DNA of 63,638 nucleotides, the filler included, from Folioceros fuciformis (taxonomy: Eukaryota), in assembly GCA_049999805.1 (NCBI GenBank). It is 9 parts of 9 records of this genome, joined end to end, with 100 filler letters (N's around TTAATTAATTAA, not from the genome) between each part and the next. Parts side by side here need not be neighbours in the genome. Positions count along the whole stretch, not along the records: positions 46,859 to 51,114 come from JBNGIO010006001.1; 8 more parts are not named here. One strand, written 5' to 3'. How positions within the stretch are numbered: the stretch's first letter is position 1; each line of letters begins with the position of its first letter. The notes beneath the pieces were generated by a model. That model ran no database searches, was not told the origin of the DNA, and was given only the letters and a program-made list of their open reading frames with translations. Below are positions 1 to 63,638 of this stretch, one piece after another. The position numbers and the translations under genes were made by a program.

Positions 1-890
1 CTTGCAAACGGGCCCGAATTGGCTGAAATCTGTCCAAGATTTGGGGCGCTGGTGTAGAATGTCCGCAGATGAGTGCCTCTGTTCTCCTCTGCCTCTAATC
101 TCGAAATCCCGCTATTGTGCCCATCCTCACCAACACCAGATCTGGTAGAAGAAGGCAGGTGAACAGGGAATTCAAAATGGTGAGGGGCAATCAAATTGCG
201 AGATGCCCCTCTAAGGAACAGCCTAAGAAATTCACTGCCTAAGTCTTCAGCAGCGTGTTGCACCCATCTTGGTGCTGATCCTAGGCCAAAGAAGGCTGTC
301 CGAGGGAGAGGAGGAGGGCGAGTCTGCCTGGGCAATCGCCCCTCAGAATGGCGAGAAGACCGGTTGCTGGATCGACGGGATCTCGCCATAATTTTGCTGG
401 TCTCAATTTTGAGCGCAAAAGAGGCAAGGCGCGTGTTGTGGTTGAGCGCGTGGGGGGCAGAACGCGTGCTGAGGCTGAGCGCGCGGCGAGGGGAGAGGCG
501 CGGGTGCCTCTTCCTTTTATTCTCAGCCACATCGGGCGCAGCACGCTCGATATCATCCAAACATATGGAGATTCTAAACGTGCCCGAAGACAAGGTTGTG
601 TAGAGCCCGTCTCGGTCAAAACTTCATCGTCAAGCGCCCGCGGGTTGGATCAGGACTCGGATGGGGGTCCGACCATGTGCTCATTTTTTTTTCCTTTTTG
701 TTTGAAGGCTTGTATAGCCTAGACACTCTATTACCTAGATATGCTAGAACTATAAACCTTCCTTGTCCTAGAGATCATCCTGCCTAGAGTCTACGAAGGC
801 TAGCAAACATGCTGCCTAAGCATACTAGTGCACGGAATCTTCTAGAATAAAAAATGAGCATAGGCTTTTTGGAGCATGGCTCTGATACCA
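1..890 (-). mobile_element. 5' internal region of a second family-A unit sharing the 891-1097 LTR (tandem), continues off window
   Basis: 1-890 matches 6818-7716 with a few substitutions and indels. A second PBS (890-878) lies directly after the LTR. Confidence 0.9.
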
Positions 891-1097
891 AGTTAGAAAT
901 GCTAATGCGGAAGAAGATGCACCGAAGATGATCTATTAGCAAGTGAATAGGTGGATACAAGGGTAGGCCTTAAATAGCGGTAGCGAAGGGGTGTGTCCTT
1001 TAACTAGCCTGTCAATTAACTAACTACACTTATAACTAGGTCTAGTTTGACTAACCAACGTGATACAGAACCACGTGGTCTGCCTTATATTCTAACT
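891..1097 (-). repeat. LTR (shared: 3' LTR of the full unit, 5' LTR of the next unit)
   Basis: PPT on one side and PBS on the other. Terminal inverted repeat AGTTAGAA...TTCTAACT. Confidence 0.92.
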
Positions 1098-1350
1098 CTC
1101 CCTCTCAGACACGTGCTAGTTGCTGTGAACTGAGAGCTCCTATGTTCAAACGGAGATCACCGCCGTTGACGCCAAGCTTCAAACACCTTCAAATCGGCTG
1201 TCACCAAGAGTCGGTCGTCCTCACTCTTGCAGAGTCTGTAGTCTACAGAAACTCTCAAAGTAGAACACCACTCCAGAGACCAGAAGAGAAGCATGTTATC
1301 TGGTCTGAAACATCAACCCAAGTGACGGAATAAAGGTGTAGTGTAAGGTC

Positions 1351-4300
1351 CTACCATATGAGTGACTTATCTAGTGTCATGTAAGTACTACAATCCACCA
1401 ACCCAAGCCCTTCTCGGTGGTAAGAGTGTTTAAACTTGGGCAAGGACTTGGTAAGTACATCTGCTGTGTTGTCGTCAGTAGGGATATACTGAACCTTGAC
1501 GATACCTCGCTCAGCAGCATCCCTTATATAGTGATGTTGTATCTCTATATGTTTGGTGCGTGCATGAAAGACGGGGTTAGCAACCAAAGCAATCGCGGAC
1601 ATGTTATCACAATGCAAGATAGTTGGCCCTTCTTGCTTCATACCCAAGTCTTCGCAAAGCTTCCTTTCCCATTCAGCCTCCTTTGTAGCTTCGGTAAGAG
1701 CCTTATACTCTGATTTTGTTGAAGATAAAGAGATGGCTGCTTGTTTTCTACAAGACCAGTTAACTACGGAGGAGGTGGCGAGGAAACAAAAGGCTGATAT
1801 GCTTTTGCGGGTATCAGCGTCTGAAGCCCAATCTGCATCTACATAGCAGGTGAGTTGGAGACGCTTCTTTCCGCTGGGTTTATAGCAAAGACCATAATTG
1901 GGGGTACCCTTGAGGTACCTCATGATACGCTTGAGGGCTACCCAGTGAACCTTTCCTGGGTTCTCAGAAAACTGAGCAACTGCATTTACAGTGTTGGAGA
2001 TATCAGGCCTTGTTTGATTACTCAAGAACATAAGAGTACCTACGGCCATAGGATAAGGGATATTCTCCATCTCTTTCTTGTCTTCTTCAGACTGTGGACA
2101 TGAAGCAGAAGAGAGCTTAACACCAAAGGCACCAGGTGTGGTAGACGCCCTTGCATTCTCCATGTTAAAACGTTTGAGCATACCGACTACATATCTACCC
2201 TGGTGTAGGTAAATAGCGCCTGTGCTATCTCTATGTACATGCATGCCAAGGATATACTTGACCTTTCCTAGGTCCTTCATTTCGAATTCCCTGCTGAGGT
2301 CAGCCTTAATCTTGTTGACTAAGTCTACGTTGTTCCCTGGAATGACCAGGTCATCAACATAGAGGGCGACTAGAACAAGTGAGCTATCCTTGCGCAGCAC
2401 ATAGATATTAGTATCAGCTTCGCTTTGGACAAATCCTATTTTCTTAAGGTAAGAGTCCATCCTCTCATACCACAAGCGTGGGCTCTGCTTGAGTCCATAA
2501 ATAGAGCGGTTGAGTTTACACACCTTGTGTGGGCATGCCTTGTCTTCGTAGCCCTCAGGTTGATCCATGTAAATCTCTTCCTGTAGATGACCATAGAGAA
2601 AGGCCGTGCACACATCTAGCTGATAAATTTCTAAGTTTAGTTCAGCACATAATGCAAGGAGCATCCTCACGGATGCAGCTTTAACTACGGGTGAGTAAAC
2701 CTTATCGCCCTGATAATCAACTCCCTCTTTTTGACTATACCCCTTAGCCACTAATCTCGCTTTGTAGCGGATTCTAGGCTCAACTTCCTGAAACTTAGTC
2801 TTAAGAACCCATTTGCATTTGACGGTCGATCTACCCTTGGGCAGGCTAACAAGAGACCAGGTATTGTTTTTGATTAATGAGTTATACTCATCATCGACGG
2901 CCAGCTTCCATTTAGCTGCCTCAGGTCTTGAGTAAGCCTCCTGTAAGGTTAAAGGATCTCCCTCTGCAGTAGCAACACTTAAGGCATAGGGGAAATCCAT
3001 AGAATCACCATAGGTTAGATGAGCTTGATTAAACTCAATGTCAAATGGTAGGTCCTTCCAAAGATGTCTAGGCTGACGCACACGAGTAGGATATCTACGC
3101 TCGGGAGCAGCTGGTGGCCTAGGAGGGGATGAAGGAGTGGCGGGTGCTGGAATAACTTCATGGGGCACCACGAGATCATAATGAACATGTTCAACATCAC
3201 CTTGTTCCATAGGAAGGTCCTCCACTACAGCGTCGTGGTATATCTCCATGTCCCCCTCTCGAGCAGGAACTAATGGCGCAGGAGCAGGCTGCATGTAAGG
3301 AACATGACCAGCAGCTGGCGGCAGTGGTCCTGCTAGAGGGATAGGAGCCACAGGAGGAGTAGGAGGAACACCATCAACGGGAAAGGAAAAGGGTTGAACA
3401 TGGTGGTCAAGAGTGAGGTCACCAAGGGAGCGTGGAGTGCTAGAGCCAGAGGAAGCACCATTGGGGATGCCAGGAGCAATCTCCAAGGATGTCCGGAGGG
3501 CAGGCACTATCTTGGCTTCATCAAAGGTGACTGTGCGCGCATAGATTAGATTCCGAGTGGCCATGTCCACGAGCTTGTAGGCTTTGCGATCATCACCATA
3601 GCCGACAAAAACTAGCTTCCGAGCACGAGCATCAAGCTTGTCACGGTGCTGTGAAGGGACAAAGGCATAGGCAGGGCAACCAAAAACACGAAGATGTGAG
3701 AGTAGAGGCTTGCTCCTGTGCCAGCACTCGTAGGGTGTACGGCCTGAAACCGCCTTAGTAAGGACCCTATTCTTAATGTAAGCCGCCGTAGACACAGCCT
3801 CAGCCCAATAGGACTTGGGCAGCTGAGACTGAGTCAGCATGGCACGAGCCATGGACATCAAATCGCCGTTAGCCTTCTCGGCCACGCCATTCTGCTTGGA
3901 GGTGTAAGGTACAGTGAACTGGCGCAAGACACCACGCTCCTCGCAGAAGGCACGAAACTGAGGGTTGTTGAGCTCTCCCGCATTGTCGGATCAAATACAT
4001 CGAAGTTTACGACCAGTCTGTAACTCGGCCATAGCAACAAAGGGTGAGAACACATTAAAAGAGTCACTCTTAAGGCAGATGGGAAACGCAAACGTATATC
4101 GACTGAAGTCATCAACGACAGTCATAAAGTGGTTAGCCCCGCCTAAAGACGCAACAGGGAGAGGACCACAGAGGTCTACGTGGACCAAGTCAAGAGGCGC
4201 AGTGGTCCGACAAGCAGGAAGAGAAGGATAAGGAGAACTTCGCTGTTTAGCAAGCACACAAGCCTCGCAAAGAGGAGGTGTTGACGAAATTCGGGGAAGC

Positions 4301-5979
4301 TTATCGCGATACAAGTCCTGCTGAGTCGTGGCCAGGAGCCGGGCTGGATTAAGATGTCCAAGCCGACAATGCCAAAGGAGAGCATCACCTGGGTGGGATC
4401 TCCTTGAAGGCTGGTCTCCATGTGAGGGAACCGCCAGGGAGGTAGCCGCCGGAAGCACGGGCTGACCTGTGAAAACATACAAGTCATGACGCGGACGTCC
4501 TCTAGCAACAACCACACGAGGGTTAGAAGACCGATATAGAAGACAATCGCCTGAACCAAACTCTAGGCGAAAGGAGCCGTCCTTGACAAGCTGTCGAACA
4601 GAGATGAGATTCTTGGCCATCTGGGGAACATGTAACACATCAGTAAGCATCATGTGGGATCCATCAGCCAGAGTGAAGGCGACGGAGCCAATCCCCGCAA
4701 TGGAGAGGCCAGAATCATCTCCAAGAAGTACGAAGCGCTGAGTGTCAGCAGCCGCCTCATACGTGGTAAACATGGTCTTGTGACTACAGATGTGCGCGGA
4801 CGCAGCAGAATCAAGCAGCCAGGACTGCCTGTACTCAAATGCCACAAGACACACGGTGAGAGCAATTCCAGGTTGAGAAGGATTCTTGGCCTTAGTCGAG
4901 ACAGTAGCCGAGTTGGCAGTACGAGGCTCTCGCTTGGCCTCACCAGCTTGCTTCTTCCTGCACTCCCTTTCCCAATGACCAGGCGTTTGGCACCAATTGC
5001 ATGTGCCTTGACGCTTCGTGGTCTTGGAAGAGGAGCCAGCCGAGGGAGCAGGCTTGTCGGAACCGTGGGAATTGTTCCTGTGTTGAGGTTTTGTAGAATT
5101 CTTACGCTGTTGTTGACGTCCTTTGGCGACGAACATAACCCGGTCTCCTCCGTGTTTTGAAGTCCTGACATTGAACCTGGCAGCCTCCTCTTGAAGGAGA
5201 GCTCCAGCTATCTCGGACACGGTGATGTTGGGTACCATACCCGACTGCACAGCCTGATGTGCATTTCTCACCGTTTGGTTTTGTGAGGAGACAAAGGTCT
5301 GGTAGCTAGCAGGGAGGCTAGCCAATAACTGAACAGCCGCTTCAAATTCTGTGATGGTTGTCCCTAGAGCAGCAAGCTGAGCCCGTAGATATCTAAACTT
5401 GCTAACGTGTTGAGCAACGCTATCATTATGACCCATACGCAGAGAGTAAAACTCTAGACGTACTGTGACCAACGTCATAACGTTAGTAGATTGATAGATA
5501 TCAGTGATTTGCTTCCAAGCTTCTGCTGATGTGGACGCACCATCCGTGTGGTGTAATGTAACCTCGTCAAGGCCAGAGATCAACATCTGCATGGCTTGAC
5601 GATCTTGACGAACCCAAGCGTCAAGGGCAACCAGATTACCGATGGGCTTGGGAAAAGTTCCTTCAACAATTGGGAGAAGATCCCTTGTGTTGAGGGCAGT
5701 CTTCATGCGCTTAGACCACACTTCAAACTTCGTGCCGTTAAATCTATCCTTTTCCTTAAAATCAGTGTTGATGTTAACGATATTGAAGTAAGGTTGGAGG
5801 CCTACTGTTGGTTGAGGTGGTATAGGGCCGGCTGGACCGCCAGGAGGTGAGGTGGGTGGTGGACTGCCCATCGGCACGCCCAAAGGTGGTGACGGGGGTC
5901 TGGATCCTTGCCGTGATGGTGACCCAAAGGGCCCCGCACCTAGACCAAACTCGGACCCGGAGCTAGAAGCGCCTGCCAT
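1351..5979 (-). pseudogene. copia gag-pol polyprotein with one in-frame stop
   Basis: CCHC CNWCQTPGHWEREC, protease WLLDSAAS, HHCC WHCRLGH..CEAC, INT VHVDLCGP/SDN, RT YVDD, RH DADWA. A single TGA at 3993-3991 replaces Arg (LRCI*SDNAGE; the copy near 39160 reads RCIRSDNAGE), and the frame continues. Confidence 0.93.
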
Positions 5980-6138
5980 CTTTCATGAACTTGTCTTCAA
6001 CTCGTAAGCCGACAATATGTTGTGACACAAGGCCGAGAGTACGAGTTAAGAACAAAGCACGAATTACTTATAATAAGATTATTACTCCTTAACTCTTAGA
6101 GTCCAACCAACATAGTTCCTCTCTTGATACAAGTGAGC

Positions 6139-7206
6139 CTAAGGGAGTGGAGAAGGTTCAATAGGTTGCTCGCTAACTTCAGTAGAGGGATCTCTCACTT
6201 CAGCACTTTTGGGGCTTGACTCAAGGCCTTGAAACTCTTGAAGTTGAGTTGCCAAGTAAAGGAGGTCTTCGTTGGCGTTGGCCACTGATTGCCAAAGAGT
6301 GAGTAGTCTATCACGTCGAGCCGGGGGATCAAGTGACGTGAGAGGATCGCCGCACGAAGCATAAATGTCTTCAATTGATTTCCGTCGAGGATGGATGCGC
6401 ATCGCCAATCCACGATGTCGAGTAGGCAAGGGATCGGCCTCTATCTTCACGGGTGCGATGCTGAGTCCTTCTCCACGCGACTGCAGGGGAGAAATTCCTT
6501 GAGAATTCTGCAAAAGAGCAAACAAGGGAGACTCCTCTAGGTGGTTGGGGGCCTCTCCGCTAAACGGAGCTGACAAAGAACCGGTGCCCGTTAAAGAAAA
6601 CGGTGCCCGCGCCGGTTCGCCCTGCGAGCCGCGACACGGGACCGGTGCCCACGCCGGTTCGGCCGGCGCGCCGGTTCGCCGCGGGCTTGACTCCGAGCGC
6701 GTGTGCACGTCGGCGCACTCCGCTACGAGGGCGCCCTGCTGCAGGGAATGCAGAATGGCGTCGCAGGTGCGGCCAAATCCAGTAGAATGCTGATCGGGCC
6801 GGTGCGCCTCCCCCTGCCTTGCAAACGGGCCCGAATTGGCTGAAATCTGTCCAAGATTTGGGGCGCTGGTGTAGAATGTCCGCAGATGAGTGCCTCTGTT
6901 CTCCTCTGCCTCTAATCTCGAAATCCCGCTATTGTGCCCATCCTCACCAACACCAGATCTGGTAGAAGAGGGCAGGTGAACAGGGAATTCGAAATGGTGA
7001 GGGGCACTCAAATTGCGAGATGCCCCTCTAAGGAACAGCCTAAGAAATTCACTGCCTAAGTCTTCAGCAGCGTGTTGCACCCATCTTGGTGCTGATCCTA
7101 GGCCAAAGAAGGCTGTCCGAGGGAGAGGAGGAGGGCGAGTCTGCCTGGGCAATCGCCCCTCAGAATGGCGAGAAGACCGGTTGCTGGATCGACGGGATCT
7201 CGCCAT
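6139..7206 (-). CDS. Extra ORF (about 355 aa) upstream of gag in family-A copia, unknown function
   Basis: Open from ATG 7206 (MARSRRSSNRSSR...) to stop 6139, same sense as gag. The second copy (ATG 389 to window edge) keeps the frame, with 2 synonymous and 1 non-synonymous change. Confidence 0.65.
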   Translation of the reverse strand: MARSRRSSNRSSRHSEGRLPRQTRPPPLPRTAFFGLGSAPRWVQHAAEDLGSEFLRLFLRGASRNLSAPHHFEFPVHLPSSTRSGVGEDGHNSGISRLEAEENRGTHLRTFYTSAPNLGQISANSGPFARQGEAHRPDQHSTGFGRTCDAILHSLQQGALVAECADVHTRSESSPRRTGAPAEPAWAPVPCRGSQGEPARAPFSLTGTGSLSAPFSGEAPNHLEESPLFALLQNSQGISPLQSRGEGLSIAPVKIEADPLPTRHRGLAMRIHPRRKSIEDIYASCGDPLTSLDPPARRDRLLTLWQSVANANEDLLYLATQLQEFQGLESSPKSAEVRDPSTEVSEQPIEPSPLP

Positions 7207-7716
7207 AATTTTGCTGGTCTCAATTTTGAGCGCAAAAGAGGCAAGGCGCGTGTTGTGGTTGAGCGCGCAGGGGACAGAACGCGTGCTGAGGCTGAGCGCG
7301 CGGCGAGGGGAGAGGCGCGGGTGCCTCTCCCTTTTATTCTCAGCCACATCGGGCGCAGCACGCTTGATATGATCCAAACATATGGAGATTCTAAACGTGC
7401 CCGAAGACAAGGTTGTGTAGAGCCCGTCTTCGGTCAAAACTTCATTGTCAAGCGCTTGCGGGTCGGATCAGGACTCGGATGGGGGTCCGACCGTGTGCTC
7501 TTTTTTTTTTTCTTTCCTTTTTGTTTGAAGGCTTGTATAGCCTAGACACTCTATTACCTAGATTTGCTAGAACTATAAACCTTCCTTGTCCTAGAGATCA
7601 TCCTGCCTAGAGTCTACGAAGGCTAGCAAACATGCTGCCTAAGCATACTAGTGCACGGAATCTTCTAGAATAAAAAAAAATGAACATAGGCTTTTTGGAG
7701 CATGGCTCTGATACCA

Positions 7717-7923
7717 AGTTAGAAATGCTAATGCGGAAGAAGATGCACCGAAGATGATCTATTAGCAAGTGAATAGGTGGATACAAGGGTAGGCCTTAAA
7801 TAGCGGTAGCGAAGGGGTGTGTCCTTTAACTAGCCTGTCAATTAACTAACTACACTTATAACTAGGTCTAGTTTGACTAACCAACGTGATACAGAACCAC
7901 GTGGTCTGCCTTATATTCTAACT
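7717..7923 (-). repeat. 5' LTR of family-A copia
   Basis: Identical by eye to 891-1097; followed on the minus strand by the PBS. Confidence 0.92.
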
Positions 7924-8670
7924 AAGGTATAGAGTACTCCGTTGCCTCCATATGTGAAACTGTCGAGCAAAGATTGCCCAAGTTTTGTGGAGGACAAAGC
8001 TGAAATGGAGAAGGTTCCATACTCATCAACTGTAGGGAGTTTGATGTATGCAATGATTGCTACACATCCTGACATTGCCTTTGCAATGGGAGTGGTTAGT
8101 AGGTTTATGTCAAACCCTGGCACGAAGCATTGGAAGGGAGTGAAAGGAGTTATGAGGTACTTGAATGGTACGAAAGCTTTGTGCTTATGTTTTGGTAGTG
8201 AAGATGGATCTGTCGTGGGATATACGGATGTTGATTATGCGGGGGATATGGACAAAAGGAGGTCCATATCAGGTTATGTCTTCATGTGCACAAGAGGGGC
8301 AGTCTCATGGCGATCTTGTTTGCAATCGTGCATAATGCTATCTACCACAGAGGCCGAGTATGTTGCAGCGACTGAGGCGTGCAAGAAAGCCATGTGACTT
8401 GCTCGTTTAGTGGGAGATTTGGGGATCAGGGTTGAGCTGCTAGTGTTGCATTGTGATAGCCAGAGTGCTATCCAATTAGCGAAGAATCTAGTGTTTCATG
8501 CGAAGATCAAACATGTGGAAGTGAAGTATCACTTCATTCGAGAGGTGTTGGAAGACAAGAGGGTACAACTTGTCAAAGTTCACACCAATAAGAACCCTGC
8601 AGATAGTCTTACCAAGGGGCTCTCTTCGGAGCAATTCGCACAAGCTCGGACACTCATGGGCATGAGGTAG
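7924..8670 (+). pseudogene. Older copia RT/RNase H 3' fragment, interrupted by the family-A insertion
   Basis: PYSSTVGSLMY, LSTTEAEY, LHCDSQSAI and KHVEVKYHFIRE motifs, with a stop at 8395. PPT AAGGGGGAG near 8702-8710 is followed by an LTR-like region with TATAAATA near 8868. Confidence 0.9.
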
Positions 8671-9009
8671 ACCACTCTCCTATGAAGGTAAATTGGCCTT
8701 TAAGGGGGAGGTTGTAGGGTTATTAAAGCCCAATGTGCTTAGACTAATGTGTTTAGTCTAATATTAGTGTTTAGTTAAGTATTATTAGTTTAGATTAGCT
8801 TAAGCTAATCTGTAGGAAGCTTCTTGTGCGCTTCTTGTACAGCTTCCTATGGAGCTCTTCTAGAGGGTATAAATACCCCCTTGAGCTCCCTTGCTATTGA
8901 GACTCTATTGTGAGAGTATGACCTCTCTTTCTCCTCTCCTCCTTGCCTCCTCCTCTCCTCTCCTTCACCATGTAGCTCGTCTAGCAATCCTTCACTTACT
9001 TATGCTGAA

Positions 9010-9273
9010 GCACTCATGGCTTCATCGGATATCCAAGAGCCATCGAATTACAAGGAGGCTATGTCTGGCCCGCAAGCAGCTGAATGGAAAAAGGCAGTTG
9101 ATGATGAGTTCCAGTCACTCCAAGATAATAAGACATGGCGTCTTTGCGAACTGCCTGAAGGACGCACGGCCGTGGGGAGTAAGTGGACTTTTAAAGTGAT
9201 AAGTTGGGCCTGCTAGCCAAGACCATCACCATGTTGAAGTCCCCTCAGCCTAACATGTTATGTCTGAGGGGGA
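9010..9273 (+). mobile_element. Internally deleted copia fragment (RT N-terminus joined to a PPT)
   Basis: EPSNYKEAM..WKKAVDDEF..NKTWRL..SKWTFK, then PPT TGAGGGGGAG near 9264-9273. Confidence 0.7.
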
Positions 9274-9523
9274 GTATAGGAATTCTGATAGACATCACCT
9301 GTTAGGCATTCCGTTAGACCAACACACTTGGCTGAAGAGTCGTGTCTCTTGAACTCGAACAGGCACAAGCTTGCACACCAACAGCCTAAGGGCTGAGACA
9401 CTCTTTTAAGCGAAAACACTACCGAGTGTGATTACCTGTTTAGATGATTCTCATGACCCTGCATACTTTTGCTGAAACCCCTCTTTGGTGTTGGAGTCCG
9501 GTTTGGCCGGTTTGGTCGGTTTC

Positions 9524-9658
9524 GCTGACCTGATGATGGGGCTAAAAGCACACCATAGTGAGGCACGCTGATCTGACGATGGGGCTAAAAGCACACCATA
9601 GTGAGGCACGCTGACCTGACGATGGGGCTAAAAGCACACCATAGTGAGGCACGCTGAC
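9524..9658. repeat. 43-bp tandem repeat x3.1
   Basis: Unit GCTGACCTGACGATGGGGCTAAAAGCACACCATAGTGAGGCAC; copies nearly identical. Confidence 0.95.
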
Positions 9659-10170
9659 TTCGGGAAAGGCAGCACGTCGTCTGGCAACAGAATATCTTTG
9701 TCCACAACGAGTCCAGAGATGCTCTATCGTTTCTACTTTCACATTATTGCCCACTGTCGTCCGAAGGGACAGGGCGGACTCGGCTGGTTAGAAGACTTGT
9801 CTGGCAACAAGAGTTTCATTTGAGGAATGCTCACATTCCGTCCCGTACAATCTTCCGGGCCTTTGTTGTCTTCATTCCGTCCTACTCACGGGAATATCAA
9901 CAGCAGTGGATACCATTATAGAGCGCTGTACAGAATGAAGTCACTTTGTCAGGTGGAGAACTACGCATGAGAACGCAATGGTCTAGCAGAAGCCAGACGT
10001 TGACGTACCATCTTCCCCTAGACCAATAAAACACAGTCCTACCCATATACTCTTCACGTCGATGTTCGCATCACAGCTGCATACCACTATGGATGGGAAG
10101 GTAGGCGGGATTCCAGGACTCGCCCGAATATCGGACTACATGCACACGATGACATTGCTATCACTATTCA

Positions 10171-13100
10171 CTATCCTGGAAGAAGGTTGCCAACTATGTA
10201 CAGCCTTTCGTCCTGTGCTATCAAGTCAGTAGAACGAAGTTCACCTCCATCTCCATTCAAGATGAAGGACCGAGTGCCCCCGAATTGCTCAACGGCCATA
10301 TCCAAAAGCTCTTCAATGGTCCCTGGTGCCCAGACAACCACCCCTACTCTCCATTTCTCTTCCTCACTCCAAGGATGGTGAGGGAAAATCGTAACTCGTC
10401 TGGGTACAGGCAATTCTCCCTTAGACCAAAATTTCTCAGCGGATCTGTTGAAGGGACTCGACGAATACCCACTTGGACGATCACTGTCAATTCCCCATTC
10501 CAAAATTTCAAGCCCATCAGCGTGCTTCTTACGTTCGTCCTTCTCCTTACTTCCATCCTTCTCGAACCTTACTTGTCGGTATGAGACATCTGTTTCGTTG
10601 GACTCTGGATTGGGTCGAGATAGCTCAGCCTCCGCGGATCCTATCCCAGAATTTACAATATTCGTCCCTCCGCGCACCCGGTCAAGCATGGCTTCGATCT
10701 GTTTCTTCCTGACAGCTGCTGCAACTATGGAATCTGCTCCGGCACAGGAGAGAAGGGACAAATTTGTCAGCGCTTTTCTTTCAGAAAAATTTGGGCTTAG
10801 ATCACAGAACTAAGAGTCGACAAAATACCAAGAACCATCGCAAACTGCAAACGTGTTAGGACCTGGTGTGCAATCCCCTTTCTCCGTAAAGGCGGGTCCA
10901 GGAAGACCAGCACCATGGGACGTGAATTCTAAGCTTTGGTCATCCATATTGCCTGATGTTTCCAAGAGAGTGACTACTGTTCCGTTGCCTGTTCTCCTCG
11001 CATCCTCCAGGGGAGTATTCCCCCATCTGCACAGTTCATCAGATGCGTCATTGGCTTGTCAGATCTAGAGGAGCATTCCCAAGTACAATAGCGACCGTTG
11101 AATCTTGAAGAAATGCAAGCAACCACCTGTCTTTTGAATTGATGTTAGCTCCAGCGCCTACCAGAACACTCGCAATCAAATGCAACCCTTCGGATGCTGC
11201 AACGTGAAGGGGAGTTCGGAGATCGTAATCAACAGAGTTGGGATCAGCTCCATAAGCAAGCAGGCGCTTCAGAAGCTCTATGTCTCCACTCATTGAGACA
11301 TTGCAGAGGAAAGCCCCAGCCTCTTGGAGCAGCAGACGTGCACCCTTCTCGTACAGGATTCCTGCCGTGACATCATGGCCACCTTTTAGAGCTTCCAGTA
11401 AAGGGGTGATGCCATTATTATCTGCAAGATAGACACACAACCGGAATAACAGTCAGCGAGACACCATGGCATGTGTAGCCACTATTCCCCACGCAACGGG
11501 CACTGTTAGAGTCTGCTGTAACATTGGAGTCACATACCTATGGCGTTCAAATCTGCCTTCTCACTAATTAGGAACAAAACGAGATCCTTGTGTCCCCTTG
11601 CAGCCGCCAAGTGCTGCCCACAATGTTAAAATAAGGAATGAGCGAGCAGGGAATACCTCTTGCGAAAGAAAGCACAGCATAAACACAAAATGAATGTTAT
11701 TAGCCAATCCAAGTTTCACCGGTGCATATGCAGGAACATACAAGAGCTGTTCTTCCGTCATAGTCTGTCCTTGTGGGATCTGCACCAGCCTTGATGAGTT
11801 GTCTCACATGGCTTGTGTCTCCTTGATGAGTAGCATGGATCACCATGAGAGCTAACTCGGCATCCTGTTTAGACAGCAAATAATTTATGTCTGCTGCTCT
11901 CTGTCGTAGTCGATCATCAGATTGCTTGCCCTGGAAACAAAGCAGCTGCACGTTAAGGCCATGCTAGTAACCAGGCAGACTGCAGCTGTAGGACGGATCA
12001 GCACGCGCTGGTTAAATTTTCGTACCACGAGCAAATTGTTGATTATCTGGCGTCCATCCAAGTAGTAGATTTGCAACAAGTTCGAAAAGGAGTGCTTATC
12101 CAACCGAAGCAACTTACACAGTTCAGCCACTCGAACTGTGTAAGGCTGAGGAACATTACAGAGCACGGCCACTTCACCAAACACGCCATATTCTTCCAGC
12201 TGGGCAACTGGTTTTTCAATCCCATCCTCCCCTACCACAACTTCCTCCTGCAGAAACCATGTTTCAAGTTAACGCGTTCAGGCTAGAAATGGTGCCGTGG
12301 CGTATCACGCGGCAGAATGCCTACCAACAATCCATATGAGATTATGTACAATTGGTCTGCTGCATCTCTTTGCTCCAAGATCACTTCGCCAGGTAAGAAA
12401 AATTCTTCCCGTACTCTAGACACCTGCCAACAAGAAATGATAAACGAAATTTACAAGACGGACATTAAGGGAGAATTAGTGTCGGGTGCAAATACACGAG
12501 CATCATGGGTCTCAGTCTTCAGTCTCACAATTTGACTGATGAATTCGCTGGTGCATCCTTTAAATAAGGAGACTCGCTCCACTGTCCCACGATAGAGTTC
12601 TTGAGCAACCTGTAGGCAAGAACATGGTTTACAAAAACCGTGGTTCACCTCTAGAACATTCACGATACCCCACAAGCATTGATCTGCAAGTCAGACAATG
12701 AACTGGGTGCTGTCATGAAGATGAGGCGAAACTGACTGGCGAGACGCTTTCTACATTGAGGTGTGCTGGACAACGAACCTTAGCCCGAATGGTTACCGGA
12801 AAGTCTTCGATGATACTATCATTCGTCATCTTGCTTTCGAATTGCAATCGTACATGACACTTCATTTGATGCCTTAGATGCTTATCAAGAGAGTTTCTGT
12901 TCATATACTTGACAAGCTCAGCCATCCTATCTCGAAACTTCTCAGTGTTAGAGCCTTTGACAATTAGTGCTGTCATGTTGCCAATGAGGTATGCACCCAG
13001 GATCATGTCGACGGAGGCAAACAAAATAATAAAGAGCATCTCACGATTGTTAACAGCATGGATATCACCGTAACCTGTCAACAACGAAGCTGGACTTGAA

Positions 13101-14514
13101 TCAAGCCTCGGTTGTGCACCAAGGCAAGATGATGCTTGATCTTTCAACACAGAAAGTGGCAACCCAAGAAATTTTCGCTGGAAATCAGACAGGATTTAGC
13201 ACCGCCAATCCACCTGCAGGGTTTAGGGTTTAGGGTAGAGCCAAGGCACAAAACGTACCTATGGTTGCCATTGTAATGATGGCCCAGTATAGAGATGTGA
13301 CATATCTTATACCAACGTCAACATGTCGGAAATTCTGATATGATCGATCCCCGAGTTGCAGGCTTCCGATCCAGGTGTCAGTCTCCCGGTCTTGCGGGAC
13401 AGTGGTTGCCAGATAATGAAATAAACAAGCCGCAACATGGGTACAATAGAACTCCACGAATATGAGCTTGAATATTCTGGTAGCGAAGTAATTGACACGT
13501 ATGTCTTTCTCCAAAGCTTCAAGGAAACCTGTAACCTTCCGGACACGGTACAGTCGCAACCACACTAAATACCTAACCTCCTCATTCCGACCTGTAGCCT
13601 GTGAATGCCGTAGCCAATTTCTTTTGTCAGATAATGCCAAGAACAGCTCAGAGTAAACAGGTGGCCACAGCCATTTAAATCCTCCTCAACAACTAGAATG
13701 AGCAGAGCTATCTCTCACAAGCTGCTAGCTACGGACTAGTCACCTTATAGATACAGTCCCAAGGTAGGCAAGCAAGAACATCTGGTAACAAGTTGCTCTT
13801 TGCATATCTGCGAAACCGGGTTGCGGAATGCAACTGAATGAGAAGTAGCGTGACATCCAGGAGAAACGTGAAACACGATCCGGACAGAGTGTTGATGTGA
13901 TGTGCGATGTCAGTACGTGATGGACACATAACCAGACATGCAAGCATACCTGACAGCGATAGCCCGGAAGTCAGTGACCAATCTGTATGTCTCTACATCT
14001 TTGAATGCCACGAAAAACGTGATAATAACATCAGCAAGAAACAAAAGCTGTACAAGAATGTCCGTCAGTCCCAGTTCCCGTGGCAGTCCACGAAAAAACC
14101 CGAACTCAAATGGGGTGAATAGTGAGGAGTACACTGCCAACAGGAGAACAAATTTGGCCCACAAAGAGTATTTCCTGCCGCAAATAGGAAGCTCATCTCG
14201 TTAGCTCACATGTGGAAAGAACAGTTAGAAGGGAGCATCACGCAAGGAAGTACTTGTTAAGATGAGTTAAAGATCGACAGGCAATGGATCTCAAGTGACT
14301 GCAGCTAAACTCACAGACTGCTTGGTTGAATAATCCATTTGTGTGTTATGTTGAGAGGCCCAGCACGGATGTCTAGTCCGCTCCGATTAACAGCAAATTC
14401 TCTGACGATTTTAGTGAGGCGTCCCCTGATAGAGTGCTCTAGAGGATCATCAAAATCTTGAACCTCAAAATCAGAATTTTCGTTGTCTGCGGGAGACTGT
14501 TTCGACCAGACCAT
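10171..14514 (-). CDS. SKOR: Outward-rectifying Shaker K+ channel (SKOR/GORK-like), 13 exons, about 937 aa
   Basis: GT-AG exons: 14514-14315, 14174-13950, 13807-13744, 13598-13259, 13074-12779, 12609-12529, 12423-12325, 12247-12026, 11930-11742, 11613-11538, 11421-11127, 11026-10863, 10733-10171. Phases are consistent (2814 nt). Motifs: FTPFEFGFFRGLP, pore TMATIGYGDIHAVN, DMILGAYLIGNMTALIVKGS, cNBD, ankyrin repeats, C-terminal KHA domain. Confidence 0.95.
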
Positions 14515-15866
14515 GGTTGCTCAGTCTCAAAACTTCCAGCTCTTCCAGCGTTTCCAGTAGTGGAGTCACAGTGGTGAGTGTAACCTACCGTCTCCACTAT
14601 CTGGACCTGGACTCCCTCAACCGTACAGGAGGAAGAAATATCAAGAAATTATCTCTCAGCCTTGCAGCCATTGTTCCAGAAAAGAGATTGTACATATGCA
14701 TCATCCCCCACCAGAATCCTCATTCGCGTGAGCCACACATCCAAGAGTCTGGTGCAGCTCTCTTCGTCAGCCTAACAAGCCCCCGTTGCATTTGTCTGTA
14801 AGCAGGTAAGCCCGGACACAAAGCATCAGTACACACTACGACCATGGACGAGAGGGCGCCATTCTCTAAACGGGGTGAAAAAAGCACACTGTACTGTCCC
14901 ACGACGAGAGGAGATTCTGAAGTCCAGTAAATCGTAAGAGAAGGCAAAGGAAACGCTGCAACCCAGCAAGATCTTATGAGTCCTCCACACAAAAGGACAA
15001 CCATTTTACACCTGTACCGTAAAGACAGGCCCGCTATATATTGCTCCGTCTGCTTCGCCCTCTGACTATCCCGAGGGCGTCGCAAGCGAACCAACCGGCG
15101 CCGCCCCAAGGAGCAGTACGACCATCAGCGATGCAGCGATGTGATGTTTCTGGAATTGTGGGAAAGCACCAAGACACGACACATTCATGGAACTCAAACA
15201 AAAACTGCGCCAATTTCAAGCACAAACTGCCCGTGCATCCGCGCTGATACTAGTCTGAGCGTCCAATTCGCAGACTTGGGCATATGAATTAGCACAACCA
15301 GCTCAAGAGCCTCGTCGCTCATAACAGCGGAGCTTGTGATATTCCACCACGCCGAAATCGCCGTGGACGAAAATGAATGTCAGATCAACATCAGGCGGAA
15401 AAAATCAACATGGAGCTACCAACTGCGAACATCATATCGGGAACTTCTGTTCAGCGACAGCCGCAGCGCCAATTCAAGAGAGGCGGGGGAGAGTGTCTGC
15501 TGATTGCGGATCCCGGCCAAATATATGCACCTCCTCCGTCATCAGGGTGCCGCAATTTCGCGCGGGGATTCTTTCTGCTCGTTGAACTTTCATCGCCGCA
15601 ACTGCCACGTTTCCACGGGTCCCCGTCATGAACGGCACAACAAAAATGGTCTGACAAGCGGCGACCAGGCATTGGACCGTGTCTGACGGACCAATACCAA
15701 CCGCGGAACGATTACCTTTTGCAAGTTCTATTTTGGGTTTGTCCCGGCAGCGCCATGTTCGGTGGCATCTAAGTTCTACCATATATTTATTAACTACATA
15801 CAGTATAGTATGTATATAATATTAACTATATAATATAGTATAAATTATATATTTACGTCTCTAAGT

Positions 15867-16170
15867 TATGGAATACATATGGTCAGGGTGCCTTTCACAC
15901 AAACTTTAGGGCGGTTCAAACATTTTGGACATAATAGGTGTGCTCTGCTTCCGTAGTTGGGCACAAAGTACTTATTACTTTGTGCCTTTATTTTATCCCC
16001 ACGTTTGGATCCCTCTCTTTCCGCTCACATTCATTCATTTTTTTTAAGTTAGGGTTAGGGCTAGGGCTTGTGGGTTCAGCATCCATGGTTCAGCATCCTT
16101 CCTTTGGACCCTAGCATTCACCGTGCTATTTGCTATGTAGACATATGTTGCCTCCATGCACACCCCTAAC
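15867..16170. repeat. Dispersed non-coding repeat, copy 1 (paralog at 50151-50529)
   Basis: Collinear shared blocks TATGGAATA, CTTTCACA, TTTGGACATAAT, TGGGCACAAAGTA, TTTTTTAAGTTAGGGTTAGGG, GGTTCAGCATC, CCTCCATGCACACCCCTAA. Confidence 0.85.
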
Positions 16171-16255
16171 CATCTCAGTGTGCTGCTGTGCATGTCCTAG
16201 CAACCCGAAACCTTAAACGAGCCCTCAAGGCAATGTCAATCAGGAGCCCAAACCA

Positions 16256-16400
16256 CGGTATCAATCGGGAGCCCTCACGGCGGTATCAATCGGGAGACCT
16301 CACGGTGGTGTCAATCGAGACGAATCTTAAAACACTGTGTCAATCACAGTGGTGTCAATCACAATGGTGTCAATCATGATGAATCTTAAAACACTATGTG
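16256..16400. repeat. Compound short tandem repeats with core GGT(A/G)TCAATC
   Basis: About six copies of the core plus a duplicated GAATCTTAAAACACT. Confidence 0.8.
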
Positions 16401-16569
16401 TCTGAACCGAAATAAAGAACAAAGGACGTGTCCCTTTCGGTCCACATGCCGGTTAGAGTTCAGTATGGGAATATTCTCGAGATGCTGCCTTATATTCCCG
16501 TAGAAAATACATATTCCAAAAAAAAAACATTAGTGTGTAGCCCTTGTCATAAGAGTAAGGTGGGACGAC

Positions 16570-19027
16570 CAAGAATGAATGGAAAAGGAGAGAATGTCAA
16601 GGGTACGGGGGAGGACTCACACCTCAAGAAGCGTATTGGAAGATAAAGGAAGGATTCCACATAGGGTGAGCATTTTGGGCGGAGAAAGAGAGGGAGAAGT
16701 TGAGAATGCAGATCTTGATGAGGATACGAGTAAGAGGTATAAAATATCTGAAGGGGTCGAAGCAAGAGAAGAGAGACCGCAACTGTCAAATGAGGAATGG
16801 AGACATTTATGCAAGGAGAGAGGGTTTGTGATCAGAGATAAAGAACTTGTTATGGATGTACAAAATCGAATTGTAGAGCCTATGGGAGTGCAAGGGCAGT
16901 CAAGGTAAGTAGATGGCGCGAGGAAGCTGGTGGGAAGACCAGATAGTCAAATGTTGAGTTTGTTAGCTAAGAAAGTTGTCGAACTGGAGAGGAAGGGTAG
17001 GAGTGGAGTGGTGTTGCCAGCAAAAACCCATCGTAAGAAGTGAGAAGTATTCAAAGCATCCCAAGTCGTCACTGTCCATTAATCACTTGATGTGCATGTT
17101 GTATATGATCAAGTTATAGGTGAAGATATTGAATTGGATCCTAGATACGAATTCACTTTGTTGGGAAACTTGCTGTGTGGTGATCCTTACAAATTTTATT
17201 TAAGAATTTTTATAGATTTGGTAGTAACTAGTATGCATGCTGAGCCTGTAAAAGAATTTTTCACTCGATTGGAAATGAGATTTCCCCCTATTAATGCTAT
17301 GAAGATAAAGGAATTGGCAAACTTCAGGAGAAAGTCTGATGAAACGGCCCTCATGTTTTATAATCGGACCAATCAATTGGTGACAAATACAAGGATGCAT
17401 AATGAATGGAAGTGTGCTTTAAGTACATTTGTAATTTGGATGAGGACATTAAGAAGGATTTTTTAGAGAGTTAACGTCGCTATATGGTAAGACATATACG
17501 TTGGATTAGGTGTTTCCAACTGCAGAGAAGCATGAGCAGGCTAGAGCATTGCTAAAGGCTATAGGAAGAAAAGTTGGAACAGATAGAAGGGGAGGTTCAT
17601 TTTTTGTAGCAATTCCTCGACATAATTATTTGCCTAGATAGAGGCCAAATTTGCAGCAGCAAACAAATGCGCCAAGAGTCGACAACAAGTATATGAAGCC
17701 TATCATGAATGTGGAAGTAGATAAGAGAATAAAATGTTTGCGATGTGGAAGCGGTGCACATGTGATGATGAAATGTTTGACTAAGAAGGATGTGGGTTGT
17801 AAACATTGTGGGAAAAAGTGTCATCTGGAAAAAGTCTGCTAGCAAAGTATTCATCTCTCAGGCCTACAAAGTTTGGTCTGAGGGGGTAAAATATTAAGAA
17901 TGTTAGGCAAGTGCAAAGAGCAGGAGAAAATCAGTTTGGGGGATCTAATGGAGATAACTTGGGTGGTCATAGTCGGGTGGAGAAGTCTCACAGATTGTTG
18001 GAGTTACATATAGCAGATTTAAAAGCTGAAATTGATATATTGAAGGCGGCTAGCATCCAGAATAGCGGAGTTAAGATCAAGGAAGTTAAAACAATGGAGA
18101 AAAGCAAAGAGTTGAGTGAGGAGGAAGAGGCTTATAAGGAATTTCAATTAAATGCGTTTTTTTATGAGGTGTACATGGAAGATGCATTGGAAGTAGAAGT
18201 TGTACAGAGAAAGCACAACACAAGGTTTGGACATCAGAATAAGGATCATGGAAGATCACTGGTGGCAGGTTGGAAGTATCCACAATCATTTAAAGTGTTG
18301 GATGTGGATGTAAAAGATTTTAGTAAGTGGGTGCGTGAAAGAGTAGTGAAGATGATAGAACAACAAGGGAGTAAGAAATGCAAGTGTTTCAGAGTGATTT
18401 GATCGGTTTGTATTTGGAGCATGTTGGAGTTGGGTGTCAAGGTGGGAGTGAGCGAAGCAAAAATTCAAGAACTTTTGCAGAACGTGATGTCGGAGTGGTT
18501 TGATGAGAGTAATAAGTTGGACAAGATGGTTTCACTCTGTTTAAACAATAATAGTCGAAATAATGAAGATAGGTCAAAAGTTAGATCGGGAATTGCATTT
18601 TTGGATAACAGTGGATGCGAGTTTTTGATAGATGGTTTTGCGCCAAAAAGAGTGTTGATAGATTTAGCCCACGTTAATTCATTTCAATGCAGCATATGCC
18701 ATGGGACTGAGGAAGGGGGATATACAGGAAACAAGATGGAAAATTAGAATGGTCAATGGGGGTTTGGAGGCAGTGATGGGGGAGACTAGGGAAAATTTGC
18801 AATTATGTTTTAAACCTGGAATAGAAGAGGAGACCATAATTGGTATGAAGTGTTTGATTGTTAAATCTAGAAATGTTGATGTCATCTTGGGAATGGAACC
18901 TTTGTTTATGCCTAGAGGAGGAGTGGATTTATGGACAGAAGAGTTTTATTACCGTCCGGGCTGGTGGCAAGGTGAGGGAATGACAATGGCAACAATTCCA
19001 CTTATATTGCAGTTTCAGGAGGATGGG
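16570..19027 (+). mobile_element. Degenerate Ty3/gypsy-like gag-protease region
   Basis: Gag-like ..EMRFP..ELANFRRKSDETALMFYNR, two zinc knuckles CLRCGSGAHVMMKC / CKHCGKKCHLEKVC, protease-like RVLID and DVILGM. Many stops and frameshifts. Confidence 0.65.
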
Positions 19028-19489
19028 TGTGGAGGCAAAACCCCGGGCACTGATTGCCAACGGGTTCCACCTTTAGTGGCCACACTTATCCCACTGTCGT
19101 TGAGACATTGGGTTTCGTTCCCACGAAGGAGCGATGGGGTTCCTTGCTGCTGTGGATGGAGGGTCGGACTTGATCAACTCGATGATGGATTCGAGGGCTC
19201 CTCTCCAGCTCCGATCACGCGTAGGACAGGCCTTGCTGTCCGGCGGTTAGCTGCACCTCTCTCGGTGCCCACAAACTCACTCCAGTCACTACAACGACCC
19301 TAACCTCTTACATCTGCGACTTCCCTCACTCACTTCACTCACTCTCTCACTCCAGCACCAACACCAGCAACTAACAATGACACCACTACCTTCTACACTT
19401 CCCTGCTGACTCCTCCTACCCGGCAAGAGTCACTAGACTAACCCCAAAGAAAAGAAAGAAGGGAACACACTCCCCTCTCGGATATCTCC
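19028..19489. mobile_element. TG-starting LTR-like terminus of an unidentified element (identical start at 37951)
   Basis: TGTGGAGGCAAAACCCCGGG...TATCCCACTG is identical at 19028 and 37951; each copy interrupts a retroelement ORF and runs into a gap. Confidence 0.75.
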
Positions 19490-19589
19490 NNNNNNNNNNN
19501 NNNNNNNNNNNNNNNNNNNNNNNNNNNNNNNNNTTAATTAATTAANNNNNNNNNNNNNNNNNNNNNNNNNNNNNNNNNNNNNNNNNNNN
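19490..19589. other. Assembly gap linker (also 38020, 41859, 46759, 51115, 57255, 59566, 62225; 100 nt each)
   Basis: Identical N44-TTAATTAATTAA-N44 blocks, an artificial six-frame stop linker. Confidence 0.98.
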
Positions 19590-19844
19590 CACCCAACCCT
19601 ATGGCCTGGTACCGAACCTAAACCTTCCCAGGTCTGGGACCAAACCTATACCCACTCTTATAACCAAACCAACTATTTCATGGTCAATTAACCAAATTAG
19701 CACAAAGAAAAATAGAAAAAATGACCAGAAAATCAAGGAAAATTAAGGAAAATAAGTTGAAAAAGAAAACCAAACCATACCACTATTAACCCTTTTTCAA
19801 CCAAAACAAACTACTACCCCAAACTTTGGAGGTTCACACACGTA

Positions 19845-20390
19845 CCTACCAATCCTACCACACATCCCGTCAGTAAGTAAGCACCATTCCTTCACTTGGA
19901 AGGGCCCCAATACCTCCCCTACCAATTTCTACCTTCCAATCACGTTCCTACCAATCCTACAACACGTCCTGTCAGCAGATAGGCACCATTCCTTCACTTG
20001 GAAGGGCCCCAATGCCTCCCCTACCGGTTTCTACCTTCGAATCACGTTCCTACCAATCCTGCAATACGTCCTGTCAACAGGTAGGCACCATTCCTTCACT
20101 TGGAAGGGCCCCAGTGCCTCTATCGGTTTCTACCTCCCTACACTCAATACCTTTTCCTCACAAGGCTCCCTACAACACCTTTCTCTACCCACAATCTAGC
20201 TGCTCATCTCCCTACGCCCAGCGACCAAAAAGTTTTCCTCCGAGCCTACTCCGCTCCCTCCAACTTTGTTTATCGTTCGCCTATGACATACAACCTTTCC
20301 CAGCGCGTGCCTTCAACACGTCCAGTCAGTAGGAAGACACCATTTCTTTGCTTGGAAGGGCCCCAGTACCTCCCCCTACCGACTTCAAAC
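19845..20390. repeat. 102-bp tandem repeat (about 3 copies plus a diverged 4th)
   Basis: GCACCATTCCTTCACTTGGAAGGGCCCC at 19881, 19983 and 20085; diverged copy near 20340. Confidence 0.9.
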
Positions 20391-21045
20391 TACCTACACC
20401 TAGCACCTTTCCCCACAAGTCTCCTCACAACACCTTCTATACGATCCAACTCCGCGTTTCCCTACGTTCAAGACTCCCAACCAGACATCACAAGAACCTT
20501 TGCAATTGGCAATAGAAAAGGACACTCGCAGCTCCCCCTTCCGCCAGGATGTCCACGCAGGCTTACGAAAGTTGGTTCACTATTCGTCACGAAACACTTA
20601 CAATCCAAAAAATGGGGCTCCAGCTCAAGTTCATCGTTCTACTTATATAGGATGGCAGACAAACGGCTTCCTACCTACCACTAGCCGCCGCCAACTTTAA
20701 CTACGCACACCTATCAAGAGGCTAAGACCTACCAATAGTTGCTAAGGCAGTGCGCGCCGATGAAGATTAGGACTATCAGTGCTGCCATAGAAGATTCGTT
20801 GACCCCCTTTTCAAAAAGGTATGGCTAGGATGGCTCCTGAAGGGAGGCAGAGTTTGAAGGCTGAGCCACTGGCCCCCCTCCATTTTTGGGATTCCTCTTC
20901 TTTTTGATCCACGAGCTTCCACCGTACCTTCCTCTGTGTGGATCTCTTGGGCTATCCCTTCACCACCACCTACAAGTTTGGTAGGGGAGGGATCCCCTTG
21001 TTCCTCAACTTGAGGCTCCTTCCCTACGTAGGGTGGGAATGTTCC

Positions 21046-21900
21046 CTATGTAGGTAGGGTACCTGTTGCTCCCTCCGTAGGTAGGGTACTTATTGCTCCC
21101 TCCGTAGGTAGGTTCCCTACCATTCCTTCCCCTCCTCTCGTAGGTAGGTTCTTTACGGGAGTAGGTACCCCTTGTTGTGTGCTCTTCCTAGCCCATAGCA
21201 GCTCCTCAGGTTCCCATTGCGAGCTCTCCAGGTCCATACTGTTGTCCTCTTGAAAGTCTATTGGTAGGGGCACTGTCTCCAGGGCCTCACGGTCATCATC
21301 ATGTGGCCCAAGATACCTTCGCCTTGCCAATGCTGCCAGTTCCTTGTGATGAGCGAGTAGACGTTGGTGTAGGTGGAGGTTGCGATTCTGTTGAGCTAGA
21401 TCTATGGTATCCATGTCAACAACCCAATCCCCACCACCCTCGCATCTACTCGTATAGATATCCCGTTCAACCTCCATTGCCCCTACCTTCAACTATAGGT
21501 CAAGTCTCTTGATGAGTTGCATGAAGCTTGGTCATGCACCCCGCCAAGTAGGCATAGTCAGCATGAAACCTACGAGCTCGAACCACCTGTATCCTTTGAA
21601 TCTTGGTCTGGTGCTTAGCTTCTTGTTGTGCTTTCTCATGCCGAAGGTCTTCTAATTGGATGGTCAATTGTTCCCTCTCCACTCGCTCTCGTTGCCCTGC
21701 TTCAAGGCATTGCTGGAGTTCCTGGTTTGCTTTAGCATTATGTGCCTCCAACTCATCTAGCTTGCCTTGTAAATCCTTTGCAAGGTAGACTTGTTTCCGT
21801 AGCTGTTCCTCCACCACCTTCCTAGTTTCCTCAGACTGGGCGGGGTCCCTTTGACATGCAATGATCTCATGTGATAAACCTTGTTGGGAAGTCTACAACA
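21046..21900 (-). pseudogene. Disrupted coiled-coil ORF, probably an accessory ORF of a retroelement
   Basis: Q/E/L-rich heptad-like segment (21817-21500), in-frame stop, then LPT(E)GA repeats. Lies within TE-like CCTAC-rich DNA. Confidence 0.45.
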
Positions 21901-22789
21901 TGGTCACCTGCTAGGTCAACTTCTCCAGTTCTTGCCTTTGCTCACCATCCTTGAGGAGATACTATCATTGGTTTAGGGAGAGCTGGCTGCCCTCGTGGGT
22001 TGTCCCCTACTCCGGAACCCACCTGAGTGTTGTTGGAGGTCTGCGCCATAATTGATGGAACAAAACCCCAGGAATGTCGATTGCCCTCCTTTACGCACGT
22101 TTATACCCCTACCTCCGTAGGCAACTGCTCCCAGCTTCTGTCCAGCTGATTTCACGTCCCCTGCACCGTTCCTCCCTATGGCTCTCACCACAACAAAGCC
22201 CTTACTCTTGCTCTGAGTCCGCTTGGTCACAACAAGGAGGTCCTTGGCATAGGTGTCTTGTCGCACAGCTACTTCCTTGTTCCCCGCTATGTAGGTAGAT
22301 ATAGTTCCCTACGTGGAGGTGAGCACTCTTCGTTGATGGGTCACCTTAGGTAGGGATCCCCTTTAAATACCCTCTTGTCGTAGGTATACTTCTATGTGTA
22401 ATAATTGCCCTTAATAGATACCCTACACAGGTGTCCCCTTTTTTGTAGGTAGCTTGCCCTTCACAACTATATTTCTTATTTAGGTACTACCTCCCACATA
22501 TCCCTACGTGGGCATACTTCCCTATAGGTAGCCATCCCAAAGAAGGTAACTTCTTCACAATACTACCCCTTATTATCGCCACTCATCTAACCTACCAAAC
22601 CAAGACCAAACAAAACTAAAAATGTTATTAGCCGCTCCCTACCTACTGCGGGTACTTGCCAAAAACCCGCATTCCACACCCTATACATTGCTTGGATGAT
22701 TCCCAAGCTGCAAAACCTCCTATACACGATCTAGATACATTAGATGCTATTATCTATCCCATCAAACCCGAATAGTTTCCTGCAATAGA

Positions 22790-23825
22790 ACAGGAGGTAC
22801 CTTCTCCACGAAGATCAACTAGAACTCATCGCCCTAGACAGGAGTGTTTAGAGAAACCTTATGAACCTGGTGATACCTTAGTTTAGACTTTACCTCATAC
22901 AAACTTAGCAGCCCTAGCACATGCTACAGCAGCAACCATCCTTGACCCTCTTGAAACACCTCTCACATATAAGGAAGCTTTGTCAGGGCCTTACAAGGCA
23001 GAATGGAAGAAAGCTATTGACTCGGAATATGCAAGCCTAATTGACAACAAAACATGGGAGCTTATTACCTTACCTCCTGGTAGGCGTGCCATCACTTCGA
23101 AATGGGTGTTCAAATTGAAACTTCACCCTCATGTCATTGTTGCTCGCTTTAAGGCACGTATGGTAGCCCGAGGCTACACTCAGGTGCATGGTCTAGATTA
23201 CAACGAAGCTTTCAGTCTAGTTGTGAAACCAACTTCCATGAGGATACTCTTATGCTATGCATTGAAGCACAAGCTTCTCGTCCATCAGATGGACGTCAAG
23301 ACTGCCTTCTTGAATGGTCTTCTTGATGAGGTTATATTTATGTATCAGCCCGAGGTCTACATTTGTGATCCTGCAAAGGTATGCAAATTACTGAAGTCAA
23401 TATACGGCTTGAAGCCATCTGCCCGTATTTGGAACACAAGGGCAACAACCAAACTGCGACAACTTGGATTCTTACCTCTTATGGCAGACTATAGTGTATA
23501 CATCTTGAAGAGGACAACGCAGTTATGCATCATTGCCCTTTACGTTGACGACAATTTCCTTTTCGCAAGTGATGATCAAATTCTTAAGGACATGAAGCAT
23601 GAACCGTCCCAAGAGTGGGACATGACAGATGTGGGTCCCATGAAATTTGCCTTGGGCATCCAATTCAATTTTAGTCCAGATAGAACTTGCATCACAATCC
23701 ATCAGTCTGACTTCATCAAACAATTGCTGCTTAAATTTAACCTTACAAATTTGCATCCAGTCACAACACCCATAGCTGCTGGAGATAGGCTATCTATAGA
23801 AGACTGTCCAACTACCCTTGCAGAT
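22790..23825 (+). pseudogene. copia RT fragment (related to 33755-37950), truncated by the LINE
   Basis: WKKAIDSEY, SKWVFKLK, QMDVKTAFLNG, ALYVDDNFLFAS; closely similar to the 34714-36030 ORF. Confidence 0.9.
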
Positions 23826-24252
23826 TGTCACCAATGTGCTCATAGTTTGCAAAGTGGAGGGGGGCGGTGTGCGGTGCGCAAGGCATGGCTTGACGGAGGT
23901 TTGACGGACGGTGGAAGCAATGAGCCCCCCACGGGGGGGCTCGAAAGTCCACACATGGGCCAAAGTGGCCGATATGTGCTTAGGTGTACAGAATGCCTAA
24001 CGCGGGAGAGGAAGCAACTAATCCGGCTGAGCTTAGGTGGAAGAATACAGTGCCTGAGAAGGAGGCTCAGGTACGGAATCTTGAGAATGACACCGCTCGT
24101 GGGAGGCCCAATGAGGGCGCAAATACGGAATCTGCCTCGACTTTGACGAATGAGGAGGCCGGTCTTCAACTTGGTCCTTTGGCAGACATCCTTACCGAGG
24201 AACGCTTTTTTCAACAAGAGGAGGGTAGGTTGTCAGGTAGCTCGGCGGTGGG

Positions 24253-24873
24253 GTGGCTCTCTGCTGGAGGACCGCCTTTAGTAGGCGAGTTGGAGGAATG
24301 GATTACTTCGGTCATAGGGTGTCCCCCACTTATGTCTTCTTGAAAGAGGGCGGTTCCTTTCAGGTTAAATGTGATGCAGTTGCTGGGGCCCGTGCGCTCC
24401 TGCAAACAACACAACCCTTCAAAGGCTCAACTCCGGTGATGGTCAAGGCATGGTCTCCCAGAAGCACGATCATGCAATCCCAGATCAAGAGGCATTTCGT
24501 TTGGGTGCGGCTGCCTGCCCTACCGGTGCAACTTATTCCACTAATCAACAGGATGCTAGAAACAATCGAATGGGTGGTTGAGGTACCACAGGTGGACTCC
24601 CGATTTTTTGATAGAAGCAAGCCTCCTCGCTTTGGTGTAAGAGTAGAAGACATCTATTCATTGCCCGCTGGGGTAGTAATTTGTGACCCTGCAAACTCTT
24701 CAAAGAGCTACACTCAGCTCTTTGGTTACCCAGGTCTGCCTGTAAGGTGTGGTGTTTGTGGTCTGACTAACCATCTTAAGCTTGATTGTCCGCTCCGCTC
24801 AGGGCCAGAAGGCAGGTGTGTAAGCTCTGTGAAGGCCCAGGTTGAACCCCTACCGGGGTTCCAAGGAGTTTAG
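24253..24873 (+). pseudogene. LINE ORF1 core (DUF4283-like region plus CCHC knuckle)
   Basis: VKAWSP..FVWVRLPALP..YPGLPVRCGVCGLTNHLKLDCP, typical of plant L1 ORF1. Confidence 0.85.
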
Positions 24874-27800
24874 AAGAAACCTTGGAGAGCTAACTTGGCA
24901 ATGCAGCGATGGGCCCGCCGAATTCAAGAAGATTTCTTCCCGAGGCTCGTGGACGCAACCATCACTCAGGTGAAACTTTGTGTTATATGCGGAAGAAGGT
25001 GGAGAGCACCTTCTACTACTCGATGCCGAAAGGGGAGGAGATGCAGGCGTTACCTACACGGTCATTGCAGCTAGGAGTAGCGGATGAGGTCCGACCGGCT
25101 CGGCTGTGGGAGACTGTCAGGAGGAGGGCCATGAGTATCGTTCAAGAGGGTATGGGGTGGATGAAGATTACACAAATGAACTTTCAAAGGAGGCTAGGTT
25201 CAGTGCAATCTGTCATCGTATTGAAGGTTTCTCAGCGATTCTTTACTTCAGCACACTGTTGGACTTGGGGAGGGAGAGTTGGATCCCGATCTCCAACAAG
25301 CCTCAATGGATGGGGGAGTTGAAGGTGCTGGCCTTAGTCAAAGATGCTAAGTTTGGCAGAGGCTAGGTCACTCTTGCCACCAGAGTAGCATTTAAAGCTC
25401 ACTTGGGTTTCTTCGGTTTGCTAACCTCGCCGATCACAATCAAGCTTCCAGGAGAGTGGGAGCTCAGGTGGAAGGAGGATATGGAGGAGGAGCGGGCTGT
25501 GCCAATGGACGGCGAGACTCGAGAATTGGTTCCCTCCCATCAATCGGGTCCGCAAGAAGTTTTGGATCAGTAGGAGCAGGGGCAGGTTGCCTTGAAGACA
25601 AGTATAGGCACTGAATCTAAACCCAGGTTGCCGACAGATGCAAAAACGATGCAGGGGGATATCTCCTCTCAGCAGAGACCCTCAGGTGACTTAAAAGGCG
25701 GTCTGGCTGGAGGCAAGGTGTTTAGAGATGCAGGTCGTGGGCGGACAAAGTTGCACAAGAGCACCCCCTTCGCATCGTCAGAGGCAAGGCCAGGTAATTT
25801 CCAACAGTTTGGGACACGTATTGCAAAACCATAGCGACTTGTTGTAGGAGCCAAGGAGTTGGAACCCTCGCAAGAGATAATCAGGTTCTGGATGGGAGGA
25901 ACCACAAGGGTGCAAGGGCGAGGAAGGATAGGAAGCGAGGTGTTTCTTTGCTGTGCAAGCAGCAAGACAGAACCCCCTCAGTCTGTAAGAAGCCTTTAGC
26001 TGAAGTTTCTCCTTTCCACAAGGACGTGCCTAGTGAGCTGGTTCACTACCTGTCAGGACGGCCAGGGAAGCATGCTGGTGTAGACAGGATGAGCTCAAAG
26101 GCTGGAGGAGGGGATTCGGGCCACCGCCTCCCTGGTGGGGTGTCTAACTTGCTGCTGGCTGGAGTGCCTAGAGGCACTGCTCATTCCCCTTCAGGGAGGG
26201 GAAACCACGAGGGTGGAATCAACGGGGAGGTGCCTGTGTTTGGTGGCAATAGGCGGTGTGAATCACAATGGGTAAGAGTGGCGGATGGAGAGGAGCAGCT
26301 TTCGAATCGACCCCTGTCCCCATTTTTGAAGCAGAAGGGTCCCCATGGGCCTGAGGAGGGTGGAACAAGCTCGGGCGTTGGGAGTGCGGTGCTGCTCAGT
26401 GGTCACGGCAAGCCTAAGCGGTGCTTGGGTGCGCAAGGCGGCTTGGATTAGCAGGATAAGGTGAAGATCCCCCCCTTCGACTGGATGGAGACAGACCCAT
26501 GCAACTGCCAGCAACGTGGGGCTCTTCTCGCTCCTAAACAACCGTCAGGAGCAGGAGCCAAGGAGGTGGAAGCCTTGGAGAGGTCTAGCCATGTTCCGAA
26601 CGGGAAGGACCGCAAGGGTGCTGGGATGAGGAGGGACAAGGAGCACGTTGATCCCTTGCTGCGCACGATGTAGGATAGAGTCCTTTCCGTTGGTTACAAC
26701 CCTGTGGCTGATGTTCTTCCAGGACGTGAGGATGCGACTAGAGAAAGCGGTTGCAGCTTACTAGGACGGCCTGGGGATCATGTGCATCCAGACAAGAAGA
26801 CTTCAAAAGTTGGAGATGAAGTTAGTCGTTGGTTTTCTTATTCTGGCGAGGAAGGTAAGGAGCAGCCCTCCTTTCATCTAGAAGGCAAGCAGGAGGGTCT
26901 CGTGTTTGCTTCTTATGGGGTGGAGCATTGGGAGCTTGCCTCCCAACGTGAATCTCCCCCTTCTGCCCAGGATTCGGCCCACCGCCTCACCGATGGAATG
27001 GCGGATATAATGCTGGATGGAATGAATGGAGGTGCCCCACACACCTCCTCAGCAAGGGGTTTCCACAAGGAAGGAAGCCACAATGTGGTCACTGATCTCG
27101 AGGACAGCAGAAGGCGAGATGGTGTAGAGCCAACATCGAGTCGACACCAAATCTCGCTCATGGAGCAGCAATGTCTCCACAAGCCAGCTGGGGATGCTAT
27201 GCTTCCGCAAGGCGGATATACCGAGCGGACCAGTGGGTTTGGTGAAGCTAGGCGACCTTTGGGATGCGAGCCGGCTGGTAATCGGGCTGAGATACCACAG
27301 GACTTGCTCCAGAATGGAAGTATGTGGCAACTATCCCGACATAAGGAGGATCTTGGCGCAAGGGTGACTGCTCTTAGCTAATCGGATTGCTTAACGTGCA
27401 AGAGCCTAGGGGGAGCCTATGGGGTGCCTTTGGACAAGCCTTCTCAAGATGGAAGCAGGAGGGAAGGAGGCTGCGGGGACAATCCAGACTCTAGGGTGAA
27501 TGTTCCAGGCCAACCAGTCTTCATGTCGGGCAAGCGCCTAGTGAGAACTCCTAGGGCACCTCTGAACAATCTCCCAGGAAAAGGAAACAAGAACGAAGGA
27601 GTTTGAGCGACGATTCGAGGTATTGGGGACAGCAAGAGACGAGGTCCGCAACACGAACTCGTGGCACACCTTACACTGCCAAATCAAGGCTGTCATTAGT
27701 CCTTGTGCGCGGAGTCGGAAGGGAGGTTTTTGACTCTAAAGGGAGGAATGAACAAGGGAGAGGGAAGCTCCCAACCGACCTGGGTGGACAGTGTTCCTAG

Positions 27801-30587
27801 GAAATATTTGAGCCTTTCTAGCGATGACAGGCTTATCGGGTTACCACAGGAAGGGAGTCTGGTGTACGATCTGGAGTCTTTGGCTAGGCACAAGGAGGGG
27901 GACAGTGTTTTCGCCCCAACTTCAAGCCGTACTGTAAATGAGTTGTGCCTGGCTTGGCCTGGCTTGGAACCAGAGGTAGAGGGCGGGAGATTGACAGCAG
28001 CTGGCGCAGGCTGTTCAGGCAAATGCGCACACAAGCTCAAGAAGGATTTTAAGACTGAAGGCGGTGCGCGCTCTTTGGTTGCCCATGCAAATTCGGGAGG
28101 CCAATCTGCTTATGCTCCAGGCGGAACTGAAAGTGAGGTTGACAAGTCTTGCACCGACTCAAAATTGGTGGCAGAGTATGGGAGCATGGAAGGTGTTGGT
28201 GCAGTTTTCTCCAGCAAGTTTCATGCACCAAATCACTCGGAATTGGCATCTGGGACCAATCTGGTGCGTAGCAAGGAAGAGAGCATAAAGGAAACAGATC
28301 AGCTGCATGGGCGAGGGTGCTGTCAATCTCACCTGGCTGGAGAGCAGCAACTAGATAGACAGGCAAGGGATTTGTTGGATCGTTTAGATCCTAGTAGGCT
28401 GGACGTGGCTAGCACGACATAAGGGCCATCTCTATGCCGCAGTGGGGGGTCACAACTGGATACCGGAGACTCTGATGCTCAAGCAAGTGCTCGGGGTATG
28501 GAAGAAGCTACCTTATCTATGATGGGTCGACGTGTGAAGGGCGATGCTCGGGATCCAGCCTCAGCGGTTGGGCAGAGTGAGGAGGTGCAAGGTCCTGGCT
28601 TGACATCTCTGCATCAAACCCACAGGTTGGATGTGCGTAAGGTTGAAACTTGCAACAAGAACCCGATGGTTCCAAGAGGGTCGAGCTATGAATTGTAGGA
28701 CCCTAGGAAGGAAGGAACTCGGCCCAAAAGATGGAGGGGAGAAGGGCAAGTTGCAAGTATATCTAAGGCTGCCATGGACCATTTAGAGGGTGTGCACGGG
28801 GTGATTGGGGAGGAAGGGATGGTGCAAGAACATGCTAGGAGAACTCAAACTGTTAGTAGCCCCAGTCACTTGATCACCAGAGTCGGGCTCCCTGTGAGCT
28901 GTGCACCTATGGGGGAAAGGCAGCTCCCAGACGTGGATAAGGCACAAGATACCCAGGAAAGACAGCCCCTAGATGCGGATAAGGAACAAGATACCTAGAC
29001 TGGGGCTAAGTTCTTGGACCCCCCCCCCCCCCCCTCCAAGAGGACAAGGTGTTAAGGGAGATCTGTGATCCACCCAGTGGTGGGGTAGGTCAAGTGGGCA
29101 GGGTGTGCTGTAGGAGGCTGGGACATATGGCTACCACTCAACACGAGGTTCACATAGAAAGTGTTGGCAAAATGGAAGTGAGTGGGATTCTTCAACTACA
29201 AGCTGAGCTGATGAACGAGATTCCTGAGGAGTTAAGTGCTGATGCTAGTTATGGCCAAAGGACCTTGGATATGGTCCCCATCGTGCGCTGTGGTTCCAAA
29301 CCTCCTCAGGATAATCTTTGCTATCCTGAGTCTAAACTTTGTAGTAGGCACACTAGCCTTCCGCACGGAAGGGAGCTCGGGGTTGAAGGTTTTCAGGCGC
29401 CCAAGCCTAGCACATCTCTCGGCAGGGGCAAAGGGAAATGCACCCGTTTATCTAAGAACCTCCCAAGTGTAACTATGCGACAAGATCAAATTGCTTAGGC
29501 TGTGGCGCGGAAGGTCCTTAACAAAGCTGTGCAGCGATGGGTTCAGGCAGCTACCTCGCCCGAAGGAAAAAAGATCAGAGTGGATAAGGGGGTGGCACTA
29601 GCTGGGCATGAAGAGGCAAGAGTGGACGTTGTGGGCCAAGGCCTAGGTAATCTCGGGGGGATACCCCCCCCCCCCCCCCCCCCCCGTGTGACCTGTCTTA
29701 GGGGCCTGGATATGGACAAGGATTACACCAAGGAGGGGGGTGGCAAAATTAATGACTATGAGCCCCTTGATAACATTTGCCTCAGTCCACCCGGGAGACA
29801 CATAGCACCCCCCAGTTCTCAGAAGGAGTTCTTCTCTACACCCTGCGCAGATGAGGAAGTTGAGCCAATCTAGCATGAAGTGCCGGTAGGATTTTCTAAT
29901 GAAGAAGGGACAGCCACAGCCTTTAAGTTAGATGACAGCACATGTGGCCAGCCAGGTGACTTAGCGGGGTGGGGTTTCGGCTCCAGGAAGCCTGAAGCTT
30001 CCCTCCCCACAAAAAATGAAGTACCTAGGATTCCGCCTTGTGAGGCCACTCCGAAGTCTATAAGTGTGGCAGTGGTTAGGAAGATGAATGGAGTGAATCA
30101 ATTTCTAGCCATGGCTGTTCCAAAAGGAGAAGTGGTGCCGGTGTCCATTGTTGCAAAGCCATCACGCACACTAAAGGAAAAGATCTTCCGTATGCTGGCA
30201 GCAGGAGAGTCTTGGTGAGCAAAGAAGGAAAGGAAGTTGAGTACTTTAGTGGTGTGTACGTGTTAGATGGACAGCAATTCGTGGACATCCAGCTCAAGGA
30301 GGCTACTGCTCTGGCACTTCCCTTACAGGCGGAGTGGTGGTGGAGCTTTTCAGCCCCGTGGGGGAATGGCTACGATGGGAAGTTGCAGGATCAAGAAGGA
30401 AGGGGAACCGGCTAGGTTATGGCACAGGAGGACACGACTGCTTTCGCTGAGTGAAAATCAAAGCGTCTACAAAAGAAGTTGCAAGAGCGCAAGACGAGCG
30501 ATCCTCAGGAAGCAGTGGTGGGGAGGGGCAGCATTCAGACGCTGAAGCCCAATGCAGTTCGGAAACTTTTGAGCAAGCAGGCTAACA

Positions 30588-32713
30588 TTGATGGGAATTG
30601 ACAGGCTGAGGAATTACGAGCGGGGGACTCACTTACAGGTTATTACTTGGAATGTGCGTGGCTTGGGAGGTTGGTTGAAAGCTGCATCAAAGTGTCACAG
30701 GCTACAACATCTCCTACAAGAAGACATCACCTGGGATGTGGCATGCATTGAGGAACACAAACTTTTAGCTGACCACATACAGCACATCAAGAAAATTTTC
30801 TTGCCAGGGCGTACAGTGTGGGTTCGGGCACGATCTGTAGAAGAAGGAACTTGTTCTTACTCTGGTGACTATGATTCGGCCACGAGGGGGGGAGTTGCCA
30901 TTATGGTCCATCCGGAACAAGCACACAATGTGCTAGAGACAGGGCAAGATGAAATGGGTAGATTTGTCTGGGTGGTGTTGCAGACTGCTCAAGGCCCCCT
31001 GGGCATTTGCAACATCTATGCTCCTAATACAGGGTCGGAGAGGAATCTCCTGTGGGGTCAACTTGGTGAGCATTTGAGTGATCAAATACCCTGCATGATG
31101 GCGGGAGACTTCAATTTTGTGAAAAGGCGTGAAGACATCTAAGGGGTCAGTGAGGTTGATATACGGAGGGTTCCCTTGTCATGGCAGGAGTTGAGGGACA
31201 CTAAGCTGAATGTGCAAGACCTATGGCTGGCTCTTCCAAGACACCGCCATCAAGACTCGCTCATGTTCAGCTGGTCCAATCAACAGCATGCATCTTATGG
31301 GGCTCGAAGGCTGGATAGGTTCTATGTTCCCACAGGGTGGCTACCATATGTGCAGGAATATAGTATTCTAGTGGGTACAGTGCTATCAGACCACCACCCG
31401 ATTAGCTTGCATCTGCAGCTCTCCCCCAGAGACCTTCAACACAAAAGGGACAAGAAAGGCTTTCGGATGAACACCTCCCTTTTAGCAAAAGAGGGTGTGT
31501 ATGAGCACATCAAGGATCTATGGCAAGGAATAGAACAAGGAGATGAGTCGGGTGTGCAGAGGCTTATGAGTGCAAATACCAAAGCCACCAATTTTCTGAG
31601 GAGACTAGGTTTACAGCGCAAGAAGGAGAAAAGCCGGACAGAGGACTTCCTTCGGGATGAGTTGGGTTTCGTCCAAAGAGCAGGAGAAGTGCGTGCGCTT
31701 ACTTGTGAGGAGGGTCGGCTCCGGGAAATACAAGGCGAGCTTGCAAGGCTAGAAGAGGATAGAGCCAAGGGATGGTACAAACGAGCTAAAGTCAAATGGG
31801 TGCAAGAAGGAGATTTCCCTCTAAATTCTTCTTCGACAAGGTGGTAGCGAATCAGCACAAGTCAAGAATACCCGCTCTCCCGGACGGTTAGGGCATCATG
31901 CAAGATTCCCTTAGTGTCTTGAAAAATCTAATCACCTATTTTTATGTAGGGATATTTGCAAGTCTCGGGAAGTTGGTAGGGTGGGAGGATCTCTGGAGCT
32001 CATCCTATGGTCAATTTCCTGCCAAAGTGACAGAGGTGCAACGTAGTGTTCTTGACAAACCTATCACAGCGGTTGAGGTGGCTCAAGCACTGAAGGAGAT
32101 GCCGAGGAACAAATCCCTAAGGCATGACAAAATTCCCCCTGAATTTCTGGCTTGGGGTTGGGAGTTTATGAGTCCGCTTTTCATGGAGGCAGTCAATACG
32201 ATCTGAGAGGAAGGTAGTATGGGTCCATGGTTTAACCTGGGCCTCATCTCCCTTTTACCTAAACAGGATGCTAGTCTCTCCATTTCTAATTGGCGACCCA
32301 TCACCCTACTTACAACAACTTACAAAGTGATTGCTAAAGTCTTAGCAAACAGGCCCAAGCCCTTTTTGGACGAGTGGTTGGAGGTGGAGCAACGGGGTTT
32401 CATCCAAAACAGGTGTATTCTAGATAACTTGCTGCTTTTGCGACAGGCTAAGTATAATGCTCTGTATCATCACAAACCAACAGTGTTCATTTCCTTAGAT
32501 TTCTACAAGGCTTATGACTCTATTGAGTGGCACTTCCTCTGGAGATGCCTGCGAAGCTTTGGTTTTGGCAACAACTTCTGAAGGTGGATTGCAGTTCTCT
32601 GTGAGGATGCAGGCGCAATGGTCTCTGTCAATGGCTCCTTTACCGACAGGTTTGATATTACGCGTTCGATTCGGCAAGGTTGCCCTCTGGCCCCGTTCCT
32701 ATTCATCATCGTC
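30588..32713 (+). pseudogene. LINE ORF2 (endonuclease-RT), broken by stops and frameshifts
   Basis: Fragments 30588-31142, 31176-31847, 31898-32206, 32219-32581 and onward carry EN and RT motifs in the expected order. Confidence 0.92.
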
Positions 32714-32900
32714 CTTGACGGGGAGTGTTTTTCTTGGTAGACAGTGTCTAGTTGAGAGGATGAATGAAACCAACTATTTGAGGGTGACGTCCACTTGGAG
32801 AGGCAACTTGATGATAATATGCAGGTTGCTGATGAGGATGGCGTTCACGTGGAAGGCCATAATCCAGCTGTAATTGAACCAAAGGAGAATAGAGGCCTGT

Positions 32901-35900
32901 TGTTGGACTAAAAGCATTGAAATAGGACGACAAATTGGCCACTTGCGTCCATCAGTCAGTAGGTCACCTGGCAACGAAGCTGCCCTAGTCGCTAGGAACA
33001 CGGCAGTGGGAACCTCACCAAGTTTAGACGCGTTTATAGTTTATTCATATCTAGCGGGATTAAGTAAGGATAAATAGGTATAGTGAATAGTCAGACGGGG
33101 TTAAGTACTAAAGACATTTAGCAATGAACGAGAACGATCTGAGAGCTGAGCAAACGCACGCGTGAGAGCACACAGAAAGAAGTGATAGTTAAAGGTTCAA
33201 TAAAAGTACATGAACCAAGTGTGTAGAGAAGTAACTGCCTATGACCTAATTGAAAACATTATTAAATTATTATAAACTTGCTTAACCTAATGAAGTGATA
33301 ATAGGTTTTTGGCTACCTAGCCCTAAAAGCAATTAAATATTAATAAACCCCGAGTAGGTATGACCTAAAACGGGTTCCAATACGCCCCCTCAGACCTACT
33401 CGTATAAAAATGGGTGTACACAAGAAACAAGCTTGAGGCTAGGTTGAAAGGTAGCGCGCCATCTCCAAATTTCGGAATCCCACTGTCCCAGGCACTCGAC
33501 GATCACAGATGCATACGCCCTGATGGCAGCTCACCTGCTAGAGTTCGTTGTAGCAGTAATGCTAGCTGTATGGATTCTGCTCCCGCCTCAGCCCGTGCTA
33601 GTTTCCCTGATTAGATTCGCATGATGATTCATCCACGGCTGATTCTGATCCTGTTGCATGTTGCTTGCAGTTGGAGCGCCCGAGGTGATCATGTGCGTTA
33701 CACACAGGAGCTGCGCGATAAGAGGGTGCTCTAATGCTGCTGGAGACTGATGCTTCAGGGAACTGAAGTCTTCGAAGAAGTTTTACTAGTCGCCCCCTCA
33801 AGAGAAGTGTTCTGTAGGCCGAGGGAGCCTCGATGCTGATCATGTGTTGTCTTGGGAAGCCCTTTGGTCAGGACATCAGCTACATTCGATGCTGTGTGCA
33901 CATATTTCAGCAGTATGGTGCCCATAGCTACGGCTTGTCTAATAAAATGAAACTGTATCTCTATGTGTTTAGACCTAGCGTGTAGAATAGGATTAGCTGT
34001 GAGTGCGATGGCTGATTGATTATCGCACTGAAGGACTGTTGGGTTTGGCTGTGACCAGTGGATGCCCTCAAGGAATTGTCTAACCCATAAAATCTCACGT
34101 GCAGCTAGGGATAAGGCCCCATATTCAGCTTCGGTTGATGAGAGGCTTACAGTAGTGAGCTTTTAGATTGCCAACTTATGGCTGACCCACACAGAATGAG
34201 ACAATAGGCTGCTATGGATTTTCTAGAGTCAACGTCCCCTGCCCAATCTGCATCAGAGTATGAGGTAAGGGTGGTGCTGTTGGCTGATGAATACTTAAGG
34301 CTAAAATGCTGAGTGCCCTTAAGGTATCGGAGAATTCTCTTAACAGCCTGCCAATGTTTGCGACCAGGGTTAGAGAGAAAACGGGAAACAAGACCAACGG
34401 CCTGGGAAATGTCTGGACGGGTCCATCCAGCCAGGTAAAGGAGACTGCCTACGGCTTCTCTATAGGGAATAGTAGACATGTCCTCTTTTTCTGATTCAGT
34501 CCTTGGGCAATCCTCCAAAGAGAGTTTTTCTCCAGCTGATATAGGTGTTGAAACAGGGTTAAGATCAACTAGGTTAAACTTGGTTAACAATTGACGGATG
34601 AAGTGGGACTGATGTATTGTGACACTGTCTGCTGCAGGATCAAAGAGAAACTGGATCCCTAAGGCAAATTTAAGGGGTCCCACATCAGTCATGTCCCATT
34701 CTTGGGATAAGGCTTACTTGATTTCTTGCAGGATCTGCTCATCACTGGCGAAAAGGAAGTTATCATCAACGTAAAGTGCTATAATGCATATCTGATTCTT
34801 CCTCTTCAAAACATATACGCTATTATCAGTGTCAAGAGGTTCGAAATCCAAAACCTTCAACTTTTCATCTGCCCGTGCATTCCAAATACGTGCAGATTGT
34901 TTTAGTCCATAGAGAGACTTTAACAGCTCACATACCTTGTCTTTGTCAATGATGTACCCTTCAGGTTGGTGCATGAAAATAATCTCGTCCAAAGGCCCGT
35001 TCAAAAAGGCCGTCTTGACATCCATTTGATGGACCAAAAACTTGTTGGCCACTGCATAGCAGAGTAATATTCTCATTGAGGTAGGTTTTACGACGGGACT
35101 AAACGTTTCGTTATAGTCCAGCCCTTGAATCTGGGTATAGCCCCTTGCAACTAATCGGGCTTTATAGCAAGCCACTGATCCATCCGGGTTCAATTTCAAT
35201 TTAAATACCGACTTATAGGTAATTGCTTTCCTTCCGGGTGGCAGGTCCACTAATTTCCAGGTTCCATTTGATATCAAACTGTTGTATTCAGAATCAATTG
35301 CTTTTTGCCACTCAGCCTTTTGGGGGACTGACAATGCTTCACGGTATGTAGCAGGTGTGTCAGGTGGTTCCATGATTATGGAGGCAACAGAACTGGGGAA
35401 AACTGCAAGACTTGAACGTGGTGCATTGGTGGGTTGATTCTCATGGGACCTAGAGACGAGGGTATCACCAGGTTGATAGGGTGGATTGAGCCATTCAGGT
35501 GGAGGGCGATGTATGCGGGCTGACCTTCTCAAAGGTATGGTGTCTTGCACTAAATCTAAATCAGCGATCGGGTCTAGAGGTTCTGCTAGTTCGACAAATT
35601 CAGGTTCAGGTTCATCTAAAATGTCTGGATCTAAATCGTCTAGAATAGGAATTGGGGCTGGTGCTAGAGGTGCTACATGTTGACCTGCGGGGGCTGGTGC
35701 AGCTACTAGGGGAGGTTGAATAGCTGCTTGATTATGCACTGCTACATCAGGCTGTACAGCATCTAGAAGGATGTCTGGAATGAAAGTAACAGTGTCAATA
35801 TGTTCTGTATCATTTGCAGCTGAATTTGTTGGTGTGTGTCCAAAAGCTGATGGTTCAGACAAGGGCATATGACTTGAAACAAACTGAAGATGACGTGCAA

Positions 35901-37950
35901 GGATGAAGCTTTCATTAAAACTGACACTGCGAGCCAAAGTTAACTGCCTGGTGTAGGGATTGTATAATTTGTATCCCTTTGACTGTTCTGAATATCCAAC
36001 AAAGACATGTTTGGTTGCACGGTTGTCCATCTTGCCGCGCTTATCTTTTGGGATATATGCATAAGCTGCTGCACCGAAAGTTCGAAGATGACTGATTCTG
36101 GGCTTATGCCCACTCCATCTTTCAAAAGGTGTATAGGAAAAAAAAGGCTTAACAGGAAGCCTATTCTGGACATAATTAACGGCTGATACTGCCTCAGCCC
36201 AATAACCTCGAGTGAGGCCAGCAAGTGATAGTGTTGCTCGGGACCGTTCCTGTAACGTCCTGTTATATCTTTCCGCATAGGAATTTTGGGCTGGATGAAA
36301 GGGGACAGTAAGCTGGTGGATAATGCCATGCTAACGTAGGTAAGCCTGAAAATCCTGACTCAAATATTCTTTTGCATTATCGCTGCGAAGCTTCTTAACT
36401 ACTTGTCCAGTTTGCTTTTCAGCCATCCAGATATAGTCTAAGAACTTCTCATATGTTTGATGTCTATTGTGCAGAAAATAGATGCAGCAATAGTGACTCC
36501 ATTCGTCTAAAAATGTCAGGAAATAAATTGCTTCACCAAAGGAGACAGTCGACATAGGTTCGCATATGTCGGTATGAATTACGTCCAAGAGTCCGGCAGC
36601 CTTGGTTGGCTGAGGATCAGCATATGGCAGCTGCGCCATTTTACCTACTTGGCAGTTCTCACAAAAGAGATGATCAGGTACTTTGAAAGATATAGGGTCC
36701 TTATACAATTCAGGCTTATTTACAAGCTGTCTGATGTATGTTATGCTTGGATGACAGAGCCGGCTGTGCCATAAAAATACTTTGTCTACATCGGGACGTG
36801 AATCTACAACCATGGCTCTAGATTCTCTGGAGGTCAGCTCAAAATGATACAAATCATTGAAAGTGACACCCATTCCAAGGACAATTGAGGGATGTTCTGC
36901 AGATGTAACATAGCAACCTGAGGGTGTAAAATTCACTTGCAGGGCATGATCTGAAATAAGCTTACGGACTGATAAGAGATTTTTCGTCATGCTCGGTACA
37001 TGTAGAACTTCCTTCAGATGGACCTCCTGTCCAGCATTTAACGCCAACACCACTGTTCCACATCCGGCGATTGATAGACCACTATCGTCTCCCAGCAAGA
37101 CGAACTGATTAGTTGGAGCATCCAAGTAGGTAATAAACTTGTCTCTAGACTGGCATATGTGATTCGTCGCACTGGAGTCGAGAAACCACATGTTTGCATC
37201 AGCTTTGGTTAAAGATAGGCAGATTGCAAGGATAGTTGGTGGTTTTATGCCTTGTGTGTTGCTTGACTGTCCACGAGTCACAGCATGTGATTCTGCTCCA
37301 GGAGGGGCTTCACGCCGGGGCTCGCCGGCACGCTTCTTTCGACATTCACTTTCAAAATGCCCTGGTATCCGACACCAGTGGCAAGTTCCCTTTGTCTTCC
37401 TCTGCTGTTGGGGATAAGATGGGGATGTGTAAGGTCTCCTTGGACCTGCTGGTGGCCTGTAAGGGCCACGTCCCCTACCTCGCCCTCTCGAGGTAAAGAG
37501 AACTTGTGTAGAATGTTGTTGCCCCCTTCCTGTTGCAGTCCTGCTCGACTCTTCTTCGAGCAATGCACCGATTACCTCTGAAAGTGTAATGGCGGGTGGT
37601 GCCCCTGCTGATGTTGATTGGATAGCTTGTCTTATAATTGAATTTTGTGAGCTAACAAAAGCTCTGTAACTAGGTGGGAGAGATGTTAAGAGAATTATTG
37701 CAGCCTGCAATTCCGGAATATCGGTTTCGCAAGAGGAGAGTTTCGCCCTCAACGTACGAAACTTATGAACATGGTGTTCCACACTATCAGAGTCTTCCAT
37801 CCTAAGTGCATAGAAAAGCCTTGTTGCGTTCATCAAGGACATAGAGTCCTTTGCAGCAAACATATTTTTGAATACTGCCCACACTGCAGCTGACGTGCTC
37901 TGTCCCTGAGTGTGTTGAACCATATTTTTATCCAAAGATGTGAGGATAAT
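32901..37950 (-). mobile_element. Degenerate Ty1/copia (gag-pol about 37950-33755, putative 3' LTR about 33382-32901)
   Basis: CCHC CHWCRIPGHFESEC, WFLDSSAT, WHSRLCH..CENC, RSDNAKE, YVDD, DADWAG. Stops at 36331 and 34714 plus frameshifts. PPT TGAGGGGGCG near 33392-33383. LTR limits tentative. Confidence 0.88.
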
Positions 37951-38019
37951 TGTGGAGGCAAAACCCCGGGCACTGATTGCCAACGGGTTCCACCTTTAGT
38001 GGCCACACTTATCCCACTG
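37951..38019. mobile_element. Second copy of the 19028 LTR-like terminus, nested in copia gag
   Basis: 69 nt identical to 19028-19096, up to the gap. Confidence 0.8.
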
Positions 38020-38119
38020 NNNNNNNNNNNNNNNNNNNNNNNNNNNNNNNNNNNNNNNNNNNNTTAATTAATTAANNNNNNNNNNNNNNNNNNNNNNNNN
38101 NNNNNNNNNNNNNNNNNNN

Positions 38120-40540
38120 AGCACCCTCTTTGTCGAAGACACCAAGGTGGCAAGGTACGTGCAACTAGTGCCAGTCCCCAGGTCATTGGGAAAGGGATTG
38201 CAAGAAGAATCAAGTTGGTGAGGCCAAGAGCGAACCTCGCGCGACAAATACCGTGGTGGTTTCGACTAAGGCCAAGAACCATTCTAACCTTGGCGTTGCT
38301 CTCACTGTTTGTCTTGTGACCTTTGAGTACAAGAGTTCCTGGCTGATAGATTCTGCCGTGTCAGCGCATATCTATAGCCACAAGTTGATTTTTGCTACGT
38401 ATGCAGCGTCTGCTAATACTCGGCGTTCCGTACTGCTTGGGGATGACTCTGGTCTTTCTATTGCGGGACATGGTTCCATCACCTTCACTTTGGATGATGG
38501 TTCCTTGCTATTTCTTACTAATGTGCTACATGTTCCCCACATGCCCAAGAATCTTATCTCTGTTAGACATCTGTGCGAGACGGATCCTTTCGCCTTAACT
38601 TTGGCCCTGGAGGCTGTCTGTTATCTCCGACTTCTAACCCACGGGTTATTGTTGCCAAAGGTCATCCTTGTCATGATTTATATGTCCTTTCAAGCAAGCC
38701 CGTGCTTTTAGCGGTTGCCTCTACGATGGTTTCCTCTCACGGAGACCAGCCTTATAGTAGCTCGCATCTAGGTGTAGCTCTCTTGTGGCATTGCCGGCTC
38801 GCGCACCTCAACCCTGCTCGATTGCTTGCCAACTCCCAACAAGACTTGTACCAGGACAAACTTCCTAAGCTTCCGTCAACAAAGCCTCTCTGCGAAGCTT
38901 GTGTCCTTGCTAAACAACGAAGTTCCCCTTATCCTACTCTTCGTGCTCGTCGGTCTTTGGCACCTCTTGATTTGGTCCATGTAGATTTATGTGGTCCTCT
39001 CTCTGTCTCATCTTTAGGCTGATCACTTTACGACTGTTGTGGACGACTTCAGTCGATATACGTTTGTGTTTCCTATCCGTCTTAAGAGTGACTCGTTTAA
39101 TGTGTTCTCACCCTTTGTTACTATGGCTGAGTTACAAATTGGCCGTACACTTCGGTGTATTCGCTCCGACAATGCGGGAGAACTCAACAACCATCAGTTT
39201 CATGACTTCTGCGAGCAGCGTGGTGTCTTGCGTCAGTTTACAGTGCCCTAGACTTCTGAGCAGAACGGCGTTGCTGAGAAGGCCTATGGTGATTTGATGT
39301 CCATGGCTCGTGCCATGCAGGCACAGCCCCAACTACCCAAGTCCTTTTGGGCTGAGGCTATGTCTACTGTAGTGTACATTAAGAACAGAGTCCTCACCAA
39401 GTCGGTTTCTGGCCGTACTCCATATGAGTGTTGGCATGGGAGCAAGCCTTTAATTTCACATCTTCATGTTTTGGTTGCCCTGCTTATGCTCTTGTCCCAT
39501 TACAGCTTCGCGACAAGCTTGATGCTCGTGCTTGCAAGTTGGTGTTTGTCGGTTATGGCGATGATCGCAAAGCCTACAAGCTCGTGGACTTGGACTCTCG
39601 GATTCCTATCTACGCCCGCACTGTCACCTTTGATGAAGCTAAGATAGTGCCTGCTATTGCGACTCCATTTGAGCCTCCTCTTGACGTGCAAGATGGTGCT
39701 TCCTTTGGCTCGAGCACTCCTCGCTCTTCTGGTGATACGTCTATTGATCCCTTTGTTCAGACCTTTACTTTTCTGACTGGTGGTGTTCCTCCTCCTCCTA
39801 TGGCTCCTATCCCTCAAGCAGTTTTGGTGCCGCCAGTTGCTAGTTCTGCTCCCCAAGTGCAGCCCGCTCCTGAGTCCTCTGTTCCTACTCGAGAGGGGGA
39901 CATGGAAATAGACCACGAGGTAGTATATGAGGACCCCCGTATGGAACAAGGTGATGTTGAACATGTTGATTTTGAACACGTGGTGCCCCATGATATTCCT
40001 CAAGCACCTGTCACTCCTCCATCCCCACCTAGGCCCCCAGCTGCTCTTGAGCATAGATATCCTACTCGTGTGCGCCAACCTAGGCATCTCTGGAAGGAAC
40101 AACCATTTGATATTGAGTTTAATCAAGCTAGTTTAACCTATGTTAATTCTTTGGATGCTCTCTATGTCTTAAGTGTTTCTGCTGCAGAGGGAGATCCTTT
40201 AATCTTACAAGATGCATACTCGAGACCCGAGGGAGCCAAATGGAAGCTAGCTATTGACGATGAGTACAACTCATTACTTAAAAACAACACTTGGACTTTG
40301 GTTAGTCTGCCTAAGGGTAGGACCACTGTCAAGTGCAAATGGGTTCTTAAAACTAAGTTCCAGGAAGTAGAGCCACGAATTCACTACAAGTCGAGATTAG
40401 TAGCTAAGGGATATGGTCAAAAAGAGGGAGTGGATTATCAAGGCGATAAGGTCTACTCACCCGTCGTCAAGGCTGCATCAGTTAGAATGCTCCTTCCTTT
40501 ATGTGCTGAACTAGACTTGGAGATCTATCAGCTTGATGTG
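38120..40540 (+). pseudogene. Degenerate copy of family-A copia gag-pol (CCHC to mid-RT)
   Basis: High similarity to 1351-5979 (PTRVRQPRHLWK, EGVDYQGDKVYSPVVKAAS) with frameshifts and stops; ends at IYQLDV. Confidence 0.92.
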
Positions 40541-40553
40541 TACAAATGTAGTA

Positions 40554-40686
40554 CAGGCGCTAAATGTATTACTCCCAACATCTAAATAGATTGGTTAAGA
40601 TCAACTTAGCATCATCATCCAGGCGCTAAATGTATTACTCTCAACATCTAAATAGATTGGTGAAGATCAACTTAGCATCATCATCC
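40554..40686. repeat. 66-bp tandem duplication
   Basis: CAGGCGCTAAATGTATTACTC..TTAGCATCATCATC x2. Confidence 0.9.
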
Positions 40687-41052
40687 ATCCTGCAGAACAC
40701 ATTCACATCCTTTGTCTCAGCATGTTCAACCTGTCATTACATCTGCTGCTACAAGCATTAGAAGAATTTTCCTTCCAGCACACACCAATGCCATCAACAT
40801 TAGAAGAAACCATCAGTCACAAGGTGTGGTTGATATGCTCACGTGGTTGCAGGGCATTCGCTCAACGTCGAGAAAGCTGTTGAGCAGGCTACCATGGCCA
40901 AAACGAGTATGCACCGCTTGCCGAAGTTGGAAACAAATATAGGAGAACAAATACAGCATACATTCTCTTTGTCCATAGTCCACAAGTTGTGAACATTCTT
41001 TGTCCATAGTTCACAATTCACATCCTAATAGTAAAAAAGGTTGCATTGAAAT

Positions 41053-41740
41053 TTATGAGTCATCCGAATCTATCACTAAGTGATAGCCTAGAGAGTCAGC
41101 TATGCAAACTATTGCCGAAGCTTGAGCAAATGTTAGTGGAAACCTGGATATCTTCCATGCTCCATTCTGCCTTTCAAGTTGCGAAAGGGCACGAAATTTA
41201 TCGTCGTGAACATGGGCAGAAAGAATTTTGTACATATCCACCATGGCTCTAACTTGATCATCAATGGATTGCCAACCTCCAGAGATCTTGATACACTGAA
41301 ACAACTTCACATCTGAGGATAGAACATACCGCCACCGATCAGCTCTGGTTCTTCTATCCTTGGTGTCTCCAGTTCTGGTTCCTCTAGAGATCCGTGGTGT
41401 CTCCATACTTCCCCTCGAAAGTGCCTCTCAAGTTTTTGGTGCCTTTTGCCGTTAAGAGATCGAATTCGAGATCCCGAATTCTTCGTTCACAGAAAGAAAT
41501 AGCCAGCTCCTTAGCCCTCGAAGCTTCTATGGCCTGCTGCAAGGCTTGCTCCCTAGCCCTCGAGACCTGGATGGTTTCTACATGCAGCATCTTGATTGAA
41601 TCAATGAGCATATGTTGCCTCTCGGGGTCCTTCTCTCTTCTCAACAGGGTCAACAAAGGGTCCATATAGGAAGCTCTAACACTGAAAGCCTTGACATGCC
41701 TATCCCGAGCATAATCTCTTCTTGGCATACTCAAGCCCAT
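41053..41740 (-). pseudogene. Frameshifted orphan ORF (coiled coil plus unknown C-terminal domain)
   Basis: ORFs 41806-41384 and 41406-41053 join into one frame if a 4-nt CTCT insertion (41389-41386), inside a 30-bp tandem duplication, is removed. Confidence 0.55.
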
Positions 41741-41958
41741 GAGTGATCCAGAAGCAGAGCCGCTAATCGGCACCAGCAAAGCCGCGATAGATAGAGACGC
41801 CCGCAAACCTCAACCGGCAAAGGCTTTCCGATTCTCCCACTACCTCTCACCCCGCACCNNNNNNNNNNNNNNNNNNNNNNNNNNNNNNNNNNNNNNNNNN
41901 NNTTAATTAATTAANNNNNNNNNNNNNNNNNNNNNNNNNNNNNNNNNNNNNNNNNNNN

Positions 41959-44076
41959 TGGAATCATCACCCAAGCATACAAACCTTTCTCCTTGCACAG
42001 GTTGCAGATTTGTGAAGTATGACTGATAGGGAGTCATGTGCTGAGAGGCACCGGAGTCAATATACCATACATGCTCAGCGCTTGATGCGTAACATGTGAC
42101 GACAAGTGCTGAGATGGTGCCCAAACAAGGAACTTCTTTCGCCTTATTCTGGACACTTGCTGCAAACGCTCGTGAATACTTCTTCATAGTGACTGCGAGG
42201 TTCCCTCCTGAATGGCTGCTATTTGACTCATTTGCCAGGCGCTTCCTACAGGTTTCCCAAGAGTGGTTGGGAATACCACAATAGCCACATGGTGGCTTAG
42301 GTCTGCTAGCATTAAAAGGTTGTGGTCGAAATGGGAAGCCTCGACCACGTCCCCTTTCTCTGACAAAAGGTCTGCCTCTGCCCCTGCCTCTTACAGGCTT
42401 ATTCATGAAGAGGGCTTTGTCTCCTGCTGATATAGAGGACGATGCCATCTTGCGGCGATTCTCCTCTGTGAGCATGGTCGATATGACACGGTTCATAGTA
42501 ATTGCTGCCACATTTTGCAGGGACTGGACTACATTGGTCCAACTTTCAGGGAATTGAGATAATAAGAGGACTGCCATAATTTCCTCCTCAAGTTTGAGGC
42601 CAAGAGCCTGAAGCTTTGTTTGCCAACTCCTCCAAGTGAGTACAAACTCAGCAACTTTATCAGACTCTAACATTTTTAGTGTCACAAAAGACTTGAGAGT
42701 ATGAGTTTTCAGCATTAGATCTGAAGCGTCGTACACTTCCAGTAATTGTTGCCATAATGCTGCAGCTGATGTAATGGAGCCCATCAACGTGGCAATGTGT
42801 GAGCTCTTGACGCTCATAGTTAATGAGCTTCTTGATTTGCAGCCTTCCATGCTGCAATTTCATCAGTTGTTGCTGTGTTAGGCGGTTCAGGTATTAGGAC
42901 CGCTGCACCAACATACTCCCAGAGATTGCGTGACTTCAGCAGCTCCTCCATTCGAAACTTCCAGAGATTGAAGTTCTCCCCATCAAACTTGTCCTCCTTA
43001 GCCAAGGAGATTGGAGTGGAAGGTGATTGTGCTGCCATGACTCTAGGAAGGACTAGAGGCTCAAAGGAATAGGATGGAACCTAGCTGCGCACGAAGAGAG
43101 TGAGTCAACTGGACTCTCTACTTCTAATGAGACTTGGAGGTGAACAGACAAAGCAAAACAGAATTCGGAATGAATTTTATCCACTACATGACTTGCATAT
43201 GCATAGATGTAGGGGTAGCTAGGTATGATTGGTTGCTGTCTAAAGAGAATGTCTAGTGCTGATAAGACCTGATTAAAGACAAAGTCTGGTGATGCAGGAA
43301 GGCATATGACAAAAGTCGACATAGAAGGGGGAGACATCTTCAGCACTCAGCACTAATAAGAAATGTCGATTTGGCTCCAGTCATACCCGTCAGCGGCTTC
43401 AAAACCTTGTACCAGGTTAGTGGCCATAAGCTCCAAAACAATGCACAGTCTAATCCAAACCTGTTGCCACCTGTTTCCAGGTGCAAGGGTTTCTTGATAC
43501 TCCCTCTCAGACCTTCTGAAGTAGGCTCGAGTAGCCTCTTCACGTAGCGCACGTCTCGCTAGGCGTTCCCTTCTCCTTGAGCCAGGCATGGTGCACCAGA
43601 GAGCTGCACAACATTCCTCCAAGATAACCTCTTGAAGTTCATCTGTGTGCAGGTACTGATGCGCCACTCCTGGGCTGAAAAGGGAAAAAGAGAATAGAGC
43701 GCCTGCTGACGCACTACGTCCAAAAGTAGATCCTCTGCGCTGCAATCAGTCCAGGAATCTGGGGGAGCATAACGAACTGAGCATCTCCCAAATCACTGCT
43801 GACGCGCCTTCTGTCCATTGTACGTTGATCAGATACATGAGCGTTCCAATCTCCGAGATAGAGATAGGATTCTTGCAAACAGCGCGCCTACAGATTGGAC
43901 AGATCGCAGTATCCATGCTCTGATACCATGCGAAGTTTAGCTTGCTTAGGATCAATCGATTCATCAGGCGTGGCACACTTTTGTGTGTCACATGAAACGG
44001 TTACAACGACCGGAACCCGTCGAGTTCGGGTTTAATCCTAGCCTAATGACTGTACTAACTTAACTATTGTTTCACA
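41959..44076 (-). mobile_element. 5' part of a Ty1/copia (LTR about 44076-43929, PBS, extra ORF, frameshifted gag-PR)
   Basis: TG...CA LTR candidate, PBS TGGTATCAGAGC 43928-43917, gag KFDGENFNLWKFRM, CCHC CGYCGIPNHSWETC, protease WYIDSGASQHM. Confidence 0.88.
43353..43589 (-). CDS. Extra Arg-rich ORF (78 aa from first ATG) between PBS and gag
   Basis: MPGSRRRERLARRALREE...LMATNLVQGFE; frame open upstream to 43745. Confidence 0.45.
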   Translation of the reverse strand: MPGSRRRERLARRALREEATRAYFRRSEREYQETLAPGNRWQQVWIRLCIVLELMATNLVQGFEAADGYDWSQIDISY

Positions 44077-44430
44077 GAACACACATCCATGGCTTCTTCC
44101 CACCTGCCTTGAGAAGCATACATTGGCAAGATATCTTTGCACAAGGACATGTCCGACTCATGCCTTCTTCATACTGTAGAGCGTGAACACAGTGGCTCGG
44201 AGGCAGATCCTTCTTAGGCACACAGTCCTTTTAAGACCATGTAAAGAGAGAGATTTTGAACAGGGCAGTCTGTTTGCACCCGAAGTGCGAGAGCGTCCAC
44301 GGCATCAGGTACCATGACATGTTCACAGAGCTCTCTTACGGCTTCAACCGTGGCACTGTTTCCGGATGGCTGCAGGCCTGCAGCCATCCGGCTCACTCCA
44401 GTTGGGTATATGGCCTGCATGCCCACAGCA
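44077..44430 (-). pseudogene. Relic N-terminal part of a PLS-PPR gene, cut by the copia LTR
   Basis: ATVEAVRELC..DAVDAL..LYMVLK and HESDMSLCKDILPMYASQGRWEEAMDV align with the N-terminal motifs of the neighbouring PPR genes. Confidence 0.75.
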
Positions 44431-44637
44431 ACAGCAGCAAGCTGAGCATTAAACCGAGCTGAAGTCTAGCGGAACTTGCACGACTCTTTATCTCGCAAGT
44501 CCGGCGGACTCCAGCCCTCCTGGTATAGAACTACGGTGTGGAGGCAGTGTGTGAGAGTCCTGCGGGGAGAAAATCTCCAGCAACGCAGGTACCATCGGAG
44601 GAGGTTGGTTTGTTGACGATCAATCGATCACGAAGTG

Positions 44638-46758
44638 CTAAACGCTTGCTGTGAATTGGAGCGCAATGGTGTCCATTAGCGTGTGCTCACTCTCACACTC
44701 AAGGGTTCGACTCGCGTCTGCCCTGAAGTCTCCCGCTAACGAGCCCCAGTGTGGCTCATACACTCGTTTCTTTATTTCAGAATTCAGATGGATCAGGCTT
44801 GCATATATGCCTTGACTCTCAGGATGCTCGTCATCCCCAACCAAAAAACTATGCACAAGTCCGTCCATGTCTGTCCACCAACTCTGGCCTGGCTGCTTCC
44901 ACGCCCCAACTCCTTTCCTCCTAGCCTGCATGAGCTGTGCGTGATCCCACATCTGGGCACTTCTGTATATGTTTGACATCAAGACATATGCTGGCGCATC
45001 TTTCCTGTCTAGTTTCATTGCTTGATCGAAAGCATGGCGTCCAACCTCCACATTGCTCCACTTCTGACAGGCACCTAGCAAAGCATGCCAAACTGGAGCG
45101 TTGGGCAGTACAGTCATGGTACTTATCAGAGCTAGTGCCTCATCCACCTGGCCTGCACGGCCCAGGAGGTCCACCATGCATGTGTGGTGTTCCACCGTAG
45201 GATGGATGCCATACTGTATTCTCATATTCTCAAAGACCTCTCGCCCCTCGTTCACAAGATCACCCGCATGACTGCAGACTGTCAACACACTAAGGAAGGT
45301 GATGTCGTCAGGCTGTATGCCATCCTCTGCCATCCTTTGAAACAAGGCAAAGACTACATCACTGCTCCCTTGACGGGTGTAGCCTGCAATCAGTGCATTC
45401 CATGCGGCTACGTCTCTCTCTGACAAGGCCTCAAACACCTGTTGAGCATCAACCATGCTCCCAGACTTCCCATACATATTTATCAAACTGCAAGCTACAA
45501 GCACATCGGTATGGAGCCCTTGTTGAACAATCTGCGCATGAAGCTGCTTTCCCACAAGCAACGCTGCCACATTTGCACATTCCTGCAAGAGGCACTTAAA
45601 TGTCACAGAATCAGCTGCAACGACACCTTCTTCTTGCATGACCTTGTAGAGAGCAAGGGCTTCCTGACCCATGCCCTGCTGCGAGTATCCTGCTATCATA
45701 GCCCCCCACGTCACCACATTCTTTTCACTAAGGCCGTCAAACAGCACTCGGGCATCCTCTAGGCTGCCACACTTGGCATACATGTTCACCAAACTGCTGG
45801 CAGCAAAAACATTAGCCTGCATTCCTCGCTCCCTAATCTGTGCATGAAGCTGCTTCCCCTTCTCCAAACCCAAACTTCCCCCAACAGTTGCACAAGCATG
45901 CAGGAGGCACACAAAGGTGACACAATCAGGAGCTACGATGCATTCTTGTTGCATGGCCTTGTACAGATCCAGGGCTTCCTGACCCATGCCCTGCTGGGAA
46001 TACCCTGCAATCATGGCACTCCACGTCACCACATTTTTGTCACCAAGTCCATCAAACACGGCCCGAGCGTCCTCAAGGCTCTCACACTTGGCATACATAT
46101 TCACCAAACTGCCGCCAACAAGTCCATCAGCCTCAAGTCCTAGCTCTCTAATTTGCGCATGAAGCTGCTTCCCCGTCTCCAAACCTGGGACACCTACGCT
46201 TGCACACGCCTGCAGCAAGCACACAAACGTAACAGAATCGGGGGCATCCGTGCCCTCTTCTTCTAACATGGCCCTGTACAAACGAAGAGCTTCCTGCCAC
46301 TTGCCCTGTTGAGAATACCCCGCCATCATGGCATTCCAAGTCACCACATCCTTGTGCCCGAGCCGGTCAAAAATCCTCTGGGCATCTTCCAAGCTCCCAC
46401 ACTTGGCATACATGTCCACCAAGGAAGTCCCAAGAAATAGCTGCCGATCAACCCCCGAGGCCACTACATCAGCATGCACCTGCTGACCAGTTTCCAGGTC
46501 CCCACCTCTCGCACAGGCCTGCAGCGCTGCCACAAAGACATGCCCATCCGCCTTCACGCCAGACCCCCGCATCCGACGATACAGCTCCACAGCCTCCTTA
46601 TCCTGCCCGTGCCTCACATGCGCAGATATGATCGCAGACCAGGTGAACGCATCCGGGTCATCAACCATCAAGAACACTGCCATCGCCTCTTGCATCTTGG
46701 CATGCGCAGCATACATTCGTAGGACGTGATTGCACAGGAAAGTGTCCGACTCATATCC
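44638..46758 (-). CDS. PLS-class PPR protein with E domains, WW-type PG box and truncated DYW (E+); 5' end in gap
   Basis: P-L-S triplets, VEHHTCMVDLLGRAG, WKQPGQSWWTD..VHSFLVGD..HPE. No HxE or CxxC before the stop. Frame open up to the gap. Confidence 0.92.
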   Translation of the reverse strand, partial: GYESDTFLCNHVLRMYAAHAKMQEAMAVFLMVDDPDAFTWSAIISAHVRHGQDKEAVELYRRMRGSGVKADGHVFVAALQACARGGDLETGQQVHADVVASGVDRQLFLGTSLVDMYAKCGSLEDAQRIFDRLGHKDVVTWNAMMAGYSQQGKWQEALRLYRAMLEEEGTDAPDSVTFVCLLQACASVGVPGLETGKQLHAQIRELGLEADGLVGGSLVNMYAKCESLEDARAVFDGLGDKNVVTWSAMIAGYSQQGMGQEALDLYKAMQQECIVAPDCVTFVCLLHACATVGGSLGLEKGKQLHAQIRERGMQANVFAASSLVNMYAKCGSLEDARVLFDGLSEKNVVTWGAMIAGYSQQGMGQEALALYKVMQEEGVVAADSVTFKCLLQECANVAALLVGKQLHAQIVQQGLHTDVLVACSLINMYGKSGSMVDAQQVFEALSERDVAAWNALIAGYTRQGSSDVVFALFQRMAEDGIQPDDITFLSVLTVCSHAGDLVNEGREVFENMRIQYGIHPTVEHHTCMVDLLGRAGQVDEALALISTMTVLPNAPVWHALLGACQKWSNVEVGRHAFDQAMKLDRKDAPAYVLMSNIYRSAQMWDHAQLMQARRKGVGAWKQPGQSWWTDMDGLVHSFLVGDDEHPESQGIYASLIHLNSEIKKRVYEPHWGSLAGDFRADASRTLECESEHTLMDTIALQFTASV

Positions 46759-46858
46759 NNNNNNNNNNNNNNNNNNNNNNNNNNNNNNNNNNNNNNNNNN
46801 NNTTAATTAATTAANNNNNNNNNNNNNNNNNNNNNNNNNNNNNNNNNNNNNNNNNNNN

Positions 46859-49800
46859 CTGCAACAACCATTTGCGAATCGATGCACACGGTACCCATCC
46901 CTCACAACAATGTCTCTCTGCTCAAGCCTCGACATGATCGCCGTGGAGCTGTGGCAATCACTGCACATGCGTAGATTCTTGGTTACCATCAGAGGTGTCC
47001 CATTCGGAGTGTTCAACAGACCAAACGCCAGAGCTAGCTTCTCAGCATGTCCACAAAGCACGTCTTCTTTTTCCTTCTCACTCAGTGGCTTCAACACCAA
47101 CTTTGTGTGAGGTACGTGGCCTCCTTCCTGCTTCACACGCGCATTCGTGCTCTCTACCTTAAGCGCAATATCCTTTCTCCTTTCTCCCACCAGAAATCTG
47201 TGTACCTCCTTATTCACCTCAATGCTTGCCACTGCTGGCTTCTTCTTAGCTCCTGCTGCCTTTCTCTGTGTTTCGATCCTGTCTACATCGGTCCACCTAC
47301 CTGCATCTGCATAGGCATTGGCCATGAGAACATAGGCAGGTGCCTCCTGGGAGTCCAGCCTAACAATGCTTTCAAAACACCACACAGCCCTCTCTAGATC
47401 TCCGTGACTTTTGCAGGCATTCAACAAAGATGTCAAACACACCACATCACTTTGGCCCTCACATGATAATAGCATCCTCTCTGCCTCATCTAATTGGCCA
47501 GCACGCCCAAGCAGATCAATCATGCAGGTGTGATGCTCAACAGTAGGTCTGACACCATGCTGTTCAGCCATGGAATCAAAGAGCTTGCGACCCTCCTCGA
47601 CCAGACCCCCATGACTGCATGCTACTAGAAGGCAAGTAAAAGTAGCATCGTCAGGATGAACACCAGCAGCTAACATCTCCTCAAACCACGCTAGCGCCTT
47701 ACGACCTTCATCACAAGCACCATACCCAGCAATCAGGGCTGTCCATGTAACCACATCTTTAGTGGCCATGCTGTCAAAAACCTGGCGTGCATCTTCCACC
47801 TCACCACATTTTGCGTACATATCCACCAGGCAGGTTCCCACCACTACATCATCCAGCAGACCTCTGTTGACAATCTGTGAGTGAAGCTTCCTGGCTTTCT
47901 GCAAGGCACCAGTGCTTCCACACGCCTTCAGAAGGCAAGCAAAAGTAACACGGTCAGCCAAAACGAGGCCTGCCTCCTCCATCTGTGCATACACAACAAG
48001 CGCTTCTTGGCCGAGTCCTTGCTGTGCATACCCAGCAATCAGAGCATTCCATGTCACCACATCCTTAGTGGCCATGCCGTCAAAAACCTGGCGTGCATCT
48101 TCCAGCTCACCACATTTCGCATACATGTCCACCAGGCAGGTTCCCACCACTACATTATCCAGCAGTTCTGTTTCGACAATCTGTGAGTGCAGCTTCCTGC
48201 CCTTCTGCAAGGCACCAGTGCTTGCACACGCCTTCAGGAGGCAAGCAAAAGTAACACGGTCAGCCAAAACGAGGCCTGCCTCCTCCATTTGTGCATATAC
48301 AACAAGCGCCTCTTGGCCGAGTCCTTGCTGTGCATACCCATCGATCAGGGCCGTCCATGCCACCACATCCTTCGTGTCCATCCTGTCAAAAACCTGGCGT
48401 GCATATTCCAGCTCACCACATTTTGCATACATGTCCACCAGGCAGGTTCCCACCAGTACATCATCTAGCAGACCTCTGTGCACAATCTGTGAGTGAAGCT
48501 CCCTGCCTTTCTGCAAGGCACCAGTGCTTGCACACGCCTTCAAAAGGCAGGCAAAAGTAACACGGTCAGCCACCACGAGGCCCGCCTCCTCCATTTGTCC
48601 ATACACAACAAGTGCCTCTTGGCCGAGTCCTTGCTGTGCATACCCAGCGATCAGGACCGTCCATGTCACCACATCTTTCGTGTTCATGCTATCAAAAACC
48701 TGGCGTGCATCTTTCATTTGGCCACATTTTGCATACATGTCCACCAAGCAGCTGTTAACAAACAAGTCAGTACGGAAGCCACTGCGCAACACGTCGCAGT
48801 GCACTGTTCTGCCAGATTCTAAGTCGGCAGCAAATGCACAAGCTTGAAGGGCGGCTACAAAGACATAACCATTCGCCTTCACTTCTGACCTACGCATTTC
48901 ATGGTACAGTTGTATGGCCTCCTTCGGCTTCCCGTGCTTAGCATGTGCAGAGATTATGGAAAACCACATGAAGACATTCGGTTTCCCTACCCTGTTGAAC
49001 ACATCCATCGCCTCCTCTAGCCTACCTCCACATGCATACATGCGCAAGATATGGTTCCCCAAATATGCATTCGACTCGTACCCAAGTTTGACCGTGAGAT
49101 CATGAACTCGTCGCCCCACCACCAAATCCTTCTTAGCTGTACAGAGTTTTAACACTGTGTAAAACAGAGACTGAGAAACGCCAGAGTCTGACTGCACCAG
49201 AGATTCCAGGGCTCCAACGGCCTCAGAAAGCTTCCCCTGATGACATAACATGCTCACGGTTGCAGCAGTTACGACGCCCGTTTCCAATTCTGCACGCCTG
49301 CCAGACCCACGCTTATCCAGAGAGCTGGACTCGAAAGAAGAGACTCCATGGCCCATTGGATGTGGAAGTGCTGGGTTTCTTACACTGCTGCCCCTGGAGC
49401 CCATTTCACCATCTCTACGCCTTCCAGGTTCAGGATTATCTGGAGAGCTCAAGTTGGAAGGAGCGGAACCGAGACCCATCTGCTTATCCAAGGAGACGAG
49501 CCTGTCATCAACCCAAGCTGGCTTAAATTTGTTGTCCAACCACAGCACCTCACCGGACCCCTTACGCCGGAAGTGAGGGGAACGGGAGCTCTTCTTGTCT
49601 CGTCTGTTATCCCACCACATGGTAGGGTCCAGAAAAAGTTGTTGCCACAAGTGCTCCTGCTGCTCCTGGCAACTACCAGCATCGTCGGAAAACCCGTCCC
49701 TGCCCACACACCTTCTCGTTCTCGGAGGTGGAAGTGCTGGGCTCCTGACACTGCTGCACCTGGAGGCTTTGTTCGCAAAGGGTTCACTCCCGAAGCTGAG

Positions 49801-49890
49801 GTGAGCGGGGGTTCCTGGTAGAGTCCTTGTACACACACCAAGTCCAATTTGTTGGGTCCAAAACAGGTCCGGTTGCCATACTGTGGCCAT
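46859..49890 (-). CDS. PLS-class PPR-DYW:KP RNA-editing factor with N-terminal OSB-like PDF motif; last codons in gap
   Basis: KKKPAVASIEV (KP box), CGHAEKLA, KNLRMCSDCH, HRFANGCC, and N-terminal LWQQLFLDPTMWWDNR..PHFRRKGSGEVLWL..PAWV. Confidence 0.95.
47745..48745 (-). repeat. 306-bp (102-aa PLS triplet) internal tandem repeat, about 3 copies
   Basis: Near-identical DNA blocks at 306-bp spacing (47881/48187/48493). Confidence 0.9.
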
Positions 49891-50150
49891 CGTTCAGGGA
49901 CCGCTGTCGGAAGATGACTCTAACAAAAGTCTCGTCTAGGCAGATCCCCGGCCGGGTGCACTGGACATACGTGTGTATGACCACAGCAGCCTGAAGGGGT
50001 GAACCGTGAGCCGTCCTATAATACCTGTGGCCGAGCTGTCGGACTGGTGCTTCAGACCACTCGACCACTCGACCGTGTGACGGATATTAGGCAGTAACTT
50101 TATGTTTCAGTTTAGATATACAAAACAGTTAATTGCTTGTCAGCCGCATG

Positions 50151-50529
50151 TATGGAATATCCATACGGATAGGGCCTCTTTCACAGAAATTTTAGGGCAG
50201 CGGTATATGGTGCAAATAGTTTGGACATAATGTTTCTGCAGCTTTGGTCATTGGGCACAAAGTAGGTGTCCCGATCGAGATACCTATCTTACTTTATCCG
50301 TCACGTTCCAGTCCTTCACCTACTTTATTTTGTCTCTCATGTCCTAGTCCTTCACCTACTTTATTTTATCCCTCACGTCCCGGTCCGTCTCCTCCACTCA
50401 CACTCATTCCCTTTTTTTTTAAGTTAGGGTTAGGGCTGGTGGGTTCCACATCCACGGTTCAGCATCTTTCCTTCGGACCTTAGCGTTCACCGTCCTCAGC
50501 GTTCACCACCTCCATGCACACCCCTAATC
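50151..50529. repeat. Dispersed non-coding repeat, copy 2
   Basis: Paralog of 15867-16170, with an internal short tandem duplication (AGTCCTTCACCTACTTTATTTT). Confidence 0.85.
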
Positions 50530-51214
50530 GTATGAGTTTTCCCCACTCCAATGTACAATCTGCTCAAGGGGACGTTCCTTCTTGCCTTCCTTGCTATGCG
50601 ATGTGAGGAGGAAAAAGGGACAAACAAACGATAGTGGGGAATGAAATGGGCACATGAGGGCTTGGCAAACCTACACATGGTCTCACCCCACAACACACAC
50701 GCCCCTAAGGCAATGGACAGATCCCCCTTCCCCCCATTACTATAGAGAGAGAAGCAGGCAAATGCCTGTCCACGCCCACGGAGTAGCCTCCTCCTGCGTC
50801 CAAGCATGTAGGTAGGCATCCAAGGGCTCCATTCTGCTTTTGCAATCTCTGCACAATGTGGTCAAGGCCAAGTGCAAGCGGTACATATCAGGCATATAGT
50901 TGTCAATAGGATCGACTCCAATCTACGTGCAAGTGTAGGAGAGGAGAGGAGAGAAGAGAGGGTGGTATTGGTGATCACAACCATGAAAACAATACACATC
51001 ACCACTGTCTTACTATGGAGGTCCGAGGTCTCCATTTAAGTAGTACATTTAGGGCTACACAACTTCCAGGTTCAATATGGGATAATCTACACTATCCTAA
51101 GTTCACTAATAACTNNNNNNNNNNNNNNNNNNNNNNNNNNNNNNNNNNNNNNNNNNNNTTAATTAATTAANNNNNNNNNNNNNNNNNNNNNNNNNNNNNN
51201 NNNNNNNNNNNNNN

Positions 51215-54200
51215 GCTCTTCTTGAAGAAGAGTCTACTAGGCATACAAGCAAGGGTGGTTCTCACAAGGGAGACCACATTAATAGGGTGCTTTACACTAA
51301 AGGCCCTCGGAGGCAACCTCCACGACAAGCTTGGTCTGCTAGTAGCAGCAGTGGTAACACTAAGAAGAAACCAAGTGCTGCCACCACTAAGAAAAAAAGG
51401 CACCTGCAACTGGTGCTTGATTCCTGGACATTGGGAAGCTGAGTGTAGAAAGAAAAAGGCTGGAGAGCCTAAAAGGACTGCACCACCTGAAACCAATGTG
51501 GTACTTCGAAAAACCAACACCATACTTGCAGTCTGCCTTGTCTCATCTGTATCAGATAAGCACATCTGGTTCTTAGACTCCGGAGCCTCTGCACATATTT
51601 GTCATACAAAGGATTCCTTTGACAACTATAGACCAGTGCAACCTGGACAGTCAGTCAAGCTGGGGGATGACAGAGGTCTTACCATAGAAGGAGTCGGTAC
51701 AGTTCCAGTTGTCCTTGCAGATAAGACAACTATCCATCTTAGTGATGTGTTACATGTGCCTGACATGGCAAAGAATCTAGTGTCTATACGTAGGTTCACA
51801 GCTCAACATCCTCTTGACATCTCGTTCAGTAGAGATGAATGTCACATTACTGATCCACGGTTGGGAGACAAAGTAGTTGCAGTTGGTACCCCACTGCATG
51901 ACCTGTACAAGGTCAACTTTACCTCCAAGTTTGGCACACGTCCTGCAAGAGCACATGTGCATGTCAGTCAAGAGGAGAAACAACAGCAGCAGGCCATGCT
52001 ATGGCACTGCCGCCTGGCTCATGTCAACTTTGACAAACTAAAAACTATGGTGGCCAGTAACAATCTGTATAGAGAAAAATTTATGCTCAAGTTTGCAGAC
52101 AAGCAGTTCTGCGAATCATGTGTCTTCGGCAAACACAAGAGGCTACCCTATGCTGATAAGAATCCTACAAGAGCAACTAAGTTGCTGGAGCTCGTACATA
52201 CTGACCTATGTGGCCCCATGTCCACAGCCACCTTTGGAGGTGCACTCTATATTCTGTCCTTTTTAGATGACTGGAGCCGCTATGTGGTAGTATACCTGCT
52301 CAAACACAAAAGCCAAGCCTTGAGCCGCTTCCAGGAGTACGTTCCCTATGCACAAAGACAAACAGGCCAACTAATTAAGTGCCTTCGCAGTGATGGAGGA
52401 GGTGAGTTCTGTTCAAATGCTTTTGAGGAATACTGTAAGGACCTGGGGATAAGCAGACAATACACTGTACCTTACACATCTTCTCAAAACCCTCTTGCCG
52501 AGTTGAACAATAGACACCTTCAAGAAGCTGCTAAGTCTTTGCTTCAGTTTTCTGGTTTATCACGGGGTTACTGGGGTGAGGCAGTTGTAACAGCTGCATA
52601 TGTCAGAAATAGGCTACCCACAAAAGCCTTTGAGGGTGCCACTCCATTTCAGAGATGGACTAATCATAGACCAAGGATCAATCATCTGAGGATCTTCGGG
52701 TCGCCTGCGTATGCACACCTTGCAGAAAAACAACGCAGGAAGTTAGATTACAAATCCCGTAAGTATGTGTTTATTGGTTATACAGAAGGAATTGAAGGGT
52801 ATAAATTATATGACCCAATGTCTAGAACCACCACACATGCTAGGAGTGTAATCTTTAATGAGCAGCTGCTGTTACATCCACCTACAGCCAATGCACCTCA
52901 GCAGAACCCTACCTCAGACCAAGCTGATGAGCCTCATGACATCACCTTAGAAACTGGAACTATGTCTACATCTCAGACTTGTGCACAGCAGCAACAGATT
53001 AGAGTACCCTAGTCCTCTACACCATCATCCAGTCAGGCCCCACACCCATCTATGGATACTGACCTCTCAGATGACGATGACGAGCCAAGTGTGTTCCCTG
53101 ACAATGATAGTGAAGGGGAGGAGCCAGTCTCCTTTGAATCTGTGCACAATGCAAGTGATGGTGAGGAAGATCAGCCACATACAGAAACAGCAGCAGCAGG
53201 AAGTGCACCTGAACCTGAACTTAGAAGGAGCAGCCGAGTGCATACCTCTTCTCCAGCTGAGTGGAAGGAGCCACCACTTACATACAAAAGCTTTCTAGTC
53301 CAAGAGGATGCTGATCCCATGGATGCAGGAGACCCTCAGTCCTACCAAGAGGCTCTAAATTCACCAGATAAAGAAAAATGGAAGGAGGCCATTGAGTCTG
53401 AGTATAAATCTATTATGGATAACAAAACGTGGGTTCTTGAGGATCTCCCTGCAGGAAGGAAGGCTGTGACATGCAAATGGGTCTTCAAGACCAAGTTGGG
53501 AGCGGATGGGTCCATAGCCCGATACAAAGCAAGACTTGTAGCACGTGGCTACAGTCAGGTAGAAGGGCTAGATTACACAGAAACTTTCTCTCCAGTGGTG
53601 AGGGCCACATCTGTCCGTGCATTGCTGGCCTTGGCTGCTCAGAATGATTTCCTGTTACAGCACATGGATGTTAAAACCGCATTCCTGAACGGAAAATTAG
53701 AAGAAACAATTTATATGAAGCAACCAGAGGGTTATGTGGATCCTAAACATCCACAGAAAGTCTGTAGACTTATTAAAACTATCTATGGACTGAAGCAGTC
53801 CCCAAGAGAGTGGTATAAACGTATTGATGCCTATCTCAAGCAATGTGGCTTTGCACAAAGCGAAGCGGATTCAAATGTTTATAAACTACATGACAAGGAC
53901 GGTGTAGTATACCTGGCCCTGTACGTTGATGATGCGATCATCATGGCCAGTGGCCCAAAGCACATGGCAACAGTGAAAGGGTTTCTGACCTCTGAATTCT
54001 CTATGACAGATTTGGGCCAGCTAACATTCTTTCTTGGCATACAGATCCAGTAGAACCTTCCTGCACACACAATATTTATACATCAGTCCACATTTGTACA
54101 ACAAACCTTAGTCAGGTTCAGAATGCAGCATGCAAAGCCAGTGGCCACACCTATGGCTGTTGGAGATAAACTGACTCTTGCACAATGTCCAAAGACTGAA

Positions 54201-54920
54201 AAAGAAAGGCAGAAGATGGAATCCATACCGTACAGACAGGCAGTGGGAGTTTGCATATATTTCAGGAACTGGACACGTCCAGAGCTGTCACATGCTGTTG
54301 GGGTTGCATCCCAATTCTTGTCAAACTATGGTTCTGCCCACTGGCACGCTGTAGAGCGGATACTTAGATATCTTGGTACCAAACCAAGATTAGGTCTGCT
54401 ATATGCTAAGAGACCAGAAAGACTGCTACTTACCTGCTACTGTGACGCTGACTGGGCAGCGGACACTGATAGCAGAAGATCTATCTCAGCACATTGCCTT
54501 ATGCTAGGCAAAGATGAATACCAGTCAACAGTCATAGCCTGGCACTCAAAGAAGCAGCAAGTGGTAGCACTCTCCTCTACTGAGGCTGAGTACATAGCCA
54601 CTACAACGGCTGCCCAAGATATCCTCCACTGCCGGGAGCTGTTGGCATCACTAGGGGAGACACAATCTACCCCAACACCACTACTCAGCGATAACCAATC
54701 AGCCATCGCTCTATCTCAGAATCCGGTAATGCACGCACGCACTAAACATATAGACATTAAACACCACTTCATCAGACAGGTCATTTCAGAAGGACAGGTC
54801 AGTCTACAGTATGTTTCTACACACGAAAACATTGCTGACCTGCTAACAAAACCTCTGCCCCGGGACAAGCATGAGAAATTTTCTAGAGCCATGGGGTTAG
54901 TGGAGTGTCCGAATTCCTAA
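51215..54920 (+). mobile_element. Ty1/copia gag-pol, slightly degenerate
   Basis: CNWCLIPGHWEAEC, WFLDSGAS, WHCRLAH..CESC, RSDGGGE, YVDD, DADWA. Frameshifts near 51370 and 53010; stop at 54051. Confidence 0.93.
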
Positions 54921-56266
54921 CCTACCTACGTCACCTAGCTAGAGGAAAATACTGCTGCAAATGCATATAGGAGTCTTCAAGTCTTCTTGAACTGCCTGTA
55001 GGGCATTCTTGATGCACATCATCACCTTGGTTCTGCACCCAATACCACGCCAGAGCACAAGTTAGTATGCAAGATAGCAAAAAAAAAAAAAAAAAAAAAC
55101 CACCAAGGCAAGTAGGCAGTGGGAGAACTCGTCAAGTCTGAAAAATGCCTGCAGTCCCTAGTGGATTCGCACCTTGCATGCATGAATCTTGACCAGGCAG
55201 ATCACGGCGCGCGAGCGCAAGGGCAGGCGGATCACGGCGCGCGAGCGCGAAAGGGAGCGCAAATGAGCTAGCGGCTTCTTCGGCGTGCAAACGCCGATGG
55301 CGTTTCGACCGCCGACCTAGCCGCGAGCCCAAGCTCTAGCCGATGGCGTTTCCGCCGCCAAACCAGCCGCAAGGCAAGCCCTCGTACAAAGGTTTTATAT
55401 ATGCCCTAACTCGGCTGGAAAAATGCACGAAAAGTCGTTGTTTTCAGCATAATTAAAAAGCAGTAGGAAATAATCTAGCTAAGTGGGAGTAAAAGGAATA
55501 GGAGGTAGGATAAATAGTTATTAAATAGCCAGCATTATTTCCATAATTAATTAGGCTATAACATGAACTAACCGACGGATATGAATCACCGTGATTCATA
55601 CCGTCGTAACGAAACGGCAACCGCCACACGTCACGGGACACTCCCAACGGTCGTGTCCACCCGCACATCTTTTAAGCGGCCTCACGAGCACGCCATAATT
55701 CATTCCTTTTATGCAATCTATCTGCCATCGATCCTAGTTCTAGACACCTATAACAAAGTAGACTCTAACCCCCGACAGCGACTCCGACAATATTTCGTGA
55801 ACTATCAAGTGCATGGTTTAGTCCCCTTAATCATATGAACACCTTTCTGTTCAAAGCCCTCAACAAGAAGGGTATGCGTGGCCTTACATTCGCAAATAAA
55901 CTACATATACGAAACGTCAACTGGTACATGACTTAATTGTACTACCCTTCATGTTCACGGAAATCACAATCAAGGGCTCCGGCCTGCAAGCACCCACACA
56001 CACCCTACTCTTCTGACTACTCCTGCAACATATTTCCTTCTCATTGGCACTCGGAAACAAGAAGACATTGGCCAGACGCACTATCTAACACCAAATCTAC
56101 ATTTCCGAGGTGATCATCCACATGTTCTTCAAAGGTGTCGTTGTCTTCCATGGCATCCACTTCGGGCATGGTCATGCCATCGCCACCCACCGATTGAAGC
56201 TACCATGGGTGTTTGGAGAGTCTGTTGACCCGGGGCCAACATGTCTTCTATCCTTGTTCTCATCCG

Positions 56267-56749
56267 CTAGAACCCTAGTGGAACCGCCTGTGCTTGTGTC
56301 GCAGTTTGCTCAAACAAACTCATCTCCTTTGCCCAAAATTGAGTAGGATCTCGTCGGTGGGGTTCGTGATTCAACTCCTCTACTGCATCCGGTAGAAACT
56401 CGTACCCGTGAATTCTCTGAGGGATGAAATCTGCGCACCGCTTGTCGACATCTATGGCAATACAATTTCTTCCACAAAGAAGAGCCGCTAGTGTACAGAA
56501 CCCACGACATGCATCTATTATCCAATTGCCCTCCTTCAAGAAATTGGTGATCAGTTTCATCATGAGACCCACAAGTCTCTGATAAGCACAGACCACCAAC
56601 TTGTCCAGGGACATATAAAGAAGCTTCTTCACAACAGTGTCGTGTGAAATTACAGCCCAAAGTGTTAGGGAGCATAGACACTCTGGTCTTTCTACTACTC
56701 GCAGTACCAACCCATCCCACATTAATGTACTCGACTGTGTCAAAACCAC
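56267..56749 (-). pseudogene. Degenerate fragment of an N4C/N6A (beta-class-like) DNA methyltransferase
   Basis: YQRLVGLMMKLITNFLKEGNWIIDACRGFCTLAALLCGRNCIAIDVD matches the pattern QKPxxLxxxLIxxxSxxGDxVLDPFxGSGTTxxAAxxxGRxxIGxE (motifs X-I-II). Confidence 0.7.
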
Positions 56750-58401
56750 CCCTATTTCTTTATGGAGTATATTGCATGAAAATATGTTTCAATATCTTAT
56801 GTCTCTAACTATTTTTAATTCATTAATTAACTAACTTATGTCTCTTATGTTACAGGATAGTTACTGTATTTATAATATATTATCTATATGAGAGTTATCA
56901 ACATACAAACTCAAATTGGTCTGGCTTAGGTATCAAGCAAGTTTCTTCTAGAGTTCTATAAATAGATAAAACATTCTAAAAGTCCATCTTATGTGACGTA
57001 ATCTTACACTGGCCTTAGCTTAAAGTCCCCTCTTATTGTTGGTATAATCAATACCTATATGCATACTTTGTTGTGCATAGTTGGCAGTCGATGATTAAAA
57101 ATTATGTATGCCTCCTATGCGACCTTGATAATTTGCAAGGTTGATCGATTTAGCTACTTTGTTAGTCCTTAATCGAGTTGTTTGGCCTACAATTTGTATA
57201 CATATGGCCAATAAACACTAGACGTCTACAACTGAATGCATACCTACAAGAGTANNNNNNNNNNNNNNNNNNNNNNNNNNNNNNNNNNNNNNNNNNNNTT
57301 AATTAATTAANNNNNNNNNNNNNNNNNNNNNNNNNNNNNNNNNNNNNNNNNNNNTGAGGTACTTGATTCTATGGATAAGAGGTGAAGCCTTGAGCATTAG
57401 GGGTTTAAGCCCTGAAGGGTACCTCGGGCTACGCAGTTTAAACCGTGAACTCTACGGCCTACAGTACTTATTTTGATGCAGTTATTGCCGCTATTTTTGA
57501 ATTTGATTCTCATGGTACAGTGTAGAGAACTTTGTTTAGAAGTCTCAAGGATAACCTATGCATTATTACTTATAGTACAATGTATTGTAATGTTTTTTGA
57601 AAAATTGCTATAAGACATTGACAATTTCTTGAGTATTGGATGCGGGGAATCCTAAAACCTTAGAATTGAATGGGACACAGCAACACCCACAATTTATGTC
57701 TACGGGGTACATAAATGTTTGAACTTGTAATGTAAAGTAATAAGTACAACTGATCGAGCAGATTAATATGGAGGAGGATCAATGTGCAATGTAACCGTTA
57801 TTTCAAAACTATGCTTTAAGTACTTCTGTTGTTGAAGTTGAGCCCAAACCGGGAGTTGAAATTGCACTTATGCAATCCTACGCGCCCATTTTTTGAACCC
57901 CGCGGCCATTTCTAGAATTGCATCCTAACCCGTGTATCACGACGCAATTCCAATCATTTATTTGCATTCCGTTGATATTTCCTACTAAATTCCCAATTAT
58001 GTAATTTCATTCCTCCCTTCTACATCGGCTCCCTTTCTGTGTTAGTTTAGGGCTCTTCGTATTCAATGGTATATCTTTTACTACGTTTACACTCTTACCA
58101 TTATTTGTGGTAAATCTCCATATGTGTATTGCAATCTTAACCAAATATTGTGGAACATTCCCGTTCATTTATTTCTAATGAATTCCATGCATAAGGGTAG
58201 GTTTCCACATGTTAACTTCAATTATTTTCATTCCTACCATGTTTCCAAATCAATCCCTGATTATATATGCGTCGCCATACAATGTGATTGGTACACCCCC
58301 AATATTTTGCATGCTATCATATTGTTGTAATAGAATTCCCTCCCCTAGAAATAAAAATTTCCCGTGATCTACAATCCTGAAGTCCTAGGTTTCACAAACC
58401 C

Positions 58402-58488
58402 GGAGCGCTCCTACGTAGGGACCGCGCGGTCGCTACATGGGCTGTGGCGGACGCGACTGCGTCCGCCCCTGCGGAGGGGGGGCGCCCC
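58402..58488. other. Cluster of GC-rich palindromes and hairpins
   Basis: GGAGCGCTCC, CCTACGTAGG, GACCGCGCGGTC, GGCGGACGC-gact-GCGTCCGCC and GGGGCGCCCC in AT-rich surroundings. Confidence 0.8.
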
Positions 58489-59752
58489 TTGCAGACACCT
58501 GCGTCCGCTCGTCCGCCCGTGATTCCACACTGGTTTCTACAGTACGGTTTGTTTATTTCTTAAGGTTTGAGAGGACTATAATACAGACTTCATCCTAAAA
58601 TTCTAGGATTTAAGGCAGATGTCCGTCTTCGCTTGCTTTGGTGAATTTTCTCTTCCAAAAAAGCAATTGCATGCATTTACTTTGTTTAGGTTCTCAATGT
58701 ACTTGAAATTGTGATTGTAAAAAACAAAATCATTTCGGTCTTTGGAGACCTTGCATCCCACATTTTGGTAGTTCCTGACCCGTACAAAACTTCAATACTA
58801 CTGTAGTCTTACAGGACCTTGTGTACTATTTCCTTCTTTTAAATGAATGCCAAAATTGAGCCCTAACTTGTTGTTTTCAAATAAATTGAAAATTCATTCG
58901 CAAAATAATTCAAGTGCCCAAGTCTTTTCATTCCCAAAAACCGTTAGCCGGCAAACGGCCTATCAAATTTGCGACTGCAGTGTCACTAATCTTTGAAACA
59001 ATTAGAATTAATTATACACTCTTCATCTTTCTCTAACTGGAAATTTCACTAATGCTCTGAGTTCACCCCTCAACTCATTTTGATTTATGATGGAAAGAAA
59101 TACTTTCAAGTAAATACCACATTGTTTTACCTCCATCGTAGCATAAATTGCACAAGATTAGACAACAACGAGGAATCAAGTCAGATAATATATGGTTCCA
59201 TGTTATATAAACCAGAATACAAAAAATGCCAAAATACGACGTAGCACCCGCTGTGTCTAAACTCTAAAGTTCCGAACATGACAAGAATGTCATCTACGGA
59301 GAATGTCTTCTTCGTACAAATCAACGTACTAAAACAACACATAGTCCCCTAAACAACTAGAGCCGCCGGTCCTCCTTCTTTGGTGCACTACATGTTCCCA
59401 GGATTGCTCCAAGCTTCACATACACACTGCCGCATCAAGTATCGGTTTCATCCGCAGGAAGATCCACTGGATTGGTGGGGGTCCTCCCAGTCATACTAAA
59501 AACTATGGCATCCCTCGTCCGAGGGCGCAATCTACGAACCATGCTTGGGCTACTGGGGCCCGCCTNNNNNNNNNNNNNNNNNNNNNNNNNNNNNNNNNNN
59601 NNNNNNNNNTTAATTAATTAANNNNNNNNNNNNNNNNNNNNNNNNNNNNNNNNNNNNNNNNNNNNTTTTTAATCAAGTTTAGTCGAACCAACTGCTCCCC
59701 GCATAATTCACATGGTATCAGAGCACCAAATGCTCTCTACCCCTCCCAAGAC

Positions 59753-60463
59753 ATGATGGCTGGCCGGGGTGGACCTCGTACAGATCGACGCCAACGAGGG
59801 AGGCGTTTTGGTGGCAGCACGAGAAGACCACAAAACGCAAACTGTGTCCCTGTTGACACTGTCTTGGATCTATACGAGGCAAACTACCCCGACATACGGC
59901 TAAGGCAGTGGGTTGGCAGGAATTCAGGCAGCTCAAGGGCTAGGGCGCGCGCAATTAGTCTACAGCGGTCAAGAACATCTGAGACAGATTCTTTCTACCG
60001 CGCCCGTTGCATTTCTAGGAACCAGCCTGATCCTCGATCCAATCCACCTGCCAGGACCGCTGAATTGGAGTCGAAAGTCTCAGCAGAATCCCCTGAATTT
60101 GTCCCTGTGGTTGATTGGGAATTGAAGGCTTTTGAAGGTTTCTGCAATCACCCAAATCTTCACAGAACGATTAGGTGGTTGAGGGGTGGAAAATCTGCTG
60201 AAAACAAGAGTCAAGTCAAGAAATCTGCAGAAGACGACAAGCAAATTTCTGTGGAGGCTTTTGTCGAGACTTTCCTTGAGAAACTCCTCTTCAATCAGCA
60301 CATCTTGAGAGACGGCGTTGCTCGCTTGCAAGTCTGCATTGACACACAGATATCCAGAATCGATAGGAACATTTTACAGATTGCTGGAATGCTGCGTGCA
60401 ATGGATCTTGGACAAGGTTTTTCGACAGAATTCTTGCCTGCGAGCGGAGACTCCATCTTGTGA
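59753..60463 (+). CDS. Extra ORF (236 aa) between PBS and gag, unknown function
   Basis: ATG about 30 nt after the PBS, Arg-rich N-terminus, helical C-terminus ending LRAMDLGQGFS. Confidence 0.65.
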   Translation: MMAGRGGPRTDRRQRGRRFGGSTRRPQNANCVPVDTVLDLYEANYPDIRLRQWVGRNSGSSRARARAISLQRSRTSETDSFYRARCISRNQPDPRSNPPARTAELESKVSAESPEFVPVVDWELKAFEGFCNHPNLHRTIRWLRGGKSAENKSQVKKSAEDDKQISVEAFVETFLEKLLFNQHILRDGVARLQVCIDTQISRIDRNILQIAGMLRAMDLGQGFSTEFLPASGDSIL

Positions 60464-60856
60464 CCCTGCTTCCGCTGGCGGGGAGCGCTGGAGAGCGAAA
60501 CGGTGCGCATCATCAGCAGTGACTCTTGGCGTGGATTTGGAGCGTCACCACTGCATTGCTGACCCTTGGCCTGTTTGCATCTCTTGGCTTGTGATTTGTC
60601 TGTCAACTGATATGCTGTTTCATCGAACAAGTGTCAGTTAGAAACCCTAATTCAAGAACTCAAACGATACTTTTGAAAGGTTGTGTCTGTTTTCACACTT
60701 GTACCTTTACGCACCCAGGAAGGTAATCAGATACGTTGGTACCCGCTCGTTAGTATCACATGAGCATATGTTAGGTTAATGACATCGGAGCATAACTAAT
60801 CTCAGCTATTTTTCCTTCTGAACCATAGTTTCGAAAGGGACTTAACTGTTTTACGC

Positions 60857-62224
60857 ATGTCCGATACTGACAGTGCACATAGTGCATCTGATTTGAGCCT
60901 TCACGAGTACGTAGATCACTCAGATAGCAGTTCCATCTCCCCCGAGGGGGAAGAGGACCTGCAGGCGGTAAATATATTCAACTTCTGGTTTAACCCACCT
61001 GTAGTACCTATCACAAGTACAAGAACCATGTCAACAACTCCTTCATTCACTTCAGAGTTGAAGGAAAGGGACAGGTTCAATGGGAAACTGTACCATGTGT
61101 GGAAGGTACGCATGAAAGCTCTGCTGGTAGCCAGGGGAGTCTGGAATGTGGTAGGTGGGAGCTTTCCAGAACCGGATCCTCAAACCGGTAGCCAAGCAGA
61201 TAAGGACAAGTGGACGGCCTGTAATGAAGTAGCCGTAGCTGTCATCATAAATGGCTTGGATACTTTCCTTGTTCCTGATGTTGAGTACCTAACAAAAGGC
61301 ATAGAAATCTGGAATCAGCTCCAGAAAACCTATCAAGTTACTAACATCATGACCAAGTGTGCTGTGTGGCAAGAGTTCTATGCTCTAAGGATGAAGGACG
61401 GAGACAAAGTGGGAGTATTTACCAGTAAATTTCGCCACCTCCGTGCACAGCTTGCTTCCTACAATTATAAGATCGAGGAGGAACATGCTGTGGTCCAGCT
61501 CTTGAGCAGTTTGCCAGCATCACATCAACAGTTCGTCAGCTCGTATAATGCACCTCTGAATACGTCACAAGCTGCTGTTGCCGCCGGAAATGCAAGCACC
61601 CTTACGGTCGACGACATAGTTGCTGCTCTGCATCAGGAGGAACAGAGCCGACTGTTCACAACGGGGAACACGAAGTCAAAAGCTGACAAAGTACTTGTGG
61701 CCAAGTTAAAGCCTCCTAAAGGAAAAGGCAAGTATACATCAAGTACTGGTTCTGACCCTGGCCTTCCTAGCACAAAGAAAACTGGAAACTGTAATTGGTG
61801 TGGTGCACCTGGCCATTGGGCACGTGACTGCCGAAAGAAGAAGGCAGGGGAGTCCCAACGGCAGCAGCCCACAAAGCAGTTTGCTAGTTTGGCTGTGAAG
61901 GACAGAGGAGAAAACTCTAAAGGAACTGTGAAGATCTTGACTATCTGCCTTACAAGCACCGTTCATGATGTTGGTGACTGGTATCTCGATTCAGGGGCTA
62001 CCACCCACATATGTAACGATAAGTCACTGTTCTCCAAGTTGACCCTGCGTCAAATGAAGGACAAAGTCTTGTTAGGAGATGAGCGAAGTGACACAGGACT
62101 GCGAGTTGAAGGACATGGGCTTTGTACCTTTCTCCTTGCTGATGGGTCTACACAAGACGTTGATGGCGTTCTGTATGTACCAGACATGGCGAAGAACCTC
62201 CTTTCGATGAGTAAGATCATGCAG
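60857..62224 (+). CDS. copia gag-protease (open up to the gap)
   Basis: Uninterrupted ORF with gag, CCHC and protease motifs. Confidence 0.9.
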
Positions 62225-62324
62225 NNNNNNNNNNNNNNNNNNNNNNNNNNNNNNNNNNNNNNNNNNNNTTAATTAATTAANNNNNNNNNNNNNNNNNNNN
62301 NNNNNNNNNNNNNNNNNNNNNNNN

Positions 62325-63638
62325 AAGTACCTGCAAGGTACCCACACATATGGATTATTTTACAAAAGGAGTGGAACGGGAGATTTTCACCTATCTGGCT
62401 TCACATATGCTGACTAGGGTTCTGATAGTGATGGACGCCGCAGCCTGTCTACTTACTGTTTTCTCCTAGCCAATGCGTTTGTGAGCTGGAGCTGCAAGAA
62501 ACAAACATCGATTGCCCTGTCTTCAACTGAAGCTGAATACAAATCACTTACAGAGGCATCCAAAGAAGCAGAGTGGGAGCGCCAGTTTTTAAAGGACCTT
62601 GGCCACCCACAGCCTGAGCCTACACTCATCCTCTCTGACAATACAGGAGTTCTTGATCTTGTTGCCCAACCCAAATATCACGCCAGAACAAAGCATATCG
62701 AAATCCAGCACCATTATATACGAGATGTGGCTGCACGAGGAGTAGTCAAAGTTGATTATGTTGAAACAGACCTCAACATCTCTGATATCCTCACTAAGCC
62801 TCTGCCCAAATTCAAACACTATGCTCATATGGCAGGACTTGGACTACACGACTATGCCGCCTACTTTGAGCACACAACATCATGAGCTTGGGCACTTATC
62901 TGGATTCAGGGGGGGTGGGAACCTTAGTTCCCTGATAATTTAATTTGTGCCTCCCTTCTCCAAATAAGGGCTTCCTACAAGCAGCCAGTCACGTCAGTCC
63001 CCTTCTCACAATTACACCACACAATCTTTCTGACCTGGAGGTGGATGAAGCTTGACAGACCTGATCAAATCACACAACAGCAGAAGCCACTGGATTCCCT
63101 TCACCTTCCTCAGGCGAATACTCCAACGGCACCGACACCCTGGCAGCCATCTTCAACAGCTCACAGACATATTTGACACTGGTGTTTCCAGGTTGATTGA
63201 GGATTTCTTCGATGCGCCTGACCCCGGCTATAGCAACTTATGTTGACCATCTACCGTCCCACCCAGCAAACTTGATGACCTGCTCCACCCTCTGTGGGTA
63301 TCAACCCCATACGTTCGACCACTACGCGTCGCCATGCTTCAAAGGGAAGTGGCAACGATGAAGGCAGTCACGTGATAATGCTTGTTGTCAAATCGGATCC
63401 TTCAGCTAAGGACTTGGTCACCTCCAGAGTGATGCTAAGTGCACTATATGCACCCTGTTTTGCTAATTAGTTGACGCTGTTAGGTTAAGAGGGAGTGTTG
63501 AAAGGGTGACCATAACCCAGTCAACCTAATTAACTAGTTAGGGTTAAATAACATACTATACTTTAAATACATTTTTTTGCCCATTATATTTAATTTACTT
63601 CTTTGATATTCCGAATGAGCAAGGGGCATCCGCTCTCC
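62325..63638 (+). mobile_element. 3' part of a Ty1/copia (RNase H, 3' UTR, PPT, LTR start at 63496)
   Basis: LSSTEAEY, SDNTG, KHIEIQHHYIRD, DILTKPL, stop at 62885; PPT AAGAGGGAG then TGTTG. Confidence 0.88.

Follow-up and report, generated by a model that had tools for sequence, protein, structure and literature searches.

The closest described counterparts of the ORFs reported here are the extra ORFs (eORFs) of LTR retrotransposons. The REXdb survey (Neumann et al. 2019) counts 582 Ty1/copia elements whose eORFs reach 250 codons or more, these eORFs falling into 45 unrelated groups, and defines a forward 5′ class, eORF-5′F; the passages of that paper considered here call only the 3′ eORF of SIRE characteristic of a copia lineage (PMC6317226). 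This env-like ORF is reported there from 74% of SIRE elements and falls into 19 unrelated groups (PMC6317226). Upstream ORFs are also described in Ty3/gypsy elements. A Medicago family of Ogre, which uses a tRNA-Arg primer, carries a 1527-bp ORF upstream of GAG (PMC2533021), and a plant mobile domain is present in the eORFs of 57% of Ogre elements, according to the survey (PMC6317226). Rice Retrosat2 is described as having an orphan ORF0 upstream of its retrotransposition genes, which diverges strongly among homologous elements while the main ORF is conserved (PMC3485330). Among reverse-transcribing viruses, rice tungro bacilliform virus (RTBV) and the badnaviruses place one or two ORFs (I and II), which are without internal AUGs, ahead of the polyprotein ORF, and ribosomes scan about 900 nt; for RTBV, the upstream starts are given as weak (AUU, or an AUG in moderate context) and the ORFs as abutting or overlapping (PMC5902531).

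We analysed a 63,638-nt stretch of DNA from Folioceros fuciformis (assembly GCA_049999805.1), hereafter the window, in which three copia elements (A, B and C) each carry an extra sense ORF (ORFs A, B and C) upstream of gag. Like eORF-5′F, these are forward ORFs upstream of the polyprotein, without a conserved domain and variable between families, but the passages of the survey considered here describe no 5′ copia case, no Arg-rich start and no ATG depletion, although its additional files may list copia cases (PMC6317226). ORF A, with 355 codons, lies above the length limit of that class (at least 250 codons), which neither ORF B (236) nor ORF C (78) reaches; ORFs A and B are free of the repeats that the class excludes (at least three monomers over more than 150 bp). 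Ogre ORF1 resembles them in being a lengthy sense ORF placed after the 5′ LTR and ahead of gag. Ogre, however, is a very large Ty3/gypsy element of the Tat clade primed by tRNA-Arg, whereas the elements here have a copia gag-PR-INT-RT order and a tRNA-iMet primer-binding site (PBS), and their ORFs have no Pfam domain. Hallmarks of the Tat clade are an RT that precedes INT and an extra aRH domain; the copia domain order and the lack of a Pfam match in the ORFs place our elements outside the Ogre/Tat ORF1 group. Retrosat2 differs in being a gypsy element with LTRs longer than 3.2 kb, element A being a copia element with an LTR of 207 nt (PMC3485330). The SIRE ORF is likewise a heterogeneous extra sense ORF in a copia lineage, but it lies 3′ of pol, and the position of the present ORFs between PBS and gag sets them apart from the SIRE type.

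The ORFs are a variant of the extra ORFs already known from LTR retrotransposons. Copia elements are as a rule portrayed as carrying gag-pol alone, with splicing as their known expression device. Within the texts that it covered, our literature search turned up no paper on a copia 5′ ORF or on leaky scanning in this superfamily, and the portion of a review of additional ORFs that it took in describes no copia 5′ case (PMC7264820).

Layout of the three copia elements

The content of the window is plant-like, with PLS-type PPR genes that carry an E motif, and it includes several copia elements and fragments. The PBS motif TGGTATCAGAGC, assigned to tRNA-iMet following the PBS type given in the survey (PMC6317226), has four matches in the window, all four exact, against 0.35 expected; a count of four was reached in 0 of 100 shuffles. 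Two of the matches belong to family A, one for each of two tandem units (7716-7705 and 890-879), and the others to B (59713-59724) and C (43928-43917). Every match marks a copia 5′ end and lies 5′ of an extra ORF on the strand of gag, and the order PBS, ORF, gag on one strand holds in elements A, B and C, that is, at all three copia 5′ ends in the window. This bears out the layout proposed in an earlier note on this DNA, which had placed an extra sense ORF between PBS and gag in three distinct copia families. Translation recovered all three ORFs in place and reproduced the peptides that had been read from them (Table 1), and gag identities of only 28-39% between A, B and C indicate that these are indeed distinct families. 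Comparison of the three leaders showed the PBS to be the only sequence that they have in common.

Within the window, element A alone combines an LTR pair with a PBS and a polypurine tract; no LTR pair was found there for B or C. By sequence reading, the 5′ LTR of element A has 8-nt inverted termini (AGTTAGAA/TTCTAACT) and a TATA-like TATTTAAGG. Its polyprotein frame is interrupted only once, by an in-frame stop within the integrase core (3991-3993), and shows Pfam matches to PF14223, Pol_BBD, gag_pre-integrs and, below threshold, rve, followed by SH3_retrovirus and RVT_2, with the integrase ahead of RT as is typical of Ty1/copia. The LTR follows the pol stop after only about 250 nt. Because a PBS, a leader and a copy of ORF A come right after the middle LTR, the two family-A units form a tandem LTR-internal-LTR-internal array, in which the second copy of ORF A runs off the window after 389 nt.

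Elements B and C both have Pfam matches to PF14223 and Pol_BBD. In element B, a match to the RNase H end (62325-62891) follows directly on the gag-protease region, and this copy is therefore internally deleted. All of the element copies are defective, A through its integrase stop, B through its internal deletion and C through decay.

Table 1 Features of the three copia elements in the window
Feature	Position	Strand	Basis or remark
Element A, 5′ LTR, 207 nt	7717-7923	-	Direct repeat of 891-1097, 0/207 differences
Element A, PBS, tRNA-iMet 3′-end type	7705-7716	-	Exact match, abuts LTR end
Leader A upstream of ORF A, 498 nt, 8 ATGs	7207-7704	-	ATG list
ORF A, 355 aa	6139-7206	-	Translation; open frame extends 5′ as far as 7437
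Spacer between ORF A and gag, 159 nt	5980-6138	-	Sequence, ATG list; 2 ATGs (5- and 7-codon ORFs)
Element A, gag-protease-integrase-RT-RNase H	1351-5979	-	Translation and Pfam; single 1542-codon frame
Element A, polypurine tract GAGAGGGAGAG	1096-1106	-	Sequence reading; adjoins middle LTR
Middle LTR, common to two tandem family-A units	891-1097	-	Direct repeat
Second family-A unit	1-890	-	PBS 890-879, leader 878-390, first (5′) 389 nt of ORF A copy
Element B, PBS	59713-59724	+	Exact match; upstream LTR partly N-masked
Element B, 8-codon short ORF	59730-59756	+	ATG list; stop overlaps both ORF B start codons (ATGATG)
ORF B, 236 aa	59753-60463	+	Translation; Arg-rich start, C-terminal helix
Spacer between ORF B and gag, 393 nt	60464-60856	+	ATG list; 4 ATGs (3-9-codon ORFs)
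Element B, gag-protease	60857-62224	+	Sequence and Pfam; gag start 60857
Element C, PBS	43917-43928	-	Exact match
ORF C, 78 aa	43353-43589	-	Translation; Arg-rich start
Element C, second leader ORF, 94 aa	43053-43337	-	Same frame as ORF C, two stop codons between
Element C, gag	41960-43036	-	Start 43036; frame change near 42820-42850; cut by N mask 41859-41958

Coding signals in the extra ORFs

We compared the longest ATG-initiated ORF of each leader with those in 2,000 dinucleotide shuffles of the same leader. The 355 codons of ORF A stand against a shuffle mean of 88 and the 236 codons of ORF B against a mean of 72, and neither length was reached in any of the 2,000 shuffles. The longest ATG-initiated ORF in leader C has 94 codons (shuffle mean 57, P = 0.066), and ORF C is shorter than this; a length of 78 codons does not exceed what chance gives, and ORF C would at best be what decay has left of an ORF of the A or B kind. 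No stop interrupts the frames of ORFs A and B, whereas the other five frames contain 10-17 stops in A and 5-15 in B. The only tandem repeat is a 30-nt array of period 8 inside ORF A, with none in ORF B; the two ORFs are no artefacts of tandem repeats. A codon-usage log-odds score trained on the gag-pol and PPR genes of the window was highest, among the six frames, in the ORF frame of all three ORFs. Three-base periodicity was weak (3.0 in ORF A and 1.7 in ORF B, compared with 4.2-8.6 in known genes).

The Arg-rich starts to which the earlier note had drawn attention stood out when the ATG-initiated ORFs of the whole window, 201 on the two strands with a length of 50 aa or more, were ranked by N-terminal arginine. 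ORFs A, B and C take ranks 1-3, with 9, 9 and 11 Arg in their first 30 residues, and the next-ranked ORF has 8. The enrichment is specific to one frame: the other two sense frames over the same starts encode only 0-4 Arg, and the CpGs of the first 90 nt fall mostly at codon positions 1-2 in each ORF (7/1/0 by codon phase in A, 6/1/1 in B and 4/2/0 in C). Judged from sequence, these starts are the best evidence that the three ORFs may be alike in function without being similar in sequence. Similarity itself did not materialize. BLASTP among the three proteins detected none, and the tails that had been called similar aligned locally no better than shuffles did (P = 0.62, 0.59 and 0.10), so that a shared tail motif (LATQLQEFQGLE and the like) was rejected and homology among the three proteins found no support.

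Behind its Arg-rich start, the ORF A protein is predicted to be mostly disordered, with a C-terminal helix. Single-sequence AlphaFold models were poor for both long ORFs (mean pLDDT 41.8 for ORF A and 38.8 for ORF B), and their best-scored parts were the C-terminal helices, at 294-329 in ORF A and 167-221 in ORF B. Small Arg-rich proteins that bind RNA or enter the nucleus and have a helical interaction region include retroviral Rev, Rex and Tat and the cucumovirus 2b protein. The ORF proteins share with them an Arg-rich stretch (9-11 Arg in the first 30 residues); no homology to such Arg-rich-motif regulators was found.

Searches for homologues were blank. The proteins of ORFs A and B had no match in a word search of 5.8 billion proteins at near lengths or among JGI metagenome contigs, and phmmer found none for ORF A among 1.84 billion representatives. 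Sequence searches of the ORFs against Pfam, PHROGs and the PDB returned nothing at threshold, leaving ORFs A, B and C without a Pfam domain, and antisense and other-frame ORFs of the leaders likewise gave nothing at threshold in the domain and PDB searches. As a control query, the gag-PR-INT region of element A retrieved only 20 proteins, at 23-28% identity; because gag too is without close relatives in these collections, the blank ORF searches are uninformative on conservation within the family.

We put the probability that ORFs A and B are genuine upstream cistrons at roughly 0.45. Each would then form part of the full-length genomic RNA as a cistron placed between PBS and gag, genuine now or until very recently, and would encode a small, family-specific protein whose Arg-rich N terminus is followed by a mostly disordered middle and a long C-terminal helix. 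This protein, as we infer from the Arg-rich arm, would most likely bind nucleic acid, for example in chaperoning, packaging or trafficking the RNA of the element. The earlier observation is partly confirmed, and its interpretation as an accessory basic protein in a copia lineage partly supported: such a protein is plausible for A and B, given the frame-specific length and the frame-locked Arg-rich start, but a gene shared by the lineage finds no support, given that the ORFs have no mutual similarity and that their leaders share only the PBS; C is weak.

A different reading holds that the frames are by-products of long, fast-changing leaders, made of captured or newly formed sequence and yielding no useful protein. 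It would accommodate ORFs that are orphans in all homologue searches, the lack of similarity among the three ORFs and, PBS apart, among their leaders, the low confidence and predominant disorder of the models, and one diverged relative contig that loses similarity inside ORF A. It is also in keeping with published accounts, in which eORFs of LTR retrotransposons appear as highly heterogeneous and of questioned function (PMC6317226) and capture events as typically limited to one or few copies (PMC7264820). We nevertheless consider it unlikely, because it leaves unexplained why stops are missing from one frame only, with 0 of 2,000 shuffles as long, why the three highest-ranked Arg-rich starts of the 201 ORFs, each tied to its frame, come from three unrelated leaders, and why out-of-frame ATGs are rarer than codon shuffles predict (see below). 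Were the ORFs neutral, the ATG-free leaders would remain informative on the translation of Gag behind 1.1-1.7 kb of leader.

Start codons and the route to Gag

Long stretches inside ORFs A and B are free of ATGs, a signal that is new to the present analysis. Among 2,331 inter-ATG intervals on both strands of the window (mean 53 nt), the longest are one of 633 nt in ORF B (59756-60389) and one of 539 nt in ORF A (6941-6402). Relative to dinucleotide shuffles, ORF A contains 5 ATGs where 11.1 are expected (P = 0.013) and ORF B contains 4 where 12.6 are expected (P = 0.001). The same two ORFs show no significant depletion of CAT, CTG, ACG, GTG or TTG, dinucleotide shuffles revealed no ATG depletion in ORF C, and gag segments of equal length hold 14 ATGs against about 13 expected. 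The depletion persisted in codon shuffles, which hold the protein and its codon usage constant: out-of-frame ATGs number 3 in ORF A against 7.6 expected (P = 0.03) and 0 in ORF B against 5.4 (P = 0.0015), and four of four control coding segments lack such a depletion. Despite its 539-nt ATG-free stretch, ORF A has four internal ATGs.

An ATG-poor ORF body points to ribosome scanning and addresses the question of how Gag is made. If ORFs A and B are upstream cistrons, Gag-Pol would start 160-390 nt downstream of them and would probably be reached by ribosomes that miss or bypass the ORF start codon. Short ORFs overlap both starts, one of 83 codons in A and one of 8 codons in B, and might sort ribosomes there. 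Those that bypass the start would scan the start-codon-poor body and initiate at gag after a few tiny ORFs; the ATGs in the spacers between ORF and gag head ORFs of 3-9 codons and stand mostly in weak context. We infer both the translation of the ORFs and this scanning route from the arrangement of start codons. The start contexts of the ORFs themselves are good. That of ORF A reads ATT ATG G, with A at −3 and G at +4, and ORF B begins with GAC ATG A followed by ATG ATG G, its second ATG having A at −3 and G at +4; contexts of this kind do not favour leaky scanning. Further weak points for scanning are that the spacers are not ATG-free and that eight ATGs precede ORF A, heading short ORFs of 3-26 codons and the one of 83 codons.

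RTBV and the badnaviruses, as described, resemble this arrangement in being reverse-transcribing and in having AUG-free upstream ORFs and a leader with short ORFs and a stable structure (PMC5902531). They differ in that they are episomal DNA viruses without LTRs and have weak starts, whereas the present ORFs start in good context and are followed by spacers of 159-393 nt with 2-4 ATGs. Among the features of leaky scanning, AUG-free bodies are largely present in A and B, while a weak or non-AUG start and abutting, AUG-less junctions are not. No sequence similarity was found between ORFs A or B and RTBV or badnaviruses, and the resemblance is one of putative mechanism, not of membership.

A bolder version of the cistron reading, which we advance tentatively and think somewhat unlikely, is that a fast-evolving upstream gene for an Arg-rich RNA-binding protein is a routine part of the copia elements of this genome, that these elements make Gag-Pol from the same RNA by pararetrovirus-style scanning through the start-codon-free body of the gene, and that such genes were gained or kept independently in several families. 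If true, Ty1/copia would thereby have its first described 5′ accessory cistron and its first described polycistronic translation strategy. A 5′ cistron under the dual constraint of coding and start-codon avoidance would add both a gene class and a virus-like translation strategy to copia, and would tie LTR retrotransposons functionally to plant pararetroviruses. For genome screening, three features together make a cheap signature: a frame that stays open behind the PBS, a start rich in Arg and a body free of ATGs.

The same depletion could arise in a non-coding leader that is kept free of start codons only for scanning from the cap to gag, with the open frame incidental. Avoidance of starts, however, does not clear stops from one frame over 236-355 codons, gives no account of a frame-locked Arg-rich start right after a good-context ATG, and sits badly with the 8, 2 and 4 ATGs in leader A and the two spacers. 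We regard a purely non-coding leader as distinctly improbable, even though the ATG depletion is the strongest single signal and leader A is predicted to fold stably (7770-7190; MFE −187.7 kcal/mol, z = −4.0, with 0 of 100 shuffles as stable), structured cis-elements being described as common in retroelement leaders (PMC5902531). An Rfam search of leader A returned sub-threshold matches only.

Very unlikely, finally, is that all or most of the leader is an intron, with Gag-Pol made from spliced RNA without the ORF and the ORF read only from unspliced RNA or being an upstream exon. In favour of it, splicing belongs to the known expression strategy of copia (PMC5580714), sequence reading finds pyrimidine-rich tracts ending in AG just ahead of gag in B and C, as well as AG/GT-like sites near the ORF ends, and by their coordinates ORFs A and B both start in the gag frame. 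Against it, a candidate donor-acceptor join in B hits a stop after 5 codons, the spacer of A contains several in-frame stops, the last of them 2 codons short of gag, and splicing would need no ATG-free ORF body. Read-through or fusion with gag was rejected as well; ORFs A and B do have their ATGs in the gag frame, but several in-frame stops lie between.

Tandem copies and relatives of element A

The tandem array allows two copies of the 5′ region of family A to be compared, and the earlier note had contrasted an intact ORF with an adjacent leader that has indels. We reproduced its counts and the indel difference. Over 389 nt the ORF copies differ by 3 substitutions, of which two fall at codon position 3 and one at position 2, with one amino-acid change and no indel; the leader copies differ by 14 substitutions in 498 nt and 3 indels (Fisher P = 0.045 for 3/389 versus 14/498). 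Coding constraint did not stand up as the cause: the non-coding LTR is even more alike between copies (0/207 versus 14/498 in the leader, Fisher P = 0.014), so the contrast between ORF and leader is not specific to coding sequence and provides no evidence of selection.

In sequencing run X1, summed contig depth was 30-128 over 5888-7711, 190-883 over gag-pol and 717 over the LTR, values that are not usable as copy number, as contig depth cannot rank parts of one gene. One run, guessed to be RNA, contains two contigs that match gag-pol only, at less than 90% identity. Gapless pieces from DNA-run contigs, each 341-823 nt long and with 1-9 differences, span 5600-7213. The match of one diverged contig is limited to 5885-6062 and 6221-6328; across the stop of ORF A, 124 letters take the place of a 158-nt block, which hints that relatives may differ in this region and may not keep the ORF.

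Structure and integrity of the copia elements

On the minus strand of window positions 1-7923, family A forms a tandem LTR-internal-LTR-internal array in which the middle LTR is common to both units. The two visible LTRs are identical (0 differences across 207 positions), and the leader directly downstream of the LTR carries 14 differing positions and 3 indels between the units. Repeat boundaries place the LTR termini at AGTTAGAA...TTCTAACT, an 8-nt inverted repeat, the usual termini being TG...CA; the first AG may instead be part of the polypurine tract. In element A, of family A, gag-pol is a 1542-codon frame whose sole break is one in-frame stop, in the integrase core (3991-3993).

Within 60857-62891, element B of the second copia family passes from its protease region (to 62224) directly to the end of RNase H (62325-62891). 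Element B is an internally deleted, non-autonomous copy, and its leader ORF is still intact despite the deletion. Beside element C, of the third family, two ORFs of 118 and 117 aa overlap, neither with a Pfam match. With 8 Arg among its 30 N-terminal residues, the second ranks fourth by this count among the 201 ATG-initiated ORFs of at least 50 aa on both strands of the window.

Coordinates of features in the window
Feature	Position	Strand	Context or basis
PLS-type PPR gene, intronless	44638-46716	minus	
PLS-type PPR gene, intronless	46807-49890	minus	
Two overlapping ORFs	41053-41740	minus	just downstream of truncated gag of element C
Family A LTR termini	7916-7923 and 7717-7724; 1090-1097 and 891-898		repeat boundaries
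DUF4283	24241-24870	plus	LINE-like stretch
Endonuclease/exonuclease/phosphatase domain	30573-31139	plus	LINE-like stretch

Substitution pattern of run X3

Compared with window positions 1100-7925, run X3 shows C>T substitutions at 355 places and G>A substitutions at 327, a large excess of these two types. The run looks bisulfite-converted and could be a source for the methylation state of element A.

Host genes and other transposable elements

Both PPR genes contain internal repeats of 306-315 nt. Pfam identifies E and E+ motifs in the first, and the second ends in a putative DYW-like tail. A host gene with multiple exons occupies 10171-14164 on the minus strand; its ORF fragments seem to resemble a Shaker-type potassium channel of plants that carries ankyrin repeats.

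At 38121-40540 (plus strand) and 34162-37959 (minus strand) lie a relative of family A that is truncated at its 5' end, with 66-85% amino-acid identity, and, adjoining it, a further copia element, D; neither has retained a 5' leader within the window. A LINE-like stretch covers 24241-31139 on the plus strand.

Follow-up and report, generated by a model that had tools for sequence, protein, structure and literature searches.

An N-terminal homologue of the OSB PDF motif in a PLS-class PPR protein with a DYW:KP-type domain from Folioceros fuciformis

The usual picture of a PPR editing factor is one of code-reading repeats combined with a deaminase, the N-terminus being regarded as a targeting peptide that can be dispensed with, and it is routinely omitted from heterologous assays. 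Within these factors the DYW:KP class are the performers of U-to-C editing in organelles. For PPR56, no more than 14 residues ahead of the first PPR were included in the clone (PMC10482289). [quoted passage not shown] In reviews citing Zaegel 2006 the PDF motif of AtOSB1 is said to be sufficient on its own for binding to ssDNA (PMC6963530), and AtOSB2 is reported to be a tetramer (PMC6963530); a preference of OSB1 and OSB2 for ssDNA, over both dsDNA and RNA, is stated in a further source (PMC4166229). Here we describe a gene in which a homologue of this motif lies in front of a PPR array.

The window analysed is a stretch of 63,638 nucleotides of Folioceros fuciformis DNA made up of nine contigs separated by spacers of the form N44-TTAATTAATTAA-N44. 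The contig at 46859-51114 carries a PPR gene on its minus strand, the features of which are collected in Table 1. An in-frame stop is found two codons 5' of the ATG at 49890-49888, and from Met1 a single uninterrupted frame in the minus-strand translation passes through the PDF motif and the PPR array into the DYW domain, inside which the contig stops, with the last ~5-6 residues and the terminal triplet lying beyond its end. In order along the protein come a disordered N-terminal stretch, a single PDF motif at residues 76-138, a linker of ~65 residues, the PLS PPR array, the E motif and the DYW domain. Judged by its sequence, the gene product belongs to the nuclear PLS-class PPR proteins, ends in a DYW:KP-type domain and bears an N-terminal homologue of the PDF motif. 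The region before the motif looks like an organelle presequence in its predicted disorder and in its composition, residues 1-64 containing 8 K+R, 2 D+E and 47% S/T/A/P/G. A Pfam search gave no match anywhere in the 220-residue N-terminus.

Table 1. Positions, in the coordinates of the window, of the features of the PPR gene and of the direct repeat that flanks its PDF motif homologue.
Feature	Position	Strand	Details
PPR gene ORF	46859..49890	-	1010 codons, ATG 49890-49888; 3' end cut by contig end 46859
N-terminal region, residues 1-70	49681..49890	-	predicted disordered
Direct repeat copy A, encodes ..SRCSSVRSPALPPP..	49724..49765	.	N-terminal to motif
PDF motif homologue, residues 76-138	49477..49665	-	predicted compact helix-strand-strand-strand-helix mini-domain
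Codon CAC, His106 at signature Asp position of P-D-F	49573..49575	-	GAC (Asp) in most related contigs
Linker, residues 139-208, PDF motif to first PPR helices	49267..49476	-	low predicted order
Direct repeat copy B, encodes ..SRGSSVRNPALPHP..	49358..49399	.	in linker, C-terminal to motif
PLS-type PPR array	47407..49266	-	Pfam PPR PF01535, E 1.3e-90, 13 stretches
E motif, residues 829-891	47218..47406	-	Pfam PF20431, E 3.8e-15
DYW:KP-type deaminase domain, from K884-P885	46861..47241	-	HAE 948-950, K971, CSDCH 976-980

The PPR array is followed by an E motif, as is typical of the PLS class. Inside the array a unit of 306 nt is repeated in tandem (47721-48751, 3.4 copies, 90% matches), which we read as recently duplicated P-L-S triplets. 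The C-terminal domain matches DYW_deaminase (Pfam PF14432) at E 9.3e-31 and contains the HxE(x)nCxxC zinc signature. Its original assignment to the DYW:KP class, made on the KP box and HAEKLA, is supported, as K884-P885, HAEKLA (948-) and CSDCH (976-980) are all present. The KP replaces the PG box (KKKPAVASIEV) and an alanine is found within the HxE (CGHAEKLA), in agreement with the definition of the class in PMC9478123. If K884-P885 are counted as residues 1-2, K971 becomes residue 88 by position arithmetic, rather than by alignment with KP6, and this is the number of the conserved active-site lysine, Lys88, given as a criterion in PMC11845758. The protein therefore shares with the PPR-DYW:KP proteins of hornworts, lycophytes and ferns, and with the designer proteins KP2, KP3 and KP6, the PLS array, the E motif, KP instead of PG, HAE instead of HSE, the CxxC and the lysine at 88 from the KP. 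The N-terminal PDF domain, in contrast, is absent from the published descriptions of those proteins in the portions available.

The OSB-type peptide LWQQLFLDPTMWWDNRRDKKSSRSPHFRRKGSGEVLWLDNKFKPAWVDDRL had been predicted ahead of the PLS array, and it is indeed encoded there, by the minus strand and in the frame of the array. Of the span 49650-49486 proposed for it the start is correct but the end is not, since the 51 quoted residues correspond to 49650-49498 and the longer span includes an extra four residues, VSLD. When a 66-residue segment was compared with 1,835,955,588 proteins using phmmer, 541 matches were obtained at E<=1e-3, with 124 at E<=1e-10. Under the names given by their sources these include 'protein OSB1, mitochondrial-like', 'organellar single-stranded DNA binding protein 3' and 'Protein OSB3'. 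The proteins named OSB1 and OSB3 match the motif at E 4e-19 to 1e-15, a significant similarity that agrees with the identification of the segment as the PDF motif of OSB proteins, and the best single-motif matches have 45-55% identity. The profile check suggested along with the prediction gave a similar answer: with a profile built from 403 motif instances the motif of the gene scores 76.7 bits, above the median instance at 72.0 bits. Twelve near-invariant positions are retained (W8, P15, W18, D20, R22, K25, P31, F33, L42, W43, P49 and W51). The match is far beyond chance, and these comparisons identify the motif as truly homologous to that of the OSB proteins.

AlphaFold2 predicts the motif as a confident small domain (pLDDT 88.8) lying between segments of low confidence, with residues 71-137 folded. 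A fold search with the motif model using Foldseek gave no match in the PDB at E<=1e-3, and the best Z from VIA-align over 48,161 chains was 4.1, which was not taken as a match. In a sequence-profile search of the PDB the match was confined to the SSB-like portion of the helper alignment and did not include the motif itself. Word-indexed protein searches with the motif among longer proteins, and with residues 40-235 or the N-terminal 255 residues among proteins of comparable length, returned nothing, which reflects a limit of the index, the exhaustive search having given the 541 matches. Among the best 150 phmmer matches an SSB-like domain lies upstream of the motif in 73/150 and a PPR array downstream of it in 9/150, the array being confirmed by Pfam in 6/9 of these motif-plus-PPR proteins. 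The architectures containing PDF motifs were numerous, some of them being arrays of up to 9-13 copies. The likeness to the OSB proteins is that of a homologous ~60-residue motif in which the near-invariant W, P, D, R, K, F and L residues are shared. The Folioceros fuciformis protein differs from them in that its motif is N-terminal and single, rather than C-terminal and in one to several copies, and in that it is without the upstream SSB/OB-like domain; the SSB family PF00436 does not appear within the best 25 of the 26 Pfam families at E<=1 for the protein. Because an SSB/OB-fold-like domain is missing the protein is not an OSB.

A further difference from the OSB proteins, where the signature is P-D-F, is that the signature of the editing factor is P-H-F. 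It reads Pro105-His106-Phe107, and so departs from the canonical P-D-F as defined in PMC6963530; we therefore speak of a homologue of the PDF motif in which the signature is substituted, rather than of a canonical PDF motif. The change from aspartate to histidine does not appear in the original prediction. Across 383 instances the signature column is Asp in 96%, Ala in 3%, Asn in 1% and His in 0%. Contigs of related organisms were aligned at >=85% likeness in three runs, comprising 782, 1233 and 3823 contigs. At the His106 codon the related contigs mostly have GAC (Asp), with an Asp depth of 4372.7/5049.5 in X2, 5834.5/6273.2 in X1 and 105473.6/106969 in X10. The depth of the His reading in X1, at ~439, is well above the 11-18 of single listed contigs, consistent with the histidine being common to several copies. 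Related genomes contain the N-terminal module as a whole in multiple copies, the deepest coverage of the N-terminal extension being in the bins of the motif and the shallowest in those of the linker. In seven X1 contigs the likeness ends exactly upstream of 49891, adjoining the ATG. X2 and X10 are only tentatively taken as RNA; none of the runs recorded as RNA was listed for the stretch, and a raw RNA run under a different organism label, X23, gave 0 reads, a result that carries no weight on expression.

Named proteins with an N-terminal PDF motif and a PLS PPR array are found in Adiantum (KAI5076972.1 and KAI5061374.1), Ceratopteris (KAH7429238.1), Selaginella (XP_024517303.1) and Pteridium (a transcript), and the motifs of these PDF-PPR proteins are the closest relatives of the motif studied here, at 54-57% identity. 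The fern and Selaginella proteins share its layout, with the PDF motif preceding the PLS array, but keep the aspartate of P-D-F and are missing the linker segment that bears the repeat, whereas the present gene has P-H-F and carries that segment. One full-length relative, P0005, has three PDF motifs. Among 80 metagenome loci there are 19 in which a PPR array follows on the same strand, within 50 nt in 16/19, and in one of these loci, L030, motif and array occupy a single open frame of 1105 codons. In a tree of the motif, based on 56 columns, 10/12 PPR-linked motifs fall with that of the gene in a 15-tip clade (support 0.92). A larger tree of 415 tips places 16/20 in a 29-tip clade (support 0.89), which includes some OSB-type instances. 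These comparisons indicate that the fusion of PDF and PPR is neither unique nor recent and is an old lineage in seedless land plants, with many copies in the gene's own lineage. The association with DYW:KP is not general, given that the full-length relatives P0078, P0104, P0121 and P0005 all terminate at or near the E motif without a deaminase domain. The sole metagenome gene with a DYW remnant carries two in-frame stops in that remnant.

The motif is bracketed by an imperfect direct repeat, described originally as 38 bp long, which is real and somewhat longer at 42 nt. The copies are 37/42 identical (88%) and in frame, with a start-to-start distance of 366 nt, or 122 codons, while first-order Markov resampling of those 751 nt, repeated 100 times, never gave a 42-nt window better than 27/42. 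The implication had been that the gene captured the module, with the repeat as its trace. Even with a genuine in-frame repeat on either side of the motif, a recent capture from an OSB gene that left the repeat as an insertion scar is scarcely credible. PDF-PPR proteins are present in ferns, a lycophyte and many unassigned contigs, and the distant lineages have the fusion without the repeat. Both repeat segments (bins 49359-49409 and 49716-49766), like the N-terminal module, are multi-copy in related genomes, and on these grounds the repeat was rejected as a scar. Moreover the nearest motifs are PPR-linked rather than from OSB proteins (ranks 0, 1, 4, 5, 6 and 8 of 383 being PPR-linked), PPR-linked motifs cluster in the trees, and the linker segment with the second repeat copy is missing from the relatives.

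It would seem somewhat probable that the protein, as a member of the PDF-PPR lineage, keeps the PDF domain on the mature protein, where it would anchor the factor to single-stranded nucleic acid irrespective of sequence. Such an anchor would hold the editing factor on nucleoid ssDNA, on that of transcription bubbles or on RNA lying 5' of the site bound by the PPRs, and might thereby raise the local concentration or the dwell time of the factor at nascent transcripts. The published biochemistry of the OSB proteins, which favours ssDNA over RNA, gives no direct support to a role as an RNA anchor. Since histidine replaces the signature aspartate the anchor of this copy may be weakened or altered; the P-H-F copy may bind poorly or be decaying, which counts against the anchor reading. 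No intact deaminase is found in the other fully readable PDF-PPR proteins, so that a functional link between the PDF domain and editing catalysis is only putative, and this also counts against the anchor reading. It is possible, if doubtful, that the PDF domain is a selected standard component of an extensive clade of PLS editing factors, numbering perhaps some hundreds of copies in the lineage, and is ancestral to PDF-PPR genes across the seedless land plants. As such it would provide a second nucleic-acid site, independent of the PPR code, that docks the factors on ssDNA at transcribing nucleoids and couples editing, including U-to-C, to transcription.

The substituted aspartate, which is kept in 96% of the 383 instances and encoded in most of the related contigs, would also fit a history in which the PDF module joined a PPR gene in the distant past and was amplified with the family, having lost its function here or belonging to a paralogue that is decaying as a whole. 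This seems unlikely. The family is high-copy and the recent internal 306-nt repeats point to fast turnover, but all 1010 codons are open to the contig end, and the remaining near-invariant positions of the motif and the landmarks of the deaminase are intact. No other part of the N-terminal extension is as well conserved among related contigs as the motif, which is also conserved from Selaginella to ferns, and the histidine itself is common to several copies (depth ~439 in X1). A small, Trp-rich domain, confidently predicted to fold and held on a flexible tether, might instead serve in protein-protein contacts or oligomerisation, for example in docking to OSB proteins, other PDF-bearing proteins or nucleoid complexes. 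The many architectures in which PDF motifs occur, with arrays of up to 9-13 copies, and the tetramer reported for AtOSB2 in PMC6963530 would suit this role, although binding to ssDNA is the sole published activity of the motif that was found, and we regard the role as rather improbable.

The motif could also be outside the working protein, either cleaved with the targeting peptide, excluded by a later Met start (91, 138, 163, 179 or 214) or spliced out. It does lie within the first 140 residues, and later in-frame Met codons are present. However, Met91 is inside the motif, and a 60-residue motif with 50-57% identity to the fern PDF-PPR proteins and a score above the family median is unlike the evolution of a transit peptide. 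Residues 1-68 are predicted to be disordered and 71-137 to be folded, the likeness of the seven X1 contigs is lost right upstream of 49891, beside the ATG, and L030 has motif and array in one frame, all of which makes loss of the motif from the protein very unlikely.

The fusion was originally thought to be undescribed, and a search of the literature likewise found no description of a PDF-PPR fusion, though Zaegel et al. 2006, Gutmann et al. 2020 and the supplements of PMC13386178 and PMC13393729 could mention one. In the portions available, neither a survey of editing-factor fusions (PMC13386178) nor one of OSB genes (PMC13393729) mentions it. The surveys may be silent because they are domain-based and the PDF motif is without a Pfam model. 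The gene shows that the PDF motif has a wider range than the OSB proteins from which it was known. If the anchor reading is true, a conserved, folded N-terminal domain of a single-strand-binding type would be an unrecognised working part of a whole PLS lineage, and this could bear on how editing factors find nascent RNA, on why native factors can outperform designer ones and on the design of tools for U-to-C editing.

The PDF-PPR gene lies on one of nine contigs joined in the window by N44-TTAATTAATTAA-N44 spacers (at 19490, 38020, 41859, 46759, 51115, 57255, 59566 and 62225), so genes on either side of a join are not necessarily genomic neighbours. Its start codon is preceded by an in-frame stop two codons 5′. 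In the encoded protein, P0001, Pfam finds PPR motifs in 13 stretches (E 1.3e-90), an E motif at residues 829-891 and a DYW_deaminase domain at 924-1010 (E 9.3e-31, model positions 1-87 of 93), with no match within the first 220 residues. Residues 1-64, with 8 Lys and Arg against 2 Asp and Glu and 47% Ser, Thr, Ala, Pro and Gly, look in composition like an organelle presequence. The DYW:KP class, which carries out U-to-C editing, is marked by KP replacing the PG box, alanine in HxE and a CxxC signature (PMC9478123), and by a conserved Lys88 (PMC11845758). The DYW:KP assignment of the original prediction is borne out: the domain begins KKKPAVASIEV and K884-P885, HAE (948-950), CSDCH (976-980) and K971 are all present, K971 being position 88 if K884-P885 are positions 1-2. 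Its terminal triplet is cut off by the contig end. The 306-nt tandem repeat inside the PPR array is read as recently duplicated P-L-S triplets.

Features of the PDF-PPR gene and of adjoining sequence
Feature	Position	Strand	Details
Contig bearing the PDF-PPR gene	46859-51114		
Open frame of the PDF-PPR gene	ATG at 49890 to contig end at 46859	minus	1010 stop-free codons
His codon of the PDF motif	49575-49573		CAC
Direct repeat, copy A	49724-49765		N-terminal to motif
Direct repeat, copy B	49358-49399		in linker C-terminal to motif
306-nt tandem repeat	47721-48751		3.4 copies, 90% matches
36-nt tandem repeat	50282-50380		2.8 copies, 80% matches; ~400 nt upstream of start codon
Second PLS PPR gene	44638-46758	minus	adjoining contig; N-terminus cut at contig end
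Long open frame	51215-53012	plus	separate contig

Residues 75-140 were searched with phmmer against 1,835,955,588 representative proteins, giving 541 matches at E<=1e-3, 124 at E<=1e-10 and 15 at E<=1e-30. Among the best 150, our own phmmer runs placed an SSB-like domain upstream of the motif in 73 (PF00436 being confirmed above the Pfam cut-off in one, P0034) and a PPR array downstream in nine (six with Pfam-confirmed PPR families); no protein of the 150 had both, and 68 had neither, many of these being fragments or arrays of at most nine motifs. Three of ten SSB-like matches looked up by name carry OSB names: 'protein OSB1, mitochondrial-like' (Populus), 'organellar single-stranded DNA binding protein 3' (Euphorbia) and 'Protein OSB3' (Anthurium). 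Against a profile of 403 instances the window's motif scores 76.7 bits (instance median 72.0, 10th-90th percentile 52.1-87.6), the profile being not fully independent of it, as it was built from 150 matches picked by likeness to this motif. On the phmmer matches, the OSB-named proteins and the profile score, the sequence is identified as truly homologous to the PDF motif of OSB proteins, in agreement with the original proposal. Arrays of at least seven PDF-like motifs were seen in Effrenium voratum, a dinoflagellate, and in metagenome proteins from ENA and JGI (P0009, P0155-P0159). In a 1526-aa annotated Coptis chinensis protein (P0040) a kinesin motor domain follows three PDF motifs, which may be a further architecture or the product of merging two gene models.

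AlphaFold2, given 28 aligned sequences that bear the motif, predicts that it folds as a compact helix-strand-strand-strand-helix unit (pLDDT 88.8, pTM 0.74), for which a fold search found no solved structure of similar fold. In a model of residues 1-255 this unit (71-137, pLDDT 79-89) is flanked by stretches mostly below pLDDT 50 (1-68 and 141-203), helices following from residue 209. The window's copy reads Pro-His-Phe and retains twelve other near-invariant positions; the signature aspartate is present in 96% of 383 near-full-length instances and histidine in none. Contigs from three public runs of related organisms were aligned to 48900-50400 at >=85% likeness. At this codon the base that yields GAC (Asp) accounts for a depth of 4372.7 of 5049.5 in X2 (45 contigs), 5834.5 of 6273.2 in X1 (55 contigs) and 105473.6 of 106969 in X10 (79 contigs). 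The non-aspartate depth in X1, about 439, is far above the 11-18 of the single contigs listed, and the histidine therefore seems to be a trait of a subset of copies and not an error; it may weaken the predicted binding by the window's own copy.

The nine PPR-linked matches, all with the motif N-terminal to the array, come from Adiantum capillus-veneris (two proteins), Ceratopteris richardii, Pteridium aquilinum, Selaginella moellendorffii (XP_024517303.1) and four unnamed proteins; one protein, P0005, has three PDF motifs. When metagenome contigs were scanned for the pattern Fx[NDS]PxxWWDN, 248 stretches fitted it; 139 of them were confirmed and 80 kept as loci. An SSB-like region is found in 36 of these and a same-strand downstream PPR array in 19 (16 within 50 nt, three about 1.1 kb off), representing about eleven distinct PDF-PPR genes, as several loci are copies of a gene recovered from different samples. 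Motif and array share a single open frame of 1105 codons in L030, while in L036 (gene span 5001-7705), as in L034, L035 and L037, a GT..AG intron interrupts the motif. In a 384-tip motif tree 10 of 12 PPR-linked instances and the window's motif fall in a 15-tip clade (support 0.92) whose other four tips are short N-terminal fragments; with metagenome instances added (415 tips), 16 of 20 fall in a 29-tip clade (support 0.89) that includes a few OSB-type instances. Built on 56 columns, the trees suggest, short of proof, one or a few old fusions. The architecture is older and commoner than originally supposed.

On the same 1.5 kb, 782 contigs were placed in X2, 1233 in X1 and 3823 in X10, one X1 contig being identical to the upstream region 50118-50393. 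Because summed X1 depth reaches 7098 in the motif bin 49563-49613, against the 11-18 of the single contigs listed, the copy number of the N-terminal module in this lineage is read, roughly, as some hundreds. The motif, the start region, repeat copy A and the first PPR motifs have the greatest depth and the linkers the least; depth drops off upstream of about 49920-49970, and in seven X1 contigs likeness is lost exactly upstream of 49891, adjoining the ATG. This pattern fits a coding unit from 49890 of which the motif is the constrained portion of the N-terminal extension.

That a direct repeat brackets the motif was confirmed (42 nt with 37/42 identical, the copies starting 366 nt apart; best window among 100 resamples, 27/42). 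The view of the motif as a captured module with the repeat as its scar is rejected, as the copy-B linker segment is absent from the unnamed relatives P0130, P0143 and P0145, both segments are multi-copy in related genomes, and the fusion is far older than the repeat. The repeat is read instead as a small duplication in the linker and presequence of the PDF-PPR family.

No match to the window's DYW domain was found among the 150 best motif matches. The four full-length PDF-PPR proteins terminate at or near the E motif, and in the only DYW-similar metagenome gene (L034-L037) the DYW-like region is broken by two in-frame stops, one at the catalytic Glu position, the deaminase domain decaying behind an intact array; the window's gene is thus the sole intact PDF+PLS+DYW among the proteins and metagenome genes read. 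The second PLS PPR gene, with a PG-type box (KQPGQSWW) and no recognisable HxE..CxxC in the C-terminal tail of its printed translation, resembles a DYW:PG gene that has decayed or been truncated. The long open frame, judged by its printed translation alone, resembles the gag-integrase region of a Ty1/copia-type retrotransposon.

The PDF-PPR fusion had been put forward as not known to be described, and in keeping with this a literature search, which did not extend to Zaegel 2006, Gutmann 2020 or supplements, found no paper tying the motif to PPR proteins. A term search of the text of a 2026 survey of editing-factor domain fusions (PMC13386178) found neither 'OSB' nor 'PDF', and 'PPR' is absent from a survey covering 182 OSB genes, likewise from 2026 (PMC13393729).

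PPR proteins bind RNA in parallel orientation, and the PDF domain would therefore sit at the array end that lies towards the 5′ side of the target RNA. Given its homology to the OSB motif, it could act there, flexibly tethered, as an anchor that holds single-stranded nucleic acid whatever its sequence. Reviews summarise the AtOSB1 PDF motif as sufficient for ssDNA binding, and OSB1 and OSB2 as preferring ssDNA over dsDNA or RNA. The domain might instead act on RNA, or be a protein-docking unit; docking on single-stranded DNA at nucleoids would fit best, because the published OSB preference is for ssDNA. PDF-PPR proteins, present without remark in public proteomes, represent a real architecture, apparently without prior description, with anchoring as the putative function of the PDF domain.
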